In this document: positions 1-64,000 of the stretch, piece by piece
How positions within the stretch are numbered: the first letter of the stretch is position 1
Layout: each line of letters begins with the position of its first letter
Origin: Escherichia coli
Lineage (GTDB): Bacteria > Pseudomonadota > Gammaproteobacteria > Enterobacterales > Enterobacteriaceae
DNA length: 64,000 nucleotides
Reading direction: 5' to 3' (one strand)
Assembly (NCBI RefSeq): GCF_003991155.1
Contig: NZ_CP031293.1
Made by a program: the position numbers and the translations under genes
Notes under the pieces: model-generated
Told to the model about the DNA's origin: nothing
Database searches by the model: none
What the model saw: only the letters and a program-made list of their open reading frames with translations

Positions 1-94
1 TGCCTTGCTCGATATAGCGATCCGCTTCGCGGCGTGAGCAAATTCCGCTTTCGCTGATGTATTTATTTAAACGGACTGATGAGTCGGGCAGCAT
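1..94 (-). CDS. rluF: 23S rRNA pseudouridine synthase RluF, N-terminal ~31 codons only (gene continues beyond window start)
   Basis: Reverse complement of 1-94 reads [31 protein letters not shown], matching the RluF N-terminus; absent from ORF track because truncated. Confidence 0.75.
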
Positions 95-441
95 AAATTC
101 TCCTGTAAAACGCGGAATATACCGTACCTCTTAGCGGGGAAAAACAGGGTTATGCGGCAACGTCGAAATTAAATGTGATCTGCCACGCCTTTTATCACAA
201 AAGTGTCTCCGGAAGTACGATGCAAATTTGCCTGGCAAAATAAGGATAATCAACATATTACGAATCGCTGCACACCTGTGCTGATGACTACTACGCAGAG
301 AAACAAATGTGCAAGAGAAAGCGCTATTTCTCCCCATGCAAAGAGTGAAAAATCGCTTTGAAAGGCCATCATGATGGGGTTATATCAGATCAAGCGGTGA
401 GAAAGCGTATTTGCACAAATGTGCAGAACCAGGAGGCGGCA

Positions 442-1389
442 ATGGAAAACAGTGACGATATCCGTTTGATTGTGAAGATTGCCCAACTCTATTACGAACA
501 GGATATGACGCAGGCGCAAATCGCGTGCGAACTGGGTATTTACCGCACCACCATCAGCCGCTTGCTTAAACGAGGCCGCGATCAGGGAATTGTCACCATC
601 GCCATCAACTATGACTACAACGAAAATCTCTGGCTGGAGCAGCAACTGAAGCAAAAGTTTGGCCTGAAAGACGTTGTGGTGGTGTCGGGAAATGATGAGG
701 ATGAAGAGACTCAACTGGCGATGATGGGGTTACACGGCGCGCAACTGCTGGATCGCTTGCTGGAGCCTGGCGATATTGTCGGTTTTTCCTGGGGTCGCGC
801 GGTGAGCGCACTGGTTGAAAACTTGCCGCAGGCGGGGCAATCGCGGCAGTTAATCTGCATACCAATTATTGGCGGCCCGTCCGGTAAACTCGAAAGCCGC
901 TATCATGTAAACACATTAACCTACAGCGCGGCAGCGAAGTTGAAAGGGGAATCGCATCTCGCGGATTTTCCGGCTCTACTGGATAACCCCTTAATTCGTA
1001 ATGGGATCATGCAGTCTCAGCACTTTAAAACCATCTCTGCCTACTGGGATAATCTGGATGTCGCCCTGGTGGGAATTGGCTCACCGGCCATTCGCGACGG
1101 CGCTAACTGGCATGCGTTTTATGGTGGTGAAGAGAGTGACGACCTGAATGCCCGCCAGGTTGCTGGCGATATTTGCTCGCGCTTTTTTGATATTCACGGC
1201 GCAATGGTTGAAACGAATATGAGCGAAAAAACACTCTCTATCGAAATGAATAAATTAAAGCAGGCACGATATTCCATTGGCATTGCCATGAGTGAAGAAA
1301 AATACAGCGGAATTGTTGGTGCACTGCGTGGAAAATATATTAATTGTCTGGTAACGAATAGCAGCACAGCTGAACTATTACTGAAATAA
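442..1389 (+). CDS. sorC: SorC-family transcriptional regulator of the L-sorbose operon
   Basis: ORF 358-1389; preferred start ATG 442 (MENSDDIRLIVKIAQ) preceded by AGGAGG; N-terminal HTH plus sugar-phosphate-binding domain; first gene of the sorCDFBAME order. Confidence 0.75.
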   Translation: MENSDDIRLIVKIAQLYYEQDMTQAQIACELGIYRTTISRLLKRGRDQGIVTIAINYDYNENLWLEQQLKQKFGLKDVVVVSGNDEDEETQLAMMGLHGAQLLDRLLEPGDIVGFSWGRAVSALVENLPQAGQSRQLICIPIIGGPSGKLESRYHVNTLTYSAAAKLKGESHLADFPALLDNPLIRNGIMQSQHFKTISAYWDNLDVALVGIGSPAIRDGANWHAFYGGEESDDLNARQVAGDICSRFFDIHGAMVETNMSEKTLSIEMNKLKQARYSIGIAMSEEKYSGIVGALRGKYINCLVTNSSTAELLLK

Positions 1390-1458
1390 AAATCTTCCCG
1401 ATGTTTACCGTAATAAAAATTACGGCGGGTCCCTATTATCTAAAATCAGGAGTCTGTT

Positions 1459-2265
1459 ATGCAAACGTGGTTAAATTTGCAGAATAAAATCATTATTGTC
1501 ACCGGTGGCGCATCCGGCATTGGTCTGGCGATTGTGGATGAATTATTAGCACAAGGCGCGAATGTACAGATGGTCGATATTCACGGTGGCGATGGACAAT
1601 ATGAAGGTCATAAAGGCTATCAGTTTTGGCCGACCGATATTTCCAGCGCCAAAGAGGTAAATCATACGGTAGCAGAAATTATCCAGCGTTTTGGTCGCAT
1701 CGACGGTCTGGTCAATAACGCCGGGGTCAATTTTCCGCGTCTGCTGGTCGATGAGAAAGCGCCTGCCGGGCAGTATGAACTCAACGAAGCGGCATTCGAA
1801 AAAATGGTCAATATCAACCAGAAAGGCGTTTTTCTGATGTCGCAGGCGGTGGCGCGACAGATGGTCAAACAACATGATGGCGTGATTGTGAATGTTTCCT
1901 CAGAAAGTGGGCTGGAAGGCTCAGAAGGCCAAAGCTGTTACGCCGCGACCAAAGCCGCGCTCAATAGCTTCACGCGCTCCTGGTCGAAAGAGCTGGGTAA
2001 GCACGGTATCCGTGTGGTCGGTATCGCGCCGGGGATTCTGGAAAAAACAGGACTGCGCACGCCGGAATATGAAGAAGCGCTGGCTTGGACGCGCAATATC
2101 ACCGTCGAGCAGCTGCGTGAAGGCTATACCAAAAACGCCATTCCTATTGGGCGCGCCGGAAGATTAGCAGAAGTGGCTGATTTTGTTTGTTATCTGCTGT
2201 CTGAACGCGCCAGCTATATCACCGGAGTAACCACTAACATTGCGGGCGGCAAAACGCGCGGCTAA
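1459..2265 (+). CDS. sorD: Short-chain dehydrogenase/reductase, D-glucitol-6-phosphate dehydrogenase SorD-like
   Basis: 268 aa; SDR glycine motif TGGASGIG near N-terminus; SD CAGGAG before ATG; position in sor operon. Confidence 0.75.
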   Translation: MQTWLNLQNKIIIVTGGASGIGLAIVDELLAQGANVQMVDIHGGDGQYEGHKGYQFWPTDISSAKEVNHTVAEIIQRFGRIDGLVNNAGVNFPRLLVDEKAPAGQYELNEAAFEKMVNINQKGVFLMSQAVARQMVKQHDGVIVNVSSESGLEGSEGQSCYAATKAALNSFTRSWSKELGKHGIRVVGIAPGILEKTGLRTPEYEEALAWTRNITVEQLREGYTKNAIPIGRAGRLAEVADFVCYLLSERASYITGVTTNIAGGKTRG

Positions 2266-2274
2266 GGAGGCTTT

Positions 2275-2682
2275 ATGGTCAATGCCATTTTTTGCGCCCA
2301 CGGCAAATTAGCCTGCGCCATGCTGGAATCGGTTCAGATGGTGTACGGCGATGCCAGGGTCGAGGCAGTTGAATTTGTGCCCGGCGAGAACGCCGGAGAC
2401 ATTGTGGCAAAGCTGGAGAAGTTAGTGAGCATTCACAATCATGACGAGTGGCTAATCGCCGTGGATTTACAGTGCGGCAGCCCGTGGAATGCGGCAGCGG
2501 TGCTTGCGATGCGCAATCCTCGTCTGCGGGTAATCAGCGGCCTTTCACTGCCGCTGGCGCTCGAACTGGTTGATAACCAGGACAGCATGAATGTTGATGA
2601 ACTGTGTGAACACCTGACGCAAATCGCAAAGCAATCCTGCGTCGTCTGGAGACAGGTGGCAACGGCAGAGGAGGATTTCTGA
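2275..2682 (+). CDS. sorF: PTS mannose-family EIIA component (sorbose-specific)
   Basis: 135 aa; EIIA-Man-like N-terminus (MVNAIFCAHGKLA); SD AAGGAGG; operon position. Confidence 0.8.
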   Translation: MVNAIFCAHGKLACAMLESVQMVYGDARVEAVEFVPGENAGDIVAKLEKLVSIHNHDEWLIAVDLQCGSPWNAAAVLAMRNPRLRVISGLSLPLALELVDNQDSMNVDELCEHLTQIAKQSCVVWRQVATAEEDF

Positions 2683-3176
2683 TGAACATTACGCTCGCCC
2701 GCATTGATGACCGCCTGATCCACGGTCAGGTCACTACCGTCTGGTCGAAAGTGGCTAACGCCCAGCGCATTATTATCTGCAATGACGAAGTTTATAACGA
2801 TGAAGTTCGCCGGACATTATTGCGTCAGGCTGCGCCACCGGGAATGAAGGTTAACGTGGTCAATATTGAAAAAGCCGTCGCGGTTTATCACAACCCGCAA
2901 TATCAGGACGAAACCGTTTTTTATCTTTTCACTCGCCCACAGGATGCCTTAGCGATGGTTCGCCAGGGGGTAAAAATAGGTACCCTGAATATTGGCGGTA
3001 TGGCCTGGCGTCCTGGTAAAAAACAGTTAACCAAAGCAGTTTCATTAGATGACGATGATATTAACGCATTTCATGAGTTAAATAATCTTGGCGTCATACT
3101 GGATTTACGCGTCGTAGCGTCAGATCCCTCAATCAATATTATCGACAAAATAAACGAACAGTTAATCGCAAATTAA
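2682..3176 (+). CDS. sorB: PTS mannose-family EIIB component (sorbose-specific)
   Basis: 164 aa; EIIB-Man motif RIDDRLIHGQV with phospho-His; start overlaps sorF stop (TGATG). Confidence 0.8.
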   Translation: MNITLARIDDRLIHGQVTTVWSKVANAQRIIICNDEVYNDEVRRTLLRQAAPPGMKVNVVNIEKAVAVYHNPQYQDETVFYLFTRPQDALAMVRQGVKIGTLNIGGMAWRPGKKQLTKAVSLDDDDINAFHELNNLGVILDLRVVASDPSINIIDKINEQLIAN

Positions 3177-3241
3177 ATAATAGCGCCTGTGTACATATGC
3201 TTTAACAGGCAGGGATGACGACACTTAAAAGGTGACAAATC

Positions 3242-4039
3242 ATGGAAATAAGTACCCTACAAATTATTGCTATATTTCTTTTTTCCTGTATTGCCGGAAT
3301 GGGCAGCGTGCTGGATGAATTTCAGACTCATCGTCCGTTAATTGCCTGTACGGTGATTGGTTTAATTCTCGGTGATTTAAAAACCGGAATTATGCTCGGT
3401 GGTACGCTGGAATTGATAGCTCTCGGCTGGATGAACGTCGGCGCGGCGCAATCTCCGGATTCTGCACTCGCCAGCATAATCTCCGCCATTCTGGTTATCG
3501 TTGGTCAGCAAAGCATCGCCACCGGAATCGCCATCGCGTTGCCTGTGGCTGCGGCAGGCCAGGTGCTAACGGTGTTTGCCCGTACCATCACCGTAGTGTT
3601 CCAGCACGCGGCGGATAAAGCAGCGGAAGAAGCACGGTTTCGCACTCTCGATATTCTGCATGTCTCCGCGCTTGGCGTGCAGGCACTGCGCGTTGCTATT
3701 CCGGCACTGATTGTCTCGCTGTTCGTCAGCGCCGATATGGTGAGCAATATGCTGAGCGCCATTCCCGAATTTGTGACCCGTGGACTGCAGATTGCTGGCG
3801 GTTTTATCGTGGTGGTCGGTTACGCCATGGTGCTTCGCATGATGGGCGTGAAATATTTGATGCCTTTCTTTTTCCTCGGTTTCCTCGCAGGTGGCTACCT
3901 CGATCTCAGTCTGCTGGCGTTCGGTGGCGTCGGCGTGATCATGGCCCTGCTCTACATCCAGTTAAATCCACAGTGGCGTAAAGCTGAACCACATCCCCAG
4001 ACCACCACTATCACCGCCCTTGACCAACTTGATGATTAA
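3242..4039 (+). CDS. sorA: PTS mannose-family EIIC membrane component (sorbose-specific)
   Basis: 265 aa, highly hydrophobic multi-TM protein; operon position. Confidence 0.8.
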   Translation: MEISTLQIIAIFLFSCIAGMGSVLDEFQTHRPLIACTVIGLILGDLKTGIMLGGTLELIALGWMNVGAAQSPDSALASIISAILVIVGQQSIATGIAIALPVAAAGQVLTVFARTITVVFQHAADKAAEEARFRTLDILHVSALGVQALRVAIPALIVSLFVSADMVSNMLSAIPEFVTRGLQIAGGFIVVVGYAMVLRMMGVKYLMPFFFLGFLAGGYLDLSLLAFGGVGVIMALLYIQLNPQWRKAEPHPQTTTITALDQLDD

Positions 4040-4049
4040 CGGAGCCATC

Positions 4050-4874
4050 ATGGAACAGAGAAAAATTACACGCAGCGATCTGGTGAGCATGTTTCTGCGC
4101 TCCAACCTGCAACAGGCATCCTTTAACTTTGAACGTATTCACGGGCTGGGTTTTTGCTACGACATGATCCCCGCCATCAAACGACTTTACCCATTAAAAG
4201 AGGATCAGGTTGCGGCGCTCAGGCGACACCTGGTGTTCTTCAATACCACGCCAGCCGTATGTGGCCCGGTCATCGGCGTCACTGCCGCCATGGAAGAGGC
4301 GCGAGCCAACGGCGCGGAAATTGATGACGGTACCATTAACGGCATCAAAGTAGGTCTGATGGGACCATTGGCAGGAGTTGGCGATCCACTGGTCTGGGGA
4401 ACGCTGCGCCCGATTACCGCCGCGCTCGGCGCATCTCTGGCACTTTCGGGCAACATTCTCGGCCCCCTGCTGTTCTTCTTTATTTTCAATGCAGTACGTC
4501 TGGCAATGAAATGGTATGGGCTGCAACTGGGCTTTCGTAAAGGGGTGAATATCGTCAGCGATATGGGCGGTAATTTGCTGCAAAAACTGACCGAAGGCGC
4601 GTCGATTCTCGGGCTGTTTGTAATGGGCGTACTGGTGACCAAATGGACATCGATCAACGTGCCGTTAGTGGTTTCACAAACGCCTGCCGCCGATGGTGCC
4701 ACCGTCACTATGACCGTACAGAACATTCTCGACCAGCTTTGCCCTGGATTGCTGGCGCTCGGTTTGACGCTGCTGATGGTACGTCTGCTCAACAAAAAAA
4801 TTAACCCGGTATGGCTGATTTTCGCCCTGTTTGGTTTAGGGATTATCGGTAATGCGCTGGGCTTCCTGTCCTGA
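4050..4874 (+). CDS. sorM: PTS mannose-family EIID membrane component (sorbose-specific)
   Basis: ORF 4020-4874; preferred start ATG 4050 (MEQRKITRSDL) after ACGGAG; EIID-like hydrophobic protein. Confidence 0.8.
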   Translation: MEQRKITRSDLVSMFLRSNLQQASFNFERIHGLGFCYDMIPAIKRLYPLKEDQVAALRRHLVFFNTTPAVCGPVIGVTAAMEEARANGAEIDDGTINGIKVGLMGPLAGVGDPLVWGTLRPITAALGASLALSGNILGPLLFFFIFNAVRLAMKWYGLQLGFRKGVNIVSDMGGNLLQKLTEGASILGLFVMGVLVTKWTSINVPLVVSQTPAADGATVTMTVQNILDQLCPGLLALGLTLLMVRLLNKKINPVWLIFALFGLGIIGNALGFLS

Positions 4875-4925
4875 TTCTTCGCCCCGGCGCAACCGTCGGG
4901 GCCATCGTTCAACATGAGGTGGTTT

Positions 4926-6155
4926 ATGAAAACAACAGCTCTGCGTCTTTATGGTAAACGTGATTTACGCCTGGAAACCTTTGACCTTCCTGAAATGCAG
5001 GAGGATGAAATCCTCGCAACGGTGGTCACTGACAGCCTGTGCCTCTCTTCCTGGAAAGAGGCCAATCTGGGGGAAAACCATAAAAAAGTACCCGACGATG
5101 TGGCGACCAATCCCATCATCATCGGCCACGAATTTTGCGGCGATATTCTGGCCGTGGGTAAAAAGTGGCAGCACAAATTCCAGCCGGGTCAGCGTTATGT
5201 GATTCAGGCCAACCTGCAACTCCCCGACCGCCCGGACTGCCCCGGCTACTCCTTCCCGTGGGTAGGCGGCGAAGCGACGCATGTGGTTATTCCCAACGAG
5301 GTCATGGAACAAGATTGCCTGCTGGCATACGACGGCGAAACCTATTTTGAAGGCTCGCTGGTTGAACCGCTTTCCTGCGTGATTGGCGCGTTCAACGCCA
5401 ACTATCATCTTCAGGAAGGTAGTTATAACCACACGATGGGGATTCGCCCGCAAGGGCGCACGCTGATCCTCGGCGGCACCGGACCAATGGGACTGTTGGC
5501 GATTGATTATGCGCTACATGGACCCGTTAACCCTTCGCTGCTCGTCATTACCGATACCGACAACGACAAATTGAGTTATGCGCGCAAGCACTATCCATCA
5601 GAACCGCAAACACTGATTCATTATCTCAATGCCACCGATGCAGCATTTGATACGTTAATGGCGCTGAGTGGCGGTCACGGCTTCGATGATATTTTCGTCT
5701 TTGTGCCTAATGAAGGACTGGTGACTCTCGCCTCTTCCTTGCTGGCGACAGATGGTTGCCTGAATTTCTTCGCCGGACCGCAGGATAAGCACTTCAGCGC
5801 GCCAATTAATTTCTACGATGTGCATTATGCATTTACCCACTACGTAGGCACGTCAGGCGGCAATACCGACGACATGCGCGCAGCGGTCAAATTGATTGAA
5901 GAGAAAAAAGTGCAGGCCGCAAAAGTGGTAACACATATTCTTGGGCTGAATGCCGCGGGCGAAACCACGCTTGAATTGCCTGCCGTCGGCGGCGGGAAAA
6001 AACTGGTGTATACCGGGAAATATCTGCCGCTGACATCACTCACGCAGATTCAGGATGAAGAACTGGCGGCGATTCTGGCGCGTCATCAGGGAGTCTGGTC
6101 CGGCGAGGCGGAGCAGTACCTGCTCGCCCATGCAGAGGCGATTTCCCATGATTAA
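4926..6155 (+). CDS. sorE: L-sorbose-1-phosphate reductase, Zn-dependent alcohol dehydrogenase (MDR) family
   Basis: ORF 4914-6155; preferred start ATG 4926 after GAGGTGG; MDR-type motifs (GHEFCG; GGTGPMG nucleotide-binding loop); last sor gene. Confidence 0.7.
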   Translation: MKTTALRLYGKRDLRLETFDLPEMQEDEILATVVTDSLCLSSWKEANLGENHKKVPDDVATNPIIIGHEFCGDILAVGKKWQHKFQPGQRYVIQANLQLPDRPDCPGYSFPWVGGEATHVVIPNEVMEQDCLLAYDGETYFEGSLVEPLSCVIGAFNANYHLQEGSYNHTMGIRPQGRTLILGGTGPMGLLAIDYALHGPVNPSLLVITDTDNDKLSYARKHYPSEPQTLIHYLNATDAAFDTLMALSGGHGFDDIFVFVPNEGLVTLASSLLATDGCLNFFAGPQDKHFSAPINFYDVHYAFTHYVGTSGGNTDDMRAAVKLIEEKKVQAAKVVTHILGLNAAGETTLELPAVGGGKKLVYTGKYLPLTSLTQIQDEELAAILARHQGVWSGEAEQYLLAHAEAISHD

Positions 6156-6960
6156 TCGCGATACTCAACTCTGCATGTCGCTGGCCGGCTGCCCCGGTAA
6201 CTTCGGCACGCGTTTTCACAATTATCTTTATGAAAAGCTGGGGCTGAATTTCATCTATAAAGCGTTCACCACCCAGGATATTGCAGCGGCGGTGAAAGGG
6301 GTTCGCGCGTTGGGTATTCGCGGTTGCGCTGTGTCGATGCCGTTTAAAGAAAGCTGCATGCCTTTTCTCGACGCGATCGATCCGTCGGCGAAGGTCATTG
6401 ATTCCGTGAATACCATCGTGAATGACGACGGCAGGCTGACCGGGTTTAACACCGACTATATCGCGGTGAAAAGCCTGATTACCCACCACCAGCTCAATAC
6501 CACCACGCGAGTGATGATTCGCGGCAGTGGCGGCATGGGCAAAGCGGTGATTGCCGCCTTTCGCGACGCGGGGTTTACGGATGTTATCATTGCCGCCCGC
6601 AACCGCGAGAGCGGCCCGGCGCTGGCGAAGCAGTATGGGTTTCAGTGGCAACCGCAGCCGGAAGGCATCGCCTGCGACATTCTGGTCAACGTGACGCCCG
6701 TTGGCATGAGCGGCGGTAAAGAGAGCCATGAGCTGGCCTTCAGCGAAGCGATGGTCTCAACGGCAAGCGTCGTTTTTGATGTCGTGGCCTTGCCGCCGGA
6801 AACGCCGCTCATTCGCCTGGCGCAACGGCTTGATAAGCAGACGATTAGCGGTGCGGAGGTGATTGCTTTACAGGCCGTCGAGCAGTTCGCAATGTATACC
6901 GGCGTACGGCCTGATGCGCAACTGATTGCTGAGGCGGCACAATTTGCACGAGAAGGATAA
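6148..6960 (+). CDS. Shikimate 5-dehydrogenase-like (AroE/YdiB family) NAD(P)-dependent dehydrogenase, function in this context unknown
   Basis: ORF 6055-6960; preferred start ATG 6148 overlapping sorE stop (ATGATTAA); AroE-like motifs SMPFK and NTDY, glycine-rich GSGGMGKA. Confidence 0.6.
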   Translation: MINRDTQLCMSLAGCPGNFGTRFHNYLYEKLGLNFIYKAFTTQDIAAAVKGVRALGIRGCAVSMPFKESCMPFLDAIDPSAKVIDSVNTIVNDDGRLTGFNTDYIAVKSLITHHQLNTTTRVMIRGSGGMGKAVIAAFRDAGFTDVIIAARNRESGPALAKQYGFQWQPQPEGIACDILVNVTPVGMSGGKESHELAFSEAMVSTASVVFDVVALPPETPLIRLAQRLDKQTISGAEVIALQAVEQFAMYTGVRPDAQLIAEAAQFAREG

Positions 6961-7082
6961 GAAACATCAGCGCCTTGTTTGCCACGCCAGAAGCAATGCG
7001 CAACATCGTGAGCCATGTCAGTAAGCGGTTAAAATCACAGTGGTAGCATGGCTCCCGTGATTTCTTACTAACCGGAGAAGTA

Positions 7083-7772
7083 ATGGAACTGCTTTTATTG
7101 AGTAACTCGACGCTGCCGGGTAAAGCCTGGCTGGAACACGCGCTGCCGCTGATTGCTGAACAGTTGCAGGGTCGCCGTTCAGCGGTATTTATTCCTTTCG
7201 CTGGCGTAACGCAGACCTGGGATGATTACACAGCGAAAACGGCTGCGGTTCTCGCTCCGCTGGGTGTTTCTGTCACCGGTATTCATAGCGTTGTCGATCC
7301 CGTTGCCGCGATTGAAAATGCTGAGATCGTGATTGTCGGCGGCGGGAATACTTTCCAGTTGCTGAAACAGTGCCGCGAGCGCGGGCTGCTGGCACCAATT
7401 ACTGACGTGGTGAAACGTGGCGCGCTGTATATTGGCTGGAGCGCAGGCGCTAACCTTGCTTGCCCAACCATTCGTACCACCAACGATATGCCGATTGTCG
7501 ATCCGCAAGGTTTCGATGCGCTGAATCTGTTCCCGTTGCAAATCAACCCGCACTTCACCAACGCGCTGCCGGAAGGCCATAAAGGTGAAACGCGTGAGCA
7601 GCGTATTCGCGAACTGCTGGTCGTCGCGCCAGAACTCACAATTATTGGTCTACCGGAAGGTAACTGGATCACGGTGAGTAAAGGTCACGCTACGCTGGGT
7701 GGCCCGAACACCACTTATGTGTTTAAGGCTGGTGAAGAAGCGGTGCCGCTGGAAGCGGGTCACCGTTTTTAA
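7083..7772 (+). CDS. pepE: Peptidase E (alpha-aspartyl dipeptidase)
   Basis: 229 aa; [14 protein letters not shown]-terminus; SD GGAGAAG; conserved position next to yjbB. Confidence 0.9.
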
Positions 7773-7777
7773 GTGAA

Positions 7778-7852
7778 TTGCCGGATGCATAATCCGGCAT
7801 CTTGTTCATCGTGCCTGATGCGACGCTTTACGCGTCTTATCAGGCCTACAGG
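7778..7852. repeat. REP (repetitive extragenic palindromic) elements
   Basis: gccggatgcataatccggc and gcctgatgcgacgc...atcaggcctaca palindromic units between convergent pepE and yjbB. Confidence 0.7.
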
Positions 7853-7861
7853 GTCACGGTA

Positions 7862-9493
7862 TTAATACTCGTCCCGTCCTTCGTCTTCATCCGGCTGTTC
7901 CAGCACACTGTAAGCCACCGAACAAAACAGCGAGTTCAGACGCTGCATATCTCCCAGTAAGCCTAAATGTAGCGAACTGGTTTCAATGCTTTGCACGTTT
8001 TGCTGATGCAGGCGATCGACGTGAGCATGGGAATAACGGCGATTAAGAATGCGAAAGCGATGCTTGCTGCGGCGCAAACGACGGGCGCTGGTAACATCGC
8101 CAGAGAAGAAAACCGACATTGCCAGTTTTAAATTACTGAGCAATTGCTCATAGAGCGCATCCAGTTCCTTCAAGCCATCAAGCGAAAATGCCCGCCGTGC
8201 TGCCAGCGATTTATCGGCAATTTCGCTCCCCATGCGCTCGACGATATCGGAGGCCTGTTCAAGGTTGAGCGACATTTCGATGATCTCCGCCCAGCGGCGC
8301 GACTCTTCCTCCGCCAGCTCTTCTTTTGGCATCCGCGCCAGATACAGCTTAATGGCGGTATAGAGAACGTTGATATCATCTGCCAGCTTACGCAGCTCTT
8401 TCTCCTGCCGTGGCTCGCCGTGCATCACTTTATTCAGCCCTTCCATCATCTGTTCCATGGCGTCGCCAATGCGCAGGGTTTCGCGCGCGGCGTTCGCCAG
8501 AGCAAGCGTGGGCGTATCCAGCGCGCTGACATCCAGATGTTTGGGTCGTAGCTGGGTATCCAGTTCCGGTTCATCGCGAATAATCGTTTTGCAAAACCGT
8601 GCCATCGGGTCAACAAATGGCAGCATGACCAGGCAGCGTACAAGGTTGTAGAAGACGTGGAAATAGATCACCAGTTCCGCTTTTGGCAGTGGCAACTTCC
8701 CCATTGTCTCTGCCAGCAAATGGACAAACGGCAGGATAATCAGGCTACCCACCAGCTTAAACAGCAGGCTACCCAGCGCGACACGGCGGGCTGCGGCATT
8801 GGCGGCACTGTTGTTGAGCATCGCCAGCAGACCGGAACCGAGGTTAGCACCAATCACCAGACAGAGCGCCACGGGGAAGGAGATAATGCCTGCGGCGGTC
8901 AGAGTCGCGGTCAGCAGTACAGCAGCAAGGCTGGAGTAGCTGATAATGGCGAACATCGCGCCAATCAGCGCATCCAGCAGAATATCGCCGGTCAGCGAGG
9001 CAAAGATCACCTGAACGCCGTTTGCCTGGGTGATCGGCGTTACGGCCTGCACAATCAACTCCAGCGCCAGCAAAATCAGCCCAAGACCAATACCGACGCG
9101 GCCCAGTTGCCCGGCGCGTGACTGTTTGCGTCCGAGGAAAAAAATCACGCCGATAAAAATAAGTAACGGTGACAGCCAGGATAAGTCGAAGGTGAGAATA
9201 CGCGCCATTAGCGCCGTCCCGACATCTGCACCCAGCACAATCACCAGAGCCGGTGCGAGGGCTACCAGATCCTGAGCGACAAACGAGGTCACCAGCATGG
9301 TGGTGGCATTACTGCTCTGCACCAGTGCGGTAACGCCTATCCCCGCGCAAAAGGCGAGCGGCTTCTTTTCGACGCTTCGGCTAAGAACAGTACGCAGACG
9401 CGCGCCGAAGACGCGCATTACGCCGGTTCGAACAATATGAGTCCCCCAGACCAGCAGGGCGACGGCAGAAAGCAGGTGAAGCAAAGTTAGCAC
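7862..9493 (-). CDS. yjbB: Na+/phosphate symporter-like inner membrane protein (PhoU-domain containing)
   Basis: 543 aa; GTG start with GGAGAA upstream; multi-TM N-terminal half plus charged PhoU-like C-terminal half. Confidence 0.85.
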   Translation of the reverse strand: MLTLLHLLSAVALLVWGTHIVRTGVMRVFGARLRTVLSRSVEKKPLAFCAGIGVTALVQSSNATTMLVTSFVAQDLVALAPALVIVLGADVGTALMARILTFDLSWLSPLLIFIGVIFFLGRKQSRAGQLGRVGIGLGLILLALELIVQAVTPITQANGVQVIFASLTGDILLDALIGAMFAIISYSSLAAVLLTATLTAAGIISFPVALCLVIGANLGSGLLAMLNNSAANAAARRVALGSLLFKLVGSLIILPFVHLLAETMGKLPLPKAELVIYFHVFYNLVRCLVMLPFVDPMARFCKTIIRDEPELDTQLRPKHLDVSALDTPTLALANAARETLRIGDAMEQMMEGLNKVMHGEPRQEKELRKLADDINVLYTAIKLYLARMPKEELAEEESRRWAEIIEMSLNLEQASDIVERMGSEIADKSLAARRAFSLDGLKELDALYEQLLSNLKLAMSVFFSGDVTSARRLRRSKHRFRILNRRYSHAHVDRLHQQNVQSIETSSLHLGLLGDMQRLNSLFCSVAYSVLEQPDEDEGRDEY

Positions 9494-9663
9494 GGAATCA
9501 GGTTCTCCTTTTTGTTATGCATTTTCCTGTTAAGATTTTTCTAATCACGTTATTTTTATCCAGGCATTTCTCTTGTATGTACTTTCAGTATAAGAGATTT
9601 ATACAAGAAAGCATTTAAAAAGGCATTTATATAAAAATCCACCTGTATCTGTTGCTATTTCTG

Positions 9664-10113
9664 TCACACTTTCCCCTGTCGTTTACACCAGATAATCGTT
9701 GTCACTTTTGTGACCTCTGAGAAGATAAACAACGAAATATTTAAGACCAGATCCTGTGAATGAAAATAATTAAGTAACAACGGTATTACGGAGATTGAAC
9801 AGCTTACGGTAGCAAAACGCATAAACTCCTGAATCGCCAAAAAAGAGAAACTAAATAATTCTTGTCTTAAAAAACATTGCGCAGAAAAGAATAAAGAGAA
9901 CAATAATACTATTTGTAGCGTAACAGTGGCGACTGCATAAGCGTAAAAACCGCCTTCAACACCGATATCCTTAAGTAAAGAAAGTGAATGAACGATATCG
10001 GAATAAAAAGGGATACGACCATTACCAAGCGAGTAGAACAAATATGTGGCTATCGCGATAACATCCATGACACCCCAAAAAAGAAGAATGTATTTTTTAT
10101 ATTGACGTTGCAT
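9664..10113 (-). CDS. Small hydrophobic membrane protein, unknown function (accessory)
   Basis: 149 aa; ATG start with AAAGGA upstream; about 4 predicted TM segments; AT-rich codon usage unlike flanking core genes. Confidence 0.4.
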   Translation of the reverse strand: MQRQYKKYILLFWGVMDVIAIATYLFYSLGNGRIPFYSDIVHSLSLLKDIGVEGGFYAYAVATVTLQIVLLFSLFFSAQCFLRQELFSFSFLAIQEFMRFATVSCSISVIPLLLNYFHSQDLVLNISLFIFSEVTKVTTIIWCKRQGKV

Positions 10114-10155
10114 AAAGTAAATCCTTTTTACGAAAACAAATATTACCAGGAATTA

Positions 10156-10476
10156 TTATAATTGCGGGCGTTTTTGGATTAACACTCCACCCGTATTTTT
10201 AAAAATCCTGTCAGCCATACCTTCACTAAACAAGACATCGATACGCCCTTTACTTTTATCGTGATACAGAATACTGCATGAGATACACCTTATACCCTCT
10301 TTGGATTTACGAAAATCTAACCAAAAACGACCATCATAAAAGACCCACTCCACACCTGTTTTTATATTAATTATCCAATCATTATAACCTGTTGGTTTTT
10401 TTCCTAATAGTTCAGTAACTTCGGACTCTGAACATCCTTCGAAAGCAAAAAAATCTATTTCATCGATTTTTATCAT
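10156..10476 (-). CDS. Small soluble protein, unknown function (accessory)
   Basis: ORF 10156-10482 opens on TTG; preferred ATG at 10476 (MIKIDEIDFF); Trp/Phe-rich; AT-rich; no strong SD. Confidence 0.35.
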   Translation of the reverse strand: MIKIDEIDFFAFEGCSESEVTELLGKKPTGYNDWIINIKTGVEWVFYDGRFWLDFRKSKEGIRCISCSILYHDKSKGRIDVLFSEGMADRIFKNTGGVLIQKRPQL

Positions 10477-10502
10477 GTTCAATAATCCATTATTTATGAC
10501 AT

Positions 10503-10530
10503 TAAAAACCGGGGCAAATACCCCGGTGTT
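10503..10530 (-). terminator. Rho-independent terminator of metH
   Basis: Minus-strand hairpin CCGGGGTATTTGCCCCGG followed by TTTTTAATG immediately after metH stop. Confidence 0.7.
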
Positions 10531-10535
10531 ATCAC

Positions 10536-14219
<3,684 letters not shown>

Positions 14220-14382
14220 ACTTGCTCCCGACACGCTCAACCCAGATTTAATAAAAATTCAACAAACCATACTGGCATAAACGCATCTGTGGTAAAAGCA
14301 ACCACTACCCAACATGAGATTTGTTCAACATTAACTCATCGGATCAGTTCAGCAACTATTGCATTAGCTAACAATAAAAATG

Positions 14383-14400
14383 AAAATGATTTCCACGATA
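14383..14400 (+). promoter_or_regulatory. Candidate IclR autoregulatory operator in iclR promoter
   Basis: gaaaatgatttccacg resembles the IclR box; located about 20-35 nt upstream of iclR ATG. Confidence 0.4.
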
Positions 14401-14418
14401 CAGAAAAAGGAGACTGTC

Positions 14419-15243
14419 ATGGTCGCACCCATTCCCGCGAAACGCGGCAGAAAACCCGCCGTTGCCACCGCACCAGCGACTGGGCAGGTTCAGTCTTTAA
14501 CGCGTGGCCTGAAATTACTGGAGTGGATTGCCGAATCCAATGGCAGTGTGGCACTCACGGAGCTGGCGCAACAAGCTGGGTTACCCAATTCCACGACCCA
14601 CCGCCTGCTAACCACGATGCAACAGCAGGGTTTCGTGCGTCAGGTTGGCGAACTGGGACACTGGGCAATCGGCGCACATGCCTTTATGGTCGGCAGCAGC
14701 TTTCTCCAGAGCCGTAATTTGTTAGCAATTGTTCACCCTATCCTGCGCAATCTAATGGAAGAGTCTGGCGAAACGGTCAATATGGCGGTGCTTGATCAAA
14801 GCGATCATGAAGCGATTATTATCGACCAGGTACAGTGTACCCACCTGATGCGAATGTCCGCGCCTATCGGCGGTAAATTACCTATGCACGCTTCCGGTGC
14901 GGGTAAAGCCTTTTTAGCCCAACTGAGCGAAGAACAGGTGACGAAGCTGCTGCACCGCAAAGGGTTACATGCCTATACCCACGCAACGCTGGTGTCTCCT
15001 GTGCATTTAAAAGAAGATCTCGCCCAAACGCGCAAACGGGGTTATTCATTTGACGATGAGGAACATGCGCTGGGGCTACGTTGCCTTGCAGCGTGTATTT
15101 TCGATGAGCACCGTGAACCGTTTGCCGCAATTTCTATTTCCGGACCGATTTCACGTATTACCGATGACCGCGTGACCGAGTTTGGCGCGATGGTGATTAA
15201 AGCGGCGAAGGAAGTGACGCTGGCGTACGGTGGAATGCGCTGA
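14419..15243 (+). CDS. iclR: Glyoxylate-bypass repressor IclR
   Basis: ORF 14380-15243; start ATG 14419 (MVAPIPAKRGRKPA) after AAGGAG; 274 aa. Confidence 0.9.
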   Translation: MVAPIPAKRGRKPAVATAPATGQVQSLTRGLKLLEWIAESNGSVALTELAQQAGLPNSTTHRLLTTMQQQGFVRQVGELGHWAIGAHAFMVGSSFLQSRNLLAIVHPILRNLMEESGETVNMAVLDQSDHEAIIIDQVQCTHLMRMSAPIGGKLPMHASGAGKAFLAQLSEEQVTKLLHRKGLHAYTHATLVSPVHLKEDLAQTRKRGYSFDDEEHALGLRCLAACIFDEHREPFAAISISGPISRITDDRVTEFGAMVIKAAKEVTLAYGGMR

Positions 15244-15259
15244 CTTTTTCGCCTCTGAT

Positions 15260-16984
<1,725 letters not shown>

Positions 16985-16989
16985 TTAGC

Positions 16990-17165
16990 GCCCTCATCAG
17001 GAGCAGAGAATTGCCGGATGCGGCGTAAACGCCTTATCCAGCCTACGTTCGGCAACGGTTGTAGGCATGATAAGACGCGCAAGCGTCGCATCAGGCATCG
17101 TGCACCGATTGCCGGATGCGGCGTAAATGCCTTATCCGGCCTACAGTCAGCAACGTTTGTAGGTT
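16990..17165. repeat. BIME/REP cluster between aceA and aceK
   Basis: Two copies of gccggatgcggcgtaaacgccttatccggcctac-type palindromic units. Confidence 0.75.
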
Positions 17166-17167
17166 GC

Positions 17168-18472
17168 TTAGAACTGCGATTCTTCAGTGGAGCCAGTCAG
17201 TGCGGTAACCGACGACGTGCCGCCCTGAATAATGGTCGTCACTTTATCGAAGTAACCTGTACCCACTTCCTGCTGGTGAGATACGAAGGTATAGCCATCT
17301 TTCGCGGCGGCAAATTCCGGCTGCTGCACTTTCTCAACATAGTGCTTCATACCCTCGCCCTGGGCATAGGCGTTTGCCAGGTCAAACATGTTGAACCACA
17401 TGCTGTGGATACCTGCCAGGGTGATGAACTGGAACTTGTAGCCCATATCCGACAGCTGCTGCTGGAAGCTGGCAATAGTTTTGTCGTCGAGGTTTTTCTG
17501 CCAGTTGAACGACGGCGAGCAGTTATAAGCCAGCAGTTTGCCCGGATATTTCGCGTGGATGGCTTGTGCAAAGCGACGTGCCAGTTCCAGATCCGGCGTG
17601 GAGGTTTCACACCATACCAGGTCAGCATATGGCGCATACGCCAGGCCACGGCTGATTGCTTGTTCAATACCTGCATGAGTACGGAAGAAGCCTTCGCTGG
17701 TACGCTCGCCGGTAATAAATTCGCTGTCATATGGGTCGCAATCGGAGGTAATCAGATCCGCCGCATCGGCATCGGTACGAGCAACCAGCAGGGTTGGAAC
17801 GCCCGTCACGTCAGCTGCCAGACGCGCCGCGACCAGTTTCTGAATAGCTTCCTGAGTTGGCACTAAAACTTTGCCGCCCATGTGACCGCATTTCTTCACT
17901 GATGCCAGCTGATCTTCGAAGTGAACTGCCGCTGCACCGGCTTCAATCATCGCTTTCATCAGTTCAAAGGCATTCAGGACACCGCCAAAACCGGCTTCCG
18001 CATCGGCAACGATCGGCAGGAAGTAATCGACATAGCGCGGATCGCCCGGCTCAATGCCTGCGGACCATTGGATCTGATCCGCACGGCGGAAGGTGTTGTT
18101 GATCCGCTCCACCACAGCTGGCACCGAGTTTGCCGGATAGAGCGACTGATCCGGATACATGCTGGCCGCCAGGTTAGCGTCCGCCGCTACCTGCCATCCC
18201 GACAGATAGACTGCTTCAATACCCGCTTTCGCCTGTTGCAGCGCCTGACCGCCAGTCAGTGCACCGAGGCTGTTGATGTAGCCTTTTTTCGACTCGCCGT
18301 GCAGCAGACGCCACATTTTCGCCGCACCCAGTTGCGCCAGCGTGCATTCAGGATTGACTGAACCGCGTAATTTCACCACATCTTCCGCGTTGTACGGGCG
18401 AGTAATGCCTTCCCAACGCGGTTGAGTCCACTCTTTCTGTAATTCTTCAATTTGTTGTGTACGGGTTTTCAT
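17168..18472 (-). CDS. aceA: Isocitrate lyase
   Basis: ORF 17168-18487; start ATG 18472 ([15 protein letters not shown]), 434 aa. Confidence 0.95.
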
Positions 18473-18501
18473 GTGCAGATGCTCCATAGTTATGTGGTGG
18501 T

Positions 18502-20103
18502 TTACGCTAACAGGCGGTAGCCTGGCAGGGTCAGGAAATCAATTAACTCATCGGAAGTGGTGATCTGTTCCATCAAACGTGCGGCATCGTCAAAACGCCC
18601 CTGGGAGAAACGTTCTTCGCCCAGTTCGCTGGCAATGACTTTCATCTCTTCGCCCAGCATCTGGCGGAACAAGGCTTTGGTCACCGGTTTGCCATTGCTC
18701 AACGTTTTTTGATGATGGATCCACTGCCAGATTGAGGTACGGGAAATTTCAGCCGTCGCCGCATCTTCCATCAGGCCATAAATCGGCACACAGCCGTTGC
18801 CAGAGATCCACGCTTCGATGTACTGCACAGCCACGCGAATGTTGGCGCGCATACCTTCTTCGGTGCGTTCACCATCACAAGGTGCCAGCAGCTGATCGGC
18901 AGTAATCGGCGCGTCTTGTTCGCGCATCACTTCAAGCTGATTTTTACGGGAGCCGAGAATGTCGTTGAATACCGCCATTGCCGTATCCGCAAGGCCTGGG
19001 TGGGCAATCCATGTGCCATCGTGACCGTTATTAGCTTCCAGCGATTTATCCGCTTTTACTTTGTTGAGCACCTGGTTATTGCGCTCTTCATCTTTGCTCG
19101 GAATAAATGCCGCCATACCGCCCATCGCAAAAGCACCGCGTTTATGGCAGGTTTTAATCAACAGGCGTGAGTAAGCATTCAGGAAGGGTTTATCCATCTT
19201 CACTGCCTGTCTATCTGGCAGGACGCGATCGGGATAGTTTTTCAACGTTTTGATATAACTGAAGATGTAATCCCAACGACCGCAGTTCAGACCAACAATA
19301 TGGTCACGCAGCGCGTGAAGGATTTCGTCCATCTGGAACACGGCGGGCAGCGTTTCAATCAGCAACGTCGCCTTGATGGTGCCGCGCGGCAGATTAAAGC
19401 GATCTTCTGCATAGCTGAAGACTTCGCTCCACCAGGCCGCTTCCTGCCAGGACTGGGTTTTCGGCAGATAGAAATAGGGACCGCTGCCCTTTGCCAACAG
19501 TGCCTGATAGTTGTGGAAGAAATAGAGCGCAAAATCAAACAGGCTACCGGGGATTGCCTCACCACGCCAGGTGACATGTTTTTCCGGCAAGTGCAGACCA
19601 CGTACCCGACAAATCAACACCGCTGGATTGGGCTTGAGCTGATAAATTTTGCCTGCTTCATTGGTATAGCTGATGGTGCCGTTAACCGCATCGCGCAGGT
19701 TAATTTGCCCGTCGATCACTTTGTTCCAGTCCGGGGCCAGTGAATCTTCGAAATCGGCCATAAAGACTTTCACATTGGCGTTGAGCGCGTTGATCACCAT
19801 CTTGCGCTCAACCGGGCCAGTTATCTCGACTCGACGATCTTGTAAGTCCGCGGGAATACCACGAATTTTCCAGTCAGCATCACGAATGGAAGCTGTTTCC
19901 GAAATAAAATCAGGCAACGTTCCGTTATCGATATCCTGCTGCTGCTGAATGCGCGCTGCCAGAAGTTTATTGCGTTGTGGCGTAAAATGCGTCACCAGCT
20001 CAGTCAGAAATTCTACCGCTTCGGCAGTAAGAATTTGCTTCTCCTGCTCGCCATACGGCCTTATGAAAGCCAGTTCATCGGTTGTTGTTGCCTGTTCAGT
20101 CAT
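18502..20103 (-). CDS. aceB: Malate synthase A
   Basis: ORF 18502-20121; start ATG 20103 ([13 protein letters not shown]), 533 aa. Confidence 0.95.
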
Positions 20104-20184
20104 CGTGCAGCTCCTCGTCATGGATCCGAAAACTTCCCCACTGTGAACGAAGGATCGTTGTGCGCTTTTCGTTCAGCACAACTA

Positions 20185-20240
20185 AGACTACTCATTTAAA
20201 ATGCAAAATCAAAAACAATTTCCATTTTAATTAAAAATAC
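20185..20240 (-). promoter_or_regulatory. aceBAK promoter region with IclR operator
   Basis: Minus strand reads AAATGGAAATTGTTTTTGATTTTGCATTTTAAATGAGTAG upstream of aceB, the IclR-bound region of the aceB promoter as I recall it. Confidence 0.6.
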
Positions 20241-20299
20241 TTGATAACTTATTGATAACAATATGAATAAATTTTATTCACCTACTGAGGTGCGTTTCG

Positions 20300-20335
20300 G
20301 AAATAAAAAAGGCACCCGAAGGTGCCTGAGGTAAG
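20300..20335 (-). terminator. Rho-independent terminator of metA
   Basis: Minus-strand hairpin GGCACCTTCGGGTGCC followed by TTTTTTTATTT. Confidence 0.7.
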
Positions 20336-20371
20336 GTGCTGAATCGCTTAACGATCGACTATCACAGAAGA

Positions 20372-21301
20372 TTAATCCAGCGTTGGATTCATGTGCCGTA
20401 GATCGTATGGCGTGATCTGGTAGACGTAATAGTTGAGCCAGTTGGTAAACAGCAAATTACCGTGACTACGCCAGCTCGCTCGCGGTTTGTTTTGCGGATC
20501 ATTGTGCGGGAAATAGTTATACGGTACTTCCGGGTCTAGTCCGGCTTCCACATCGCGGAAATATTCCTGCGCCAGCGTTTGCGCATCATATTCGGGATGG
20601 CCCGTCACAAAGGCAATGCGCTTATCTTTGCTGGCAAACAGATATGCATCCCCTTCTTCCGTCTCTGCCAGAATTTCCAGATCGGTGTAATCACGAATCA
20701 ACGCTGCCGGAAAGTCAGCATAGCGCGAATGCGGTGCCAGGAATGAATCATCAAAGCCACGCGTCAGAAGCGCATGAGGATGGAGAATATGATGCTCGTA
20801 AACGCCAGAGAGTTTGTCGGTGCGAGTTTGCTTAGGAATGCCGTAGAGGATATTTAGCGCGGCCTGTACCGCCCAGCAGACAAACAGCGTCGAGGTGACG
20901 TGATCTTTCGACCACTCCAGCACCTGTTTGATCTGCGGCCAGTAAGCGACATCATTAAACTCCACCAGGCCCAGCGGCGCGCCGGTAACTATCAGACCGT
21001 CAAAGTTTTGTTCCTGAATATCTTCAAAGTTACAGTAGAAGTTATTCAGATGCTCTGCGGGCGTGTTGCGCGATTCACGGGAATCAATGCGCAACAGCTG
21101 AATATCGACCTGCAAAGGTGAGTTTGAAAGCAGGCGCAGAAACTGATTTTCAGTTTCGATCTTCTTCGGCATCAGGTTAAGGATAAGTACCTTTAGCGGA
21201 CGAATTTCCTGACCAGACGCACGAGAAGTTGTCATCACAAAGACGTTTTCTTCACGCAAGAAATTGACGGCGGGTAGCTCGTCCGGCACACGAATCGGCA
21301 T
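20372..21301 (-). CDS. metA: Homoserine O-succinyltransferase
   Basis: 309 aa; [24 protein letters not shown]-terminus. Confidence 0.95.
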
Positions 21302-21457
21302 AACCTGATTACCTCACTACATACGCTTATACGTTTAGACATCCAGATAGCTGAAGATAACCAGAAAATTTGCCAATGTCGAGTCTGCATGTTGAAGGTG
21401 AGAAAGTTTCAAGGAAAAGGCTACGTTAGAATATAAGAATGACGAAAAGGAGAGAAA

Positions 21458-21901
21458 ATGGTTATTAGTATTCGCCGCTCACGGCATGAGGAAGGGGAGG
21501 AACTCGTTGCGATTTGGTGTCGTTCTGTCGATGCCACTCACGATTTTTTATCAGCAGAGTATCGGGCCGAGCTGGAGGAGCTAGTTCGTTCCTTCTTGCC
21601 GGAAGCGCCGTTGTGGGTCGCGGTTAATGAGCGGGATCGGCTGGTTGGGTTTATGTTGTTAAGTGGGCAGCATATGGATGCGCTTTTTGTCGATCCTGAT
21701 GCGCGCGGTTGTGGCGTGGGCCGGATGCTGGTGGAACATGCGCTCTCGATGGCACCGGAACTGACAACCAATGTTAATGAGCAAAATAAGCAGGCTGTTG
21801 GGTTCTATAAGAAGATGGGTTTTAAGGTTACGGGACGCTCTGAGGTGGACGATTTGGGGAAACCGTATCCATTGCTGAATCTGGCATATGTGGGGGAATA
21901 A
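21458..21901 (+). CDS. yjaB: GNAT-family N-acetyltransferase
   Basis: 147 aa; GNAT acetyl-CoA motif region (ARGCGVGRMLVEHA); position between metA and rrnE. Confidence 0.8.
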   Translation: MVISIRRSRHEEGEELVAIWCRSVDATHDFLSAEYRAELEELVRSFLPEAPLWVAVNERDRLVGFMLLSGQHMDALFVDPDARGCGVGRMLVEHALSMAPELTTNVNEQNKQAVGFYKKMGFKVTGRSEVDDLGKPYPLLNLAYVGE

Positions 21902-21979
21902 GCTGCCCCCTATCGTGCTATCGTGCCTGCGTAAGCTGGAGCAGACGCGCCAGCGTCGCAGCCGGCCGTTTTCTGCACC

Positions 21980-22012
21980 AGCGCAAAAAGGCCATCCTGA
22001 CGGATGGCCTTC
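21980..22012 (-). terminator. rrn operon terminator (T1-like)
   Basis: Minus-strand hairpin AGGCCATCCGTCAGGATGGCCT followed by TTTTTGCG just downstream of the 5S gene. Confidence 0.7.
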
Positions 22013-22023
22013 TGCTAAATTTG

Positions 22024-22143
22024 ATGCCTGGCAGTTCCCTACTCTCGCATGGGGAGACCCCACACTACCATCGGCGCTACGGCGTTTCACTTCTGAGTTC
22101 GGCATGGGGTCAGGTGGGACCACCGCGCTAAGGCCGCCAGGCA
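22024..22143 (-). rRNA. rrfE: 5S ribosomal RNA
   Basis: Reverse complement matches the E. coli 5S sequence (UGCCUGGCGGCC...GGGAACUGCCAGGCAU) with one difference near position 13 (U instead of G). Confidence 0.95.
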
Positions 22144-22235
22144 AATTCTGTTTATCAGACCGCTTCTGCGTTCTGATTTAATCTGTATCAGGCTGAAAAT
22201 CTTCTCTCAATCCGCCAAAACACCTTCGGCGTTGT

Positions 22236-25142
<2,907 letters not shown>

Positions 25143-25325
25143 CACAACCCGAAGATGTTTCACTTCAGAGTTGCGAAAATTTGAGAGACTCACGAACAAC
25201 TTTCGTTGTTCAGTGTTTCAATTTTCAGCTTGATCCAGATTTTTAAAGAGCAAATATCTCAAACATCACCCGAAGATGAGTTTTGAGATATTAAGGCAGG
25301 TGACTTTCACTCACAAACCAGCAAG

Positions 25326-25401
25326 TGGCGTCCCCTAGGGGATTCGAACCCCTGTTACCGCCGTGAAAGGGCGGTGTCCTGGGCCTCTAGACGAAGGGGA
25401 C
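25326..25401 (-). tRNA. gltV: tRNA-Glu (UUC) in rRNA spacer
   Basis: Reverse complement is GTCCCCTTCGTCTAGAGGCCCAGGACACCGCCCTTTCACGGCGGTAACAGGGGTTCGAATCCCCTAGGGGACGCCA. Confidence 0.95.
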
Positions 25402-25486
25402 GTATCAGTCTGCTTCGCAAGACGCCTTGCTTTTCACTTTCTATCAGACAATCTGTGTGAGCACTGCAAAGTACGCTTCTTTAAGG

Positions 25487-27028
<1,542 letters not shown>

Positions 27029-27184
27029 AAAAGTTTGATGCTCAAAGAATTAAACTTCGTAATGAATTACGTGTTCACTCTTGAGACTTGGTATTCATTT
27101 TTCGTCTTGCGACGTTAAGAATCCGTATCTTCGAGTGCCCACACAGATTGTCTGATAAATTGTTAAAGAGCAGTTGCGACGCGG

Positions 27185-27240
27185 CTTTCAGCTCACTGTC
27201 GCGAGGTGGCGTATATTACGCTTTCCTCTTTCAGAGTCAA
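27185..27240 (-). promoter_or_regulatory. rrn P2 promoter
   Basis: Minus strand TTGACT-N17-TAATAT followed by GC-rich discriminator. Confidence 0.7.
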
Positions 27241-27299
27241 CCCTGAATTTCAGGATTTTTCTCTTCAACCGAACCGGCTGTTTGTGTGAAGTGATTCAC

Positions 27300-27345
27300 A
27301 TCCGCCGTGTCGATGGAGGCGCATTATAGGGAGTTCTCCGCAGGC
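27300..27345 (-). promoter_or_regulatory. rrn P1 promoter
   Basis: Minus strand TTGCGG...CTCCCTATAATGCGCCTCC; upstream AT-rich UP/FIS region extends to about 27480. Confidence 0.7.
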
Positions 27346-27521
27346 CGCAATAGAAAAATTGCAGAAAAATGACTGACTGCTGCATTCCCCAGCAAAACCC
27401 CGCTTTATACCTTTTTACGCACAGAGTTATCCACAATCATCAATGTAATTTCTGTATTTTTCCCACGGTAAACACTGTCAAAATTGTGATCACCATTGAA
27501 AGAGAAAAATTCGCGAGCGTT

Positions 27522-27537
27522 GCGCAAACGTTTTCGT
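27522..27537 (+). promoter_or_regulatory. PurR operator (pur box) of purHD
   Basis: GCGCAAACGTTTTCGT matches the PurR box consensus ACGCAAACGTTTTCNT; about 110 nt upstream of purH. Confidence 0.7.
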
Positions 27538-27644
27538 TACAATGCGGGCGAAAAATAAGGATGCCCCGTTAGGGGCGTTAGCTGAGTTTTTCGCGAAAAA
27601 TTCAGCTAACGCTCTCTGTAATAGTCAAATCCAGGGGATTTACC

Positions 27645-29234
27645 ATGCAACAACGTCGTCCAGTCCGCCGCGCTCTGCTCAGTGTTTCTGACAAAGCCGG
27701 TATCGTCGAATTCGCCCAGGCACTTTCCGCACGCGGTGTGGAGCTGCTGTCTACAGGGGGCACAGCCCGTCTGTTAGCAGAAAAAGGTCTGCCGGTAACC
27801 GAAGTTTCCGATTACACCGGTTTCCCGGAGATGATGGATGGACGCGTGAAGACCCTGCATCCGAAAGTACATGGTGGCATTCTGGGCCGTCGCGGCCAGG
27901 ACGATGCCATTATGGAAGAACATCAGATCCAGCCTATCGATATGGTGGTTGTTAATCTGTATCCGTTCGCCCAGACCGTTGCTCGTGAAGGCTGCTCGCT
28001 GGAAGATGCGGTTGAGAACATCGATATCGGCGGCCCGACGATGGTGCGCTCTGCCGCCAAGAACCATAAAGATGTCGCCATCGTGGTGAAGAGCAGCGAC
28101 TACGACGCCATTATTAAAGAGATAGATGCCAATGAAGGCTCCCTGACTCTGGAAACTCGCTTTGACCTTGCCATCAAAGCCTTCGAACACACCGCCGCCT
28201 ACGACAGCATGATTGCCAACTACTTCGGCAGCATGGTTCCGGCTTACCACGGTGAAAGCAAAGAAGCCGCCGGTCGCTTCCCACGCACGCTGAACCTGAA
28301 CTTCATTAAGAGGCAGGATATGCGTTACGGCGAGAACAGCCACCAGCAGGCTGCCTTCTATATAGAAGAGAATGTCAAAGAAGCCTCCGTTGCTACCGCA
28401 ACCCAGGTTCAGGGTAAAGCCCTCTCTTATAACAACATCGCCGATACCGATGCGGCGCTGGAGTGCGTGAAAGAGTTCGCCGAGCCGGCATGTGTGATTG
28501 TGAAGCACGCCAACCCTTGCGGCGTGGCTATCGGCAATTCCATTCTTGATGCTTACGATCGCGCGTACAAAACCGACCCGACCTCCGCATTCGGCGGCAT
28601 TATCGCCTTTAACCGCGAGCTGGATGCGGAAACCGCGCAGGCCATCATTTCTCGTCAGTTTGTTGAAGTGATTATTGCGCCGTCCGCCAGCGAAGAAGCC
28701 CTGAAAATCACCGCCGCCAAACAGAACGTACGCGTCCTGACCTGCGGTCAGTGGGGCGAGCGTGTTCCGGGTCTTGATTTCAAACGCGTGAACGGCGGTC
28801 TGCTGGTTCAGGATCGCGATCTGGGAATGGTCGGTGCGGAAGAACTGCGCGTCGTCACCAAACGCCAGCCGAGCGAACAGGAACTGCGTGATGCGCTGTT
28901 CTGCTGGAAGGTGGCGAAGTTCGTGAAATCCAACGCCATCGTCTATGCCAAAAACAATATGACCATCGGCATTGGCGCGGGCCAGATGAGCCGCGTGTAC
29001 TCCGCGAAAATCGCCGGTATTAAAGCGGCCGATGAAGGTCTGGAAGTGAAAGGTTCCTCGATGGCTTCTGACGCGTTCTTCCCGTTCCGCGACGGTATTG
29101 ATGCCGCCGCCGCTGCGGGCGTGACCTGCGTAATCCAGCCTGGCGGTTCTATCCGTGATGACGAAGTGATTGCCGCCGCCGACGAGCACGGTATTGCAAT
29201 GCTCTTCACCGACATGCGCCACTTCCGCCATTAA
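27645..29234 (+). CDS. purH: Bifunctional AICAR transformylase / IMP cyclohydrolase
   Basis: 529 aa; [25 protein letters not shown]-terminus. Confidence 0.95.
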
Positions 29235-29245
29235 TGGAGCAATAG

Positions 29246-30535
29246 ATGAAAGTATTAGTGATCGGTAATGGCGGGCGCGAGCACGCGCTGGCCTGGAAAG
29301 CGGCGCAGTCGCCGCTGGTTGAAACTGTTTTTGTTGCTCCGGGTAACGCAGGCACTGCGCTGGAACCTGCACTGCAAAACGTCGATATCGGCGTAACCGA
29401 TATCCCGGCGCTGCTGGATTTCGCACAAAACGAAAAGGTAGATCTAACCATCGTCGGCCCGGAAGCGCCGCTGGTGAAAGGCGTGGTTGACACCTTCCGC
29501 GCCGCCGGGCTGAAAATCTTCGGCCCAACCGCAGGTGCGGCCCAACTGGAAGGCTCAAAAGCGTTTACCAAAGATTTCCTGGCCCGCCATAAGATCCCTA
29601 CGGCGGAATACCAGAACTTCACCGAGGTAGAACCTGCGCTGGCGTATCTGCGTGAGAAAGGCGCGCCAATCGTCATTAAAGCTGACGGTCTGGCTGCCGG
29701 GAAAGGCGTTATCGTGGCGATGACGCAGGAAGAAGCGGAAGCGGCTGTTCACGATATGCTGGCGGGCAACGCTTTTGGCGACGCGGGGCATCGCATCGTT
29801 ATCGAAGAGTTCCTCGACGGCGAAGAAGCGAGCTTTATCGTGATGGTGGACGGTGAGCATGTGCTGCCGATGGCCACCAGCCAGGATCACAAACGCGTAG
29901 GCGATAAAGATACCGGGCCGAACACCGGCGGGATGGGCGCTTACTCCCCTGCGCCAGTAGTGACCGATGAGGTTCATCAGCGCACGATGGAACGAATCAT
30001 CTGGCCAACCGTGAAAGGCATGGCGGCAGAAGGCAACACCTACACTGGTTTTCTCTACGCGGGCCTGATGATCGACAAACAGGGCAATCCGAAGGTTATT
30101 GAATTTAACTGCCGCTTTGGCGATCCAGAAACCCAACCGATTATGCTGCGCATGAAGTCCGATCTGGTTGAACTCTGCCTGGCAGCCTGTGAAGGCAAGC
30201 TGGACGAGAAAACGTCCGAGTGGGATGAACGCGCTTCTCTCGGCGTGGTGATGGCTGCGGGTGGATATCCGGGCGATTACCGCACCGGCGATGTGATCCA
30301 CGGCCTGCCGCTGGAAGAAGTGTCTGACGGCAAAGTGTTCCACGCGGGCACGAAACTGGCGGATGACGAGCAGGTAGTGACCAGCGGCGGGCGCGTACTG
30401 TGCGTCACCGCGCTGGGTCATACCGTGGCAGAAGCGCAGAAACGCGCTTATGCCTTAATGACCGATATCCATTGGGACGACTGCTTCTGCCGGAAAGATA
30501 TCGGCTGGCGCGCTATCGAACGCGAGCAGAACTAA
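29246..30535 (+). CDS. purD: Phosphoribosylamine-glycine ligase
   Basis: 429 aa; ATP-grasp; MKVLVIGNGGREHALAWK N-terminus. Confidence 0.95.
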   Translation: MKVLVIGNGGREHALAWKAAQSPLVETVFVAPGNAGTALEPALQNVDIGVTDIPALLDFAQNEKVDLTIVGPEAPLVKGVVDTFRAAGLKIFGPTAGAAQLEGSKAFTKDFLARHKIPTAEYQNFTEVEPALAYLREKGAPIVIKADGLAAGKGVIVAMTQEEAEAAVHDMLAGNAFGDAGHRIVIEEFLDGEEASFIVMVDGEHVLPMATSQDHKRVGDKDTGPNTGGMGAYSPAPVVTDEVHQRTMERIIWPTVKGMAAEGNTYTGFLYAGLMIDKQGNPKVIEFNCRFGDPETQPIMLRMKSDLVELCLAACEGKLDEKTSEWDERASLGVVMAAGGYPGDYRTGDVIHGLPLEEVSDGKVFHAGTKLADDEQVVTSGGRVLCVTALGHTVAEAQKRAYALMTDIHWDDCFCRKDIGWRAIEREQN

Positions 30536-31857
30536 CGCGACAGTTTTGCCAAGAGCGTTTTGCGCGTGATCCCTAACTGACGGGCGGCTTCGGTTTTGTT
30601 GCCGCCCGTTTTCTCCAGTGCCGCAAGAATCACCTCTTTTTCGACTTCCACCAGCGGCTGAATATCCTGACTTTGTACCAGCGGGATCGGCGTACTCGCA
30701 ATCGCCAGCGGCAGCTCGCGTTCGGAAATATATTCCCCGGTCAGCAGCACCACCGCCCGTTCCACCGCGTTTTCCAGTTCACGAATATTTCCCGGCCAGT
30801 CGTAGTGAATCAGCAGATCCATCGCCTGGGGCGTAAAACCTTTTACCGCCTTGCGATTACGCTCGGCAAAGCGCTGAAGAAAATGGTTTGCCAGCAGAGG
30901 AATATCTTCCCGCCGCTGACGCAGCGACGGAACTTCAATCGCCACCACGTTCAGGCGATAGTAGAGATCCTGGCGAAAACGCCCGGCATTCACCTCTGCG
31001 GCAAGATCGCGATGAGTCGCCGCAATCAGCCGGACATCAACCGAGATGGTCTGGTTGCTGCCGACACGCTGAACTTCGCGCTCCTGAATCGCACGCAGCA
31101 GACGAACCTGCATCATCGGCGAGATATCGCCAATTTCATCGAGAAACAGCGTGCCGCCGTCCGCCTCAACAAAGCGCCCTTCCCGCCGTTTGTCGGCTCC
31201 GGTAAACGCCCCTTTTTCGTGACCGAACAATTCAGATTCCAGCAAGGATTCGTTGAGTGCCGCACAGTTGAGCGTTACCAGTGGTTTTTCACTCCGTGCG
31301 CTACTGGCGTGAATCGCCCTGGCGACCAGCTCTTTACCGGTGCCGGAATCGCCGTGGATCAGCACTGTGGCTTCCGATGGCGCGACGAGGGCGATTTCAC
31401 TGAGCAGGTGTTGCATCGCCGGGCTTTTACCGACCATACCGAACTGGCTGGCAGACACCGCAGGCGTTTCAGCGTCAATACTGTGCGTATGCGCGAGCGC
31501 CTTTTCCAGCGTCGCCTGCAGGTTATCGAAATCCAGCGGCTTGATGAGATAATCCAGCGCCCCGGTTTTCAACGCCTCTACCGCCGTCTCGACGCTGGAG
31601 TACGCGGTCATAATCAGTACCGGAATTGCCGGATTTAACGCTTTGATCTCTTTGAGCGTGGCGATGCCGTCCATCTCTGCCATTCGCACATCGCAAAGCA
31701 CAAGATCAAAAACCTGTTCCCGCACCTGCTCCAGCGCCTGTCGCCCGCTGTTCGCCAGCGCGACGTTATAGCCCCAGCCGCGCAGCAAAGCCTGCAAAAT
31801 AGTGCAGTGGCTAATGTCATCATCCACCACCAGAATATCGATATTATCGTGCGTCAT
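30532..31857 (-). CDS. zraR: Sigma54-dependent two-component response regulator ZraR (HydG)
   Basis: 441 aa; receiver domain, AAA+ sigma54-activator motifs (GESGTGKE, GAFTGA) and C-terminal HTH. Confidence 0.9.
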
Positions 31858-33230
31858 CCTTGTGGGTCCTTACGCGTAATATTGACCGGAAGCCAGAGGG
31901 TGAACGTTGCGCCTTTTCCCTCCTGGCTTGCGACCTGAATTGTACCACCGTGTTGTTCAACAATATTATGCACGACCGCCAGCCCCAGTCCGGTGCCTTC
32001 GGCTTTGGTGGTGAAGTACGGGGTGAAGATGGCTTCAAGCTGATCTGCCGCAATTCCCTTACCGCTGTCGGTAACGCTGATTTTCACACCCGTGCCGCTT
32101 TCGCTGGCCGTCACGCTAATCACGCCATGCTGACCAATCGCCTGAATAGCATTGAGATAGAGATTCAACAGGACCTGAGTCAGCCTGTCCGGATCGGCCT
32201 GAATTTCCGGTAATGTGTCGTTGGCGGTAAAGCGTAACTGGATCTCCCGGCTGTTTGCATCCTGGCTTACCAGCTGTAATGAGTGGTTAATCAGCGTGTT
32301 GAGATCCACCGCCTGCAAAGCCAGATGCGTTGGCTTAACCAGTTCCAGCAACTCGCTTACCACGCGGTTTAAACGGTCGGCTTCTTTCGCCATCACCTGC
32401 GCCAATTGATGCGCTTCTCCCCCTGCTGGCGCGCGTTCGGCAAAGTATTTCGCCAGTCCTTTAATCGAGGAAAGTGGGTTACGGATTTCGTGGGCAACGC
32501 CTGCCGCAAGATGCCCCAGCGCCACCAGCTTCTCTTTGCGCTTCATTTCATCTTGTAGAAGCTGGCGCGAGCGCAGATAGCGGCGATACCAGAAGAATGA
32601 CAATACGCTTGCCAGCAAGACCGTCGCCAGGGCGAAGAGGATAATCAGGGTGTTTCTCTGCTCACGATCTTCGGCACTCACAATATTACTGGCGTCGAAA
32701 GCGATGAAAATTGCTTGTGGTGTTGCGGCATACTGCTGCATATGGCGCATCCGGTGCATTCCAGCAGCAAACATCGGTTGAAACTGGCGATAAATTTCCA
32801 GAACAGGCTCGCCGTCTGCGCTATCGATCCGCCGCCACGCTTCTTCATCTCCAGGATGTAACTGCTGCATTTCCTGCGGGGAATAAAGCTGTTTTCCCAC
32901 CATGCCGGAGTTGCTATGCATCACGATTGTTCCTTGTTCATCCGTGACCGCAAACCAACGTACTCCAGGCTGCCCGGCCATTTCTTCCAGTAAGGCCTGC
33001 TGCTGCGCATGATGCATGCGCATCCCCATGCCGACGCGCGAGCCGGATTCAAGAGCGCGAATAAGTACACTGCCTTTTTCCAGCAGCGTTTGTCTGGCGG
33101 CGGCAGTCTCGCGCCCATAATCGCGAATCACCGTCACCGCAAACAACCCTACCAGCCCAACAATGACCACGGGGAGGATCGCGCTTAACCATTTAGCTAA
33201 GGAGTCTTTAGAACGTTGCATAAAACGCAT
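31854..33230 (-). CDS. zraS: Sensor histidine kinase ZraS (HydH)
   Basis: 458 aa; two TM segments, H-box HEIRNPL, HATPase_c G-boxes; stop overlaps zraR start. Confidence 0.9.
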   Translation of the reverse strand: MRFMQRSKDSLAKWLSAILPVVIVGLVGLFAVTVIRDYGRETAAARQTLLEKGSVLIRALESGSRVGMGMRMHHAQQQALLEEMAGQPGVRWFAVTDEQGTIVMHSNSGMVGKQLYSPQEMQQLHPGDEEAWRRIDSADGEPVLEIYRQFQPMFAAGMHRMRHMQQYAATPQAIFIAFDASNIVSAEDREQRNTLIILFALATVLLASVLSFFWYRRYLRSRQLLQDEMKRKEKLVALGHLAAGVAHEIRNPLSSIKGLAKYFAERAPAGGEAHQLAQVMAKEADRLNRVVSELLELVKPTHLALQAVDLNTLINHSLQLVSQDANSREIQLRFTANDTLPEIQADPDRLTQVLLNLYLNAIQAIGQHGVISVTASESGTGVKISVTDSGKGIAADQLEAIFTPYFTTKAEGTGLGLAVVHNIVEQHGGTIQVASQEGKGATFTLWLPVNITRKDPQG

Positions 33231-33258
33231 CTTCTTTGCCTGCTCATCCCTTTCTGAC

Positions 33259-33274
33259 AGCAGAAATCATGCCA
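33259..33274 (-). promoter_or_regulatory. Candidate sigma54 (-24/-12) promoter of zraSR
   Basis: Minus strand TGGCAT-N5-CTGCT upstream of zraS. Confidence 0.45.
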
Positions 33275-33413
33275 TCTTTTATCAGCGCTTACCCTGCGCT
33301 GTAACACAAAGGCTTAAGTTTCAATGAGTAAAAATGACTCGCTACCCGCAGCAGGCGAGTCATTTTTACTCGTTTATCATGCCAGATTACCCGTCATATC
33401 AGCGTTTCATCGT

Positions 33414-33430
33414 TGGCACGGAAGATGCAA
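33414..33430 (+). promoter_or_regulatory. Sigma54 (-24/-12) promoter of zraP
   Basis: TGGCAC-GGAAG-ATGCA upstream of zraP, divergent from zraSR. Confidence 0.6.
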
Positions 33431-33464
33431 TACCCGAAGTAAGACAACCACTGGAGGATTAACC

Positions 33465-33890
33465 ATGAAACGGAACACGAAAATTGCCCTGGTAATGATG
33501 GCGCTTTCAGCAATGGCGATGGGATCGACATCTGCATTTGCTCACGGCGGACACGGTATGTGGCAGCAAAATGCCGCGCCTTTGACCAGCGAACAACAGA
33601 CAGCGTGGCAGAAAATCCATAATGACTTTTACGCTCAAAGCAGCGCACTGCAACAGCAACTGGTGACGAAGCGTTATGAATACAATGCCCTGTTAGCCGC
33701 GAACCCACCGGATAGCAGCAAAATTAACGCGGTCGCCAAAGAGATGGAGAATTTGCGTCAGTCGTTAGATGAGTTACGGGTGAAACGAGATATTGCGATG
33801 GCTGAAGCGGGTATTCCGCGCGGTACCGGAATGGGCATGGGTTACGGTGGTTGCGATGGTGGCGGTCATATGGGTATGGGCCACTGGTAA
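33465..33890 (+). CDS. zraP: Periplasmic zinc-associated stress protein ZraP
   Basis: ORF 33324-33890; start ATG 33465 (MKRNTKIALVMMALSAMAMG signal peptide) after GGAGGA; Gly/Met/His-rich C-terminus. Confidence 0.85.
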   Translation: MKRNTKIALVMMALSAMAMGSTSAFAHGGHGMWQQNAAPLTSEQQTAWQKIHNDFYAQSSALQQQLVTKRYEYNALLAANPPDSSKINAVAKEMENLRQSLDELRVKRDIAMAEAGIPRGTGMGMGYGGCDGGGHMGMGHW

Positions 33891-33891
33891 A

Positions 33892-34593
33892 TCAGAACGT
33901 TTTCTCGTTGGGTTGCCAGCGACAGAAATCAGAGTTTGCCACCAACAGTAATTGCGAACCTTCGGGCGCTTCCAGCCATGCCACGCTGACATCAACAGAA
34001 GAGCGGCTCTGGCGGCGCTCGATATGCGCTATCGCCTGCGAATCTAAATCAGGTTTAATGGTTTGCCCTTCGCAGGTGGTCACGGTCTGTTCCATCGCAT
34101 GCCAGCGCCCCTGGCGCAGCACGACTCTCCCCTGACGTAAGGCATCGCTAATCTGGCGGATCTGATCAGCACGATAACGGTATAAATCGATTTGGTCGTT
34201 AGAAAGCTGCTGCTTTTCCCCATCGGATTCACGTTGCATAAAGCTCAGATCGCCGCGATCGTCAAAACGCGCGCGAATGTTCACCGGCGGTTTGCTGTAA
34301 ACATTGATATTGATGAGCGTGAGGTTATCGCCCTGCCAGCGATACTCTCGCGTGGTGGTATCGCCACTGCGCCACGGGCTAAACACGGCAAGCAGATGCA
34401 CATTATCGCCGCTGTCTTTTCGCCAGATGCGTACCGCGCCCTGGTCTTCAGCAAATCCACTGGCGGTAAAGGGAGGAAGTGAAGAGTTGTGACTACAGGC
34501 AGTGAGAAACAGAACGCCTGCCAGCATCAATGATCGACGCCAGAAAGACAAAAGGGGTGAAACCACCCCTTCGTTAAAACTGTTCACTGCCAC
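33892..34593 (-). CDS. yjaH: Conserved putative lipoprotein (start uncertain, probably internal to this ORF)
   Basis: 233-aa ORF; lipobox-like LFLTAC after hydrophobic stretch; hupA terminator hairpin lies in the ORF 5' end, suggesting real start near 34527-34566. Confidence 0.6.
   Translation of the reverse strand: MAVNSFNEGVVSPLLSFWRRSLMLAGVLFLTACSHNSSLPPFTASGFAEDQGAVRIWRKDSGDNVHLLAVFSPWRSGDTTTREYRWQGDNLTLININVYSKPPVNIRARFDDRGDLSFMQRESDGEKQQLSNDQIDLYRYRADQIRQISDALRQGRVVLRQGRWHAMEQTVTTCEGQTIKPDLDSQAIAHIERRQSRSSVDVSVAWLEAPEGSQLLLVANSDFCRWQPNEKTF
34551..34585 (-). terminator. Rho-independent terminator of hupA
   Basis: Minus-strand hairpin GGGGTGGTTTCACCCC followed by TTTTGTCTTTCT. Confidence 0.65.
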
Positions 34594-34599
34594 GCAATC

Positions 34600-34872
34600 T
34601 TACTTAACTGCGTCTTTCAGTGCCTTGCCAGAAACAAATGCCGGTACGTTAGCAGCGGCAATTTTGATTTCTTTACCGGTCTGCGGGTTGCGGCCAGTAC
34701 GCTCAGCGCGGTGGTTCACTTTGAAGGTACCGAAACCAACCAGTTGTACAGCATCGCCTTCTTTCAGAGACTCAGTAATTGCAGCCAGAGTGGACTCCAG
34801 AGCAGCTTTAGCCTGGGTTTTGGACAGTTCTGCTTTCTCTGCAATTACATCAATCAGTTGAGTCTTGTTCAT
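34600..34872 (-). CDS. hupA: DNA-binding protein HU-alpha
   Basis: 90 aa; [26 protein letters not shown]...[31 protein letters not shown]. Confidence 0.95.
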
Positions 34873-35058
34873 AAGTTATCCTTACAATGTGTTTATCGCT
34901 TGCTAAGCATCGAGTGCGACGGAAATGCCAGAATAGCACTCTCCTGCATACACGCACCGATAGCCACTTTTTTTCGCCCCCCAAATGTAGACCAGACGGG
35001 GGGCGAAAGGGAAGACTCCAGGTACGACAAATCAGGCGTTAAATCACGTTTTCTGGTC

Positions 35059-35649
35059 TTATTGCTGAAAAATTATACCAATATTGCTCTCACCCGCCTC
35101 ACGCAGGTCTGCCCTAAGGCCTTTTATCAGCTCGATATCGCGTTCTTCGCACTCAGCTAAAAGTCGGAATATTTCCCACTGAATGTCCCATTCTTGCTCT
35201 ACAGCTGGGTTTTCTTTGAGCTCTTCATCGCTCATTTCGCGACCAGCCTGAGTCATTTCCAGCATCGCAACGGTCGTGATGGAGGTCTTACTCACTTCCA
35301 CCGCGTGTTCGAGCGTTTCACCACTCAAACGCGAATGGACCAGTTCACTTAACGCCACGCATGCATCGATTGCCGGATAAACGCCGTACAGATCGAAATC
35401 ATCGGCTGAAGGAATCGCTTCTTCAAATTTCTCCAGTTGGCTGTCGAAATTTACTTTTGCGTCTTTGACGGTCAGCGTTTCCCAGATGAGATCGAGAATG
35501 CGGCGGTAAATCTGCCCATCACCAAAACCAGTTTGCTGACAGAATACGGCGTAATTAGGGTACATGCGTTCGCATAAGCAGGCCATAAAAGTGACGTGCT
35601 GCCAGCTTTCCAGGCGCTCCAGACGCAGATGAATTGGGTTTTGTAACAT
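35059..35649 (-). CDS. yjaG: Conserved protein of unknown function (DUF416-like)
   Basis: 196 aa; conserved position between nfi and hupA. Confidence 0.75.
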   Translation of the reverse strand: MLQNPIHLRLERLESWQHVTFMACLCERMYPNYAVFCQQTGFGDGQIYRRILDLIWETLTVKDAKVNFDSQLEKFEEAIPSADDFDLYGVYPAIDACVALSELVHSRLSGETLEHAVEVSKTSITTVAMLEMTQAGREMSDEELKENPAVEQEWDIQWEIFRLLAECEERDIELIKGLRADLREAGESNIGIIFQQ

Positions 35650-35691
35650 GTTGAGTTCTCAAATACGGAAATTATCCGCAGTTTACCTGAA

Positions 35692-36363
35692 TTAGGGCTG
35701 ATTTGCTGTATAGCGCACGAACGCCGGACGTTCCGAGGCCACCGCGTCCGCCCAGCGCGTTGGCTCCGGCAGACGATAGCCTTTCATGCAGCGTTGTACC
35801 CACGCCAGCGCGCTGTCCACGCTAACCCGATGGCCGGTAGCGATAAACAATGGGTTACAGCGCGCTTTGCTGCGCCAGACCCAGGCCAGCTGCTCGCCTT
35901 TATCCATCAGTGGGGCCAGCGCGCCCGGTTCGCTGGAGAGCGGTTCGAATTTACCGCAGAGCCGTTTTTTCGCCACGCCTATCGTTGGCACATCCACCAA
36001 TAAGCCAAAATGGCTGGCGACACCAAGACGGCGAGGATGCGAGATCCCGTGACCATCGACAAACACTAAATCCGGCTTTTGTGACAGCATCTCCCACGCT
36101 GCCAGCAGCGCAGGATATTCGCGGAAGGAGAGAAAACCTGGAATATAAGGCATGGTGGTGGCGATGCGGGCCACTTTATACTCCACCAGCTCAAGCGAGG
36201 GGTATTTCAGCAGCACCATCGCCGCTCGCGTCACTTCTCCGCCCTGCTCAAATCCGACATCGGCTCCGGCGATCAGATCCGGTGGATCTTTATCGAGTCG
36301 ATCCTCGCGGATCACAGAAGAAGCCAGTTCGATTTGTTGAGCGCGTAATGACGCGAGATCCAT
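35692..36363 (-). CDS. nfi: Endonuclease V
   Basis: 223 aa; conserved position downstream of hemE. Confidence 0.85.
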
Positions 36364-36372
36364 AATCGCTCC

Positions 36373-37437
36373 TTAGCGGTGATACTGTTCAGACAAGCGA
36401 TGCACTGCCTCCACAAACACGCCAGCATGTTCTGGCGGCACATCCTGATGAATGCCGTGACCAAGGTTAAAGACATGACCTTCGCCGTGACCGAAACCGG
36501 CAAGTATAGTCGCAACTTCTTCTTCAATGCGGGCAGGCGGTGCGTACAGCATCGACGGATCCATATTACCCTGCAACGCGACTTTATTGCCCACGCGGCG
36601 GCGCGCATCGGCGATGTCCGTTGTCCAGTCGAGGCCCAGCGCATCGCAACCGGTTTCTGCCATCGCTTCCAGCCACTGTCCGCCACCTTTGGTAAACAGC
36701 GTGACCGGTACGCGGCGACCGTCGTTTTCACGCAGTAAACCATCAACAATTTTATGCATGTAATAGAGCGAGAACTGTTGATAATCGCGCCCGGTAAGCA
36801 CGCCGCCCCAGGTGTCGAAAATCATCACTGCCTGAGCACCGGCTTTAATCTGCGCATTCAGATACAAAGTGACGCTTTTCGCCAGTTTATCGAGTAGCGC
36901 GTGCAGCGCCTGCGGATCGGCATACATCATTTTTTTGATCACGGTGAAGGCTTTGCTGCTGCCGCCTTCCACCATGTAGGTCGCCAGCGTCCACGGGCTG
37001 CCAGAAAAACCAATCAGCGGCACTTCGCCTTTCAGTTCGCGACGAATGGTACGCACCGCGTTCATCACGTAACCCAGCTCATCTTCCGGGTCCGGAATTG
37101 GCAGTTTATCGACGTCGGCTTTGCAGGTGACTGGCGAGGTAAAACGCGGACCTTCTCCGGCTTCAAAATAGAGCCCTAACCCCATCGCGTCCGGCACGGT
37201 GAGGATATCGGAAAAGAGGATCGCCGCATCCAGCGGGTAGCGACGCAGCGGTTGCAAAGTCACTTCGCACGCCAGCTCGGCGTTTTTGCACAGCGACATA
37301 AAATCGCCCGCCTGGGCGCGCGTGGCTTTATATTCCGGTAGATAGCGACCCGCCTGGCGCATCATCCATACTGGAGTGACATCAACGGGCTGGCGCAGCA
37401 GCGCCCGCAGATAACGATCGTTTTTAAGTTCGGTCAT
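36373..37437 (-). CDS. hemE: Uroporphyrinogen decarboxylase
   Basis: 354 aa; [37 protein letters not shown]-terminus. Confidence 0.95.
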
Positions 37438-37476
37438 TTTGGCTGTTCCTTAGTGCGTCAGGCGGTCAGTGTATCA

Positions 37477-38250
37477 TCACTCATACTCTGCCCGACACAT
37501 CGCCACTGTATCTTCTATCAGACGGCGCGCTACGGTGCCGGGCGGCGGGAGTAACGGCAAATCGTCATAGCGATACCAGTTCGCCTCAAGCAATTCTTTC
37601 GGGTCGATCACGATCTCGCCGCTGTCATATTCCGCCATAAACGCGGTCATTAAAGACTGAGGAAACGGCCACGGCTGGGAAGTCACGTAACGCAAGTTTT
37701 TAACTTTAATTCCGCTCTCTTCCATCACTTCCCGCGCGACAGCCTGCTCGAGGGTTTCGCCCACTTCGACGAATCCGGCAAGTACCGTATGGACACCGTT
37801 ACGATGGCTGGTATGCTGGGCGAGGAGGATCGAATCATCGCGACGGATGGCAACAATAATGCAGGGGGCGATTTGCGGGTAGTAACGCTCACGGCAATGG
37901 CTGCACAGCATCGCCCATTCGGTTTTACTTGGATACATTTCATGCCCGCAGTAACCACAGTATTTATGCGATCGGTAAAACTCTGCCAGTTGTACGCCTC
38001 GTCCGGCCAGTTGAAACAGCCCAACATCGAGATCAATGACCTGACGTACCGACCCCATATCGTGACGCCGCTGCTGTTGTACTAACCAAACAGGTTCCCC
38101 CTGCCATTCGCCGATTTGTAGTGCGCGCTGACCCACAAGATCGAAATTTGCCGCTTCGCCATATGGCAATTCTCCCTTCGGCAACCATAATTTTTGTTCA
38201 TGGCTGACGACCCACCAGCCGTGATCTAATTTTTCAATTATACGATCCAT
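37477..38250 (-). CDS. nudC: NADH pyrophosphatase (Nudix hydrolase)
   Basis: 257 aa; zinc-ribbon cysteines (CGYCGH...CSHC) and Nudix box. Confidence 0.9.
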
Positions 38251-38344
38251 AGCTCTTGCACTACCTTTGCATCACTGGCATGTTTAACATGGTTTTTACA
38301 TTTCTCACTGAGCAGTTTTTGAATACAAACTTGCGGAGTCAATC

Positions 38345-38821
38345 ATGCTTAACCAGCTCGATAACCTGACGGAGCGCGTCAGAGGAAGTAACAAACTGGT
38401 TGATCGCTGGCTACATGTACGTAAGCATCTGCTCGTGGCTTACTACAATCTGGTTGGCATTAAGCCTGGCAAAGAATCGTACATGAGGCTAAACGAAAAA
38501 GCCCTTGATGATTTTTGTCAGAGCCTGGTCGATTACTTGTCTGCCGGACATTTCAGTATTTATGAGCGCATTCTTCATAAACTGGAAGGCAATGGGCAAC
38601 TCGCACGCGCCGCGAAGATTTGGCCACAACTCGAAGCCAATACCCAACAGATTATGGATTACTACGATTCCAGCCTGGAAACCGCTATCGATCATGATAA
38701 TTACCTTGAGTTTCAACAGGTTTTATCTGACATCGGCGAGGCGCTGGAAGCGCGCTTTGTGCTGGAAGATAAGCTGATTCTGCTGGTGCTTGACGCCGCC
38801 CGCGTCAAACATCCTGCTTGA
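38345..38821 (+). CDS. rsd: Regulator of sigma D (anti-sigma70 factor)
   Basis: 158 aa; MLNQLDNLTERVRGSNKLVDRWL N-terminus. Confidence 0.9.
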   Translation: MLNQLDNLTERVRGSNKLVDRWLHVRKHLLVAYYNLVGIKPGKESYMRLNEKALDDFCQSLVDYLSAGHFSIYERILHKLEGNGQLARAAKIWPQLEANTQQIMDYYDSSLETAIDHDNYLEFQQVLSDIGEALEARFVLEDKLILLVLDAARVKHPA

Positions 38822-38859
38822 GTTCTGCGCTGTTAACGCGTAATTTACATTCAACGCCC

Positions 38860-39050
38860 CGTTTGTGGGGCTAATTTCTTGTCGGAGTGCCTTAACTGGC
38901 TGAGACCGTTTATTCGGGATCCGCGGAACCTGATCAGGCTAATACCTGCGAAGGGAACAAGAGTTAATCTGCTATCGCATCGCCTTTGCGGCGATCGTCT
39001 CTTGCTTCATCCGTCGTCTGACAAGCCACGTCCTTAACTTTTTGGAATGA
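38860..39050 (+). promoter_or_regulatory. TPP riboswitch (THI element) in thiC leader
   Basis: Conserved THI-box elements CTGAGA and AACCTGATCAGGCTAATACCTGCGAAGGGAAC about 100-180 nt upstream of thiC ATG. Confidence 0.85.
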
Positions 39051-40948
<1,898 letters not shown>

Positions 40949-40949
<1 letters not shown>

Positions 40950-41584
40950 TGTATCAGCCTGAGTTTCCTCCTGTACCCTTTCGTTTAGGACTGTACCCGG
41001 TGGTTGACAGCGTACAGTGGATCGAACGTCTGTTGGATGCAGGCGTACGTACTCTCCAGCTACGCATCAAAGATCGGCGCGATGAAGAGGTAGAAGCCGA
41101 TGTGGTGGCGGCAATTGCGCTGGGCCGCCGATATAACGCACGGCTGTTTATCAACGATTACTGGCGGCTGGCGATTAAGCATCAGGCATATGGCGTCCAT
41201 CTGGGACAGGAAGATTTGCAAGCCACCGATCTCGACGCTATCCGTACAGCGGGCCTGCGGCTGGGCGTTTCGACTCATGATGATATGGAAATCGACGTCG
41301 CGCTGGCGGCACGTCCTTCTTATATCGCGCTGGGACATGTGTTTCCGACACAAACCAAACAGATGCCTTCCGCACCGCAGGGGCTGGAACAGCTGGCACG
41401 GCATGTTGAGCGCCTGGTGGATTATCCCACCGTGGCGATTGGCGGTATCAGTCTGCCGCGCGCGCCTGCGGTGATAGCAACGGGTGTCGGCAGTATCGCC
41501 GTCGTCAGCGCCATTACTCAAGCCGCAGACTGGCGTTTGGCAACGGCACAGTTGCTGGAAATTGCAGGAGCTGGCGATGAATGA
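40949..41584 (+). CDS. thiE: Thiamine-phosphate synthase
   Basis: ORF 40946-41584; ATG 40949 ([20 protein letters not shown]), overlaps thiC stop. Confidence 0.9.
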
Positions 41585-42332
41585 CCGTGACTTTATGCGT
41601 TATAGCCGCCAAATCCTGCTCGACGATATCGCTCTGGACGGGCAGCAAAAACTGCTCGACAGCCAGGTGCTGATTATTGGTCTTGGCGGGCTGGGTACAC
41701 CTGCTGCGCTATACCTGGCGGGGGCTGGCGTCGGGACGCTGGTACTGGCAGATGACGACGATGTGCATTTAAGCAATCTGCAACGACAAATCCTCTTTAC
41801 CACTGAAGATATCGATCGCCCGAAATCACAGGTCAGCCAACAGCGACTGACACAGTTGAATCCCGACATTCAACTGATGGCATTACAACAACGATTAACG
41901 GGTGAGACGTTAAAAGATGCGGTTGCACAAGCCGATGTGGTGCTCGACTGTACTGACAATATGGCGACTCGCCAGGAGATTAATGCCACCTGCGTGGCAC
42001 TCAACACGCCGCTTATCACCGCCAGCGCGGTCGGATTTGGCGGTCAGTTGATGGTACTGACGCCGCCCTGGGAGCAGGGGTGTTACCGCTGCCTGTGGCC
42101 AGATAACCAGGAGCCAGAACGCAACTGCCGCACGGCGGGCGTGGTTGGCCCGGTGGTCGGGGTTATGGGCACTTTACAGGCACTGGAAGCGATTAAGTTA
42201 TTAAGCGGTATAGAGACGCCTGCGGGAGAACTCCGACTGTTCGACGGTAAATCGAGCCAGTGGCGCAGCCTGGCTTTGCGCCGCGCCAGCGGTTGCCCGG
42301 TATGTGGAGGATGCAATGCAGATCCTGTTTAA
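41577..42332 (+). CDS. thiF: ThiS adenylyltransferase (E1-like)
   Basis: ORF 41484-42332; start ATG 41577 ([15 protein letters not shown]) overlapping thiE stop; 251 aa. Confidence 0.9.
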
Positions 42333-42516
42333 CGATCAACCGATGCAGTGTGTCGCCGGACTAACTGTTCACGAACTGCTGGAGCAACTCGATCAACAAC
42401 AAGCAGGTGCGGCACTGGCGATTAATCAGCAAATCGTCCCGCGGGAACAATGGGCGCAACATATCGTGCAGGATGGCGACCAGATCCTGCTTTTTCAGGT
42501 TATTGCAGGGGGTTGA
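42316..42516 (+). CDS. thiS: Sulfur carrier protein ThiS
   Basis: 66 aa; MQILFNDQ...QVIAGG with C-terminal Gly-Gly. Confidence 0.9.
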
Positions 42517-42517
42517 G

Positions 42518-43288
42518 ATGTTACGTATTGCGGACAAAACGTTTGATTCACATCTGTTTACCGGCACAGGGAAATTCGCCTCTTCACAACTGATGATGGA
42601 GGCGATCCGCGCTTCCGGCAGCCAGCTGGTGACACTGGCGATGAAACGCGTCAACTTGCGCCAGCACAACGACGCTATCCTCGAACCGCTTATCGCGGCG
42701 GGTGTGACCCTGCTGCCAAATACATCCGGGGCGAAAACAGCGGAAGAAGCCATTTTCGCTGCCCATCTGGCTCGTGAAGCGTTAGGCACAAACTGGCTAA
42801 AATTAGAGATTCACCCTGACGCCCGCTGGCTGTTGCCCGATCCCATCGAAACCCTGAAAGCTGCCGAAACGCTGGTACAACAGGGATTTGTCGTGCTGCC
42901 TTACTGCGGGGCCGATCCGGTATTGTGTAAACGTATGGAAGAAGTCGGCTGTGCAGCGGTGATGCCGCTCGGCGCGCCGATTGGCTCGAATCAGGGACTG
43001 GAAACCCGTGCCATGCTGGAGATTATTATCCAGCAAGCCACGGTTCCGGTGGTTGTCGATGCTGGCATCGGCGTTCCCAGCCATGCCGCGCAGGCGCTGG
43101 AAATGGGGGCCGACGCGGTGTTAGTGAATACGGCGATTGCCGTCGCGGACGATCCCGTCAACATGGCGAAGGCATTTCGTCTGGCAGTAGAAGCAGGCCT
43201 GCTGGCACGTCAGTCCGGACCGGGCAGCCGCAGTCATTTTGCTCATGCCACCAGCCCGCTGACCGGATTTCTGGAGGCATCTGCATGA
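42518..43288 (+). CDS. thiG: Thiazole synthase
   Basis: ORF 42407-43288; start ATG 42518 ([20 protein letters not shown]); 256 aa. Confidence 0.9.
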
Positions 43289-44418
43289 AAACCTTCAGCG
43301 ATCGCTGGCGACAACTGGACTGGGACGACATCCGCCTGCGTATCAACGGCAAAACGGCTGCTGACGTAGAGCGGGCGCTAAATGCCTCGCAACTCACCCG
43401 CGACGACATGATGGCATTGCTATCACCCGCCGCCAGTGGCTATCTGGAACCACTGGCCCAGCGAGCGCAGCGTCTGACCCGTCAGCGATTTGGCAACACA
43501 GTTAGTTTCTACGTCCCGCTTTATCTTTCCAATCTTTGCGCTAACGACTGCACGTACTGCGGATTTTCCATGAGCAATCGCATCAAGCGCAAAACACTGG
43601 ATGAAGCGGATATTGCCAGGGAAAGCGCCGCTATACGGGAGATGGGCTTTGAACATCTGCTTTTAGTCACTGGTGAACATCAGGCGAAAGTGGGGATGGA
43701 TTACTTTCGTCGTCATCTCCCTGCCCTGCGTGAACAGTTCTCTTCACTACAGATGGAAGTGCAACCGCTGGCGGAGGCGGAATATGCCGAGCTAAAACAG
43801 CTGGGTCTCGATGGCGTGATGGTTTATCAGGAGACATATCACGAGGCGACTTATGCCCGCCATCATCTGAAAGGCAAAAAACAGGACTTCTTCTGGCGGC
43901 TGGAAACGCCGGATCGGCTGGGCCGTGCGGGGATTGATAAGATAGGCCTCGGCGCGCTAATTGGCCTTTCCGACAGCTGGCGCGTTGACTGCTATATGGT
44001 TGCAGAACATTTGCTATGGCTGCAACAGCATTACTGGCAAAGCCGCTACTCTGTCTCCTTCCCACGCCTGCGTCCATGTACTGGCGGCATTGAGCCTGCG
44101 TCGATTATGGATGAACGCCAGTTAGTGCAAACCATCTGCGCCTTCCGGCTGCTTGCACCGGAGATTGAACTGTCACTCTCCACGCGGGAATCACCGTGGT
44201 TTCGCGATCGCGTGATTCCGCTGGCAATTAATAACGTCAGCGCTTTTTCGAAAACGCAGCCAGGTGGCTATGCCGACAATCACCCCGAGCTGGAACAGTT
44301 CTCACCACACGACGATCGCAGGCCGGAAGCGGTTGCTGCCGCGTTAACCGCTCAGGGTTTGCAGCCGGTATGGAAAGACTGGGACAGCTATCTGGGACGC
44401 GCCTCGCAAAGGCCATGA
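43285..44418 (+). CDS. thiH: 2-iminoacetate synthase (radical SAM tyrosine lyase)
   Basis: 377 aa; radical-SAM CNDCTYC motif; start overlaps thiG stop (ATGA). Confidence 0.9.
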
Positions 44419-44530
44419 GACAGAATGTAAGAACGTAAATTTATTCCGAGCCGCTACGGAAGATGAAAAACGCAAGGTTGTTGAAAGCGTTGTGTTTTTT
44501 TATGGTAGTGCCGTCAGCAGGAATGTTGTC

Positions 44531-44571
44531 CAGGGCGAAAAGCTTCTTCCTCGTTTCGCCCTGCCTTTCTT
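44531..44571 (+). terminator. Candidate terminator of thi operon
   Basis: Hairpin CAGGGCGAAA...TTTCGCCCTG followed by CCTTTCTT. Confidence 0.45.
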
Positions 44572-44735
44572 AAAATAACGTCTCAGTACGCTATTTCATG
44601 ATTGCCCGCAAAAATATTCATTAATATTTCTATTGTTTTAACAAAGAAGGCACAAGGCTTTAATTGCAAAGCAAGATCGCCGTCAAAACAAGAGTGTGCA
44701 ATAACCGGTTATAATAATTCCACCCTCACCAAAAT

Positions 44736-45386
44736 ATGGTCCAGAACATCATGTCAGCTTACCTAAAAAAAGCGTTATCGATTCATAGTGATGAATTTCG
44801 CCCATACGGAAACGTAATTTCTGCAATAAATGTAGATTCATTGCTTAAATACCTTAAAGAGGAAATTTCTGTACCTGAGGATCAGGTGGCATATGTCAGA
44901 AGCGATGAGCGCTTAAAGCAATACCCCGCCGTGAGCGACATTCAGCGCCAAATCTACGGTGGAATGCCCGTTCAGGCTGGGTACGTTTGTGGGGTAAATA
45001 CCACCCAGGATGGCTTTGAATATCACCAGGGAAGTGAAGTCATTATCGCCGCCAGCGATTTTTTCCTGTTTTTAGGTAAACGAGAGTTGATGCAGGGTGA
45101 CACGTTTAATGGTGAACGTGCAGAGCCGTTTTTCATTCCGGCAAAATCGGTGATTGAACTTTATAGCACAACGCTACATTACTGCCCTATGAGTATCAAT
45201 GCACAACCTTTTAGTGCAGCGATTATTCTTCTTGATGGAACTAATGAAGATATTGATGGCAAGAATAAACCAACAATATTAAGCAAGCGAAATACCTGGT
45301 TTATCGCCCATGAAAGTTTCACTGAGCATCCTTGCCCATTATTAAAAGGGCCGCATCTTTGCGTGAATGATATTATTCATGGGTGA
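44736..45386 (+). CDS. Cupin-fold protein of unknown function (accessory)
   Basis: 216 aa; cupin-like motifs (G..EYHQGSEV..., ...TTLHYCP...); AT-rich; alternative start ATG 44751 (MSAYLKK); no strong SD. Confidence 0.45.
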   Translation: MVQNIMSAYLKKALSIHSDEFRPYGNVISAINVDSLLKYLKEEISVPEDQVAYVRSDERLKQYPAVSDIQRQIYGGMPVQAGYVCGVNTTQDGFEYHQGSEVIIAASDFFLFLGKRELMQGDTFNGERAEPFFIPAKSVIELYSTTLHYCPMSINAQPFSAAIILLDGTNEDIDGKNKPTILSKRNTWFIAHESFTEHPCPLLKGPHLCVNDIIHG

Positions 45387-45390
45387 AAAT

Positions 45391-45410
45391 GGCGAAGATT
45401 TCTCTTCGCC
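45391..45410. terminator. Bidirectional hairpin terminator between convergent genes
   Basis: GGCGAAGA-tttc-TCTTCGCC perfect stem with T-rich flanks on both strands, between stops at 45386 and 45417. Confidence 0.5.
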
Positions 45411-45416
45411 TGTTCT

Positions 45417-48071
45417 TTACCCGGCAATTACCGCCACGCTGTCTTTTGTTCGCACGCGTGGTGGCATGGTCAGACCGCAGCGATCCCACTCATTCCCCTG
45501 CCATGCACTCGCAAAATAATAATGATTCGCTGCCGATGGGTAGACCACGACCGCCAGTTCATTACGCTTTTTTAGTAAAGACTGTGGCAAGGTGAAACGA
45601 TATTCCGGCCAGCCCTTTTCGGCAATTAACGTATCGTTAAGCCAGATAGCAACGCTTCCCTGCACTTGCGGTAAATAAAGCTCAATATCGTCGGTAATCG
45701 TCTCCAGCGCAAAGCGTAACTGATAATGTCCCGGACCACACCACGTCTCCATCCCCTGCTGCTCCCACCCTTTTGTTACCTCAACGGGTCGGGAAACGTT
45801 ATCAACCAGCAGTTGCCAGTGCTTATCCAGCACCACCTCGTGGCGACTTTCCACTACCTGCAATGAAAAGCAACGGGCCTGCCAGGGCTCGATTTGTAGC
45901 GGATAACTTCCCGTGAGATGCTCTTCCAGCACTGAAACCTCTCCCGTTGCAAGATGCCACTCCGACAACTGCCCACTGAGGCCCGGAAAATGTAGCCAGC
46001 CGTAGAGCGGGGTATCTCCGTCGTTAAATACGCTGACGTAACGCGATGTTTCATCCTGGGTAATTCGCGTCCAGACGGCAGTTTTCCGGGAGGGATAGTC
46101 AACAAAGGGGTGATCGTTTTTCAGCGTGTCGGCTAACGTGCTGCACTGCGGTTGCGCCTCAATCAGTTTTTGCAGCCTTTCGGTGAGAGAACGATCTTCA
46201 CCTTTTTCCTCGCTATATGCCGCAAGCTCGCCGGCGATCAGAAGCTGGCCACCAGCGGCGACAAAGTGCTCCAGTTGGCTCAGCGTGGCGGCTGATTTCA
46301 CCACCTTAACGTCCGCTAACAGAAGCGCAGGGAAATTCATGCCGTTAATGCGCGTTCCATCAGCCTGGAGCAAATTCTCTTCATCAATAAAGAAATATTC
46401 AAATCCCTGAGCGCTGAGTTGTTTTGCCCAATATTCGCCTGACTGCCCTTCGTTGCCATCCACGCCACAGTGCCAGAAAGTCCGTTTGGGATAGAGTACG
46501 CCAACATCAACGTACGGCTCTCCCTGCTCAAGAAATTCGGCAAGGCGACCAGATTCCTGAGCAAACCCAGCGTGGAAGGCGTACCAGGGCTGGAAGTTAA
46601 CGCCCGGCGCAAAATCAAAACGCGGGTTACTTAATACGTCGTCATTTGCCTCGCCATCCGTCAGCCAGAACGCGTGCATCAAAAATTGCCGCGCACCGAG
46701 GAGGTGATGGCGCAATGCCTGCAACCGGATGTCATGCAGTGAAATTTCCCACTGCCCGGCAGCAAAATGTGTGCATGGCTTCACCCGCGCATAATATTGC
46801 TCAACAATGCACCCTTTACGCCCATGAGCGCGCGCCACAGAGTCGCCAACCTTCGCCGCCATCTGCGGCTCGCTATTTCGCGAATCGACAGCCGTAATAT
46901 CCCGCCAGCCATCGAGAGCAAAGTAATCCATAGCAAAATTACACCGGTTATCTTCGGTGATGATTTTACTGGCGAAATTCCAGCTACTAACGTGACCTAA
47001 TACTTCATGACCACTTAGCTGTATTCCCCGCTGGTGCGCCCATTCTGACAACGTACCAAAAAAGGCCTGCATCGCCTGGCTGGAATAACAGGAAAGCAGC
47101 TCACAGCGCCGACGTGCGGTACGACTGCCAATGTCCATAACTAACGACATCAGGTTTTCTGCCAGGCAGTAAGGTGCCTGTTGCAATGCATCAACAAACC
47201 TTTTTTCATACATTAAGGAGGATTTGACCGCGCCAGTATGTTCATTCCATTGCCAGAAACAGGCGTGTGGCTGGTCGAAAAAGAGATACGCCACCGTCTT
47301 ACCAAAATGATCGCCAAAAGCGCGGGCGTAAGGTTCATAGCCGACACGAATAAAATTTTCTGCCGCTTCGGGCATCAGGTAATTAATCATCCGTGAGGTC
47401 AAGCAACGCGCCGCGGCAAAGAGCGTCACTACCGTTTCCGCACCCCAGGGCAGGTCGCTTCCCGTAAAGGTGACCTCAAATTCCTCTGTGGTTGCTTTGG
47501 TGATGCGGGCCAATGAAGAAACATCAACAATTTCATCTGCATTGCACTCCCCTGATGAAGAGGTGGCATACGCTGCGACAATTTCCCATTCATCCCACGC
47601 CGGTTTACCGCCAGCAAAAATCCACTCCATTCCACACTGCTGTAGCGCCTGCGCATCCGCAGAGCGGATCCCGGAAAGGTGACATGTCAGTACATCTGCA
47701 GACCGGCTGGACTGGCTCCAGAAAAGATGGCGCTCACGCAGCTCATCTCTCCCTTCAACGGTCCTTCCCCCGGCGTGCCCGGAAAGCCAGTTGTAATCAT
47801 CGTAGATGCCCATCATCAGCCCAATATTGGCAGCTTTATCAGCCGTGTAGCGACAGGCTGCCAGCCACTCCTCACTGAGATAACTCTCCAGCGGAAGACT
47901 CAGACGTGCGGCTATCTGAAATGAACCATACCCTCCCGCCTGCAGTTGCCTCAGTTGGCTGTCGATCTGCTTTTTGTCCGGAATGGTATGCCAGAACCAG
48001 TAGGTTGCAGGCAGGTGCCATACATCAGGATTTTTAAAGTTTTGGCGTGCCTGTGCTAACGAATCATTCAT
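45417..48071 (-). CDS. Large cytoplasmic hydrolase-like enzyme, probable glycoside hydrolase with C-terminal beta-sandwich; family unassigned (accessory)
   Basis: ORF 45417-48104; preferred start ATG 48071 (MNDSLAQARQNF) preceded by AAGGGGGA and overlapping upstream permease stop; 884 aa; no signal peptide; aromatic-rich N-terminal region. Confidence 0.55.
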   Translation of the reverse strand: MNDSLAQARQNFKNPDVWHLPATYWFWHTIPDKKQIDSQLRQLQAGGYGSFQIAARLSLPLESYLSEEWLAACRYTADKAANIGLMMGIYDDYNWLSGHAGGRTVEGRDELRERHLFWSQSSRSADVLTCHLSGIRSADAQALQQCGMEWIFAGGKPAWDEWEIVAAYATSSSGECNADEIVDVSSLARITKATTEEFEVTFTGSDLPWGAETVVTLFAAARCLTSRMINYLMPEAAENFIRVGYEPYARAFGDHFGKTVAYLFFDQPHACFWQWNEHTGAVKSSLMYEKRFVDALQQAPYCLAENLMSLVMDIGSRTARRRCELLSCYSSQAMQAFFGTLSEWAHQRGIQLSGHEVLGHVSSWNFASKIITEDNRCNFAMDYFALDGWRDITAVDSRNSEPQMAAKVGDSVARAHGRKGCIVEQYYARVKPCTHFAAGQWEISLHDIRLQALRHHLLGARQFLMHAFWLTDGEANDDVLSNPRFDFAPGVNFQPWYAFHAGFAQESGRLAEFLEQGEPYVDVGVLYPKRTFWHCGVDGNEGQSGEYWAKQLSAQGFEYFFIDEENLLQADGTRINGMNFPALLLADVKVVKSAATLSQLEHFVAAGGQLLIAGELAAYSEEKGEDRSLTERLQKLIEAQPQCSTLADTLKNDHPFVDYPSRKTAVWTRITQDETSRYVSVFNDGDTPLYGWLHFPGLSGQLSEWHLATGEVSVLEEHLTGSYPLQIEPWQARCFSLQVVESRHEVVLDKHWQLLVDNVSRPVEVTKGWEQQGMETWCGPGHYQLRFALETITDDIELYLPQVQGSVAIWLNDTLIAEKGWPEYRFTLPQSLLKKRNELAVVVYPSAANHYYFASAWQGNEWDRCGLTMPPRVRTKDSVAVIAG

Positions 48072-49563
48072 GGCTTTCCCCCTTCTTAATCGGCGGAACA
48101 TCACAATGACAAATGTATGTCAAAATGGCATACAGCGCCGCGCCCACCAGCATCGCCACCACTACGCCAATATTTGCTGTCGCAAACACGCTGGTTTTGG
48201 TTTCTGCCGTCAGTAAGAAGCCGACCAGGTGAGCAATCCACGGATCGCCTGAGGTGATGGTTCCCATGCCGATAACCGATGCAACAAACAGCGATAATAA
48301 TGCCGTCCAGCGACCGTTACGCCCGCCAAGCCCCGCGGGCTGCGCCATATCAGTGTTCCAGTGCAAGCGTTTTTGCCGGGCAAAGTCGACAAGCTGGATT
48401 GCGCCCATCGATCCCAATACGACGGATACCGTTGCCAGAAAAGACTGAAAGGTTGCGAGGAACGAGTCAGAAACAAACAATAAGTAGAAGGCACCGAATG
48501 CGATAATGACCGCATTGATAGCAGTGGTGGTTGAACGACTGGCTGGAACGCCCATTGCCAGCAATGCGAGGCCTGAGCTGTAAACACCTGTAATGGCTGC
48601 CGCCAGCAGGGAGATGATGATCACGATTGAAAACGGCACATAGAACCAAAACGGCAGGAACGAGGTTAAGGCCGCAATCGGTTCGGACGCTGCTGCTCCG
48701 CTCAGTTCCGGGTTACTGTCGGCCAGCAGGGCACCTAAAATCAGCAGGATGGAAACCGGAAGCGAAATCCCAAGCGACGTCCAGAAAATCACTTTCCCGG
48801 CAGCGGTTTTGCGCGGCAGGTAACGGGCGAAATCACCGCCATAGTTGAGAAAGCCCAGCCCAACCATCGTCATTGCCATCACCATGCCGCCGATAAACGT
48901 TAAAAATCCGGCATCGGGAGCAGCACCCGCCTGCGACCAGTGAATATGTGGCAGGATCAGGATAATAAAGATGATGCTCATTCCGCCCGTTAACCATGCA
49001 ATATACTTTTCTACCTTCATGATGAGCTGGTGGCCGTAGATGGCAACGGACATAGTCAATACTAAGGTCACCACGAACCAGCCCAACAGGCACCCTAAGG
49101 TAGGGTGACCGTTTTCTGCTGCAAATACGGTTGGCCATAACCGGGCAAAGAGGGCGGCGCCAGTGGTCGAGGACAACGTAATAATGGTGATTTTCCAGCC
49201 CATATTGGAAATATAGGCAAATAAAGTGGGGATCTTATTCCCATGATAACCAAAGGCAAATCGGGTCTGCGTTAAGGTAGGCAGCCCGGTGCGTGGCCCA
49301 CCAACGGCCAGAACCCCCACCAGCGTGCTGGATAAAAAATAGCCCACGACACCGGCAACAATCGCCTGCCAGAGGCTTAACCCCAGTGAGTAAACATAAA
49401 TCCCATAGGTAATACCGAGGATGGATACATTCCATGAAAACCAGATCGGGAAAAGTCCGGCAGGCGAACCATAACGTTCGTTATCACTAACCGGGTTTAC
49501 CCCATTGGTTTCCACCTTCATCGTACCTGAAACATCAGATGGGTTCTGGGCTTGGCTCGTCAT
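48064..49563 (-). CDS. NCS1-type (nucleobase/nucleoside/vitamin cation symporter-like) permease (accessory)
   Basis: ORF 48064-49755; preferred start ATG 49563 (MTSQAQNPSD) preceded by GAGAGGA; 499 aa, about 12 TM; N-terminal P..ER...F..WFS.N motif resembling NCS1 family. Confidence 0.55.
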   Translation of the reverse strand: MTSQAQNPSDVSGTMKVETNGVNPVSDNERYGSPAGLFPIWFSWNVSILGITYGIYVYSLGLSLWQAIVAGVVGYFLSSTLVGVLAVGGPRTGLPTLTQTRFAFGYHGNKIPTLFAYISNMGWKITIITLSSTTGAALFARLWPTVFAAENGHPTLGCLLGWFVVTLVLTMSVAIYGHQLIMKVEKYIAWLTGGMSIIFIILILPHIHWSQAGAAPDAGFLTFIGGMVMAMTMVGLGFLNYGGDFARYLPRKTAAGKVIFWTSLGISLPVSILLILGALLADSNPELSGAAASEPIAALTSFLPFWFYVPFSIVIIISLLAAAITGVYSSGLALLAMGVPASRSTTTAINAVIIAFGAFYLLFVSDSFLATFQSFLATVSVVLGSMGAIQLVDFARQKRLHWNTDMAQPAGLGGRNGRWTALLSLFVASVIGMGTITSGDPWIAHLVGFLLTAETKTSVFATANIGVVVAMLVGAALYAILTYICHCDVPPIKKGESHE

Positions 49564-49564
49564 T

Positions 49565-50782
49565 TTATTTCCTCTCATATTGAGCAAGACGTGATAGTAC
49601 GGCTTCATACTCAGGCATGTTCGATGCGCCTTCCCGCTCGACCGCCAGAGAAGCAAACGCAGAGGCAAATTTTGCTGCACTGAGCAACGGCTGGCCCTGC
49701 GCAATCGCCGCAGCAAACGCACCGTTAAACGCATCCCCCGCACCGGTGGTGTCAATACTTACTGCTTTTAACGCTGGAATATGGGTAAATTGTTCACCGT
49801 CATAAATCAGCGCCCCTTGAGAACCCATCGTAATAATGATGTTTTTTGCCCCCAGGGATTTTATGGTTTGCGCCGCTTCTTTCGCACTCTCGATATCATT
49901 AATCTCGACACCGGACATCAGCGACGCTTCTGTTTCATTCGGTGTCAGATAATCAACATATTGCAGGCATTCTTTTGCCTGGTCAGAATAAGGGGCTGGG
50001 TTAAGGATAGTTTTCACGCCCGACCGATGTGCCATATTTAGTGCCAGCGTGGTTGCTTCAAAGTTATTTTCCAACTGTGTCAAAAATATTTTGGCGTCCG
50101 TCAACTCACCCGCAATACTGGCAACTTCCGCTTCAGTGATATATTGATTGGCGCCAGAATAAATCGCGATCTTGTTTTCACCAGCAGGCTCCGAAACATA
50201 TATTATGGCGCTTCCTGTTTTATGCTCTTCGTCCTGGTAGAGGGTAAAGCTGCGGATATCGGATGAAGAGAGATGATCATGCGCCATCTGGCCGAAATGG
50301 TCGTTGCCAACTTTGCCGACGAAGTGTACCTGGACGGGACATTTGCTGGCTGCCATCGCCTGGTTTGCGCCCTTGCCGCCAGGTCCAATGATGGTATTGC
50401 TGGCAAGAATTGATTCGCCGCTTTTAGGGAAGCGATCAACTTTGGCAATAATATCGACATTAAAAGATCCTAATATACAAACTTTGCTTATCATTATTTT
50501 CCCTTTTTTGTTTGTCATCGAGTTTTTTCGCCAGTTGACCTGATTGAGGAACTTTTCAATAGAGGTACCAACGTTATTAACGGGCTGAGAATGGAAAATC
50601 CGACGCAATATTATTGCTCCGCCGTGACAACGCTCAACACCCCCTTGCTCCGCTAATAAATTTAAATCATTACGGATCGTTTCTTTACTGACAGAGAATA
50701 AGATGGCGAGTTGATTAACCGTAGCCCGCTCATGTTTATTCAAATATGCCAATATTTGACGTTGTCTTTCTTTCCCAAACAT
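49565..50782 (-). CDS. Fusion protein: N-terminal DeoR-type HTH domain + PfkB-family ribokinase-like sugar kinase (accessory)
   Basis: 405 aa; N-terminal RQILAYLNKHERATVNQLAILFSVSKETIRNDL (DeoR HTH); kinase motifs GPGGKGANQA, NPAP, TPNETEA and DTTGAGDAFNGA collinear with RbsK; SD GAGGTGA before ATG 50782. Confidence 0.7.
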   Translation of the reverse strand: MFGKERQRQILAYLNKHERATVNQLAILFSVSKETIRNDLNLLAEQGGVERCHGGAIILRRIFHSQPVNNVGTSIEKFLNQVNWRKNSMTNKKGKIMISKVCILGSFNVDIIAKVDRFPKSGESILASNTIIGPGGKGANQAMAASKCPVQVHFVGKVGNDHFGQMAHDHLSSSDIRSFTLYQDEEHKTGSAIIYVSEPAGENKIAIYSGANQYITEAEVASIAGELTDAKIFLTQLENNFEATTLALNMAHRSGVKTILNPAPYSDQAKECLQYVDYLTPNETEASLMSGVEINDIESAKEAAQTIKSLGAKNIIITMGSQGALIYDGEQFTHIPALKAVSIDTTGAGDAFNGAFAAAIAQGQPLLSAAKFASAFASLAVEREGASNMPEYEAVLSRLAQYERK

Positions 50783-50985
50783 GATTTCACCTCACGTAAC
50801 ATTTATATCTTTTGTAATTTTCTGATTCCATGAATCCTTTCACACTACCATCACGAAAACAAAAACAAACGGGAATTTTTGGAGGAAAGGTTTTTTTATT
50901 CAATGGGATAGTGAGAGGGGAATGTTGTTTTGAAAAAACACTCCCGAAAAATGCGTGGGAAAGCGCTTTCAATCGTAAACGGAAT

Positions 50986-51020
50986 GCAAAAAAAAGCCAG
51001 TCAGTGTGACCTGACTGGCT
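50986..51020 (-). terminator. Rho-independent terminator of rpoC
   Basis: Minus-strand hairpin GCCAGTCAGGTCACACTGACTGGC followed by TTTTTTTT. Confidence 0.8.
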
Positions 51021-51039
51021 TATTTCTTAAGAAGAGCGA

Positions 51040-54000
51040 TTACTCGTTATCAGAACCGCCCAGACCTGCGTTCAGCAGTTCTGCCAGGCTGGCAGATGCG
51101 TCTTCTGCAGTCACCTGCGGTGCAGCCGGAGCTTCACCCGCAGCACGGCGACGCATACGATCCTGGTGGTACGCGTAACCGGTACCTGCCGGGATCAGAC
51201 GACCCACGATAACGTTCTCTTTCAGGCCGCGCAGTTCGTCGCGTTTGCCCGCAACGGCTGCTTCGGTCAGCACGCGAGTGGTCTCCTGGAACGATGCCGC
51301 GGAGATGAAGGACTCGGTTGCCAGAGACGCTTTGGTGATACCCAGCAGATCGCGGGAGTAAGTTGCACCCACTTTGCCGTTCGCTTCCAGTTCGCGGTTT
51401 GCGATCTTGACGCGAGAGTATTCAACCTGTTCACCTTCCAGGAAGTCGGAGCTGCCCGCGTTAACGATGGTAGCTTTACGCAGCATCTGACGAACGATAA
51501 CTTCGATGTGTTTATCGTTAATCTTAACGCCCTGCAGACGGTATACGTCCTGTACTTCGTTAACGATGTAACGAGTCACAGCATGAACACCACGCAGACG
51601 CAGAATGTCGTGCGGCGCTTCCGGACCGTCGGAAATTACGTCACCACGTTCTACACGTTCACCTTCGAACACGTTGAGTTGACGCCATTTCGGAATCATC
51701 TCTTCGTACGGATCGCTACCGTCTACCGGGGTGATAACCAGACGACGTTTACCTTTGGTTTCTTTACCGAAGGAAACGATACCGCTGATTTCAGCCAGGA
51801 TTGCCGGCTCTTTCGGACGACGTGCTTCGAACAGGTCCGCAACGCGCGGCAGACCACCGGTGATGTCCTTGGTACCGCCGGATTCCTGCGGAATACGCGC
51901 CAGGGTGTCACCAGAGCTGATCTGTACGCCATCTTCCAGCTGAACAATCGCTTTACCCGGCAGGAAGTACTGCGCAGGCATATCGGTACCCGGGATCAGA
52001 ACATCGTTACCCTGAGCATCAACGATTTTCAGCGCCGGACGCAGATCTTTACCACCTGCGGTACGTTCTGCGGAATCCAGAACCACCAGCGAAGACAGAC
52101 CGGTCAATTCGTCGGTCTGACGAGTAATGGTCTGGCCGTCGATCATGTCAGTAAAGCGTACAAAACCGCTTACTTCGGTGATAACCGGCATGGTGTGCGG
52201 GTCCCAGTTTGCAACGGTTTCGCCGCCAGCAACCTGTTCGCCATCGCCTTTCGCCAGTACCGCACCGTAAGGTACTTTGTAGCTTTCTTTGGTACGACCG
52301 AATTCGTCGATCAGTTTCAGTTCGGTGTTACGGGAAGTGATAACCAGTTTACCGCTGGAGTTCACAACCGACTTCACGTTGCTGAGCTTGATGCTACCTT
52401 TGTTTTTCACCTGGATGCTGGATTCAGCAGCCGCACGAGATGCCGCACCACCGATGTGGAACGTACGCATGGTCAGCTGTGTACCCGGTTCACCGATGGA
52501 CTGTGCCGCGATAACACCGATTGCTTCACCTTTGTTGATGAGGTGGCCACGCGCCAGGTCACGACCGTAGCAGTGCGCACATACACCAAAGTCGGTGTCA
52601 CAAGATACAACAGAACGTACTTTAACCGCGTCGACAGAGTTCTCTTCCAGCAGGTCACACCACTGTTCGTGCAGCAGCGTGTTGCGCGGAACGAGGATAT
52701 CAGCAGTACCCGGCTTCAGAACGTCTTCAGCAGTTACACGACCCAATACGCGATCGCGCAGCGGCTCTTTAACGTCACCACCCTCGATAACCGGAGTCAT
52801 CATGATACCTTCATGGGTACCACAATCGTCTTCGGTAACCACCAGGTCCTGCGCCACGTCAACCAGACGACGAGTCAGGTAACCGGAGTTCGCAGTTTTC
52901 AGTGCGGTATCCGCCAGACCTTTACGAGCACCGTGGGTGGAGATGAAGTACTGGAGTACGTTCAGACCTTCACGGAAGTTCGCGGTGATTGGCGTTTCGA
53001 TGATGGAGCCATCCGGCTTCGCCATCAGACCACGCATACCAGCAAGCTGACGAATCTGTGCCGCAGAACCACGCGCACCGGAGTCGGCCATCATGTAGAT
53101 GCTGTTGAAGGAAACCTGCTTCTCTTCCTGACCGTCACGGTTAATAACGGTTTCAGTTTGCAGGTTATCCATCATCGCTTTGGATACACGATCGTTCGCC
53201 GCAGCCCAGATATCGATAACTTTGTTGTAGCGTTCGCCCGCAGTTACCAGACCAGACTGGAACTGCTCCTGAATTTCAGCAACTTCTGCTTCTGCCTCGG
53301 AGATGATTTCGTGTTTCTTCTCCGGGATGACCATGTCATCGATACCAACAGATGCACCAGAACGCGCTGCATAGGCGAAGCCGGTGTACATGATCTGGTC
53401 CGCAAAAATAACGGTCGGTTTCAGACCGAGAATGCGGTAGCAGGTGTTCAGCATTTTGGAGATTGCTTTCTTACCCAGCGCCTGGTTGACGATGGAGTAA
53501 GGCAGACCTTTCGGTACAATCATCCACAGAATGGCACGGCCAACGGTCGTATCTTTCAGGCTGGTTTTCGCTACTAATTCACCGTTAGCATCTTTTTCAT
53601 ACTCGGTGATACGCACTTTAACGCGCGCATGCAGAGAAGCCAGACCAGAGCGATACAGACGTTCTGCTTCTTTCGGGCCAGTCAGCACCATGCCTTCGCC
53701 TTTGGCGTTAACACAGTCGCGGGTCATGTAGTACAGACCCAGTACAACGTCCTGAGACGGAACGATGATTGGTTCGCCGTTCGCCGGGGACAGGATGTTG
53801 TTGGTAGACATCATCAGCGCACGCGCTTCCAGCTGGGCTTCCAGCGTCAGCGGTACGTGAACAGCCATCTGGTCACCATCGAAGTCGGCGTTATATGCCG
53901 CACAAACCAGCGGGTGCAGCTGGATAGCTTTACCTTCGATCAGTACCGGTTCAAATGCCTGGATACCCAGACGGTGCAGAGTCGGTGCACGGTTCAGCAG

Positions 54001-55263
54001 TACCGGGTGTTCGCGGATAACTTCGTCCAGGATATCCCAAACGACAGCTTCTTCGCGCTCAACCATTTTCTTCGCAGCTTTAATGGTGGTAGCAAGACCA
54101 CGCAGTTCCAGCTTGCCGTAGATGAACGGTTTGAACAGTTCCAGTGCCATTTTCTTCGGCAGACCGCACTGATGCAGACGCAGGTATGGACCTACGGTGA
54201 TTACAGAACGACCGGAGTAGTCAACACGCTTACCGAGCAGGTTCTGACGGAAACGACCCTGTTTACCTTTGATCATGTCGGCCAAAGATTTCAGAGGACG
54301 CTTGTTAGAACCAGTGATCGCACGACCGCGACGACCGTTATCCAGCAGGGCGTCTACCGCTTCCTGCAGCATACGTTTTTCGTTACGTACGATGATATCT
54401 GGCGCAGCCAGATCCAGCAGACGTTTCAGACGGTTGTTACGGTTAATGACGCGACGATACAGATCGTTCAGGTCAGAAGTCGCGAAACGACCACCATCCA
54501 GCGGAACCAGCGGACGCAGATCTGGCGGCAGTACCGGCAGAACGGTCAGGATCATCCACTCTGGTTTGTTACCAGACTGAACGAACGCTTCCAGCAGTTT
54601 GATACGCTTGGTCAGCTTTTTACGCTTGGTTTCGGAGTTGGTTTCGTTCAGCTCTTCACGCAGCTGTTCGCACTCTTGCTCCAGATCCATGCTCTTCAGC
54701 AGGGCCTGGATTGCTTCCGCACCCATCTTCGCGTCGAATTCGTCACCGAACTCTTCCAGCGCGTCCAGATACTGCTCTTCAGTCAGGATCTGCTGACGCT
54801 CCAGGTTGGTCATACCGCCTTCGATAACCACATAGGATTCGAAGTACAGTACGCGTTCGATATCGCGCAGCGGCATATCGAGCAGCAGGCCGATACGGGA
54901 CGGCAGCGATTTCAGGAACCAGATGTGCGCAGTCGGGGAAGCCAGTTCGATGTGGCCCATACGCTCACGGCGTACTTTAGTCTGGGTCACTTCAACACCG
55001 CACTTCTCACAGATGACGCCACGGTGTTTCAGGCGCTTGTACTTACCGCACAGGCACTCGTAATCTTTTACCGGCCCAAAGATACGGGCGCAGAAAAGGC
55101 CGTCACGTTCTGGTTTGAACGTACGGTAGTTGATGGTTTCCGGCTTTTTAACTTCACCGAAAGACCATGAACGGATCATGTCTGGCGAAGCCAGAGCAAT
55201 TTTGATCGCATCAAACTCTTCGGTTTTAGTCTGCGCTTTCAGAAACTTTAATAAATCTTTCAC
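51040..55263 (-). CDS. rpoC: DNA-directed RNA polymerase subunit beta'
   Basis: 1407 aa; [64 protein letters not shown]. Confidence 0.98.
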
Positions 55264-55339
55264 GGATTTGCTCCCGTCGGAGTTAGCACAATCCGCTGCC
55301 GGGTTTTACCCCGACAGCAGTGACCTGTTTGAGCGAGAA

Positions 55340-58300
55340 TTACTCGTCTTCCAGTTCGATGTTGATACCCAGCGAACGAATCTCTTTCAACAATACGTTG
55401 AAGGATTCTGGCATGCCCGGCTCCATCTGATGGTTGCCGTCCACGATGTTTTTATACATCTTAGTACGACCGTTCACGTCATCAGACTTAACGGTGAGCA
55501 TTTCCTGCAGGGTGTATGCTGCGCCGTATGCTTCCAGCGCCCACACTTCCATCTCCCCGAAACGCTGACCACCGAACTGTGCCTTACCACCCAGCGGCTG
55601 CTGAGTAACCAGGCTGTAAGAACCGGTGGAACGCGCGTGCATCTTGTCGTCGACCAGGTGGTTCAGTTTCAGCATGTACATGTAACCAACGGTTACCGGA
55701 CGCTCGAACTGTTCACCAGTGCGGCCGTCGTACAGGCGGATCTGACCAGAAGTCGGCAGGTCGCCAAGTTTCAGCAGCTCTTTAATTTCTGCTTCTTTCG
55801 CACCGTCGAAGACCGGCGTTGCGATTGGCATACCTTTGCGCAGGTTTTCAGCCAGACGCATAACTTCTTCATCGCTGAAGGTACTCAGGTCAACTTTCTG
55901 ACGAACGTCAGCGCCCAGATCGTACGCACGCTGGATGAATTCGCGCAGTTTCGCGACTTCTTGCTGCTGTTTCAGCATGGCGTTGATCTTGTCGCCGATA
56001 CCTTTCGCAGCCATACCCAGGTGGGTTTCGAGGATCTGACCAATGTTCATACGAGACGGTACGCCCAGCGGGTTCAGTACGATGTCTACCGGCGTACCGT
56101 TTTCATCGTAAGGCATATCTTCGATCGGGTTGATCTTAGAAATTACACCCTTGTTACCATGACGACCTGCCATCTTGTCACCAGGCTGGATACGGCGTTT
56201 AACCGCCAGATATACCTTAACAATCTTCAGCACGCCCGGTGCCAGATCGTCGCCCTGGGTGATTTTGCGGCGTTTCGCTTCGAGTTTCTTCTCGAACTCG
56301 TGTTTCAGTTCGTCATACTGCTCAGCCAGCTGTTCCAGCTGATTTTGTTTCTCTTCGTCGGTCAGGCCCAGCTCCAGCCAGCGATCGCGCGGCAGTTTGT
56401 CGAGCTTCTCAGCTTCAACGCCACCGGCTACCAGCACAGCACGGATACGGCTGAACAGACCCGCTTCGAGGATTTGCAGTTCTTCAGACAGGTCTTTCTT
56501 CGCCTGTTTGAGCTGCATTTCTTCGATTTCCAGCGCACGTTTGTCTTTTTCTACGCCATCGCGAGTAAAGACCTGAACGTCGATAACCGTACCGGATACA
56601 CCGTTTGGTACGCGCAGAGAAGAGTCTTTAACGTCAGACGCTTTCTCACCGAAGATCGCACGCAGCAGTTTTTCTTCTGGGGTCAGCTGAGTTTCACCTT
56701 TCGGCGTTACCTTACCAACCAGAATGTCGCCACCGGTCACTTCCGCACCAATGTAAACGATACCGGATTCATCCAGTTTGGAGAGAGCAGCTTCACCCAC
56801 GTTCGGGATGTCAGCGGTGATCTCTTCCGGCCCCAGCTTGGTATCACGGGACACACACGCCAGTTCCTGAATATGGATGGTGGTGAAACGGTCTTCCTGA
56901 ACAACACGCTCGGATACGAGGATGGAGTCTTCGAAGTTGTAACCATTCCACGGCATGAACGCTACGCGCATGTTCTGACCAAGCGCCAGTTCACCGAGGT
57001 CGGTGGACGGACCGTCTGCCAGCACGTCGCCACGTTCTACCGGTTCACCCAGAGACACACACGGCATCTGGTTGATACAGGTGTTCTGGTTAGAACGGGT
57101 GTACTTGGTCAGGTTGTAGATGTCGATACCTGCTTCACCCGGATACATCTCGTCTTCGTTAACTTTGATAACGATACGGGAAGCATCCACGTACTGAACG
57201 ACACCACCACGTTTAGCAACCGCAGTTACACCGGAGTCAACGGCAACAGCACGTTCCATACCCGTACCAACCAGCGGCTTATCAGCACGCAGAGTCGGAA
57301 CGGCCTGACGTTGCATGTTCGCCCCCATCAATGCACGGTTGGCGTCATCGTGTTCCAGGAACGGGATCAGGGACGCACCGACGGATACCACCTGCTGGGT
57401 GGATACGTCCATGTAGTCAACCTGGTCACGGCTGAACAAGCTGGATTCGCCTTTGCTACGGCAAGTTACCAGGTCTTCTACGAAGTGGCCTTCTTCATCC
57501 AGGTTGGAGTTCGCCTGGGCGATAACGTAGTTGCCTTCTTCGATAGCAGACAGGTAGTGAATTTCGTCAGTTACAACACCGTCGGTCACTTTACGATACG
57601 GAGTCTCAAGGAAGCCGTATTCGTTAGTCTGCGCGTATACAGACAGGGAGTTGATCAGACCGATGTTCGGACCTTCAGGGGTTTCGATTGGACATACGCG
57701 ACCGTAGTGAGTCGGGTGTACGTCTCGAACTTCGAAGCCTGCACGTTCACGGGTCAGACCACCCGGGCCGAGTGCGGAGATACGACGTTTGTGCGTAATC
57801 TCAGACAGCGGGTTGTTCTGGTCCATAAACTGAGACAGCTGGCTGGAACCGAAGAACTCTTTCACTGCTGCGGAAATCGGCTTGGCGTTGATCATATCCT
57901 GAGGCATCAGGGTATCCAGATCGCCCAGAGACAAACGCTCTTTCACCGCACGCTCTACACGTACCAGGCCAACGCGGAACTGGTTTTCCGCCATTTCGCC
58001 AACGGAACGGATACGACGGTTGCCGAGGTGGTCGATATCATCGACTTCGCCTTTACCGTTACGGATATCGATGAGCTTTTTCATAACATCAATGATGTCG
58101 TCTTTGCTCAGGATACCGGAACCTTCGATTTCTTCGCGCAGCAGAGAACGGTTGAACTTCATACGACCAACCGCAGACAGGTCATAGCGGTCTTCGGAGA
58201 AGAACAGGTTCTCGAACAGGCTTTCAGCTGCTTCACGAGTCGGCGGCTCGCCAGGGCGCATCATGCGGTAGATTTCTACCAGTGCGCTCAGACGGTCGTT

Positions 58301-59368
58301 AGTTGGGTCGACACGTAAGGTTTCAGAGATATATGGGCCGTGATCCAGATCGTTGGTGAACAGCGTTTCGATACGCTTGTGACCAGACTGGCTCAGCTTA
58401 GCCAGCAGATCCAGGCTCAGCTCCATGTTCGCAGCACAGATCAGCTCGCCGGTAGACTCATCAATATAGTCTTTAGCAACCACTTTACCTGCGATGTACT
58501 CAACCGGGACTTCGATCAGTTTGACGTCGTCTTTTTCCAGCTGGCGAATGTGGCGCGCAGTGATACGGCGGCCTTTTTCTACGTACACTTTACCGTTAGC
58601 TTCGATGTCAAAAGATGCGGTTTCACCACGCAGGCGTTCCGGCACCAGTTCCATCTGCAGCTTGTTATCACGGATTTCAAAGATAACTTTTTCAAAGAAC
58701 AGGTCGAGGATCTGCTCTGTGGTGTAGTTCAGGGCGCGCAGAATGATGGTCGCAGGCAGTTTACGGCGACGGTCGATACGTACGAACAGGTTGTCCTTCG
58801 GATCGAATTCGAAGTCCAGCCAGGAACCACGGTAAGGGATGATGCGCGCGTTATACAGCACTTTACCCGAAGAGTGGGTTTTACCTTTGTCGGAGTCAAA
58901 GAAGACGCCCGGACTACGGTGCAGCTGGGAAACGATAACACGCTCAGTACCGTTGATAACAAAGGTACCGTTGTCTGTCATGAGCGGAATTTCGCCCATG
59001 TAGACTTCTTGTTCTTTAATGTCTTTTACGGTGCCTTCCGGCGCTTCGCGCTCATAGATCACCAGACGCAGTTTAACGCGCAGCGGTGCGGAATAGGTCA
59101 CGCCACGGATTTGACATTCCTGGACGTCAAACACCGGTTCGCCAAGGCGGTAGCTGACGTATTGCAGCTCGGAATTACCGCTGTAGCTCTGAATCGGGAA
59201 TACGGAACGGAAAGCAGCTTCCAGACCATACTGCCCTTCAGGATCTTGCTCGATAAATTTCTGAAACGAGTCAAGCTGGATAGAAAGGAGATAAGGTACA
59301 TCCAGAACTTGTGGACGTTTACCAAAATCCTTACGAATACGTTTTTTCTCGGTATAGGAGTAAACCAT
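55340..59368 (-). CDS. rpoB: DNA-directed RNA polymerase subunit beta
   Basis: ORF 55340-59401; start ATG 59368 ([20 protein letters not shown]), 1342 aa. Confidence 0.98.
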
Positions 59369-59687
59369 AGGGTTCCTCAGCTCGCTGACAAGTCGACCCA
59401 TCTGTCCATTGAGCGGACAGTTTGTGCAACACTATTTTGTTGACCGGAAAATGGAACACTTTCCGCAATGCCTGTTGCTATCACGCTTAAACCATTTCAT
59501 TGCGATTTACACAGAACGGACGTCCTGTCGCAGTATATTAAGTCGTCGATAGAAACAAGCATTGAAAGGCACAGCAGTAGTCAAACAGTGTGAAACGCTA
59601 CTGGCGCCTTACAGCGCAAAAAGGCTGGTGACTAAAAAGTCACCAGCCATCAGCCTGATTTCTCAGGCTGCAACCGGAAGGGTTGGC

Positions 59688-60053
<366 letters not shown>

Positions 60054-60119
60054 TTAAATTGTTCCTGAATATCAGAATAAGTTTATACGTAAGCGAATGC
60101 GTTAAAAAGATAACTGCGA

Positions 60120-60617
60120 TTAAGCAGCTTCTTTCGCATCGCGTACAGCAGCCAGAGTACGAACCAGTTTGCCAGCCGAAGCTTCTTTCATGGTTGCCAT
60201 CAGGCGTGCAATTGCTTCTTCGTAGGTCGGCAGAGTTGCCAGGCGGTCGATCTGAGACGCCGGGATCAGCTCACCTTCAAAGGCAGCGGCTTTGACCTCA
60301 AATTTTGCATTCGCTTTCGCGAACTCTTTGAACAGACGAGCAGCAGCGCCCGGGTGTTCCATAGAGTATGCAATCAGGGTCGGACCAACAAACGCGTCTT
60401 TCAGGCACTCGAACGGAGTACCTTCAACAGCACGGCGCAGCAGGGTGTTACGAACAACACGCATGTATACGCCAGCTTCGCGACCTGCTTTACGCAGTTC
60501 AGTCATTTTATCTACAGTTACGCCACGGGAATCCGCAACTACTGCAGACAGCGCGCCTTTGGCTACTTCGCTGACTTCAGCAACAATCGCTTGTTTGTCT
60601 TGAAGATTTAAAGCCAT
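60120..60617 (-). CDS. rplJ: 50S ribosomal protein L10
   Basis: 165 aa; [64 protein letters not shown]. Confidence 0.98.
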
Positions 60618-60908
60618 TAGCTTTGCTCCTGGATGTTTGCCAGAGAAAATCTCTGGAACTCACTTCACTCCTCCAAACGGAGAGAGCGTCTTAATTACGG
60701 TGAGCAGAAACAAGCCAGAATATAAAAGAATAATCTTAGCGTTCTGTCACCGTCTACGCAGGGGATTAAGTTTCTTGCGAAACTCCTGCGGTCTTCGACG
60801 GAGGCCTGGATAGGCCAGGCTCCAACGAACAAATCTTTTTAGCTGCTAACTTTCGTTAGCATACGTGGGGGTAAGATTGTAGACAAAATCACCGCCCACG
60901 TAAAGGCA
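60618..60908 (-). promoter_or_regulatory. rplJL leader (L10(L12)4 autoregulatory leader, promoter PL10)
   Basis: Long untranslated region between rplA stop and rplJ start, position-conserved leader of the L10 operon. Confidence 0.6.
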
Positions 60909-62121
<1,213 letters not shown>

Positions 62122-62168
62122 CCATAAAAACAAAAGGCGCGAAATTGTATTCCAATCTCGCGCCTTGT
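62122..62168 (-). terminator. Rho-independent terminator downstream of nusG
   Basis: Minus-strand hairpin AAGGCGCGAGATTGGAATACAATTTCGCGCCTT followed by TTGTTTTTAT. Confidence 0.7.
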
Positions 62169-62203
62169 GCAACGATTAAATCGCCGCTTTTTTGATCGCT
62201 GGG

Positions 62204-62749
62204 TTAGGCTTTTTCAACCTGGCTGAAGTCCAGCTCTACCGGGGTCGCACGACCGAAGATAGAAACAGACACTTTCAGACGAGATTTCTCGTAATCCACT
62301 TCTTCAACAACACCGTTGAAGTCAGCGAACGGACCATCATTAACACGGACCATTTCACCCGGTTCAAACAGCGTTTTCGGACGCGGCTTATCACCAACCT
62401 GCTGCAGGCGGTTCATAATCGCATCGACTTCTTTATCGCTGATTGGTGCAGGACGATCGGAAGTACCGCCGATGAAGCCCATCACACGCGGTACGCTGCG
62501 CACCAGGTGCCAGCTCGCGTCGTTCATCACCATCTGAACGAGGACGTAGCCAGGGAAGAATTTACGTTCGCTTTTGCGACGCTGACCGCCACGGATTTCA
62601 ACCACTTCTTCGGTTGGTACCATGACTTCACCAAACAAATCTTCCATGTTGTGTAATTTGATATGCTCACGCAGCGACGTTGCTACGCGGCCTTCAAAAC
62701 CGGAAAACGCCTGAACGACGTACCAGCGCTTTTTAGGAGCTTCAGACAT
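62204..62749 (-). CDS. nusG: Transcription termination/antitermination factor NusG
   Basis: 181 aa; [73 protein letters not shown]. Confidence 0.98.
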
Positions 62750-62750
62750 C

Positions 62751-63134
62751 TCAGAACCTCAGGCCAGTGATAAAGGATACCAGGCGAACCAGAATACCAT
62801 CCAGTCCCCACAGGATCAGTGACATTACTGCGGTAACCGCAGCCACAATCAGCGTGGTGTGCAATGTTTCCTGGCGAGTCGGCCAAATGACCTTACGGAC
62901 TTCGGTACGCGCTTCACGGGCAAAAGCAACGGTAGCTTTACCTTTTGTCGTTAACAGCGCGACACCACCCGCTGCAGCAATCAGAATTACTACGGCCAGC
63001 GCACGCAGCGGCAGCATAATGTCGCGATAAAGATAGTTGCCGACAATCGCCACCAGGAGCAATGCCACCACAACGACCCACTTCATCGCTTCCAGGCCGC
63101 GCCCGCTTCCTTGAGCTTCGGTATTCGCACTCAT
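62751..63134 (-). CDS. secE: Protein translocase subunit SecE
   Basis: 127 aa; three TM segments; stop adjacent to nusG start. Confidence 0.95.
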
Positions 63135-63363
63135 AAACCAACCTGTCAGAAGTTTTCTACAAACATTTTCACCCCGCGATCGCGAGGCAAACCAAATCGA
63201 AACGCGTATTAGCTTTTCGGATTATACGCCCTCAACAGAGCCTGTCTCAGCAATGATTATGACAAAGAAAATCACTGATGAGCCAGGTTCTGGTACGAAA
63301 GCGTGCAAAAAGGGCATCAAATGATGCCCTTTTAGTGCGCATTGCGTCAAATGTTATCGGCAA

Positions 63364-64000
<637 letters not shown>

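Follow-up and report, generated by a model that had tools for sequence, protein, structure and literature searches.

An eight-cistron L-sorbose operon ending in sdhL between rluF and pepE of Escherichia coli, and its probable ancestral state

The published description of the L-sorbose (sor) operon of Klebsiella pneumoniae reportedly ends at sorE and leaves the eighth gene unnamed. In gene order, protein families and neighbourhood (rluF ... yjbB-metH-iclR), the K. pneumoniae operon (Sprenger, Wehmeier and Lengeler) resembles the locus described here, but it has no pepE at the site and its SorF shares only 71% identity. The operon is a textbook example of an accessory module for catabolism and has recently been proposed as a marker of high-risk E. 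coli lineages. The seven genes of CFT073 alone turn DH5alpha Sor+ (PMC2831201). A 2025 study testing ST131 and ST648 strains and mutants found that an ST648 strain grows on sorbose and that sdhL adjoins sor only in ST648, where it is differentially expressed with L-sorbose (PMC12817954). The position of sdhL beside sor in ST648 and its sorbose response are already known from that paper.

We analysed a stretch of 64,000 nucleotides of E. coli DNA (the window; contig NZ_CP031293.1). With a probability of about 0.9, positions 130-6986 are the Enterobacteriaceae chromosomal L-sorbose operon in its complete ancestral eight-cistron form, sorC-sorD-sorF-sorB-sorA-sorM-sorE-sdhL. It is an ordinary, already known locus with one modest wrinkle, the rarer complete form with sdhL. 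The first-pass annotation had taken the interval 1-7082 as a seven-gene operon; the seven sor genes stand, whereas the eighth gene sdhL had been missed and bases 1-93 belong to rluF. The locus comprises the following features.

1-93, minus strand: 5' end of rluF (start codon at 93; named rluF by RefSeq), the left flank, outside the operon
130-6986, no strand: block absent from K-12, delimited by blastn against a K-12-type locus (L003)
442-1389, plus strand: sorC, SorC-family regulator with HTH and sugar-binding domain (PF04198 Sugar-bind, 3e-80)
1459-2265, plus strand: sorD, SDR-type D-glucitol (sorbitol)-6-phosphate dehydrogenase (NF004817, 499.9 bits, cutoff 304)
2275-2682, plus strand: sorF, mannose-family EIIA (EIIA-man; TIGR00824, 144.7 bits, cutoff 98)
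2682-3176, plus strand: sorB, EIIB-Sor, with a IIB-sorbose domain (TIGR00854, 223 bits, above cutoff)
3242-4039, plus strand: sorA, EIIC-Sor, with an EII-Sor IIC domain (TIGR00822, 422 bits, cutoff 340)
4050-4874, plus strand: sorM, EIID-Sor, with an EIID-AGA domain (TIGR00828, 473 bits, above cutoff)
4926-6155, plus strand: sorE, L-sorbose-1-phosphate reductase of the Zn-dependent MDR family (ADH_N and ADH_zinc_N; name and start from RefSeq)
6148-6960, plus strand: sdhL, shikimate-dehydrogenase-like (SdhL class), eighth cistron, 270 aa (NF009202, 463.8 bits, cutoff 306)
6961-7082, plus strand: sdhL-pepE spacer, in which K-12 homology restarts at 6987

The seven collinear plus-strand genes show the sorCDFBAME order and families in their open reading frames and in their profile and domain matches, as had been read at first pass, with E-values of 1e-16 to 1e-150, far beyond chance. 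Their junctions are likewise as tight as claimed, sorF and sorB sharing 1 nt and the other gaps being 9-70 nt. Against a K. pneumoniae-type locus with identical gene order (L084, whose SorB equals the solved IIB-Sor 1NRZ at 160/160 positions), the seven proteins all show 71-96% identity: 86% for SorC, 88% for SorD, 71% for SorF as the most divergent product, 85% for SorB, 93% for SorA, 96% for SorM and 86% for SorE. In addition, SorC matches K. pneumoniae SorC (2W48) over its full length with E=3e-182, and SorB is identical to K. pneumoniae IIB-Sor (1NRZ) at 139 of 160 residues, so that the comparison with Klebsiella proposed beforehand upholds orthology. SorB carries the RIDDRLIHGQ motif and SorD the TGGASGIG and YAATK motifs; homologues of SorE bear the name L-sorbose 1-phosphate reductase. 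The sorE reading frame also has a possible alternative start at 4914.

SorF, SorB, SorA and SorM are four separate mannose-family polypeptides (IIA, IIB, IIC and IID), each above its TIGR cutoff. Family-level models do not separate mannose, fructose and sorbose systems, and SorM exceeds the subfamily cutoff of the ManZ-type model (415 bits vs 365), as might be expected if the PTS were another mannose-family system, for mannose, N-acetylgalactosamine/galactosamine or fructoselysine. However, the ManX model reaches only 211 bits (cutoff 400) and the Aga (galactosamine/N-acetylgalactosamine) equivalogs stay far below their cutoffs (AgaW 147 vs 300, AgaE 167 vs 500), so the best matches are not to a different mannose-family PTS, which the first-pass annotation had named as the result that would count against sor. 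The high identity to the K. pneumoniae Sor proteins, the solved IIB-Sor included, the linkage of the PTS genes to sorE and sorD, and the direct genetic evidence for sorbose use from orthologous E. coli operons also speak for sorbose, and the chance of another sugar specificity is practically negligible.

Since the seven classical genes are orthologous to characterised Klebsiella and E. coli systems, their mechanism can be proposed. EI and HPr would relay phosphate from PEP to SorF (EIIA), which would hand it on to SorB (EIIB), and L-sorbose would be imported by SorA/SorM (EIIC/EIID) as L-sorbose-1-phosphate. Reduction by SorE would then yield D-glucitol-6-phosphate, which SorD would oxidise to fructose-6-phosphate. 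The operon would be controlled by SorC, the product of its first gene. The eighth cistron shares an 8-nt overlap with the sorE stop (ATGATTAA); its translation would be coupled to that of sorE, and it would be expressed together with the operon. This overlap and one published statement of differential expression suggest that sdhL is co-transcribed with sor. By analogy, the operon of the window should confer sorbose-induced, SorC-controlled growth on L-sorbose, for which SdhL would be dispensable.

The region between rluF and sorC contains five candidate control elements.

187-205, plus strand: candidate distal SorC operator, the conserved box TCACAAAAGTG of repeat family D1
269-282, plus strand: candidate SorC operator, the imperfect palindrome TGCACACCTGTGCT, with a core GCACAnnnGTGC conserved across genera
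303-314, plus strand: candidate SorC operator, the half-site ACAAATGTGCAA, in which CAAATGTGCAA is nearly invariant across genera
358-386, plus strand: putative sor promoter read by eye, TTGAAA (358-363), 17 nt, TATATC (381-386)
412-425, plus strand: strongest candidate SorC operator, the perfect palindrome TGCACAAATGTGCA, 16 nt 5' of the sorC start codon

Alignment of the upstream regions showed that CACAAAAGTG is conserved from Escherichia to Serratia, and GCTTTG and GTTATATCAGATCA in the putative promoter region are conserved across genera. The palindrome at 412-425 recurs at -30/-32 in 37 of 38 examined regions 5' of sorC, and the sorC-like gene of Kluyvera also has it on its 5' side. SorC may therefore act via conserved TGCACAnnTGTGCA-type palindromes between rluF and sorC, operators and promoter being assigned from conservation only. 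A strict consensus promoter scan returned nothing upstream of sorC and did not pick up the putative promoter at 358-386. The open reading frame at 131-337 (minus strand, 68 aa) and the other antisense frames were rejected as spurious; RefSeq does not annotate them, and they lie over real genes or the control region.

In the annotation, the genes to the right of the operon are, in order, pepE, yjbB, metH, iclR and aceKAB, which agrees with the location near metH and pepE given at first pass (rluF / sor / pepE-yjbB-metH-iclR). Comparison with the K-12-type locus also confirmed that rluF directly adjoins pepE in K-12: only positions 1-129 and 6987-7800 of the window align by blastn, and the K-12 counterpart of 130-6986 is 80 unrelated bp. 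The sdhL-pepE spacer has no convincing terminator, the sole candidate being a weak 5-bp stem at 7047-7059 that is also present in K-12, and the terminator scan placed the clear terminator after pepE.

The sor genes occur in 2865 of 5426 complete E. coli genomes, about half, in keeping with the accessory status claimed for the module. Such a presence/absence polymorphism would also be compatible with an island that entered Sor+ strains horizontally between rluF and pepE, the empty site of K-12 being ancestral. The 80-bp K-12 filler, which showed no remnant similarity to any of the sor loci, fits an island as well, and for want of such similarity it is uninformative on how K-12 lost the block. 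However, neither an integrase nor an IS element nor any other sign of a mobile element was found at the block, the tRNA scan gave none, no direct or inverted repeats above 5 nt flank its borders, and its GC content of 0.518 shows no shift from the 0.525 of the whole window. The Rfam scan of 1-10500 found no RNA family. In addition, this site (rluF ... yjbB-metH) holds the same genes in other Escherichia, Klebsiella, Citrobacter, Raoultella, Pseudocitrobacter and Enterobacter, which makes an inserted island very unlikely.

The order sorCDFBAME-sdhL, with the same sorE/sdhL overlap, lies beside pepE/yjbB in Pseudocitrobacter, E. albertii, E. whittamii, Citrobacter, the K. oxytoca group, Raoultella and an Enterobacter sp. 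In the K. pneumoniae complex it lies beside yjbB without pepE, again with sdhL overlapping sorE, and a Serratia sp. has the same gene order without identifiable pepE or yjbB neighbours. Directly after sorE, sdhL is found in about 30 enterobacterial species, and on a more distant contig (L088) it follows sorE at a different chromosomal site. Conservation of the eight-gene order at the same chromosomal site in other genera indicates that the window would represent the ancestral form and not an insertion, and that K-12-like strains would have lost the whole block. The classical "sorCDFBAME" is one gene short, as Klebsiella and many other genera have a conserved, selected sdhL after sorE.

Within E. 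coli, the locus has three allelic states, namely empty, seven genes with an sdhL scar, and eight genes. The seven-gene operon of CFT073, O157:H7, ST131 and similar strains lies at the same site and has 96.9% DNA identity over window positions 1-6205. An intact sdhL is present in only 176 of the 5426 genomes, and about 94% of the sor+ genomes are without one. One identical internal sdhL deletion of about 700 bp, with the same junction, was found in 2578 of the 5426, O157:H7, O111 and ST131 among them, leaving decayed 5' and 3' stubs. Strains of the CFT073/O157:H7/ST131 type have this deletion and a premature stop in the 5' stub, whereas sdhL of the window is intact. In O157-type strains, what remains of sdhL is its initial 58 bp, interrupted by an in-frame TAA at codon 7, and its final ~55 bp. 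Identity to the window is 86% for these stubs and 95-99% for the neighbouring genes. The CFT073 cloning primer of PMC2831201 falls on the same stub. Most Sor+ E. coli thus appear to have destroyed sdhL through one shared internal deletion, the lineage of the window (CE10/ST648-like) apparently keeping the gene. The arrangement that the 2025 study called an ST648-specific insertion is more plausibly the ancestral state; the same scar is present in nearly all other Sor+ E. coli. O157 also carries an extra insert of 163 bp, REP-element-like by eye, which the window lacks.

The protein SdhL matches HI0607 of Haemophilus influenzae (PDB 1NPY) in full length, with E=2.5e-111 over 268 aa, and both belong to the NCBIfam equivalog NF009202. 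SdhL is 64-68% identical to the orthologues of Haemophilus and other Pasteurellaceae, with 68% for HI0607 and 66% by BLASTP with the Haemophilus haemolyticus orthologue. The structures of AroE and YdiB match SdhL at 1e-32 or weaker, and the AroE model TIGR00507 gives 164 bits, below its cutoff of 200. These matches place SdhL with HI0607 in a clade separate from AroE and YdiB. The catalytic Lys/Asp pair, K67 and D103, is invariant in 15 diverse SdhL sequences and aligns to HI0607, and dN/dS values of 0.05-0.08 show that sdhL is under purifying selection. The cofactor is probably NADP(H). The residues K67, N88, D103 and Q242 are kept, and the Ser-x-Ser positions of AroE are N18 and G20 in SdhL. 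Because the carboxylate-binding serines of AroE are replaced, shikimate is probably not the real substrate of SdhL. HI0607 itself is reported to catalyse slow NADP-dependent oxidation of shikimate, without activity on quinate; Singh et al. in 2005 (JBC) reportedly found the oxidation in vitro to be about 1000-fold slower than by AroE.

The functional unit might then be the classical seven-gene sor only, with sdhL as an unrelated read-through passenger, for example a weak back-up shikimate dehydrogenase, to which the slow reaction of HI0607 would correspond. Seven genes are enough for growth on sorbose (PMC2831201), and the loss of intact sdhL from about 94% of sor+ E. coli genomes fits a passenger as well. 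Unlike in the window, sdhL of Pasteurellaceae follows secB-gpsA-cysE and has no sor neighbours; it stands in unrelated housekeeping contexts there and in other taxa, and Kluyvera and Pluralibacter retain it in the absence of the sor PTS. No sor genes at all accompany it in Pasteurellaceae, Pseudomonas, Lautropia and Pluralibacter, and only a sorC-like gene does in Kluyvera; therefore, the function of SdhL is not strictly sorbose-specific. However, the 8-nt sorE/sdhL overlap is conserved in many genera, and sdhL again follows sorE at the other chromosomal site on L088. Six Kluyvera species that have lost the PTS keep a sorC-like regulator and the palindrome directly 5' of sdhL, and Serratia silvae likewise keeps a sorC-like gene beside it. 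The replaced serines and the reported sorbose response of sdhL in ST648 (PMC12817954) also argue against a passenger, which we regard as a real but minority possibility.

A more specific role can be considered from related enzymes. Acetic acid bacteria produce 5-keto-D-fructose, as they do L-sorbose. In the Gluconobacter 5-keto-D-fructose reductase (KFR, 7COK), Asn21 presumably replaces the first substrate-binding Ser of AroE. In alignments with AroE structures, Asn18 of SdhL falls on the AroE Ser and might correspond to Asn21 of KFR. SdhL belongs to the same superfamily as the Gluconobacter and Tatumella (TM-KFR) reductases; its PDB match to 7COK is distant (2e-16), no closer than to ordinary AroE enzymes. 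Enzymes of the SDH fold can reduce a keto-sugar, converting 5-keto-D-fructose to D-fructose or L-sorbose (PMC7954740). Tatumella TM-KFR was rejected as an SdhL orthologue on size (about 36 kDa with tag vs about 29 kDa; PMC7954740). SdhL could be a SorC-controlled eighth member of the ancestral sor regulon that acts on a sorbose-related keto-sugar or sugar phosphate, such as 5-keto-D-fructose or its phosphate, and not on shikimate; in this specific form the proposal is speculative and, we think, unlikely. If true, it would provide a first physiological role for the orphan SdhL class and could explain the survival of a two-gene sorC-sdhL unit in Kluyvera. For the SdhL class, no recurrent genomic context other than the linkage to sor was found, and this linkage suggests concrete substrates. 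Outside Enterobacterales, the genes around sdhL were clustered and inspected by eye, and no recurrent functional partner emerged. These genes include cysE/gpsA/secB, udp, rimM-trmD-rplS, metF, exbBD, alkB and an RTX exporter.

The first-pass annotation placed seven genes, sorCDFBAME, between rluF and pepE in window positions 1-7082. All seven are present, and an eighth plus-strand gene, the shikimate-dehydrogenase-like sdhL, had been missed.

Gene content of window positions 1-7082.
1-93, minus strand: rluF, 5' part; the reverse complement encodes its first 31 residues, annotated as rluF in the RefSeq record of E. coli 2016C-3878, a 100% match
442-1389, plus strand: sorC, SorC family (Sugar-bind, 3e-80)
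1459-2265, plus strand: sorD, NF004817 sorbitol-6-P dehydrogenase (500 bits, cutoff 304)
2275-2682, plus strand: sorF, EIIA-Man
2682-3176, plus strand: sorB, IIB-sorbose
3242-4039, plus strand: sorA, IIC
4050-4874, plus strand: sorM, IID
4926-6155, plus strand: sorE, Zn-dependent MDR dehydrogenase
6148-6960, plus strand: sdhL, 813 bp, NF009202 "shikimate 5-dehydrogenase" (464 bits, cutoff 306)

The sorE and sdhL genes overlap by 8 nt, with the sdhL start codon lying within the final sorE codons (CATGATTAA). On the right flank, pepE starts at 7083 and is followed by yjbB, metH, iclR and aceKAB.

The block is an L-sorbose system. SorC aligned over its whole length with the K. pneumoniae SorC of known crystal structure (2W48, E=3e-182), and 139 of 160 SorB residues are identical in K. 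pneumoniae IIB-Sor, also crystallised (1NRZ). A locus of the K. pneumoniae complex (L084), the SorB of which equals 1NRZ at 160/160, has the same gene order as the window, with protein identities of 86% for SorC, 88% for SorD, 71% for SorF, 85% for SorB, 93% for SorA, 96% for SorM, 86% for SorE and 84% for SdhL. The sor assignment is borne out at 71-96% identity for the seven Sor products. A best match to another mannose-family PTS, the contrary outcome named in the first pass, was not found, and the N-acetylgalactosamine/galactosamine equivalog models scored far under their cutoffs. The first reading of the sor block is correct and the finding real, with its biology already known. The seven CFT073 sor genes confer growth on L-sorbose upon DH5alpha (PMC2831201), deletion of sorE in ST131 removes the sorbose-dependent growth gain, and L-sorbose supports growth of an ST648 strain (PMC12817954). 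By orthology, uptake through the sorbose PTS would yield L-sorbose-1-P, which SorE would reduce to D-glucitol-6-P, and SorD would oxidise the latter to fructose-6-P. Of the products, SorF varies by far the most: it is 93% identical to its O157 counterpart and 71% to that of the K. pneumoniae type, versus 96-99% and 85-96% for its neighbours; this variability is consistent with the four sorF clusters described previously (PMC12817954).

The rluF-sorC interval contains a perfect palindrome, TGCACAAATGTGCA (412-425), at a distance of 16 nt from the sorC start codon. Of 38 sorC upstream regions examined, 37 have it. There are related boxes at 187-205, 269-282 and 303-314. SorC-family repressors act as tetramers on tandem operators (PMC11229326), and the palindromes and boxes are candidate SorC-related sites; the literature searched yielded no SorC footprint. 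The conserved arrangement TTGAAA-17 nt-TATATC (358-386) is a plausible putative sor promoter. No convincing terminator was found in the sdhL-pepE spacer.

The K-12-type genome aligns to window positions 1-129 and 6987-7800, with 130-6986 replaced by 80 unrelated bp. The block is present in 2865 of 5426 complete E. coli genomes, consistent with published phylogroup figures (PMC12817954), and the remainder carry the K-12 junction. GC content is 0.518 in the block and 0.525 in the window as a whole, and no tRNA, mobility gene or border repeat longer than 5 nt was found at the block. The sor genes occupy the same site in E. albertii, E. whittamii and E. fergusonii, as well as in Pseudocitrobacter, Citrobacter, Klebsiella, Raoultella and Enterobacter. 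Given the lack of mobile-element marks and the same genes at the same site across genera, the simplest reading is that the block was inherited vertically and lost in K-12-like lineages.

What this analysis adds is the eighth gene, intact in the window. The sdhL gene is ancestral across Enterobacteriaceae, the model Klebsiella operon included. A species-level scan for sdhL returned 80 loci. Some 30 enterobacterial species have sdhL immediately after sorE, the two genes overlapping as in the window, and the K. pneumoniae complex shares this arrangement. A more distant Logan contig (SRR35949619, L088) carries the full sorCDFBAME plus sdhL at 2334-9203, with SorE 73% and SdhL 64% identical to the window proteins; this set is located elsewhere on the chromosome, flanked by GST/beta-lactamase genes and a fimbrial usher, and has a 136-nt gap instead of the sorE-sdhL overlap. 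Six Kluyvera species (L018 9054-10812, Kluyvera cryocrescens; L019, L022, L028, L030, L032) have lost sorDFBAME, and two closely spaced genes remain between rluF and pepE. One is a sorC-like gene (70% identical) that retains its upstream palindromes TGCACAnnTGTGCA; the other is sdhL, which has an RBS of its own and follows after 20 nt. The ORF caller missed the full-length sorC-like ORF in L022 and L032, where tblastn still aligns the gene. In Serratia silvae, a sorC-like gene also adjoins sdhL. Wherever measured, Kluyvera and Pluralibacter included, the dN/dS of sdhL is 0.05-0.08, and the gene is under strong purifying selection.

Outside the sor operon, sdhL stands alone adjoining yjbB in Pluralibacter, follows secB-gpsA-cysE in Pasteurellaceae, and lies amid unrelated housekeeping genes (neighbours identified by eye) in Pseudomonas, Lautropia, Neisseria, Ewingella and others. 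Because of these contexts, and because seven genes are enough for sorbose growth and most Sor+ E. coli are without sdhL, sdhL is not exclusively a sorbose gene; in Enterobacterales it belongs with sor. Two other loci have sor genes without sdhL: Yersinia vastinensis (L087, 3128-8251) carries sorC-FBAM-E, also without sorD, followed by a kinase/aldolase/DeoR cluster, and E. fergusonii L089 (2522-8913) carries sorCDFBAME with a DUF2058 gene in place of sdhL and pepE. The dS of the window sdhL is 0.36 to Pseudocitrobacter faecalis (L004), 0.40 to E. whittamii and 0.46 to E. albertii, so that Pseudocitrobacter is slightly the closest; for sorE the order is the reverse, with E. whittamii at 0.27 and Pseudocitrobacter at 0.56. 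This pattern might reflect recombination at the operon's 3' end.

Within E. coli, sdhL is intact in 176 of the 5426 genomes, 175 of them at least 99% identical, with CE10 and IMT16316 included. O157:H7 carries a scar of sdhL: the initial 58 bp, which contain an in-frame TAA at codon 7, run directly into the final ~55 bp. These two stubs match the window at 86% identity, the neighbours sorC, sorE and pepE at 95-99%, as expected of a decaying pseudogene. A 151-bp probe over the deletion junction had full-length matches in 2578 genomes, among them O157:H7, O111 and ST131, and a CFT073 cloning primer had been placed on the same stub (PMC2831201). Therefore, most Sor+ E. coli have one deletion allele of sdhL in common, and the window represents the undeleted form. 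Of the sequence types studied by Swiatek et al. 2025, ST648 alone had sdhL, which was differentially expressed there with L-sorbose; the authors called it "upstream" and an ST-specific insertion (PMC12817954). On the coding strand, sdhL is the 3'-most cistron, downstream of and overlapping sorE, and other sequence types carry the deletion scar. This scar, together with the cross-genus conservation, points to retention rather than insertion in ST648. O157:H7 (L002) also has an extra 163-bp insert between the stub and pepE (7777-7939), absent from the window and resembling by eye a REP/BIME element (GCCGGATGCGG...CCTAC motifs).

SdhL aligns over 268 residues (E=2.5e-111) with H. influenzae HI0607 (PDB 1NPY), the protein on which the SdhL class was founded, and its identity to orthologues from Haemophilus and other Pasteurellaceae is 64-68%; AroE and YdiB structures are much further away (1e-32 or weaker). 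The Ser-x-Ser motif of AroE binds the shikimate carboxylate, and in alignments to AroE structures it corresponds to Asn18 and Gly20 of SdhL, and Ala214 stands where AroE has the Tyr of its "DIIY" motif. SdhL keeps Asn88, Gln242 and the catalytic pair Lys67 and Asp103, and all seven residues are invariant in 15 diverse SdhL sequences. The replacement of Ser-x-Ser suggests that the physiological substrate of SdhL may be other than shikimate, consistent with HI0607, which reportedly turns over shikimate very slowly. A distant PDB match to SdhL is 7COK, the Gluconobacter 5-keto-D-fructose reductase. Since SDH-fold enzymes are known that reduce 5-keto-D-fructose to D-fructose or L-sorbose (PMC7954740), by analogy a sorbose-related keto-sugar would be an attractive candidate substrate.

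Farther downstream, a low-GC islet (9500-10560), of ~34-35% GC against ~52% for the window, is found between yjbB and metH. It holds two small hypothetical minus-strand genes, at 9664-10113 (149 aa, membrane-like) and ~10156-10476 (106 aa). Of 5426 E. coli genomes, 1132 carry the islet, and E. fergusonii (L089) has a pair of genes of identical size at this position.

Follow-up and report, generated by a model that had tools for sequence, protein, structure and literature searches.

Predicted SorC boxes and a candidate IHF site in the rluF-sorC intergenic region of Escherichia coli, and the place of two overlapping palindromes within it

A window of 64,000 nucleotides from an Escherichia coli genome was analysed, and the region under study lies at its beginning. 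Positions 1-94 hold the 5' end of rluF on the reverse strand, with the start codon at 92-94, as placed from the sequence and from the annotation of the identical strain 118UI. Behind the ribosome-binding site AGGAGG (431-436), sorC occupies 442-1389 on the forward strand; together these elements span 431-1389, and sorC is the first gene of the sor operon. It is followed by a gene for an SDR dehydrogenase, by the genes for four mannose-class PTS subunits and sorE, and then by pepE. The first-pass annotation had described a long untranslated region between rluF and sorC. This was confirmed as positions 95-441, bounded by the rluF start codon and by the sorC ATG at 442, and the RefSeq annotation of strain 118UI, which is 100% identical here and was used for comparison, is concordant. 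The gap with the L-sorbose operon was found in 2872 of 5426 complete E. coli genomes, i.e. in about half of them.

The product of sorC matched SorC of Klebsiella pneumoniae (PDB 2W48) over the full length and with the same architecture (E-value 2.9e-182); it comprises an N-terminal HTH and the Pfam domain Sugar-bind. SorC is assigned to the SorC/DeoR subfamily (PMC11229326). [quoted passage not shown] 1990, as cited in PMC2943609).

The block 95-130 was conserved across genera in the alignment of orthologous loci. It comprises the rluF leader and promoter-proximal DNA of the reverse strand, with a -10-like TATATT at 116-121, and is presumably where the rluF promoter lies. In a sor-negative E. 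coli strain, the match to the gap was limited to 95-129. Small open reading frames in the gap (203-361 on the forward strand, 131-337 on the reverse strand, and a 9-codon ATG frame at 371-400) were rejected as genes because their conservation carries no codon pattern, and the invariant block 377-394 is free of third-position variation. A search of positions 1-1500 against Rfam at a permissive threshold returned no RNA family, and no terminator or hairpin was called in the gap by the scan applied. Folding of the palindromes into hairpins was discarded as well, as the stems would leave loops of 0-1 nt.

Upstream of the sorC ribosome-binding site, a candidate proximal promoter P1 was placed at 346-394 on the forward strand. 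It consists of an A-tract (346-352), a -35 element TTGAAA (358-363), a 17-nt spacer and a -10 element TATATC (381-386). The block GGGTTATATCAGATCAAG (377-394) showed a conservation of 0.94 and was present in all 28 sequences compared, including reduced loci of Kluyvera, and is preceded at a distance of 17 nt by a conserved CTTTG(A). From this we infer that the block and the -35 element in front of it form promoter P1. A sigma-70 consensus scan called no promoter in the gap; P1 was skipped by it because the last base of the -10 element is C and not the usual T.

The first-pass annotation had pointed to two overlapping perfect palindromes in the gap as a candidate operator. Palindrome 1, GCAAATTTGC, was verified at 222-231 and palindrome 2, TTTGCC-T-GGCAAA or TTTGCCTGGCAAA (6-1-6), at 227-239, in the context cgaTGCAAATTTGCCTGGCAAAAtaagg. 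Chance expectations were taken from 2000 dinucleotide-preserving shuffles of 95-441. Per 347-nt sequence, 0.36 perfect 5+5 palindromes and 0.16 6+6 palindromes with a spacer of 0-1 are expected, and neither palindrome is statistically remarkable by itself. The gap as a whole is rich in palindromes, with 9 observed against 1.67 expected for arms of 5 nt and spacers of up to 4 nt (p of about 0.0015). This excess includes the palindromes at the boxes O2 and O4, described below, and an E. coli-specific CCATCATGATGG at 366-377. A motif search with the 18-mer that holds the two palindromes found no second copy in the 64-kb window when up to three mismatches were allowed.

For the comparison of orthologous promoters, 420 nt upstream of sorC were extracted from each of 27 enterobacterial loci with SorC identities of 70-99%, giving 28 sequences together with the present one. 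The loci belong to Escherichia, Pseudocitrobacter, Citrobacter, Klebsiella, Raoultella, Mangrovibacter, Serratia, Pantoea, Cedecea, Enterobacter, Entomohabitans and Kluyvera. All five base pairs of palindrome 1 were present only in E. coli (strain SCPM-O-B-8794 excepted) and in one Pseudocitrobacter MAG; elsewhere one to four of the five were retained, mostly three or four. For palindrome 2, the full six pairs were confined to the typical E. coli allele, and other sequences had one to four. This allele is exactly 1 nt shorter than all other genera between box O1 and the core of a candidate IHF site, the difference lying inside palindrome 2, which is perfect because of this shortening. The longer form TTTGCCTGGCGAAAA is retained in E. 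coli E69. Palindrome 2 is also polymorphic within E. coli with no compensating change, as in O157:H7 (TTTGCGTGGCAAA) and in strain N1 (TTTGCCTAGCAAA). Of about 2865 complete E. coli genomes that are sor-positive, 2284 matched the 38-mer 207-244, among them 2200 with an exact match, and about 20% had no match.

Symmetry is thus not what the orthologous sor promoters have kept, and for this reason the operator reading of these two palindromes fails; that they are the SorC operator is not supported by the comparison. The perfect symmetry is a trait of the E. coli lineage that arose with the 1-nt shortening and is not what selection preserved. The broader expectation of operator architecture upstream of the regulator gene held in so far as the gap is dense in regulatory elements and contains predicted palindromic operators, but not for these two palindromes.

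Part of the underlying sequence is conserved independently of symmetry. Palindrome 1 overlaps a semi-conserved core TGCAAnTTTG (221-230) with a majority fraction of 0.78, compared with 0.40-0.52 in the flanking spacers. This core is as conserved as O1 or the CRP-like block at 171-192 and, given this conservation, appears to be under some constraint. The left arm of palindrome 1 is better conserved than the right arm; its GCAA (222-225) is kept at 85% or more across genera, and AAA at 237-239 is conserved too. The two Kluyvera loci, with an operon reduced to sorC and one dehydrogenase gene, lack the distal segment, and in Entomohabitans it has diverged beyond recognition.

A different element recurs in the gap. 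A 14-bp box TGCACA-NN-TGTGCA was recognised at 194-207, 269-282, 300-313 and 412-425 (O1 to O4), with a possible fifth copy, O0, at 174-187. O4, TGCACAAATGTGCA, is a perfect 6-2-6 palindrome just 5' of the ribosome-binding site, ending six bases before AGGAGG, and is the candidate main SorC operator. It was unchanged in 25 of 28 sequences; two carry one central change and one carries one change in an outer arm, and the segment 409-427 (ATTTGCACAAATGTGCAG) had a conservation of 0.97 across the 28 sequences. O1, ATCACAAAAGTGTC, is a candidate full box of the form CAC-N4-GTG; its core ACAAAAGTG was found in 25-26 of 26 loci, and the distance of the box from O4 is constant. The candidate full box O2, TGCACACCTGTGCT, has one mismatch to TGYRCA-NN-TGYRCA and keeps a fixed position. 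O3, GAAACAAATGTGCA, is a candidate half-box whose right half is conserved as CAAATGTGCAA and whose centre lies 31 bp from that of O2; in Kluyvera it is the full palindrome TGCACAAACGTGCA.

Within the gap, CAC-N4-GTG occurred three times compared with 0.05 expected from shuffles (p of about 0.0005), and TGYRCA-NN-TGYRCA with at most one mismatch matched only O2 and O4 in the whole 64 kb. The boxes occupy fixed positions in at least 20 genera-level loci. Measured between centres, they are 75 bp (O1-O2), 31 bp (O2-O3) and 112 bp (O3-O4) apart, to which the questionable O0-O1 distance of 20 bp is added; the whole array spreads over about 250 bp. Anchor-to-anchor distances were identical in about 22 of 26 loci, and the spacers have a majority identity of only 40-60%. 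The near-absence of indels over 240 bp despite this turnover of the spacers supports a phase-dependent complex. Measured against the same box, the best register of the palindromes over 205-245 agrees at 8 of 12 positions (four mismatches), and their lengths are 10 and 13 bp compared with 14 bp. In geometry as in conservation, the palindromes therefore differ from a SorC/DeoR-type operator.

The segment AAATGTGATCTGCCACGCCTTT (171-192), which contains O0, may be either a CRP site or a fifth SorC-type box. Its TGTGATC was invariant in 26 of 26 loci. Compared with the CRP consensus TGTGA-N6-TCACA, the left half matches at five of five positions and is invariant, and the right half matches at two of five positions in E. 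coli and at three of five in many genera. The right arm agrees with TCACA at a mean of 3.54 of 5 positions when the spacer is 4, and at 2.46 of 5 at the CRP spacer of 6. The centre of O0 lies 20 bp from the centre of O1, which is the tandem spacing of DeoR, of CggR and of the distant homologues.

Matching geometry, conservation, repetition and co-occurrence with the regulator gene were found for boxes O1 to O4. Two half-operators about two helical turns apart are present only as O0-O1, a pair that is ambiguous with CRP; O2 and O3 are 31 bp apart, O4 stands alone, and no partner box was found about 20 bp from O2, O3 or O4. By the tests applied, the boxes thus behave as predicted SorC/DeoR-type operators except in two-turn pairing.

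The spacing in the enteric loci (31 bp for O2-O3, a single O4) is unlike the tandems of about 20 bp in the operators of DeoR, CggR and the distant homologues, and counts against an assignment of the boxes to this type.

The box also accompanies the regulator gene outside the enteric bacteria. Of 17 non-enteric loci (from Firmicutes and Chloroflexi, with identities of 25-47%), eight carry it in the 200 nt upstream of the sorC homologue. In the upstream stretches the density was 3.24 per kb versus 0.019 per kb in the rest of the loci, which is an enrichment of about 170-fold. The variant of the box follows the recognition helix: GIYRTTISR goes with TGCACA-NN-TGTGCA in the enterics and in three Firmicutes, and in five Chloroflexi SRVKVYR (SRVKVHR in locus L041) is paired with TGTGCA-NN-TGCACA. 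No box was present within 200 nt in another two Chloroflexi loci that have the SRVKVYR helix (L035 and L039), and none was found for sorC homologues with other recognition helices. Several of the distant loci carry two boxes 19-20 bp apart, at or just after the promoter. Since the box is enriched near distant sorC homologues and its variant tracks the recognition helix, it is the best candidate for the SorC operator, and SorC most likely recognises the 14-bp sequence TGCACA-NN-TGTGCA.

A relationship to a known operator is visible as well. DeoR of Bacillus subtilis (dra-nupC-pdp) resembles SorC over the full length (E-value 1.7e-39), with an HTH and a sugar-phosphate-binding domain, and both base-contacting arginines of its DNA-binding domain align with arginines of SorC. 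Its half-operator is a palindrome of 16-18 bp with an A-rich centre and outer TTG...CAA. Aligned in the same register, the O4 16-mer TTGCACAAATGTGCAG and the left half-operator of DeoR, TTGAACAAAATTTCAA (sequence and structures in PMC11229326), agree at 11 of 16 positions and share the outer frame TTG...CA. SorC is the namesake of a large family of regulators; as of 2010, operators of the family were known solely for DeoR and CggR of B. subtilis (PMC2943609). In the literature searched, no published report of an experimental SorC operator was found, and none later than 2010 either.

Next to the palindromes lies a candidate IHF site at 237-260 on the forward strand. It comprises the A-rich AAAATAA (237-243) and the core AATCAACATATTA (248-260), which matches the consensus WATCAANNNNTTR exactly; such exact matches occurred five times in 64 kb compared with 2.0 expected. 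All 25 loci that possess the distal segment keep the core as WATCAR-N4-TTR, 21 of them with the strict WATCAA, and N4 varies freely. A consensus core, a 5' A/T tract and conservation around a variable N4 were thus all found. The right arm GGCAAA of palindrome 2 overlaps the A-tract that precedes the core. Within the conserved segment of 40 bp that holds the palindromes, the likely IHF site is the best-supported component.

Taken together, the gap is probably a composite control region for L-sorbose utilisation in which the SorC boxes lie elsewhere than the palindromes. The latter lie in the conserved spacer between O1 and O2, beside the likely IHF site, and would not be a SorC operator. The first-pass annotation had left the choice between a SorC site and a site for a global regulator to further work. 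The evidence leans to the global regulator, with the NagC/Mlc-like and the IHF assignments both as candidates, and a global-regulator or architectural role of the palindrome segment is possible.

In such a control region, SorC tetramers would occupy pairs of boxes. O4, at about +20 to +33 relative to P1, could serve autorepression in the manner of the downstream operator of CggR. O2 and O3, 31 bp apart and centred at about -117 and -86 upstream of P1, could serve sorbose-dependent activation. IHF would bend the 75-bp spacer between O1 and O2, so that the distal pair O0/O1 may be bridged to the proximal boxes. At most, the palindromes would contribute to the bent spacer or be bound by an accessory regulator.

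A weak contact of SorC at TGCAAnTTTG is conceivable, since the box likewise has TGCAA at its outer end, and this counts against the composite reading, as do the conservation of that core and the borderline NagC/Mlc-like score of 222-244, which is treated below.

The arrangement was compared with characterised systems. DeoR, like SorC, is a tetrameric regulator, and it binds two half-operators, but these form one 39-bp operator that covers -60 to -21 and whose halves are separated by about 21 bp, whereas the sor region has four to five boxes over about 250 bp. Unlike DeoR, the sor region also has one box downstream of the putative promoter, and SorC reportedly activates in addition (Wohrl et al. 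1990, as cited in PMC2943609). CggR of B. subtilis is, like SorC, encoded by the first gene of its own operon and binds tandem repeats as a tetramer. The CggR operator, at +32 to +77 (PMC11229326), follows the transcription start, just as O4 is located downstream of candidate P1. CggR differs in its winged-helix DNA-binding domain of about 100 residues, in the sequences bound, and in having a single tandem operator with no distal sites. As in araBAD (AraC and CRP) and nagE-B (NagC and CAP), the predicted sor operators are distributed over 100-250 bp with the putative site of a bending protein between them. Strictly conserved spacing and a dual activator/repressor are further points shared with the ara and nag switches; for sor, this is no more than a resemblance. 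The bending protein would be IHF and not CRP. By analogy, the sor region would work like other multi-operator control regions of sugar operons (ara, nag, deo).

Among the other readings of the palindromes, it is possible, if on balance doubtful, that they have no function of their own. They would then be a by-product of A/T-rich DNA wrapped by IHF and of the lineage-specific 1-nt deletion, with TGCAAnTTTG as the distal edge of the bent DNA. The chance expectations of 0.36 and 0.16 per region, the restriction of a perfect palindrome 2 to the shortened E. coli allele, and the polymorphism of both palindromes within E. coli agree with this. In addition, the right arm coincides with an A-tract 4-11 nt 5' of the IHF core, an arrangement that is also seen at the lambda H' site. 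The conserved GCAA is harder to accommodate, as at least 22 nt separate it from the IHF core, a distance at which an IHF footprint usually ends or has already ended. On this reading, the match to NagC/Mlc sites that is discussed next would have to be coincidental too.

This match is the 23-mer GCAAATTTGCCTGGCAAAATAAG at 222-244, centred on T233, with TT at -6/-5, AA at +5/+6 and G at +/-11. As an operator for a global regulator of the ROK family, of the NagC type rather than the Mlc type, it would tie the operon to amino-sugar or glucose status, as is the case for manXYZ, and palindrome 2 would then be truly functional in E. coli. NagC/Mlc sites are 23-bp quasi-palindromes in which only TT at -6/-5 and AA at +5/+6 are invariant (PMC4288165), and in NagC sites positions +/-11 are G or C and the arms are AT-rich (PMC2806358). 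All positions named as critical are present in the 23-mer, as are the AT-rich arms, and in these features it resembles the E. coli operators of nagE-B, ptsG, manXYZ, ptsHI, malT, mlc, glmUS and chb; sor, moreover, is a mannose-class PTS operon like the NagC/Mlc target manXYZ. The conservation pattern, with conserved TTT and AAA arms and a free centre, suits a ROK operator, and the polymorphisms of typical E. coli strains fall at -1/+1 or outside the critical positions.

A position weight matrix was built from 12 sites, of which 11 were K-12 sites of our own choice (nagE-B, ptsG, manX, mlc, malT, ptsH, glmU, chbB), picked by requiring TT/AA, which counts against the match, and one was the footprinted LEE1 site (PMC5401889). 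The 23-mer scored 13.2 bits and ranked second of 63,978 positions in the window. The training sites scored 13.5-18.5 bits when left out one at a time, with one at 3.4 bits, and the sor site thus lies at or below the lower end of the known sites. However, 3.1% of the gap shuffles reach 13.2 bits. The orthologous sites scored from -7.9 to 12.4 bits (mean 6.1), only 4 of 25 reached 10 bits, and in 10 of 25 the site was among the four best-scoring positions of its locus. Several did not exceed 3 bits (E. coli E69 1.8, K. michiganensis 2.5, Pantoea 0), so that the site is weak or absent in several orthologues. The site also stands alone and no convincing promoter overlaps it, whereas the Mlc sites that are known lie across promoters and NagC generally works through pairs of sites. 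About ten consensuses of other factors had been compared by eye beforehand (sigma-54, sigma-28, FNR, Fur, PurR/LacI-type, Cra, Fis, Lrp, TyrR and NtrC), and none fitted. Because of these comparisons the match is not significant after correction and, with the self-chosen training sites, a NagC/Mlc operator is unlikely, though it is retained as a lead.

A second, distal promoter with a -35 element TGCAAA (221-226) and a -10 element GATAAT (245-250), helped by CRP at 171-192, is very unlikely. GATAAT agrees with five of six positions of the -10 consensus and is kept as nAnAAT in other genera, and a CRP-like site does lie upstream. Yet the -35 element matches at only three of six positions, the spacer is 18 nt, the consensus scan found no promoter, and CRP would come to lie at about -75.5, which is not among the usual class I positions. 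The conservation of CA (251-252) and TTA (258-260) is explained by the IHF consensus and not by a -10 element. Further promoter readings of the palindrome block on both strands were rejected for poor hexamers that are not conserved. Least credible is that the overlapping palindromes serve SorC as its operator, be it the only one or one of several: they do lie upstream of an autoregulated regulator gene in a palindrome-rich gap, and the conserved TGCAA is identical to the five outermost bases of the right half of the box (GTGCAA in Raoultella and Pantoea), but besides the mismatch in register, length and symmetry given above, Kluyvera lacks the segment and Entomohabitans has it only in a form diverged beyond recognition, although O4 and O2 and/or O3 are kept there, and no similar palindrome was seen upstream of distant sorC homologues.

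The composite control region, with SorC boxes outside the palindromes, remains the preferred reading. A bolder form of it, which we consider improbable at present, is a phase-locked switch. SorC boxes would be arranged around the IHF bend, and SorC tetramers would change between two states: a loop joining the promoter-distal boxes to O4, which would repress, and occupancy of O2/O3, which would activate in the presence of sorbose. The 1-nt deletion in E. coli would have added an input from NagC/Mlc within the bend. If true, the region would amount to a light switch of the AraC kind made with a SorC-family protein, with four to five boxes at invariant distances over about 250 bp. It would also provide the first operator definition for the member that gave the SorC family its name.

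The two palindromes themselves matter little, being an ordinary feature of an ordinary sugar-operon promoter. The sor control region is likewise ordinary regulatory DNA; what is new is the predicted SorC box and the architecture suggested by its copies. As a by-product of the comparison, a testable SorC box is available, with four fixed positions in the sor promoter and a correlation between recognition helix and box that extends across phyla. The comparative data further point to IHF, and possibly to NagC/Mlc or CRP, as co-factors in the control of L-sorbose utilisation.

The distances between anchors in the sor control region (window 174-427) were compared with those in the corresponding loci L002-L031. 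As anchors, the invariant TGTGATC of the CRP-like block, the candidate SorC boxes O1, O3 and O4, the candidate IHF core and the block around the -10 element of the candidate sor promoter (P1) were used. Inter-anchor distances were identical in approximately 22 of 26 genera-level loci, although majority identity in the spacers separating the anchors fell to 40-60%. The sole common indel, 1 nt in the interval between O1 and the IHF core, was present in typical E. coli. Two GATC (Dam) sites were invariant across genera, one at 177-180 within the block shared by the CRP-like site and the possible fifth box O0, and one at 388-391 within the -10/start block; a methylation-sensitive step at these sites is conceivable. 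Perfect inverted repeats were located at 366-377 (CCATCATGATGG, in the candidate promoter spacer) and at 315-332 (GAGAAAGCGCTATTTCTC, 6-6-6). Both were confined to the E. coli clade, and other genera keep neither.

The codon aligned to the E. coli sorC ATG (442-444) was ACG, ACC, ATC or ATA in 13 loci (L006, L007, L009, L012-L014, L016-L018, L020, L021, L025 and L031), all of which carry an ATG two codons 5' of this position (ATG-GCG-ATC-GAA...). The E. coli/Pseudocitrobacter clade lacks the upstream ATG and has its ribosome-binding site at a changed position, so the sorC start has shifted from one lineage to another.

On the rluF side, approximately 130 nt of additional DNA separates the rluF start codon from the shared leader block in L005 (about 2530-2660) and likewise in L006, L010, L012-L014, L017 and L031; the upstream gene is still rluF in these loci. 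The additional DNA includes GAATTCCTGGGAGCATAGATAACTATGTGACCAGGGTGAG, which resembles an ERIC/IRU repeat; a search of Rfam yielded no match.

The specificity of the home-made NagC/Mlc matrix is limited, as shown by scores of 13.4 bits at 11244-11266, within a reverse-strand ORF of 1234 aa, and of 11.4 bits at 1471-1493 (TTAAATTTGCAGAATAAAATCAT), right where the SDR gene following sorC begins. Both scores are probably due to chance.

In L023 (Kluyvera cryocrescens, 2640-5700) and in L024, PTS genes are missing between rluF and pepE, and nothing lies there except a homologue of sorC (70% identity) and a single ORF of 272 aa. Of the control region, only O3, which is a full palindrome there, P1 and O4 are left. 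Such a locus has the appearance of a sor locus that is minimal or has decayed.

Upstream of distant SorC homologues, box pairs exactly 20 bp apart were detected at -48 to -15 (L028) and at -45 to -10 (L036 and L045) relative to the start of the sorC homologue. The pairs are positioned directly 3' of a good TTGACA-N17-TATnnT promoter or just 5' of the ribosome-binding site, and form a clean tandem, as do operators of the DeoR/CggR type. This tandem arrangement could offer a simpler model.

Follow-up and report, generated by a model that had tools for sequence, protein, structure and literature searches.

The gene at positions 6148-6960 of the window (the whole 64,000-nucleotide stretch of Escherichia coli contig NZ_CP031293.1 that was analysed, read on the plus strand) is probably sdhL, which closes the L-sorbose operon of enteric bacteria as its conserved final gene (sorCDFBAME-sdhL) and encodes an accessory enzyme of the SdhL (shikimate-dehydrogenase-like) class whose substrate is likely to be something other than shikimate. 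The gene itself is already known. RefSeq names it “shikimate 5-dehydrogenase” (WP_061092777.1), Prokka names it “sdhL/HI_0607”, and the name sdhL is used by Swiatek et al. (2025, mSystems; PMC12817954). The novelty implied by a preliminary description of this DNA therefore does not hold: sdhL is a routine, annotated member of enterobacterial sor operons. What is new here is its linkage to the sor genes in 29 species, the count of its remnants in E. coli, and its retention in Kluyvera and Pluralibacter.

Gene model and operon membership

The reading frame at 6148-6960 (+) encodes a 270-aa protein without an internal stop, and the RefSeq coordinates for the coding sequence are identical. The sdhL start codon (ATG, 6148-6150) sits 5 nt ahead of the TAA (6153-6155) that ends sorE, giving the 8-nt overlap ATGATTAA that the preliminary description had reported. 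A Shine-Dalgarno-like GAGG at 6135-6138, 9 nt ahead of the ATG, completes a junction that can be read directly from the sequence at 6135-6155 (+). An alternative ATG further upstream, at 6055, would lengthen the open reading frame; position 6148 is taken as the true start because all of the homologues compared begin with MIN(R/K)DTQ. That sdhL is real and intact is confirmed. A search for signs of horizontal origin by base composition found an unremarkable GC content.

The seven upstream genes all lie on the plus strand. The first is sorC (442-1389), a RefSeq-annotated gene for a SorC-family regulator with a Pfam Sugar-bind domain and a helix-turn-helix (HTH). It is followed by sorD (1459-2265), for which RefSeq and NCBIfam model NF004817 (499.9 bits) indicate an SDR-type D-glucitol-6-phosphate dehydrogenase. 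The sorbose PTS components, assigned by profile matches and RefSeq, occupy 2275-4874: sorF (IIA, 2275-2682), sorB (IIB, 2682-3176), sorA (IIC, 3242-4039) and sorM (IID, 4050-4874), with models TIGR00824, TIGR00854, TIGR00822 and TIGR00828 all above cut-off. Next comes sorE (4926-6155), encoding L-sorbose-1-phosphate reductase of the Zn-ADH family (RefSeq; Pfam ADH_N and ADH_zinc_N). Downstream of sdhL, and outside the operon, is the flanking core gene pepE (7083-7772, plus strand; Pfam Peptidase_S51; RefSeq), which adjoins rluF in genomes without a sor operon. An Rfam scan of the operon region returned no match.

Is sdhL expressed with the sor genes? The evidence supports its being a co-expressed eighth cistron, as the preliminary description had proposed, because it overlaps sorE, no promoter-like site intervenes, the junction is conserved in 28 species, and co-induction has been published. 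A promoter scan of positions 1-8000 found a single promoter-like site, inside sorC, and none before sdhL; within sorE and across the sorE-sdhL junction, scanning found neither a promoter-like site nor a strong terminator. A separate transcription unit for sdhL was rejected, there being no promoter-like site upstream of the gene. The sdhL-pepE spacer folds into a weak hairpin ahead of pepE (z = -0.7). In an ST648 strain, L-sorbose induces sdhL ~64-fold at both the RNA and the protein level (Swiatek et al. 2025, mSystems; PMC12817954). Specifically, the log2 fold changes for sdhL in strain PBIO730 were +6.01 (RNA) and +6.77 (protein), compared with 5.65-5.67 for sorA, sorF and sorB (PMC12817954). 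In the explanation favored here, sdhL is transcribed together with the sor genes from a SorC-controlled promoter, and ribosomes would re-initiate at its ATG, within the overlap with the end of sorE. Translational coupling of sorE and sdhL, which we infer from the geometry of the junction, would mean that SdhL is made whenever L-sorbose induces the operon.

Enzyme class and likely substrate

The preliminary description called the product an AroE/YdiB-family dehydrogenase and proposed a Pfam search. Membership of the wider shikimate dehydrogenase family stands, with matches to Shikimate_dh_N (66 bits) and Shikimate_DH (25.5 bits); the narrower assignment does not. Among the AroE models, TIGR00507 (164.1 vs. 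a cut-off of 200.2) and NF001319 (242.9 vs. 252) fall short and all others score far lower, and the YdiB models NF009390 (96.2 vs. 349) and NF010631 (78.6 vs. 515) are likewise below cut-off. NCBIfam model NF009202 (PRK12550) matches at 463.8 bits, where the equivalog cut-off is 306 bits, aligning residues 1-268 with profile positions 4-271 of 272. Haemophilus influenzae HI0607 (PDB 1NPY) is matched with E=2.5e-111 and is identical at 176 of 268 aligned residues (66%), gap-free. Since the AroE and YdiB models fall under their cut-offs, the family label that the profiles indicate for 6148-6960 should be SdhL, neither AroE nor YdiB, and “shikimate 5-dehydrogenase” is probably an over-annotation.

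The likely catalytic residues named in the preliminary description, Lys67 (in SMPFK; codon 6346-6348) and Asp103 (in NTDY; codon 6454-6456), are present in the window and invariant in 16 SdhL sequences. They correspond to the catalytic pair mutagenised in HI0607. Asn88, Gln242 and the GSGGMGKA loop are also present. Judging from the 66% identity to HI0607, which has been crystallised and mutagenised, SdhL would be an NADP(H) oxidoreductase that combines an N-terminal substrate domain with a Rossmann domain binding this cofactor, and Lys67/Asp103 would pass hydride between the cofactor and the substrate, a ketone or a secondary alcohol.

What might that alcohol or ketone be? In E. coli AroE, the substrate carboxylate is bound by Ser14, Ser16 and Tyr215. 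In alignments to 1nvt and 2hk7/2hk9, SdhL places N18 and G20 opposite both serines of the Ser-x-Ser motif, and in alignments to 1nvt, 5dzs and 2hk7/2hk9 it places A214 opposite the tyrosine; all three positions are conserved in the SdhL clade. Because the residues that hold the carboxylate in AroE are replaced, shikimate is probably not the true substrate. The most likely physiological substrate would instead be a polyhydroxylated ketone or alcohol, such as a cyclitol or ketose. To our knowledge, reports of activity in the SdhL class are limited to weak shikimate oxidation. Arg22, also invariant in 16 SdhL sequences, was considered as a phosphate-binding residue, which would have indicated a sugar-phosphate substrate; this was rejected, since window Arg22 corresponds to Thr22 in HI0607 and the wider family is variable there.

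Two other readings give SdhL a specific substrate, and neither is favored. It is unlikely that SdhL is, in keeping with its RefSeq name, a second shikimate dehydrogenase, an AroE isozyme for aromatic biosynthesis whose placement among the sor genes is either accidental or a means of boosting shikimate-pathway flux on sorbose. The fold and catalytic dyad common to SdhL and AroE would suit such a role, as would the survival of sdhL without sor catabolic genes in Kluyvera, Pluralibacter and Pasteurellaceae. Singh and colleagues reportedly found in 2005 that HI0607 oxidises shikimate with NADP+, which also fits; the same work is said to have put its shikimate turnover ~1000-fold below that of AroE, with quinate not used, and such a rate counts against an isozyme. 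So do the score for TIGR00507 (164 vs. 200) and those for the other AroE equivalog models, all under cut-off, and the replacement of the carboxylate-binding Ser/Ser/Tyr by Asn/Gly/Ala. Moreover, aroE is already present in these organisms: E. coli and H. influenzae both carry it, and in one locus (L089) a canonical AroE is encoded 5 kb from the SdhL homologue. Also in favor of an isozyme, L-sorbose raises expression of aroL and the trp genes (Swiatek et al.); against it, most E. coli have deleted sdhL.

Slightly less likely again is a dedicated sorbose-regulon enzyme acting on a sorbose-related keto-sugar, with 5-keto-D-fructose (5-KF), the phosphorylated form of 5-KF made by the PTS, and a toxic by-product of sorbose-1-phosphate metabolism as candidates. 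Such an enzyme could, for example, reduce 5-KF or its phosphorylated form to L-sorbose(-1-phosphate) or D-fructose(-phosphate), widening the range of substrates open to the operon. No conserved operonic context other than the sor operon was found for the SdhL class, and L-sorbose co-induces the protein. There is also precedent in the shikimate dehydrogenase (SDH)-family 5-ketofructose reductases (KFRs) of Tatumella and Gluconobacter, with a match to structure 7cok at E=2e-16; Gluconobacter oxidations yield both L-sorbose and 5-KF, and the carboxylate clamp is missing from SdhL. According to Nguyen and colleagues, reportedly in 2021, Asn21 of KFR replaces the first carboxylate-binding serine; Asn18 of SdhL stands at that AroE serine position and, judging by spacing to the catalytic Lys, may correspond to Asn21. 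Nevertheless, SdhL is far nearer to AroE (116 bits) than to the 7cok reductase (63 bits), most sorbose-positive E. coli no longer have sdhL, and purifying selection on it persists in genomes that lack the sorbose PTS and sorD/sorE. In Pasteurellaceae it is a stand-alone core gene with no sor genes within 10 kb. Thus, the sorbose-related substrate suggested in the preliminary description is weakened by these sor-free copies, including those of Kluyvera and Pluralibacter, and by the losses in E. coli. If the keto-sugar proposal were true, it would provide the SdhL class, whose crystal structure dates from 2005, with its first physiological substrate, and the textbook seven-gene sor pathway would gain one reaction.

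Conservation, loss and retention of sdhL

The distribution of sdhL was surveyed in the best 80 of 548 sdhL-positive GTDB species. Within those 80 loci, sdhL directly follows sorE in 29, all enterobacterial, and a complete sorCDFBAME set lies immediately upstream in 29 of the 38 enterobacterial loci with at least 74% identity. The two genes overlap or are separated by a 1-nt gap in 28 of the 29 linked species in this best-80 set. Escherichia, Pseudocitrobacter, Klebsiella and Raoultella share the overlap found in the window, Citrobacter has TAAcATG in its place, and genomes of the K. variicola/pneumoniae complex likewise have sdhL after, and overlapping, sorE. Hence, other genomes' sor operons do carry the gene, a point that the preliminary description had left to be checked. 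With 17 orthologues compared to the window gene, dN/dS is 0.05-0.15 for sdhL (0.03-0.07 for sorE); this purifying selection indicates that sdhL is not a chance open reading frame.

The gene also persists outside sorbose operons. Six Kluyvera species retain only a sorC-like gene and sdhL from the sor locus, and two Pluralibacter retain only sdhL and a 10-20 nt stub of the sorE 3' end; in both genera sdhL is under purifying selection (omega 0.05-0.11). In Pasteurellaceae, sdhL has cysE upstream or trmD-rplS nearby, and no sor genes were found within 10 kb of it. Pseudomonas also has a stand-alone copy. These copies show that the function is independent of sorbose, so the operon context may say little about the substrate. 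A search for a second conserved context, using ORF clusters and Pfam neighbors at the 80 loci as well as distant homologues, gave no functional clue: the remaining contexts are mixed (HAD phosphatase, methyltransferase, LysR, exbBD). A representative-library search extended the family to 33-59% identity, mostly on short contigs.

In E. coli, only 176 of 5426 complete genomes keep an intact sdhL, and 175 of these 176 copies are at least 99% identical. Of the 5426 complete genomes, 2681 are sor-positive with a remnant that has a 701-bp internal deletion. What remains is 58 nt from the start of the gene and 54 nt from its end, with codon 7 now a TAA stop; a BLASTN comparison of S22EC with the window places the segment missing from the common E. 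coli sor locus at 6206-6906 (+), corresponding to codons 20-253. The rarity and near-identity of the intact copies might suggest a lineage-specific insertion, and hence a recent passenger, and the 2025 paper (PMC12817954) describes the gene in ST648 as an ST-specific insertion. Such an insertion is highly improbable and already contradicted by the data: both ends of the gene flank a clean deletion in 2681 E. coli, sdhL has the same position in E. albertii, E. whittamii, Escherichia sp. MOD1, Citrobacter, Klebsiella and Raoultella, and the sor-locus clade of the SdhL tree roughly tracks genera. Because 2681 of 5426 genomes hold the deletion remnant and 176 the intact gene, sdhL is ancestral in the E. 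coli sor locus, and the ST648 state is retention rather than insertion. Equally improbable is the view that sdhL is decaying and without function, a remnant carried along only by co-transcription. Its loss from most E. coli and its dispensability for growth on sorbose would fit, yet the open reading frame is intact, at 269-271 aa, in 78 of the 80 loci (best 80 of 548), the catalytic residues are invariant, dN/dS is 0.05-0.15, and the protein has been detected by proteomics; selection and proteomics already contradict decay.

Is sdhL needed for L-sorbose catabolism? It is not required, given the 2681 sor-positive genomes with the remnant and two published observations: ST131, which lacks an intact copy, grows on L-sorbose, and a seven-gene knock-in suffices for such growth (Swiatek et al. 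2025; PMC12817954). The ST131 result bears out the earlier statement that the canonical pathway needs no such enzyme, and it makes sdhL accessory, because a strain without the intact gene still uses sorbose for growth. Thus, SdhL would not be a step in the route from L-sorbose through sorbose-1-phosphate and glucitol-6-phosphate to fructose-6-phosphate, and would be accessory in a double sense: losable with growth on sorbose kept, and retainable after the sor catabolic genes have gone. Conservation of the junction across genera nonetheless argues for some gain from co-expression with the sor genes, which “accessory” alone leaves unexplained.

What are the implications? First, the enterobacterial sor operon is ancestrally a unit of eight genes, and the supposed ST648-specific insertion is really the survival of a gene now deleted from most of the species. 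Second, the sor operon, as the only conserved and co-regulated SdhL context found here, offers an experimental handle: there are an inducer and a regulator to work with, and thousands of E. coli are natural knock-outs. The value of these results is modest and specialist, concerning comparative genomics of E. coli lineages and annotation; they change no understanding of mechanism.

Comparison with known systems

The closest characterized relative is HI0607 (1NPY), the archetype of the class, which has the same length as the window protein, 66% gap-free identity, Lys67/Asp103, a PxNFGT motif and Ala214. The difference lies in context: its gene follows cysE in Pasteurellaceae, whereas sdhL in the window lies at the end of a PTS sugar operon and is induced by sorbose. 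AroE (EC 1.1.1.25) shares the two-domain fold, the catalytic Lys/Asp, Asn88, Gln242 and a glycine-rich NADP loop. SdhL differs from it in falling under the TIGR00507 and NF0013xx cut-offs and in having Asn-x-Gly and Ala in place of Ser-x-Ser and Tyr. YdiB, the quinate/shikimate dehydrogenase, comes from the same superfamily, with PDB matches to 1npd and 1vi2 at E ~1e-26, but SdhL reaches only 96 bits against the cut-off of 349 for NF009390, and HI0607-type enzymes are not known to use quinate.

The KFRs (7cok from Gluconobacter; TM-KFR from Tatumella) have in common with SdhL the SDH fold, the Lys/Asp mechanism and a pocket that does not bind a carboxylate. They show that enzymes of this fold can use a ketohexose chemically related to L-sorbose; TM-KFR is specific for 5-KF (PMC7954740). 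The 7cok match (63.3 bits, E=2e-16) ranks 19th, below the AroE and YdiB structures, and because it is weaker than that of AroE, SdhL is best placed in a subclass separate from KFR. As for the operon, Wehmeier and Lengeler reportedly described the Klebsiella pneumoniae L-sorbose operon as sorCDFBAME, which matches the seven upstream genes of the window in the same order. That textbook operon has seven genes, whereas K. pneumoniae/variicola genomes and 29 other species add an eighth, sdhL, overlapping sorE.

The last gene of the sor operon

The gene sdhL (6148–6960, + strand; 270 aa when translated from the window) lies in the order rluF, sorC sorD sorF sorB sorA sorM sorE sdhL, pepE, with yjbB and metH on the opposite strand. 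Positions 4900–7100 are 100% identical to E. coli strain 2016C-3878. The sdhL ATG (6148) overlaps the sorE stop codon (6153–6155) in the sequence ATGATTAA, and there is a GAGG motif 9 nt 5' of the ATG. The overlap and protein length given in a preliminary description are confirmed by the sequence and by the RefSeq start. A longer ORF, from 6055, was rejected because all homologues start MIN(R/K)DTQ and RefSeq also begins the gene at 6148.

Is sdhL expressed as part of the operon? A consensus scan found no promoter-like site ahead of sdhL and no convincing terminator between sorE and sdhL. Relatives were sought in one genome per GTDB species, with matches in 548 species; a complete sorCDFBAME lies directly upstream of sdhL in 29 of the best 80 of these 548 loci, which were read. 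The hosts are Pseudocitrobacter, Escherichia albertii, E. whittamii, Escherichia sp., Citrobacter (8 species), the Klebsiella oxytoca group, Raoultella, two Enterobacter sp., one Serratia, and Entomohabitans. Of these 29 loci, 28 share one of two sorE-sdhL junctions, the ATGATT(A/G)A overlap or TAAcATG. The K. pneumoniae/variicola complex shows this eight-gene arrangement too, and sdhL is absent from the sorE-like PTS operons examined in Yersinia and Enterococcus. Swiatek et al. 2025 (mSystems, PMC12817954), who call the gene sdhL and state that, among their six sequence types, only ST648 has it, report in their supplement log2 fold changes for sdhL of +6.01 (transcript) and +6.77 (protein) in the ST648 strain on L-sorbose, and of 5.65–5.67 for sorA, sorF, and sorB. 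Because of the overlap, the scan, the conserved linkage, and the published co-induction, sdhL is a co-expressed eighth cistron of the sor operon, as the preliminary description proposed.

Two ORFs between yjbB and metH, at 9664–10113 (−; hydrophobic, 149 aa) and 10156–10482 (−; 108 aa, frameshifted in S22EC), are RefSeq hypothetical proteins with no Pfam match. Rfam matches elsewhere in the window are all ordinary for this E. coli region: naRNA4 (17064–17141), a complete rrn operon with tRNA and StyR-44 (22026–27028), a TPP riboswitch (38873–38973), and a P26 match (59622–59683).

Loss of sdhL from most E. coli

The 2025 study treated sdhL as an ST-specific insertion (PMC12817954). The sequences point the opposite way. 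Among 5426 complete E. coli genomes, the internal part of sdhL is present in only 176; 175 of these copies are at least 99% identical and one is 91.8% identical. In S22EC, the sorE-pepE spacer keeps the first 58 nt of the gene, with the same start-stop overlap and a TAA at codon 7, as well as the last 54 nt and the downstream spacer; the pieces are joined over a clean 701-bp deletion, equivalent to 6206–6906. This remnant architecture is found, at a query coverage of at least 80%, in 2681 of the 5426 genomes (e.g., Nissle 1917 and NU14). A protein tree groups all sor-locus SdhL copies in a single clade, whose branching roughly tracks the genera. The remnants, this tree, and the occurrence of the gene across the genus Escherichia and beyond it together show that sdhL is ancestral to the sor locus and has been lost by deletion from most E. 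coli.

Downstream of the S22EC remnant, ~180 nt with REP-like sequence (GCCGGATGCG...; L002:8378–8557, from the remnant to the region upstream of pepE) stand in place of 27 nt of the window (6977–7003). Three Pseudocitrobacter loci (L003, L004, and L054; ~4290–10810) encode sorCDFBAME-sdhL proteins 89%–99% identical to those of the window, with a flanking pepE only 86%–87% identical; the dS values are 0.36 (sdhL) and 0.56 (sorE). The eight-gene unit looks to have passed horizontally between Escherichia and Pseudocitrobacter.

Separation from sorbose catabolism

That the seven-gene pathway does not need sdhL, as previously suggested, is borne out by growth: ST131, which lacks an intact sdhL, grows on L-sorbose in minimal medium, and a seven-gene knock-in enables an ST10 strain to do so (PMC12817954). 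The gene also occurs without the pathway. In six Kluyvera species, the rluF-pepE site holds only a sorC-like regulator (70% identity), 20 nt, and then intact sdhL, and two Pluralibacter genomes have sdhL alone with the last 10–20 nt of sorE ahead of it. Purifying selection on sdhL persists in both genera: dN/dS is 0.05–0.09 among the Kluyvera copies and 0.11 for the Pluralibacter pair, compared with 0.05–0.15 for sor-linked sdhL and 0.03–0.07 for sorE. Outside the sor-locus clade, sdhL is a stand-alone gene in unrelated neighborhoods. In 17 Pasteurellaceae loci it starts 10 nt beyond cysE, in Actinobacillus indolicus it follows trmD-rplS, and its neighbors elsewhere include HAD phosphatase, methyltransferase, LysR-regulator, or exbBD genes. 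Because of the growth phenotypes, the retention under selection, and the stand-alone genes, SdhL function and sorbose catabolism can each exist without the other.

Other neighborhoods vary. Escherichia sp. MOD1-EC7003 (L005:8780–10005) and E. albertii NBRC 107761 (L008:1517–2772) have a sorE split over two frames, and E. coli SCPM-O-B-8794 (L006:4068–4870) has a split sorD; sdhL is intact (270 aa) in all three, which are drafts, so the splits are possible sequencing errors. In Serratia silvae (L078:8970–10807), a divergent SdhL (65%) is preceded, ~200 nt upstream, by a SorC-family regulator (55% identical to SorC), and neither PTS nor sorD/sorE genes are near the pair; like Kluyvera, but independently of it, S. 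silvae pairs sdhL with a SorC-like regulator. In Enterobacter soli (L056:991–3971), an SdhL homologue (66% identity) starts ~25 nt after the end of a Cof-type HAD phosphatase and is followed on the same strand by a DUF3748/PD40 protein; in this one genome, a small operon may tie SdhL to a sugar-phosphate phosphatase. On one metagenome contig (L093:581–8441), genes for a GatZ/KbaZ-like protein, a nucleotidyltransferase, a B12/radical-SAM enzyme, and a glycosyltransferase are clustered on one strand with an SdhL-like gene (43% identity), an arrangement that suggests a role for distant relatives in sugar or cyclitol modification. Another (L089:9378–12474) has a DarT and Macro-domain (DarTG-like) pair 2.5 kb, and a canonical three-domain AroE 5 kb, from an SdhL homologue.

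What is new here? SdhL belongs to a known class, and the gene is already annotated (the identical RefSeq protein is WP_061092777.1) and already noticed, both its position beside the sor operon and its induction by sorbose having been published (Swiatek et al. 2025, PMC12817954). Judged by the refuting condition set in the preliminary description, most of the novelty first claimed is lost because sdhL is a routine, already-annotated member of sor operons. What keeps its interest is the sor operon as the one regulatory setting of SdhL that is conserved. Modest additions are the ancestral eight-gene unit, the deletion remnant in most E. coli, and the retention of sdhL in Kluyvera and Pluralibacter without sor catabolic genes.

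Protein class and likely function

Pfam places shikimate dehydrogenase N-terminal and NAD(P)-binding domains in the product. NF009202 (PRK12550) is the sole NCBIfam model above its curated cut-off (463.8 versus 306 bits); the AroE models (TIGR00507, 164 versus 200 bits) and the YdiB model (96 versus 349 bits) fall below theirs. The best solved structure is Haemophilus influenzae HI0607 (1NPY; E=2.5e-111; 66% identity over 268 residues, gap-free), the founding member of the shikimate-dehydrogenase-like (SdhL) class. Because of these matches, the product is an SdhL, neither AroE nor YdiB, and SdhL should replace the original AroE/YdiB-family label.

The Lys of SMPFK and the Asp of NTDY, previously described as retained, are present as Lys67 and Asp103; both are reportedly catalytic in HI0607 by mutagenesis. 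HI0607 is said to oxidize shikimate with NADP+ ~1000-fold more slowly than AroE and, reportedly, does not use quinate. Ser63, Lys67, Asn88, Asp103, and Gln242, the catalytic and ring-hydroxyl-contacting positions, are kept and are invariant in 16 SdhL sequences. In AroE-shikimate complexes, the shikimate carboxylate is held by the serines of a Ser-x-Ser motif and by a Tyr. Asn18 and Gly20 of SdhL stand opposite these serines (alignments to 1nvt and 2hk7/2hk9), and Ala214 stands opposite the conserved Tyr (1nvt, 5dzs, and 2hk7/2hk9). SdhL is very probably active, yet not tuned to shikimate.

We favor, with reasonable though not high confidence, an accessory enzyme of the sor operon that would be translated by coupling to sorE and would act by NADP(H)-dependent hydride transfer, via Lys67 and Asp103, on a substrate that is polyhydroxylated but is not shikimate. 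It is improbable that SdhL is a genuine AroE isozyme, and slightly more so that it is a sorbose-linked keto-sugar reductase. The latter has a precedent in SDH-family 5-ketofructose reductases, such as the Tatumella enzyme that converts 5-keto-D-fructose to D-fructose (PMC7954740), and SdhL matches one of them (PDB 7cok; E=2e-16), but AroE is nearer. A lineage-specific insertion is contradicted by the remnants, and a decaying gene by the selection and proteomics data; we give both very little credence.

Follow-up and report, generated by a model that had tools for sequence, protein, structure and literature searches.

The small membrane protein gene that lies between metH and yjbB in this Escherichia coli chromosome, here called mem, is proposed to be an orphan immunity-type gene of a T6SS toxin family carrying the domain DUF8093-C, with a protective role in E. 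coli; we put the probability of this reading at roughly 0.55. The proposal draws on the genomic company kept by mem homologues in other genera, where they directly follow genes encoding DUF8093-C, and on the occurrence of DUF8093-C at the C-terminus of VgrG proteins. In the next paragraphs we describe the locus, the family to which mem belongs and its linkage to T6SS components, and then weigh other roles for mem and for the second gene of the locus, here called sol.

The window, meaning the whole 64-kb stretch of DNA that was analysed, contains a metH-yjbB spacer of about 1040 bp (9494-10535), which holds two intact minus-strand ORFs, sol and mem (Table 1). The preliminary description of this DNA had reported an AT-rich two-gene cassette at this position, encoding a soluble protein of 106 aa and a membrane protein of 149 aa, and both the ORFs and the base composition confirm it: in 200-nt windows, the GC content is 0.30-0.375 over 9500-10500 vs 0.54-0.60 in the flanks. 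It had also pictured mem as a roughly four-TM protein with a reasonable Shine-Dalgarno sequence. This is borne out by hydropathy, which places four TM segments at about residues 8-28, 55-80, 98-116 and 121-142, and by the motif AAGGA at 10126-10122, 8 nt ahead of the mem ATG. The helices of a low-confidence AF2 model agree with these segments; the AF2 models themselves (pLDDT 40 and 45, from shallow Escherichia-only alignments) are too poor for structural support. Basic residues at both ends of the protein suggest an N-in/C-in topology. As previously described, the metH-yjbB interval is free of mobility genes, and no significant direct or inverted repeats surround the cassette, which is not mobile by itself; Rfam gave no match to the cassette DNA at E<=1. 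A weak sigma-70-like match upstream of sol was found by a consensus scan that returned 5 sites vs 3.5 expected in shuffles, and it is no evidence of function.

Table 1. Features of the metH-yjbB region in the window
Feature	Position	Strand	Description
yjbB	7862-9493	-	gene flanking the cassette on the mem side
mem-yjbB spacer	9494-9663	-	includes the ribosome-binding site of yjbB and TCTCTTATACTG, a conserved element upstream of that gene
mem	9664-10113	-	149 aa, four TM segments; ATG at 10113, stop at 9664-9666; WP_001189562-type; predicted immunity protein
sol-mem spacer	10114-10155	-	42 nt; carries the mem Shine-Dalgarno sequence AAGGA
sol	10156-10476	-	106 aa from ATG at 10476 (108 aa from an alternative TTG at 10482), stop at 10156-10158; soluble; WP_052925210-type
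sigma-70-like promoter match, weak	10489-10517	-	TTGCCC-17-AATAAT, just upstream of sol; consensus scan only
metH intrinsic terminator hairpin	10508-10527	-	ACCGGGGTATTTGCCCCGGT followed by TTTTT; terminator scan
metH	10536-14240	-	gene flanking the cassette on the sol side

Neither protein had been recognised in the preliminary description, and the databases were equally silent, with no match to sol or mem in Pfam (single sequences and alignments), NCBIfam, PADLOC, PHROGs or PDB sequence profiles. Word-indexed homology searches returned only Escherichia copies and frameshifted fragments, and two apparent distant relatives (P0033 and P0034) were rejected as frameshift products. A phmmer search of 1.84 billion representatives, for which sol and mem were joined into one query, uncovered a mem family of about 45 clusters, whose members of 137-180 aa match mem from end to end at 24-44% identity; the family HMM in turn recovers the mem ORF of the window over its full length (E=4e-48). 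R99, S106, E133 and K136 are invariant in the family alignment, and W13, G14, D17, P35, S73 and Q95 are nearly so. The invariant charged residues in or beside the TM segments would also suit a small transporter or enzyme. By these sequence criteria, we regard the mem homologues as a previously unnamed family of small (about 140-150 aa), predicted four-TM membrane proteins.

Some Klebsiella and Salmonella entries of the family carry the NCBI name arginine:ornithine antiporter. Transporters of that name belong to the APC superfamily and comprise about 470 aa with some 12-13 TM helices. The family members are 138-150 aa long, have four TM segments and match no NCBIfam or Pfam model, so that the assignment was rejected and the name looks like an annotation error. 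Family members also occur as stand-alone genes, in Klebsiella at a site flanked by pgm and kdpE and in Pseudomonas beside SCO1, and such copies amid housekeeping genes fit the usual pattern of orphan immunity.

The neighborhood of mem homologues was explored in a related-locus search with a 10-sequence subset of the 45-sequence family alignment, the full set being too diverse. In 12 other species, the mem-family gene lies directly downstream of a gene encoding DUF8093-C, often overlapping it. DUF8093 is the Pfam family PF26362. The upstream partner can be a stand-alone DUF8093 gene of 266-269 aa, which overlaps the beginning of the mem homologue by 4-26 nt, as in Kosakonia (four species), Pseudocitrobacter, Enterobacter sp. 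Bisph1, Trabulsiella (where the pair sits between yliI-like and bssR genes), a soil MAG and GCA_015558715.1; in Affinibrenneria, DUF8093 and the mem homologue occupy consecutive locus tags. The C-terminal 120 aa or so of DUF8093 (residues ~150-269) recur at 53-56% identity at the C-terminus of VgrG proteins from Citrobacter braakii (after DUF2345), Serratia microhaemolytica, Salmonella enterica (VgrG residues 908-1022) and Burkholderia cepacia. The C. braakii gene is located inside a cluster with Hcp, ClpV, PAAR and TssM, and TssK, DotU and related genes lie upstream of the Salmonella one.

A reciprocal check of three loci, chosen for their DUF8093-C or T6SS content, found a mem-family ORF in all three (E=3e-42 to 9e-51), either immediately downstream or after one small gene. 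In C. braakii, the VgrG-DUF8093-C gene and the mem homologue overlap by ATGA. The pairing is less clean in Salmonella and Burkholderia, where a small TTR-like gene stands between VgrG and mem, and mem is followed by an Rhs gene. The pairwise identities of DUF8093-C and of the accompanying mem homologues correlate (12 pairs, r=0.88, Mantel p=2e-4), and Salmonella and Burkholderia are the closest pair for both proteins (86% for the toxin domain, 56% for mem), a sign that the two genes move as a unit.

The upstream position that DUF8093 holds in these genera is taken by sol in E. coli, and the cognate toxin gene was not found. The DUF8093 HMM has no match among the ORFs of the window, no Escherichia protein is among the DUF8093 profile matches in 5.8 billion proteins (word-indexed search), and blastn with the C. 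braakii toxin-domain DNA found nothing in 5426 E. coli genomes. DUF8093 is taken to be missing from Escherichia on the strength of these two non-exhaustive searches, one of word-indexed proteins and one of DNA. Our literature search found no publication on DUF8093, on the mem family or on the metH-yjbB locus.

Since the mem family constantly stands behind DUF8093-C, and DUF8093-C in turn is carried on VgrG, we read DUF8093-C as a T6SS toxin domain and the adjoining mem-family protein as its membrane immunity protein. The toxin would be deployed in one of two forms, fused to the C-terminus of an "evolved" VgrG spike or as the stand-alone 269-aa protein, and the mem-family protein would be its genetically coupled partner, most likely the immunity protein. 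That this putative immunity protein is membrane-integral makes the inner membrane the probable site at or in which the toxin acts. E. coli of the B2 type would have kept mem with no cognate toxin gene found, which suggests a role in defence against other Enterobacteriaceae, namely the neutralisation of DUF8093-C injected by Citrobacter, Salmonella, Enterobacter, Kosakonia and similar species. Given that mem is only 34-40% identical to the toxin-linked family members, such cross-protection by the E. coli protein is uncertain.

The orphan immunity arrays of Vibrio cholerae and the acquired interbacterial defence islands of Bacteroidales are systems of the same kind. Orphan immunity proteins have further been discussed for the Rhs NADase effectors of Serratia (PMC10539506), and a putative T6SS immunity islet is described in Salmonella Typhi (PMC7400221). 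Like these orphan T6SS immunity genes, mem is a low-GC, strain-variable homologue of an effector-linked immunity-type gene and is predicted to protect against non-self attackers; the searches described above found no cognate effector for it. Unlike them, the cassette is a single gene (or two unrelated ones) fixed at a housekeeping intergenic site with neither an array, an integrase nor adjacent T6SS genes, and mem is a polytopic membrane protein of an uncharacterised family, paired with an uncharacterised toxin, instead of a periplasmic or cytosolic binder.

On the effector side, the closest parallels are evolved VgrG proteins with downstream immunity genes, such as VgrG2b and VgrG-NucSe1/SARI_02602 (PMC12992299; PMC6899460). 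In the relatives of our locus, DUF8093-C likewise forms the end of VgrG, where it follows DUF2345 or a TTR-like region, and the mem homologue is the next gene. DUF8093-C differs from these effectors in having no recognisable catalytic family, and the window differs from their loci in that the presumed immunity gene stands there without VgrG or a toxin. Small polytopic immunity proteins of the inner membrane are known for pore-forming colicins and for membrane-targeting T6SS and T7SS toxins (for a membrane-depolarising toxin, compare PMC12258717). They resemble mem in that it has about 150 aa and four TM segments, with both ends predicted to be cytoplasmic, and in that the mem-family gene directly follows the toxin gene in relatives. 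However, no sequence similarity to mem was detected, and DUF8093-C is polar and rich in Trp and charged residues, in contrast to the hydrophobic pore-formers.

Among the other roles that mem could have, an ordinary one in the envelope, in which it would for instance assist the Na/Pi-cotransporter-family protein YjbB or itself be a small transporter, would make the link to DUF8093 a shared non-toxin function. We consider this unlikely, even though yjbB is directly preceded by a co-oriented mem homologue in Escherichia, Kosakonia, Pseudocitrobacter, Superficieibacter, Phytobacter, Enterobacter sp. and two MAGs, also where metH is not the other neighbour. A mem-family gene beside yjbB in so many genera could reflect a physiological link. 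The terminator scan of the window showed no terminator-like site between mem and yjbB, and the invariant polar and charged residues in and beside the TM segments would equally agree with a transporter. However, an alignment of the yjbB upstream regions of 13 genomes revealed that yjbB has its own promoter-like element downstream of mem, with a TATACT -10-like box at 9588-9593 (+ strand), which is retained in all genomes aligned. Approximately 79% of E. coli genomes, K-12 among them, have yjbB without mem, and identity between genera is 34-40% for mem vs 89-95% for YjbB. Furthermore, family members reside far from yjbB, in the T6SS clusters of Salmonella, Citrobacter and Burkholderia, as well as at the Trabulsiella, Klebsiella and Pseudomonas sites named above.

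It is about as improbable that the cassette is a functionless leftover of an old effector/immunity locus, hitch-hiking between two essential-like genes. Its distribution, obtained from the comparison of the metH-yjbB junction across Escherichia genomes that the preliminary description had called for, bears on this. The cassette occurs as a single chromosomal copy in 1132 of 5426 complete E. coli genomes, including the known B2 strains S88, ST131 and ATCC 25922, with its proteins always annotated as "hypothetical protein", and is missing from K-12; the only plasmid matches are chromosomes mislabelled as plasmids, and viral contigs hold no copies. E. fergusonii carries the cassette with both ORFs intact, and E. 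whittamii has mem only, with a REP-like sequence in place of sol. This replacement, the existence of a few truncated or frameshifted variants, the absence of the cassette from most E. coli, the missing toxin and a low GC content, which may imply H-NS silencing, are all compatible with a decaying remnant. Other observations speak against it. Both genes are intact annotated CDSs in 45 of 45 records sampled evenly from the 1132 cassette-bearing genomes, their dN/dS values lie well under 1 (sol 0.16-0.34, mem 0.13-0.35), and the start codon and Shine-Dalgarno sequence of mem are kept between species at a dS of about 0.6, and the Shine-Dalgarno sequence and the start region also in E. whittamii, where sol is missing. 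As both proteins in addition have distant homologues with conserved residues, sol and mem are real genes, and the possibility that they are spurious, unconserved ORFs, raised at the outset, is ruled out.

The history of the cassette is that of a spacer allele. Between E. coli and E. fergusonii, its dS of 0.11-0.18 is low vs 0.86 for yjbB, which could indicate recent transfer; metH diverges to a similar degree as the cassette (dS 0.26, 94.9% nucleotide identity), and the recent-transfer reading was therefore dropped. In the E. fergusonii genome compared, it is rather yjbB that is unusually diverged. The K-12 spacer is indeed short, as the preliminary description had stated, namely 219 bp, of which only about 32 bp beside the yjbB start are common with the window. 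It retains an element (TTTTCCTTACAAC, a hairpin and TATACT) that is common to other genera and has no counterpart in the Escherichia cassette allele, so that K-12 is not a simple deletion derivative. The metH terminator hairpin marks the metH-side edge of the cassette allele and is kept in the alleles of E. fergusonii, E. whittamii and KK19-02; it is missing from K-12, which has a different terminator. The cassette is an old metH-yjbB spacer allele that has been passed down together with metH in Escherichia and that K-12-like lineages lack. The figure of about 850 bp in the preliminary description is to be corrected: relative to K-12, the entire spacer of about 1040 bp is foreign.

The arrangement of a small soluble gene, 42 nt and then a four-TM gene in AT-rich DNA had been taken to indicate a functional pair, and could be imagined as a self-contained conflict module (toxin-antitoxin, abortive infection or superinfection exclusion) with a cytosolic sensor and a four-TM effector. 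The sol protein has neither a signal peptide nor a TM or other hydrophobic segment. The cassette shares, superficially only, the architecture of the phage-defence pairs RexA/RexB of phage lambda and Kiwa (KwaA/KwaB), in which a soluble gene precedes a four-TM gene of about 145 aa. PADLOC includes family models of RexAB, Kiwa and Abi. At E<=1 it returned no family for sol or mem and, for DUF8093, a single insignificant match; PHROGs matched neither protein. Unlike RexA/RexB and Kiwa, the cassette has no phage context, with no sol relatives on viral contigs and no plasmid copies, and its genes are not co-inherited outside Escherichia. Only three clusters of distant sol relatives (37-43% identity) were found among the 1.84 billion representatives. 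Two genomes have sol without mem: in an enterobacterial MAG it likewise sits between metH and yjbB, and in Serratia fonticola the homologue ends a phage-tail-like gene cluster, which could speak for such a module. Conversely, sol does not accompany mem in E. whittamii or in any other genus; mem is there alone or next to the 269-aa protein, which hhalign of the two alignments shows to be unrelated to sol (probability 0.07%). The small Salmonella ORF between VgrG and mem showed no homology to sol either.

The pairing of sol and mem as a functional unit was therefore abandoned, since each occurs without the other elsewhere, and by this distribution sol would not be the toxin partner of mem, nor the two a toxin/antidote pair; a conflict module is accordingly very unlikely. 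Of the classes proposed in the preliminary description (toxin/immunity, abortive infection or orphan immunity), orphan immunity is supported for mem by the linkage to DUF8093-C, and abortive infection or phage defence found no support from PADLOC, PHROGs or phage contigs. We regard sol as probably an independent small accessory gene, located by chance in the slot that DUF8093 holds in other genera; it may be, as a guess, a second orphan immunity-type gene.

Least probable of all is a function of the mem family as membrane-anchored adaptors or chaperones for the loading or secretion of DUF8093-C effectors, for which the tight translational coupling to the effector gene and the usual adaptor-gene place between VgrG and an Rhs effector in Salmonella and Burkholderia could be cited, but the known T6SS adaptors and chaperones (Eag/DUF1795, DUF4123, DUF2169) are soluble, and the stand-alone copies without an effector at the Escherichia, Klebsiella and Pseudomonas loci suit immunity and not a chaperone.

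The orphan immunity reading can be extended to a more far-reaching proposal, which is tentative and on balance doubtful. DUF8093-C and the four-TM family may represent an undescribed T6SS effector/immunity pair of the inner membrane, of which B2 E. coli, E. fergusonii and E. whittamii would have only the immunity gene and hence be resistant. The metH-yjbB site would then serve as a slot at which alternative effector/immunity alleles are exchanged by homologous recombination in the flanks. In the ExPEC-rich B2 lineage, which includes ST131, ST95 and ST73, mem would be a lineage-specific determinant of colonisation resistance, directed against the T6SS of Citrobacter, Salmonella, Enterobacter and similar gut Enterobacteriaceae.

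If mem is an orphan immunity gene, a function would be assigned to a "hypothetical" gene in about one fifth of complete E. coli genomes, including major extraintestinal pathogenic clones, and DUF8093 would be recognised as a toxin carried on VgrG and countered by a polytopic membrane protein. The comparison also brings out the systematic misannotation of the mem family as "arginine:ornithine antiporter" in Klebsiella and Salmonella. Orphan immunity genes are thought to shape coexistence with T6SS-armed neighbours in the gut, and a lineage-fixed orphan immunity gene in B2 E. coli would offer an easy test system for this idea.

The yjbB-metH gap in the window is 1042 bp long, has a GC content of 0.30-0.375 versus 0.54-0.60 in both flanks, and carries a gene for a 106-aa soluble protein (sol) and one for a 149-aa membrane protein (mem), together called the cassette. 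Hydrophobic segments are absent from sol, and mem has four of them (approximately residues 8-28, 55-80, 98-116 and 121-142), with an amphipathic helix within the first loop; its basic N- and C-termini are consistent with an N-in/C-in topology. Repeats were looked for in the cassette flanks and none were found, no mobility genes lie between metH and yjbB in the window, and an Rfam scan of the cassette gave no match at E<=1. The preliminary description of an AT-rich two-ORF cassette was accurate as to its ORFs, its GC content and the lack of repeats and mobility genes.

Features of the metH-yjbB region in the window, listed in minus-strand order from the metH stop to the yjbB start
Feature	Position	Strand	Remarks
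metH	10536-14240	minus	
Intrinsic terminator hairpin	10527-10508	minus	strong; after metH stop
sol	ATG 10476 to stop 10158-10156	minus	106 aa
sol-mem spacer		minus	42 nt; AAGGA 8 nt ahead of mem ATG
mem	ATG 10113 to stop 9666-9664	minus	149 aa
mem-yjbB spacer		minus	170 bp; ends at yjbB start
yjbB	7862-9493	minus	

Neither protein matched Pfam, NCBIfam, PADLOC, PHROGs or PDB sequences, and a word-indexed search of 5.8 billion proteins returned just Escherichia copies and frameshifted fragments of the two. AF2 models from shallow alignments reached pLDDT values of 40 and 45, too low for use. An exhaustive HMMER search, with sol and mem joined as one 255-aa query, uncovered about 45 clusters of mem relatives of 137-180 aa, which align over their full length at 24-44% identity and span Enterobacteriaceae, Pectobacteriaceae, Pseudomonas and Burkholderia. 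In the family alignment, R99, S106, E133 and K136 are invariant, W13, G14, D17, P35, S73 and Q95 are near-invariant, and the motifs FWGxMD, GRIPxxxD, QxPxRL, PSxS and SExxK recur. The mem family is real and so far has no name. In nearly every host except B. cepacia, the mem or cassette DNA lies 10-20 GC points below its neighbours. Members of 138-145 aa (e.g., WP_004152228.1) carry the NCBI label "arginine:ornithine antiporter", as at the loci retrieved from Klebsiella aerogenes (L030:7001-7417), K. pneumoniae (L038:7989-8426) and Salmonella enterica (L032:7001-7432); this name is probably a propagated misannotation, as the proteins are far too small and matched no transporter model.

Thirty loci were retrieved and scanned by tblastn and with HMMs from our own alignments. 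In many Enterobacteriaceae, a mem homologue lies directly upstream of yjbB, usually downstream of metH, as in the window. A 269-aa DUF8093 protein (PF26362) is the upstream partner of mem homologues, with its stop 4-26 nt inside the mem start; in the yjbB slot, this overlap occurs in four Kosakonia species, Pseudocitrobacter faecalis, Enterobacter sp. Bisph1, a soil MAG and GCA_015558715.1. The same two genes overlap in Trabulsiella as well, where a yliI-like gene and bssR flank them, and they bear consecutive locus tags in Affinibrenneria. Given these pairs inside and outside the yjbB slot, the constant unit is DUF8093 plus mem rather than mem plus yjbB. Lone mem-family genes occur in K. aerogenes and K. 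pneumoniae (between pgm and kdpE), Pseudomonas guariconensis (after SCO1), Superficieibacter and a MAG (between metH and yjbB) and Phytobacter (between an HTH gene and yjbB). A physiological link of mem to YjbB, as its frequent neighbour, is unlikely in view of the many mem-family contexts away from yjbB, the conserved promoter-like element that yjbB has of its own, and the approximately 79% of E. coli genomes that do without mem.

A DUF8093 profile search showed that the C-terminal ~120 residues of this family (DUF8093-C; GPGYW...YEFKK) recur, with 53-56% identity, as the C-terminus of VgrG proteins. The domain follows DUF2345 in Citrobacter braakii, within a T6SS cluster with Hcp, ClpV, PAAR and TssM, and a gp5 trimerisation domain in Serratia microhaemolytica; it forms the C-terminus of a Burkholderia cepacia VgrG and, according to our own HMM, occupies residues 908-1022 of a S. 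enterica VgrG which precedes an independently retrieved mem homologue. A mem-family ORF follows in every VgrG-DUF8093-C locus examined (E=3e-42 to 9e-51); its start and the VgrG stop share an ATGA overlap in C. braakii. The two genes are separated in Salmonella and Burkholderia by a small TTR-like ORF (116 aa, L032:6645-6995, and 96 aa, L036:588-878, respectively; 54% identical to each other), and an Rhs effector gene is located downstream of mem. The small ORF resembles the TTR-like stretch ahead of DUF8093-C in the VgrG of B. cepacia. Identities of the putative toxin domain, DUF8093-C, and of mem correlate over 12 pairs (r=0.88, Mantel p=2e-4), and Salmonella and Burkholderia are the closest pair for both proteins (86% and 56%, respectively), which shows that the two move as a unit; the correlation reflects co-inheritance and not necessarily interaction.

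A domain at the VgrG tip, a small co-travelling gene directly after it and lone copies elsewhere are the standard signature of T6SS effector/immunity modules. Since this combination is found here, we favor a joint reading, with a probability of roughly 0.55, in which gene neighbourhood points to DUF8093-C as a T6SS toxin domain, to the mem family as its immunity protein and to the 149-aa gene of the window as an orphan immunity gene. Its cognate toxin would be absent, because DUF8093 was not found within the 64-kb window, no Escherichia protein was among the DUF8093 profile hits, and a search of 5426 E. coli genomes with DNA of the putative toxin domain gave no hit. As the candidate immunity protein is polytopic, a site of action at the inner membrane is probable for the putative toxin. 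DUF8093-C itself is polar, and a search for relatives of known activity matched nothing known. A literature search for "DUF8093" found no paper, no experimental work on DUF8093-C/mem was found, and the pair is not described in the Salmonella T6SS effector catalogues consulted.

The cassette alone (9560-10500) was used to query the 5426 complete E. coli genomes and was found in 1132, always on the chromosome and essentially full-length in all but one (1131/1132), with two "hypothetical protein" CDSs annotated under the match in 45/45 evenly sampled records. Carriers include S88, O25b:H4-ST131, ATCC 25922 and A0 34/86, which we take to be phylogroup B2. Plasmid copies of mem and sol were rejected: the "plasmid" records NZ_CP134663.1 (4.9 Mb) and NZ_OP378648.1 (316 kb) carry housekeeping genes, metH-yjbB in one and glnS-fur-pgm-kdp in the other, and are apparently chromosomes, or parts of chromosomes, mislabelled as plasmids. 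Estimates of dN/dS within Escherichia were 0.16-0.34 (sol) and 0.13-0.35 (mem), compared with 0.01-0.02 for metH and yjbB; these values mark both cassette genes as protein-coding and moderately constrained. That the cassette is a functionless remnant is improbable, given its intact state across the 1132 genomes and dN/dS well under 1.

K-12 and other cassette-less E. coli have a 219-bp metH-yjbB spacer, which has only ~32 bp, beside the yjbB start, in common with the cassette allele. This spacer retains TTTTCCTTACAAC, a hairpin and then a TATACT box, an element located downstream of mem in other genera and missing from the Escherichia cassette allele. A simple deletion origin of the K-12-type spacer was therefore rejected, and the locus is one of old alternative alleles. 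E. fergusonii carries both sol and mem, and its cassette is 93-95% identical to that of E. coli at the nucleotide level, much like metH (94.9%, dS 0.26), which fits co-inheritance with metH and no recent import. Its yjbB (L008:5984-7615 versus window 7862-9493) is unusually diverged from that of E. coli (85.5% nt, dS 0.86), next to metH and cassette at ~94-95% nt and dS 0.11-0.26, an indication that a recombination boundary lies close to the start of yjbB. In E. whittamii and matching metagenome contigs, mem is present at 84% aa identity, and the sol slot holds ~220-290 bp including REP-like sequence, GCCGGATGCGCTACGCTTATCAAGCCTA (L020:5709-6000, L004:1537-1825); these loci, without sol, still have the metH terminator and the mem gene with its SD and start. 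The E. coli and E. whittamii copies of mem are less alike (~83% nt) than their flanks (~92%).

The yjbB-pepE side of the region may be variable too. Directly downstream of yjbB, at the position of pepE in E. coli, an enterobacterial MAG (L010:10307-10600) and Phytobacter (L015:10287-10786) have ccdA, alone or paired with ccdB as a toxin-antitoxin system, making this a second small variable slot. Upstream of pepE, the strain that matches the window exactly has a RefSeq "shikimate 5-dehydrogenase" (window ~6000-7016, L001:1-561); the same kind of dehydrogenase follows yjbB together with a zinc alcohol dehydrogenase and sorbose-type PTS genes in another MAG (L018), and with a PTS gene in E. fergusonii.

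Only three clusters of distant sol relatives (37-43% identity) were returned by the exhaustive HMMER search, and sol is unrelated to DUF8093 (hhalign) and to the small TTR-like ORFs. A relative without mem occupies the metH-yjbB slot of the enterobacterial MAG L010, and another, in Serratia fonticola, lies in a lower-GC stretch with a phage-tail-like cluster on one side and dapA on the other; the third is on a 1.4-kb contig, and the finding of sol without mem rests on the other two loci. In S. fonticola (L009:1-7190), the sol homologue is ~800 bp past the phage-tail-like cluster (Baseplate_J, tail fibre, HP1_ORF34-like), a possible prophage remnant or tailocin, which abuts dapA-bamC. A toxin needing mem as its antidote could not stand alone, so the pairing of the two ORFs as toxin and antitoxin or immunity partner, as initially suspected, was rejected. 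That sol and mem form a phage-defence or toxin-antitoxin pair is highly unlikely: they are separable, and no PADLOC, PHROG or phage-contig signal was seen. As a guess, sol is possibly a second orphan immunity-type gene.

A secretion accessory role for the mem family is very improbable, as lone copies without an effector are hard to reconcile with it. Both orphan immunity genes and evolved VgrG effectors have been described before; the novelty here, which opens no new category, is the putative DUF8093-C/mem effector/immunity family together with its candidate orphan in B2 E. coli, a clear hypothesis that is cheap to test.

Follow-up and report, generated by a model that had tools for sequence, protein, structure and literature searches.

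Leaky intrinsic terminators and intercistronic hairpins are described as elements that lower the expression of the distal cistrons of operons, and the metH-yjbB interval of the Escherichia coli DNA analysed here (the window, a stretch of 64,000 nucleotides from contig NZ_CP031293.1) resembles such operons in several respects: a GC-rich hairpin stands right after the upstream coding sequence, the downstream cistrons lie on the same strand without room for a promoter, and a stronger terminator is present at the far end in related lineages. It differs from them in that the distal terminator of the window is degenerate while the proximal hairpin has a U5 run. The same interval has been described in strain K-12, where the spacer between the two genes displays a PhoB ChIP site, GATTCACAAATCTGTCAC (PMC3465305). 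The second of the two small genes that we describe below leads to a further known system, the vgrG-tle2-tli2 modules of type VI secretion (T6SS), in which Tle2 proteins are class 3 lipase effectors and Tli2 proteins are the lipoproteins conferring immunity (PMC9846239). The reading of the locus that we favour, with a probability of about one half, is that the hairpin and the two genes behind it, ORF1 and ORF2, form an ancient tail of the metH transcription unit, retained in a patchy manner and fed by leaky read-through.

The features studied are all encoded on the minus strand and are listed in Table 1. ORF1 and ORF2 have housekeeping genes as neighbours and are annotated as hypothetical proteins in E. 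coli genomes; RefSeq holds an identical 106-aa CDS in strain 2016C-3878, whose metH-yjbB segment is 100% identical to that of the window. The GC content of the segment 9500-10500 is 30-37%, when compared to about 55% in the flanks. No terminator was found between ORF2 and yjbB in the window apart from the degenerate remnant given in the table.

Table 1. Features of the metH-yjbB interval, from metH to yjbB (positions of the window)
Feature	Position	Strand	Remark
metH (methionine synthase)	10536..14219	-	TAA at 10538-10536
GC-rich hairpin ACCGGGGT ATTT GCCCCGGT, terminator-like or attenuator	10508..10527	-	8 nt past the metH stop
U-rich tail TTTTAATGTC	10498..10507	-	only 4-5 consecutive U
Promoter-like TTGCCC-17-AATAAT, overlapping the hairpin	10489..10517	-	predicted start ~10482
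Weak Shine-Dalgarno-like GGA of ORF1	10486..10488	-	9 nt before the ATG, read from the sequence
ORF1, 106 aa, soluble, no known family	10156..10476	-	ATG at 10476
A7 tract within ORF1, frameshift site	10396..10402	-	sampled E. coli alleles
Promoter-like TTAATC-16-TATAAT, spanning the ORF1 stop	10155..10182	-	predicted start ~10148
Shine-Dalgarno AAGGA of ORF2	10122..10126	-	8 nt ahead of the ATG
ORF2, 149-aa small membrane protein	9664..10113	-	intact in all loci examined
ORF2-yjbB spacer	9494..9663	-	degenerate K-12-type terminator remnant and, upstream of yjbB, conserved block CTTATACTG (9594-9586)
yjbB (Na/Pi cotransporter family), downstream neighbour	7862..9493	-	

The hairpin, ACCGGGGU-AUUU-GCCCCGGU at 10527-10508, is formed by 8 pairs, 6 of them G-C, and folded alone it reaches -15.1 kcal/mol (z = -3.9), a stability equalled by none of 200 shuffled sequences. 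Thymines follow the stem directly (10507-10504) and are succeeded by AATGTC; from the last T of the run to the ATG of ORF1 there are 27 nt, and from the foot of the stem 31 nt. The hairpin with a start codon close behind it, reported in the preliminary description, is therefore real, and its distance of about 25 nt was a fair estimate. Stable, GC-rich and placed just past a stop codon, the stem-loop is of the kind seen in intrinsic terminators; the tail UUUU(U)AAUGU contains the 5 T in 8 positions that the terminator scan looks for, and it is short when compared to a U tract of about 7-9 nt. As an exact 20-mer, the hairpin has a single occurrence in the window where chance predicts 0.01, while the region shows no excess of the generic terminator pattern (7 found, 5.0 +/- 2.5 expected). 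We consider the hairpin to be non-random because it lies 8 nt from the metH stop and because it is conserved in E. fergusonii, where a single G-C pair is changed to G-U (locus L012), and in E. whittamii. The U-rich tail is not conserved in these sister lineages, reading UAUUUAAUG in E. fergusonii and UUGAGACUG in E. whittamii. Across lineages the metH-proximal hairpins range from -13.6 to -28.3 kcal/mol, and five out of six lack a proper U tract. An Rfam scan of positions 9300-10800 returned zero hits, which indicates that the hairpin does not belong to a known RNA family. When the whole junction (10470-10545) is folded, the minimum-energy structure lengthens the stem by pairing of the metH 3' end with sequence upstream of ORF1; this pairing takes in part of the Shine-Dalgarno-like UGG/GGA and is weak (z = -1.98).

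A hairpin followed by a small gene is not peculiar to the window. In every lineage with homologues at metH-yjbB, the first small gene begins 60-95 nt past metH and behind a hairpin. The arrangement metH-hairpin-ORF1-ORF2 is identical in E. fergusonii, while E. whittamii has kept the hairpin and ORF2, with about 260 nt of unrelated sequence in the place of ORF1. The metagenome locus L013, from another enterobacterium, carries an ORF1 homologue between metH and yjbB, 85 nt past the metH stop and behind a hairpin, and no ORF2; in locus L017 the ORF1 homologue starts 93 nt past the metH stop and is followed by an ORF2 homologue of 40% identity. Since the flanks of L013 and L017 are about 75-88% identical to Escherichia and Citrobacter, both loci belong to other genera. 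At metH-yjbB, Citrobacter amalonaticus carries an ORF2 homologue and no ORF1; it starts 79 nt past the metH stop, with a hairpin of -28 kcal/mol that lacks a U tract. Finally, a further ORF1 homologue (L016) is found alone between a phage-tail-like cluster and dapA. Within the sequence that replaces ORF1 in E. whittamii, we also noted a REP-like palindromic element, GCCGGATGCGCTACGCTTATCAAGCCTA (L018 4766-4795; also L008-L010).

In Citrobacter, L017 and L013 a homologue of the K-12 spacer, including the K-12-type terminator and CTTATACTGG, is located downstream of the small genes, which is the place expected for an operon terminator. The K-12 spacer thus looks like a deletion, and the compared sequences are most simply read as descending from an old order metH, hairpin, ORF1, ORF2, terminator and yjbB, from which the K-12 type would have arisen by deletion and of which the AT-rich Escherichia version would carry a degenerate distal terminator. 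Repeated lateral replacement by homologous recombination at metH-yjbB is a conceivable alternative.

The preliminary description had named the hairpin the metH terminator and the two genes a cassette. The first name holds insofar as the hairpin is real and terminator-like, but metH of K-12-type strains is followed by another terminator. In K-12, O55:H7 and further strains, metH and yjbB are separated by a different spacer of 219 bp, which shares with the window the flanking genes, the block CTTATACTG and the ribosome-binding region of yjbB; it differs in being devoid of ORF1, ORF2 and the hairpin and in having, besides the PhoB site, a canonical metH terminator. The latter, CAGGGCGCUCAAUGAGUGCCCUG-UCUCUUUAUU, is stronger than the hairpin of the window (-19 kcal/mol, z = -5.5), and the two types of spacer diverge already within the last four codons of metH. 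ORF1 and ORF2 with the hairpin are carried by 1132 of 5426 complete E. coli genomes, always on the chromosome and with one site per genome as the median, and are missing from about 79% of E. coli. A 91-nt probe comprising the hairpin and the start of ORF1 matches an equal number of genomes (1132), and within E. coli the hairpin was found only together with ORF1/ORF2. Roughly one in five complete E. coli genomes has a metH 3' end and terminator unlike those of K-12.

The word cassette is not borne out. A repeat search detected no direct or inverted repeats flanking the segment, the viral contigs scanned with ORF1, a distant ORF1 homologue and ORF2 gave no match, phage records yielded none, and the matches filed under plasmids were chromosomal DNA, leaving no true plasmid copy; across Escherichia, Citrobacter and other genera, the location is always metH-yjbB in the loci examined. 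From these comparisons, ORF1 and ORF2 emerge as an ancient and often-lost pair of metH-yjbB rather than a recent mobile cassette, and the loss of two old genes by deletion is the best reading of the K-12 spacer. Between E. coli and E. fergusonii (L007/L012), ORF1/ORF2 have a synonymous divergence of 0.10-0.20, when compared to 0.26 for metH and 0.86 for yjbB, and this low value hints at some recent exchange of the segment between the two species. Movement between E. coli lineages is suggested by the sequences as well: the last 300 nt of metH in the window (10536-10835) are 97.6% identical to the cassette-less O55:H7 and 93% to the cassette-bearing B2 strain UM146, while the segment with ORF1/ORF2 matches the B2 copies at about 98% identity, which suggests a recombination breakpoint near the metH stop, with the segment spreading between lineages.

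Several minor observations concern the same interval. The PhoB ChIP site of the K-12 type (L002 ~1978-1998) begins within the metH stop codon. A Pho-box-like repeat resembling it, ATGTCACGAAACTGTCAT, lies behind the ORF2 homologue of Citrobacter (L020 6478-6500), and the corresponding place of the window (~9640-9663) looks degenerate; yjbB itself is a gene of the Na/Pi cotransporter family. Among the plasmid records, NZ_CP134663.1 of PLSDB is a 4.9-Mb E. coli sequence with metH-ORF1-ORF2, evidently a chromosome filed as a plasmid.

It had been claimed that the gap leaves no room for a sigma70 promoter; indeed none fits between the hairpin and the ATG, but a promoter-like sequence, TTGCCC (10517-10512) and AATAAT (10494-10489) separated by 17 nt, overlaps the hairpin. 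It matches the sigma-70 consensus at 9 of 12 positions with the optimal spacing, and its position weight matrix (PWM) score of 9.7 places it among the two best sites of the region on the minus strand. The matrix, built from consensus frequencies, is rough, and the 128 kb of strand scanned contain 36 sites scoring at least 9. The only Shine-Dalgarno-like element of ORF1 is the GGA at 10488-10486, where homologues have GGAGG or AAGGA, and it would be present on the mRNA only if transcription started upstream of about 10490, that is, by read-through from metH. The other source of transcripts that had been named, a promoter embedded in the 3' end of metH, was rejected: the best site there, CTGGCT-16-TATGAT, scores only 6.6. 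An alternative TTG start of ORF1 at 10482 was discarded as well, being 3 nt past the GGA and not the annotated start. By comparison, ORF2 has a strong Shine-Dalgarno sequence, AAGGA, conserved in all Escherichia lineages, and the other top-scoring site of the region, TTAATC-16-TATAAT, has 35 nt from its predicted start to the ORF2 ATG. Owing to this strong ribosome-binding site and to a candidate promoter of its own, ORF2 may be partly independent of metH transcription. No transcript data for the metH-yjbB locus were found in the literature, including the start-site maps of uropathogenic E. coli.

In the reading that we favour, RNA polymerase coming from the metH promoter would meet the GC-rich hairpin 8 nt past the stop codon, and part of it would read through, placing ORF1 and ORF2 on the metH mRNA. 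With its weak GGA, ORF1 would be translated only from transcripts initiated upstream, and so at low, metH-coupled levels, while ORF2 would probably be served, besides its strong ribosome-binding site, by a further promoter, TTAATC-16-TATAAT, inside the 3' end of ORF1. In the allele of the window, the hairpin would have gained a U5 run and the ribosome-binding site of ORF1 would have degraded; as a consequence ORF1 would be poorly expressed and decaying, with ORF2 maintained. We infer read-through because the layout recurs between lineages, because five of the six hairpins are devoid of a proper U tract, because the gaps of Citrobacter and L013 are poor in promoter-like sites and because a canonical terminator lies beyond the small genes in the relatives. 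Two features of the window argue against it. Its hairpin carries five T and scores as an intrinsic terminator, so that read-through at this particular hairpin may be very low, and the near-consensus promoter-like site that overlaps it is conserved in E. fergusonii. Besides, a GC content of 30-37% is typical of H-NS-silenced DNA, and ORF1/ORF2 could be off whatever the promoter. The earlier proposal that expression needs terminator read-through is thus consistent with the predicted geometry of ORF1 and with the related layouts, but is weakened by the overlapping promoter-like site and by the candidate promoter of ORF2; likewise, low and metH-coupled levels would apply to ORF1, given the position of its GGA and the layouts of the relatives, but ORF2 need not be limited in this way.

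The overlapping site could instead drive ORF1 and ORF2 from about 10482, nearly leaderless and independently of metH, which we regard as unlikely. Beyond its score and spacing, this explanation gains from the site being identical in E. fergusonii, but the sequences of the two species are too close for this conservation to mean much, and AT-rich DNA readily yields such matches. A start at ~10482, itself predicted, would leave a leader of about 6 nt with the GGA off the transcript and the AUG not 5'-terminal, unlike true leaderless mRNAs; such a transcript does not have the form of a translatable mRNA, and the site is for this reason a poor fit for productive ORF1 expression. The site is also missing in Citrobacter and L013, where the layout is alike: no promoter-like site was detected between metH and the small gene in Citrobacter (best PWM score 3.4), and the best candidate in the L013 gap scores 6.0 with a predicted start inside the ORF. 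The stand-alone ORF1 homologue of L016 has a promoter-like site scoring 11 and a 47-nt leader.

Whether the two frames behave as genes bears on a second alternative. ORF1 homologues are 37-43% identical and share conserved motifs, and pairwise dN/dS values for ORF1 are 0.12-0.48, with a value of 1.24 for a near-identical E. fergusonii pair that differs by 6 changes only; between intact alleles of E. coli and E. fergusonii, the ratio is below 0.5. For ORF2 the pairwise values are 0.28-0.40, as against 0.011 for metH and 0.024 for yjbB. Judged by these ratios, ORF1 and ORF2 are real, weakly constrained genes. Of 11 E. coli loci sampled, 5 have ORF1 frameshifted at the A7 tract (10402-10396), and among 25 evenly spaced records 12 carry the frameshifted allele of 1040 nt, from which roughly half of the carriers may have lost ORF1. 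ORF2 is intact in 13 of 13 Escherichia loci. ORF1 is predicted to be soluble, while ORF2 has at least 2 strongly hydrophobic segments and shows five helices in a low-confidence AlphaFold2 model; the models are too poor for use (pLDDT 43.7 for ORF1 and 46.8 for ORF2). A HMMER search of 1.84 billion representative proteins retrieved only three relatives of ORF1, all distant, and neither protein has a significant match in Pfam, NCBIfam, PADLOC, PHROGs or the PDB sequences.

The segment might accordingly be an unexpressed relic in E. coli, with an efficient terminator, a silenced AT-rich segment and ORF1 (perhaps also ORF2) as a functionless remnant, in which case the nearness of ORF1 to the terminator would be functionally meaningless. 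The frameshifted alleles, the weak Shine-Dalgarno sequence of ORF1, a selection that is relaxed when compared to the neighbouring genes, the low GC content and the large share of E. coli without the segment are all in line with such decay. However, ORF2 is intact throughout, with a dN/dS of 0.28-0.40 and its Shine-Dalgarno sequence conserved, and the dN/dS of the intact ORF1 alleles of E. coli and E. fergusonii stays below 0.5; we consider a relic to be improbable.

A self-contained toxin/immunity or toxin-antitoxin module kept at low, metH-coupled expression, along the lines that the preliminary description had suggested, is very unlikely: a pair of small genes in one direction, with one product soluble and the other in the membrane, and an ORF2 family that adjoins T6SS lipase effectors elsewhere, the sole tie to interbacterial warfare, would suit it, but the genes are separable (ORF1 without ORF2 in L013 and L016, ORF2 without ORF1 in E. 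whittamii and Citrobacter), many strains have lost ORF1 by frameshift while ORF2 is not lost, the database searches revealed no toxin, antitoxin, defence or immunity family, and no ORF1 homologue occurs in any T6SS locus. What might survive of this proposal, and is itself doubtful, is ORF2 alone as an orphan relative of a membrane protein of T6SS modules.

The link between ORF2 and T6SS stems from a profile search, which adds proteins of Pseudomonas, Burkholderia and other bacteria to the ORF2 family (profile E = 1e-23 to 1e-51). The homology is full-length and includes the motifs LFWG.MD and G(R/N)IPFYSD; with the protein of P. frederiksbergensis, ORF2 shares 33% identity over 138 aa (BLASTP E = 2e-15). 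In five loci, three of them from as many Pseudomonas species (L019, L023 and L024) together with L034 and L035, a homologue of about 140-160 aa is encoded directly after vgrG (DUF2345) and directly before a Lipase_3 effector, a class 3 lipase of about 650-700 aa; one of these homologues has a 4-nt overlap with vgrG. Behind the lipase come one to four paralogues of about 236-282 aa, among them at least one lipoprotein, and usually a PAAR gene. The Burkholderia homologue (L025) again follows vgrG, and its contig stops right after it. ORF2 is therefore homologous to the small membrane protein of vgrG-tle2-tli2 modules. In P. aeruginosa PAK the Tle2/Tli2 module has a DUF4123 adaptor in the place of this protein (PMC9846239). 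In the window the homologue stands outside the T6SS context, between ORF1 and yjbB instead of vgrG and a lipase, and there is no vgrG, lipase, Tli2 or PAAR gene nearby. A T6SS role for ORF1 was considered and rejected, zero ORF1 homologues being present in any T6SS locus. We found no description of a role for the vgrG- and lipase-linked small membrane protein in the searchable papers, and by its genomic context the relative of ORF2 appears to be a membrane protein hitherto undescribed, with a conserved place between vgrG and the gene of the Tle2 lipase.

We tentatively propose, as a possibility that we rate rather low, that the ORF2 family is an unrecognised component of VgrG-Tle2 modules, located in the inner membrane and neutralising or loading the lipase, and that the metH-trailing copies are orphans. 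In L036 and L037, the ORF2 homologue and a Tli2-like lipoprotein gene are intact while the lipase gene between them is frameshifted, with its last ~150 codons left. This pattern, together with ORF2 standing alone in enteric bacteria, is like that of orphan immunity genes; it differs from them in resting on a single example and in that the canonical immunity protein of Tle2 is a lipoprotein, not a membrane protein. If the proposal is correct, the ORF2 copies of B2-type E. coli, E. fergusonii, E. whittamii and Citrobacter would be kept against lipase attack by neighbours, and such protection would be tied to metH transcription. Through its relation to the vgrG-linked membrane protein, ORF2 provides a testable lead on immunity to T6SS lipases or on their loading, as well as on protection by orphan genes in extraintestinal lineages of E. 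coli. The hairpin, the weak ribosome-binding site and the distal genes in turn offer a simple natural system in which read-through can be set against an overlapping promoter. To a specialist, the arrangement is ordinary operon anatomy and unsurprising, and its background, a polymorphic and ancient tail of metH, is of modest interest.

Two further observations were made on distant members of the family. In L036 (6445-7700) and L037, the intact ORF2 homologue is located downstream of a vgrG-Tle1-DUF2931x2 cluster, and the Lipase_3 remnant behind it is 5'-truncated and covers only residues ~496-647. Lastly, the Klebsiella pneumoniae record NZ_OP378648.1, a 316-kb 'plasmid' with the chromosomal core genes fur, fldA, seqA, pgm and kdp, contains an ORF2-like gene of 145 aa (L038 5989-6426; 23.7% identity, E = 8e-5), whose annotation as 'arginine:ornithine antiporter' looks like a misnomer; it lies on the strand of pgm, 55 nt behind that gene, so that once more a small membrane-protein gene trails a housekeeping gene.

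Follow-up and report, generated by a model that had tools for sequence, protein, structure and literature searches.

In Escherichia coli K-12 MG1655, the gene arpA (b4017, 728 aa) sits between aceK and iclR (b4016-b4018), an arrangement that the initial annotation of the present DNA had pointed out and that is indeed seen in the MG1655 sequence. There, the 3' ends of arpA and aceK overlap by 32 bp, and the spacing from the arpA start to the iclR stop is 316 bp. The presence or absence of arpA is a standard phylotyping marker, being part of the Clermont quadruplex, and an arpA-negative state was described for phylogroups B2 and F (Clermont 2013) and later for G. The locus presented here is an instance of this state and shows no difference from it.

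The gene that is missing here differs from its surroundings in composition, with a GC content of 0.32-0.40 across the K-12 arpA segment versus 0.52-0.58 in the aceK and iclR flanks. Over nearly its full length, ArpA matches the ShET2 N-terminal region of Pfam (PF07906, E 1.3e-96; 12302-14488 of L001, the K-12 region used for comparison with the window), and its ankyrin repeats are matched by Ank_2. RefSeq names the gene espL4 and lists it as a type III secretion effector, and relatives of ArpA are named ShET2/EspL2 or EspL4 effectors. Judged from these matches, ArpA is a predicted effector-like protein of the ShET2/EspL family with ankyrin repeats. It thereby falls into the family of the ShET2/EspL/OspD3 effectors (PF07906), to which nothing in the window belongs. 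Our literature search found no paper linking ArpA itself to ShET2, EspL or OspD3; a published transcriptome study describes arpA as a gene of unknown function that is not expressed in BL21 and K-12.

The junction of iclR and aceK compared with K-12

The window, by which we mean the whole 64-kb stretch of DNA that was analysed, contains the K-12 neighbourhood metH-iclR-(arpA)-aceKAB-metA-yjaB-(yjaA)-rrnE in reverse orientation. The following features are referred to below:

14419..15243, plus strand: iclR, the glyoxylate-bypass repressor gene; 274 aa plus stop (identity to K-12 IclR, Pfam, annotation of matching genomes)
15221..15242, plus strand: weak terminator-like hairpin at the iclR end, spanning the stop codon and followed by the T-run ACTTTTTCGC; 7 pairs, 3 of them G-C (consensus scan)
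15244..15259, no strand: spacer between the convergent stop codons of iclR and aceK; 16 nt, CTTTTTCGCCTCTGAT; the arpA-free 'empty site' (direct read)
15251..15269, no strand: 19 bp without K-12 counterpart, standing in place of 2,486 bp of K-12; holds the aceK stop and about the last 2 codons (blastn)
[quoted passage not shown]
15639..15658, minus strand: site of the Clermont primer AceK.f, with 2 mismatches (primer scan)
21897..22017, no strand: site without yjaA, from yjaB to the 5S rRNA gene; 121 bp versus 519 bp with yjaA in K-12 (blastn)

Two mechanically called ORFs meet at the junction, 14380..15243 on the plus and 15260..16984 on the minus strand. The TGA of iclR occupies 15241-15243 and the stop of aceK 15260-15262 (TAA on the minus strand), and around position 15240 a direct read gives ...GGAATGCGC TGA CTTTTTCGCCTCTGAT TTA TACGAATCG... 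The two stops, which had been placed about 16 bp apart, are thus separated by a spacer (15244-15259) of exactly 16 nt. This gap is a structural fact of the sequence, to which no chance model applies.

Both neighbours are intact. IclR of the window (14419-15240) shares all 274 aa with K-12 IclR (100% identity), is its orthologue and carries the domains HTH_IclR (PF09339) and IclR_C (PF01614). Relative to the K-12 start, the mechanical iclR ORF is extended by 39 nt at its 5' end (14380-14418) and would encode 287 instead of 274 aa; in matching genomes in RefSeq, iclR has 825 bp, i.e., a product of 274 aa. AceK is present in full length with AceK_regulatory (PF20423, E 1.4e-111) and AceK_kinase (PF06315, E 1.5e-120), and it shares 99.1% identity with K-12 AceK over 573 aa. 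The C-termini differ: the protein of the window has 574 aa and ends in ...RFSVRFV, whereas that of K-12 has 578 aa and ends in ...RFSVRYGEMLF. Further upstream in the operon, the aceA-aceK intergenic region (17010-17163) holds a REP-type element that matches the Rfam family naRNA4 (17064-17141, 81.8 bits) and is flanked by short repeated matches to the K-12 spacer.

In a blastn comparison with K-12, the region aligns in two colinear blocks, with L001 12311 corresponding to window position 15270 and L001 14798 to 15250. Between these breakpoints, L001 12312-14797 (2,486 bp), which comprises arpA and the 316-bp spacer, has no counterpart in the window. On the iclR side, K-12 homology runs 7 nt beyond the iclR stop (GAAAAAG), and on the aceK side the alignment stops about 5 codons before the aceK stop. 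A tblastn search with ArpA gave no match anywhere in the 64-kb window (best E = 0.098). Both results establish that arpA is absent between iclR and aceK, as had been claimed. Compared with the window, K-12 MG1655 thus has the same flanking genes in the same order, but differs by the additional 2,486 bp, the other and longer AceK tail and the overlap of aceK with arpA.

The 3' end of aceK is unusually diverse in E. coli, while the AceK protein remains 99% identical. The 3' half of the gene in the window (15270-16050) shows 92.8% identity to K-12, with one 200-bp bin at 88.5%, a level close to the 91.3% seen with E. albertii. We considered that a foreign aceK 3' end had been imported together with arpA, given the divergence of 7.2% over the last ~790 bp and 11.5% in one 200-bp bin. 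This candidate was dropped, as the identity matrix is a mosaic in which distances are independent of the arpA state, with the arpA-free B2 strain 4/0 lying nearest to K-12.

Nelson et al. (1997, Genetics 147:1509) reportedly dealt with variation in the size of aceK and its flanking DNA, which is probably the polymorphism seen here.

Clermont type and lineage of the window

The initial annotation had taken the missing arpA as a sign of a non-A/B1 lineage and had suggested in-silico Clermont typing, which we carried out with primer sequences checked in Table 1 of PMC4322292. As a control, the pair AceK.f/ArpA1.r gave 400 bp and the yjaA pair 211 bp in K-12, as expected. In the window, the AceK.f site carries the 2 mismatches given above, and ArpA1.r finds no site even with 4 mismatches allowed; consequently, no 400-bp 'arpA' amplicon is expected. 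The ArpA1.r site of K-12 covers the last aceK codons, in the 3' overlap of aceK and arpA. This typing primer sits on the insertion boundary within K-12 aceK, which is one addition to the known scheme. Neither primer for the 211-bp yjaA amplicon has a site in the window, and the yjaA gene is absent according to the blastn comparison with K-12, the site from yjaB to the 5S rRNA gene being accordingly short. Of the complete E. coli genomes in a spread sample, roughly half lack a yjaA annotation at this site.

The remaining two markers were read in the complete genome 2016C-3878, not in the source genome. Window positions 1-25000 and 39001-64000, i.e., 50 kb of 64 kb, were compared and are 100% identical to 2016C-3878 as well as to the complete genomes CREC-544 and AR13438. 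In 2016C-3878, an annotation exists for chuA, which lies outside the window, and its two primers match without any mismatch, giving a product of 288 bp. The 152-bp TspE4.C2 amplicon lies within an alpha/beta-hydrolase gene adjoining fabY. At this usual locus, in the 50 kb around fabY of 2016C-3878, the TspE4.C2 primers have no site, and the hydrolase segment is replaced by a pseudogene and a transposase (L102 5410-7705). The gadX gene of the same genome is split by an IS1 element (L003 37017-38617).

The resulting profile is arpA-, chuA+, yjaA- and TspE4.C2-, with chuA and TspE4.C2 taken from 2016C-3878. Since (- + - -) stands for phylogroup F in the Clermont table, the expectation of a non-A/B1 lineage holds and can be sharpened to phylogroup F. 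Phylogroups A, B1, C, D and E do not agree with a window that lacks arpA between aceK and iclR. For B2, yjaA and TspE4.C2 are both missing, and B2 genomes are 93-96.5% identical at the junction. Phylogroup G, which was proposed for ST117, gives the same quadruplex profile as F and is separated from it by extra markers or whole-genome distance. The lineage of the window is phylogroup F, clone ST457, with F rather than G resting on the literature: CREC-544 and AR13438 belong to ST457, and an ST457 isolate was typed as phylogroup F. ST457 is described as an emerging multidrug-resistant lineage of animals and humans.

Apart from the typing loci, the window contains an accessory segment of ~6 kb (~44751-50782) between thiH and rpoC, which encodes a DUF4867 protein, a hypothetical protein of 884 aa, a purine-cytosine permease family protein and a ribokinase. 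Window positions 39001-64000 are matched contiguously by only 49 of 5,426 complete genomes.

Distribution of the empty junction and direction of the event

To place the junction in the population, we used 5,426 complete E. coli genomes. The contiguous iclR-aceK junction was found in 1,316 of them, while in the remainder the query matches in two separate places. The K-12 arpA segment is present in 4,114 genomes (~76%). Both numbers add up to 5,430 and are thus nearly exact complements of 5,426. The initial annotation had allowed for arpA being located elsewhere in the genome; because of this complementarity, such a location is essentially excluded for genomes with an empty junction.

The junction TGACTTTTTCGCCTCTGATTTATAC is identical in the window, in B2 clone D i2, MS20677 and 4/0, and in 1517k, MS1170 and FHI_NMBU_03; arpA-free E. 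coli strains therefore share one allele type. A comparison of this site with B2 and F genomes had been proposed; the B2, other F/G-like and ST457 genomes examined have the same sequence. The junction of the divergent environmental isolate SC418 has one T fewer. Papers that mention SC418 give no phylogroup for it. That the abutment of aceK and iclR is an artefact of assembly or of a collapsed region can be dismissed for practical purposes. The contiguous junction is common to 1,316 complete genomes, 33 of the complete genomes are 100% identical across 1 kb around it, and several genomes, finished independently of one another, match the two compared 25-kb blocks at 100% identity.

The arpA-positive genomes are heterogeneous themselves. 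Only 2,004 of the 4,114 cover at least 80% of K-12 arpA (L001 12340-14780), and the sampled rows of the others mostly show a match of 75% in two pieces with a span of ~1,829 bp. Such two-piece matches indicate a putative internal deletion of roughly 610 bp, a size that fits the proteins of 524-545 aa annotated as 'ShET2/EspL2 family'. From the split in coverage and the two-piece matches it follows that the aceK-iclR locus has at least three alleles: empty, with full-length arpA, and with what appears to be an internally deleted arpA. In NZ_CP101866.1 (strain LP5-1, from a pigeon), the junction query matches in one place only, with the aceK half and 90.9% identity, which suggests that iclR is either missing or very divergent in this strain.

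Outside E. coli, a scan with AceK yielded 80 loci of other Enterobacteriaceae among the matches listed. They include E. albertii, Salmonella enterica arizonae/diarizonae, Citrobacter, Klebsiella, Enterobacter, Kluyvera, Cedecea and Buttiauxella; E. fergusonii and the cryptic clades I-V are not among them. Each locus was searched for ArpA, IclR and MetH. Downstream of aceK, ArpA is matched in none of the 80 listed loci (0/80), and in 78 of them iclR follows aceK, usually with metH thereafter, the others ending before iclR. The closest counterpart of the window is found in E. albertii NBRC 107761 (L011). Its aceK and iclR are convergent as well, metH comes after iclR, and a 15-nt spacer is colinear with the 16 nt of the window (...TTTAGCGTGCGGTTTGTATAA ATCAGTGGCGAAAAG TTA... 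in E. albertii versus ...TTTAGCGTTCGATTCGTATAA ATCAGAGGCGAAAAAG TCA... in the window). The spacer of E. albertii differs from that of the window by one substitution and by being one base shorter, and the flanks show 87-91% DNA identity. AceK of E. albertii has 574 aa and the same ...RFV-type end as in the window, and several Citrobacter also possess a 574-aa AceK with this type of end.

Taken together, the outgroups without arpA, the colinear junction of E. albertii, the low GC content of arpA and its assignment to the ShET2/EspL family suggest that the tight, arpA-free junction is most likely the ancestral arrangement of the Enterobacteriaceae and that arpA was inserted later. We infer that the direction of the event was most likely gain rather than loss. 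With a probability of roughly four in five, we thus consider the window to be part of an ST457/phylogroup F chromosome with an arpA-free, most likely ancestral allele, while arpA was inserted later in other lineages. The initial annotation had stated that arpA is absent with no remnant. The absence and the lack of a remnant are borne out, and a remnant is not expected because the empty junction most likely represents the state before the insertion. However, the loss implied by this wording is not supported, since the outgroup junctions are arpA-free as well.

The course of events can be sketched as follows. Ancestrally, the aceBAK operon and iclR would have been convergent with stop codons 16 nt apart. 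In a forerunner of the E. coli lineages that now carry arpA, ~2.5 kb of foreign, AT-rich DNA with arpA would then have entered the spacer. This insertion would have replaced the last aceK codons, giving the K-12 AceK its tail of 4 additional residues and creating the 32-bp overlap of aceK and arpA, and it would have brought the new 316-bp spacer between arpA and iclR.

Some observations could also be explained by a clean deletion of arpA in the last ancestor shared by B2, G and F, with the 16-nt spacer being the scar. All arpA-less lineages have one junction in common, as expected from a single event, and arpA occurs in ~76% of the complete E. coli genomes. According to the Clermont table, cryptic clade I, which is sister to E. 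coli sensu stricto, contains some arpA-positive strains, and these complicate the story of a single gain. However, a deletion would need to rebuild both the spacer of E. albertii and the 574-aa AceK tail found in E. albertii and Citrobacter. In addition, arpA is found in 0/80 listed outgroup loci, and the arpA segment lies 15-20 GC points under its flanks, as expected of imported DNA. We thus regard a deletion as very improbable.

Another scenario starts from a phylogroup F lineage that once had arpA and lost it by homologous recombination with an imported arpA-free aceK-iclR allele. The flanks of the junction are mosaic. For the iclR part of the window, identity is 98.6% to K-12 versus 96.2-96.5% to B2; the 3' part of aceK, with its 92.8% to K-12, reaches 95.7-97.6% to B2 and G-like strains. 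Furthermore, the aceK 3' phylogeny is independent of the arpA state, with the B2 strain 4/0 being closer to K-12, and published work reports arpA alleles being transferred horizontally from one phylogroup to another. Nevertheless, every sampled F/G-like genome has the empty junction, and no arpA-positive relative was seen among them. It is simpler to assume that the ancestral state was inherited vertically and that the flanks recombined afterwards, and a replacement of this kind is hence unlikely.

Transcript ends and significance of the junction

The consensus scan detected the weak hairpin at the iclR end listed above and no terminator-like element for aceK at the junction. Folding of the junction was no better than that of shuffled sequences on either strand (z -0.86 and -0.06). 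A structured element in the spacer was consequently rejected as a candidate, leaving only the weak hairpin. Because the 16-nt spacer contains no strong intrinsic terminator, we propose that the ends of the convergent transcripts may be set by the weak iclR hairpin, by Rho, or by attenuation within the aceK gene. In BL21, transcription has been reported to terminate prematurely inside aceK.

If the window represents the state before the insertion, transcripts of aceBAK and iclR might collide or overlap as antisense. One might speculate that the Clermont 'arpA' marker records a gain, that a single import of espL4 rewrote the C-terminus of AceK and parted the convergent units, and that regulation of the glyoxylate shunt might thus differ with the arpA state, i.e., between arpA-free (B2/F/G) and arpA-bearing lineages. 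At this stage, we consider such a regulatory difference rather doubtful.

The arpA-free junction is a known and ordinary polymorphism; the observation is real and was correctly interpreted. Its main value lies in confirming an arpA-negative lineage for the window, namely phylogroup F ST457, and beyond such bookkeeping it is of little importance. A mildly useful point concerns polarity: most likely, the tight junction came first and arpA (espL4) was acquired. Thus, the 'absence' of arpA should not be read as gene loss.

Follow-up and report, generated by a model that had tools for sequence, protein, structure and literature searches.

Organization of the yjaB-rrfE and iclR-aceK junctions

Across the window (the whole stretch of 64,000 bases analysed here), the genes run in the order metH, iclR, aceK, aceA and aceB, metA, yjaB, the rrnE operon on the minus strand, and purH. 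Two junctions in this order, iclR-aceK and yjaB-rrfE, are the places at which K-12 carries the phylotyping marker genes arpA and yjaA. The features around them are as follows, with the evidence in brackets.

10536-14240, minus strand: metH
14419-15243, plus strand: iclR, with its stop at 15243 (open reading frame)
15244-15259: empty arpA site at the iclR/aceK junction, 16 bp between convergent genes (open reading frames; tblastn of IclR, AceK and ArpA)
15260-16984, minus strand: aceK, with its stop at 15260 (open reading frame)
15639-15658, minus strand: AceK.f primer site of the Clermont arpA PCR (in-silico PCR)
20372-21301, minus strand: metA
21458-21901, plus strand: yjaB, a GNAT acetyltransferase of 147 aa (list of open reading frames; NCBIfam PRK10514, 3.7e-82; PGAP annotation of CREC-544; allele alignment)
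21902-22025: yjaB-rrfE spacer, 124 bp, without yjaA (sequence; homologous spacers in O157:H7 and O111)
21910-21925: 8-bp tandem duplication, two copies of CTATCGTG (read from the sequence and compared with O157:H7)
21935-21967, minus strand: degenerate REP-like palindrome, GCCGGCTGCGACGCTGGCGCGTCTGCTCCAGC on the minus strand
21985-22012, minus strand: rrnE intrinsic terminator, stem GGCCAUCC / GGAUGGCC, loop GUCA, then UUUUU
22026-22141, minus strand: rrfE, the 5S rRNA gene and last gene of rrnE (Rfam gathering-threshold matches; PGAP annotation)
22236-25141, minus strand: 23S rRNA gene of rrnE (Rfam; PGAP)
25329-25401, minus strand: tRNA-Glu gene of rrnE (Rfam; PGAP)
25487-27028, minus strand: 16S rRNA gene of rrnE (Rfam; PGAP)

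The yjaB reading frame closes with a TAA stop at 21899-21901 and its product ends in ...VGE*, whereas the yjaA-carrying allele ends in ...VGA* according to the allele alignment. Since a mature 5S rRNA of 120 nt would end at about 22024, the spacer measures 122-124 bp. The initial annotation had reported yjaA as missing at 21902-22023, and both the absence and the coordinates were borne out, the latter to within 2 bases (21901 is the last base of yjaB, and the annotation of 5S runs from 22026). No yjaA open reading frame and no tblastn match to K-12 YjaA was found in the whole 64 kb (best E-value 3.5), and neither yjaA primer found a site in the window by in-silico PCR, for which the K-12 control gave the 211-bp product. 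The K-12 gene order given in that annotation, with yjaA between the rrnE 5S gene and yjaB, is the one present in MG1655 (NC_000913.3), which reads rrfE-yjaA-yjaB-metA with yjaA as b4011 (384 bp); a second K-12 record agrees.

The spacer had also been described as mostly terminator hairpin, which needs correction: the hairpin takes up only about 28 of the 124 bp, and the remainder consists of the REP-like palindrome, the 8-bp duplication and a linker. Duplication of CTATCGTG explains the extra bases of the window relative to the 116-bp spacer of O157:H7. The 18-nt core of the palindrome has a copy with one mismatch at 17073-17090 (chance expectation, 0.13 matches), which is the REP between aceA and aceK that Rfam names naRNA4. 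When the minus-strand RNA of the spacer was folded (-58.6 kcal/mol, z = -3.8), the palindrome formed the second hairpin. A consensus terminator scanner flagged nothing on the minus strand of the spacer, although the fold gives a clear hairpin followed by a U-run; the scanner probably missed the rrnE terminator because flanking A-U pairs were absorbed into the stem.

The second marker, arpA, had likewise been reported as missing, and this too was confirmed. K-12 holds a 2,187-bp arpA at the junction where iclR and aceK of the window are separated by 16 bp, and ArpA gave no tblastn match in the window. Using published Clermont primer sequences (PMC7656184), we found no ArpA1.r site in the window and hence obtained no arpA amplicon, while the K-12 control yielded the 400-bp product. 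None of the outgroup loci that reached both iclR and aceK carried arpA between them.

Elsewhere in the window, rluF and pepE flank a sorbose-type PTS operon (358-7016), which comprises a regulator, an SDR oxidoreductase, PTS IIA, IIB, IIC and IID components, sorE and a shikimate-dehydrogenase-like gene. This operon is presumably lacking between rluF and pepE in K-12.

Relationship to ST457 and phylogroup F

Comparison with complete genomes placed the window close to a single clone. The chromosome of CREC-544 (NZ_CP024826.1), typed as ST457 (PMC5884925), differs from the window by 3 mismatches in 64,000 bases, and AR13438 (NZ_CP097170.1), also published as ST457, shows 100% identity to the window across the 24.4 kb compared. 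Identity of at least 99% along a 24.4-kb stretch of the window was seen in about 43 complete genomes, and the window may derive from one of them. ST457 has been described as a phylogroup F clone (PMC9780897), and one ST457 isolate was assigned to F by Clermont PCR (PMC6448934).

Core-gene identity, calculated from the genes of the window only and against a reference set without B2, D or G members, was 97.17% for K-12, 98.85% for IAI39 and 99.04% for CFSAN061771, and fell to 94.82% for Escherichia sp. E1V33 and 92.67% for E. whittamii. CFSAN061771 (ST1485, phylogroup F; PMC9630279) was considered as the source lineage, as it is 100% identical on the 851-bp junction, but it reaches only 98.8-99.2% over the wider region and was set aside as a related F strain. 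ST117 (phylogroup G), a guess from the poultry-rich hosts, was dropped because the published type is ST457. One further genome, LWY24 (NZ_CP054556.1), matches the window at 100% identity along 24.4 kb (27600-52000) and has the F-type island described below, yet is published as ST93, while the other genomes identical to the window are ST457 where a type has been published; this could reflect a typing discrepancy or a recombinant region.

The island in question occupies about 6 kb of the window (44736-50782) between thiH and rpoC, and encodes a DUF4867 protein, a hypothetical protein of 884 aa, a purine-cytosine permease and an rbsK-like kinase; at the same position K-12 has yjaZ and the sRNA sroH. 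Only 49 of the 5,426 complete E. coli genomes have it, ST457 strains, IAI39 and CE10 among them, and it appears to be restricted to part of phylogroup F. IAI39 and CE10 are strains that we take to be phylogroup F references.

Clermont markers within and beyond the window

We examined how common the marker states are among the 5,426 complete E. coli genomes by megablast, for which absence means that no copy above about 85% identity was found. The yjaA sequence was present in 2,594 genomes and missing from 2,832 (52%), and arpA sequence was present in 4,109. Neither marker nor the island was found in 220 genomes; together with the 49 island-bearing genomes, the double-negative pattern thus amounts to about 269 genomes (5%). 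Absence of yjaA alone is therefore the majority state, and the double absence is confined to a minority, which is what phylogroups F and G would be expected to show. The marker pattern had been called unusual in the initial annotation, a description that suits the combination of the two absences but not the lack of yjaA by itself.

Markers that lie outside the window were sought in its near relatives. For this purpose, chimeric queries were built from 2 kb of the island (46000-48000) joined to a marker, and the matching places were counted in each genome, K-12 or other genomes serving as positive controls. The 49 island-bearing genomes comprise those identical to the window plus IAI39 and CE10; CREC-544 and AR13438 are among the 49. 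With yjaA and arpA from K-12 as the query, all 49 showed one matching place and no marker, and K-12 strains showed two. It had been allowed that yjaA might sit at another locus; within the same detection limit, none of these genomes, CREC-544 among them, carries it elsewhere. The TspE4.C2 amplicon sequence, obtained from metagenome contigs via the primer pair, likewise gave matches to the island only in 49 of 49 genomes, and was found inside an alpha/beta hydrolase gene in 2,673 other genomes.

In CREC-544, chuA is annotated at 4647786-4649768, between dctR and yhiD in the acid-fitness island, and the Clermont chuA primers gave a 288-bp in-silico amplicon. The same acid-fitness island, which lies outside the window, contains a gadX that an IS1B insertion has disrupted and that is annotated as a pseudogene (positions 29444-31044 of our locus L010).

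The G-specific PCR targets a ybgD allele (177 bp). Presence or absence of a K-12-like ybgD was considered as a test for G and rejected, as ybgD of K-12 has the primer sites with 4 and 1 mismatches and the PCR is thus allele-specific. No ybgOPQD operon occurs between abrB and gltA in CREC-544, YbgD has no tblastn match there, and no ybgD primer site with up to 2 mismatches was found in the 243 kb of the CREC-544 chromosome examined. Where K-12 has the ybgOPQD fimbrial operon, CREC-544 has an unrelated eight-gene cluster between abrB and gltA (positions 11186-18991 of locus L041), with genes for a GntR regulator, an RraA-family protein, two dehydrogenases, UxaA-family hydrolases and a TRAP transporter.

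Taken together, the genotype is arpA-, chuA+, yjaA-, TspE4.C2-, ybgD-, which is the F profile (- + - -), with the markers outside the window read from near-identical genomes. We infer that the source of the window matches CREC-544 beyond the 64 kb and is itself chuA+, TspE4.C2- and ybgD-, given the 3 mismatches in 64,000 bases. In the literature, the phylogroup F genotype is defined by chuA as the only positive marker (PMC10145502).

Ancestry of the yjaA-less spacer

The yjaA-less spacers of O157:H7 (phylogroup E) and O111 (phylogroup B1) align with that of the window over their whole length in a six-strain alignment. We extended this comparison with a scan for a degenerate pattern of the yjaB 3' end, taking one genome per species, which returned 16 loci; E. 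albertii, E. fergusonii, E. marmotae and E. ruysiae fall outside this set, and the polarity thus rests on two non-coli Escherichia species and more distant genera. Escherichia sp. E1V33 has a short spacer like that of the window, running into the 5S gene, and has neither yjaA nor arpA. A contig of MOD1-EC7003 carries the same spacer sequence and stops inside the terminator hairpin. In Pseudocitrobacter, Citrobacter, Salmonella, Klebsiella and Pluralibacter, the 5S gene follows within 100-280 bp of yjaB, with no yjaA, and all of these genera except Pluralibacter have a REP-type palindrome plus a GGCCATCC or GCCCATCC hairpin. The rrn terminator stem is the same in Pseudocitrobacter and E1V33, and a near-identical GCCCATCC version is found in Salmonella, Citrobacter and Klebsiella; the outgroup REPs are canonical GCCGGATAAGGCG...CATCCGGC versions. 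In total, yjaA was found at none of the nine loci from other genera and the one E1V33 locus that span yjaB to 5S, and five further outgroup contigs, which end 22-135 bp from yjaB, gave no YjaA match.

E. whittamii is the only outgroup carrying yjaA. In strain Sa2BVA5, the segment that runs from the metA 5' end to rrf (about 13000-14545 of locus L026) is 97-100% identical to K-12 (7944-9140 of locus L002), with a YjaA protein that is 100% identical, whereas the adjacent aceK-aceA-aceB genes are only 90-94% identical to K-12. This contrast suggests that the yjaA segment of E. whittamii was imported by recombination between species.

The two states also differ in more than the gene itself. The yjaA-bearing allele (K-12; 8603-9124 of locus L002) has a different rrnE terminator hairpin, CCCCGGCC...GGACCGGGG, and the last two codons of its yjaB are changed. 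Judged from these sequences, the yjaA polymorphism is an allele replacement cassette and not a clean insertion or deletion.

A separate length variant was seen at the spacer in some E. coli and in Salmonella diarizonae, with an extra piece of about 160 bp (EBJ003, an E. coli, 700-985 of locus L005; S. diarizonae, about 8410-8680 of locus L025). It starts as a repeat of the 5S 3' end, finishes in an rrnB-T1-like terminator, and looks like what is left of a distal tRNA or 5S unit.

Interpretation and alternative explanations

The window very probably comes from an ordinary phylogroup F E. coli, in or next to ST457, that has kept the ancestral form at both the yjaA and the arpA sites. Under this explanation, the direct succession of yjaB, a REP-like element and the rrnE terminator would be the ancestral, uninserted form, as would iclR and aceK abutting each other, and yjaA would be an accessory cassette gained by some Escherichia lineages. 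Such a cassette would replace the ancestral spacer, bring in another terminator hairpin and alter the last two yjaB codons. Because the short spacer is common to O157:H7, O111, other Escherichia and other genera, we infer that yjaA was inserted in some lineages and that the yjaA-less spacer is the ancestral state and not a deletion.

The opposite direction of change, in which the phylogroup F lineage once had yjaA and lost it by a deletion that left a scar, appears improbable. It could draw on a two-sequence MAFFT alignment that spreads bits of the spacer along the 3' part of K-12 yjaA, and on the presence of yjaA in the non-coli species E. whittamii. The apparent matches were rejected as scattering of gaps, since the six-strain alignment and the outgroups show an independent, conserved allele, common to O157:H7, O111 and the window and having its own terminator hairpin; neither yjaA remnants nor a K-12-type terminator was found at the junction of the window. 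E1V33, Pseudocitrobacter, Citrobacter, Salmonella and Klebsiella share the REP-plus-hairpin design between yjaB and 5S, which also argues against a deletion, and the E. whittamii cassette, which is 97-100% identical to K-12 in a locus otherwise at 90-94%, looks imported. Collapse of the assembly beside the repeated rrn operon would produce an artefactual gap of the same appearance, given that such operons often break or confuse assemblies and that several outgroup contigs end at the yjaB-rrf point; this is extremely improbable, as the identical junction recurs in dozens of independently finished genomes and a yjaA-less junction of the same design occurs in about half of the complete E. coli genomes.

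Two further alternatives concern the identity of the source. The initial annotation had offered either phylogroup F or a cryptic or sister Escherichia lineage; near-identity to ST457 genomes and the marker profile favour the former, and core-gene identity speaks against the latter. Although the arpA-/yjaA- pattern also occurs in Escherichia sp. E1V33, core-gene identity was 97.2% for K-12 versus 92.7% for E. whittamii and 94.8% for E1V33, which, with a species range of roughly 5% divergence, rules out a cryptic clade. The window is moreover only 3 of 64,000 bases away from an E. coli ST457 chromosome, and 5,425 of the 5,426 E. coli genomes match a 24-kb stretch of it, all but ten at 95% or more (best-matching piece). 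On these sequence comparisons, the window is E. coli proper, and we give a cryptic clade or sister species next to no weight. A source in phylogroup G, or an atypical yjaA-negative B2, is a little less far-fetched but still improbable, and slightly more so than a deletion of yjaA. The quadruplex pattern of G equals that of F, B2 also lacks arpA, and the references compared directly included no G or B2 strain; against this, ST457 is consistently reported as F, TspE4.C2 is missing, the ybgD locus of CREC-544 is occupied by another gene cluster, and IAI39 and CE10, which we take to be F references, also have the 6-kb island.

With an ordinary phylogroup F source as the preferred explanation, the yjaA-positive state deserves a comment of its own. 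It is conceivable, although we lean slightly against it, that this state represents a single cassette (yjaA, a new terminator and an altered yjaB C-terminus) that has moved by homologous recombination of metA-yjaB-rrfE from one phylogroup to another, and even between species; the E. whittamii locus, with a near-identical K-12-type cassette amid sequence of 90-94% identity, points that way. In that case, yjaA as a Clermont marker would follow a recombining allele and not vertical descent; this would concern other genomes, the window having the ancestral allele.

Both the yjaA/arpA polymorphism and the ST457 phylogroup F lineage are already known, and nothing here is new in that respect. The standard Clermont phylotyping PCR is built on the presence or absence of yjaA and arpA, and the result matters little beyond the placement of the window. 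What has been gained is that the phylogroup call is confirmed, the idea of a cryptic species is removed, and the 'absence' of yjaA can be understood as an ancestral layout common to other enterobacterial genera.

Comparison with known systems

Set against the Clermont quadruplex (arpA, chuA, yjaA, TspE4.C2), the genotype shows no difference from the phylogroup F profile - + - -, and the case is a textbook use of the scheme. CREC-544 has the same yjaB-rrfE spacer, iclR-aceK junction and 6-kb island as the window, and nothing of substance differs between the two. K-12 MG1655 shares the flanking genes and their order, but differs from the window in having the yjaA cassette, a different terminator, the VGA* ending of yjaB, and arpA. 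The same design is seen in O157:H7, O111, E1V33 and other Enterobacteriaceae, in which the yjaB stop is followed, as in the window, by a REP-type palindrome, a GGCCATCC/GCCCATCC hairpin and the 5S gene. Compared with these yjaA-less spacers, the window is distinguished by its 8-bp duplication and a more decayed REP, whereas in the other genera the REP copies are longer or there are additional ones.
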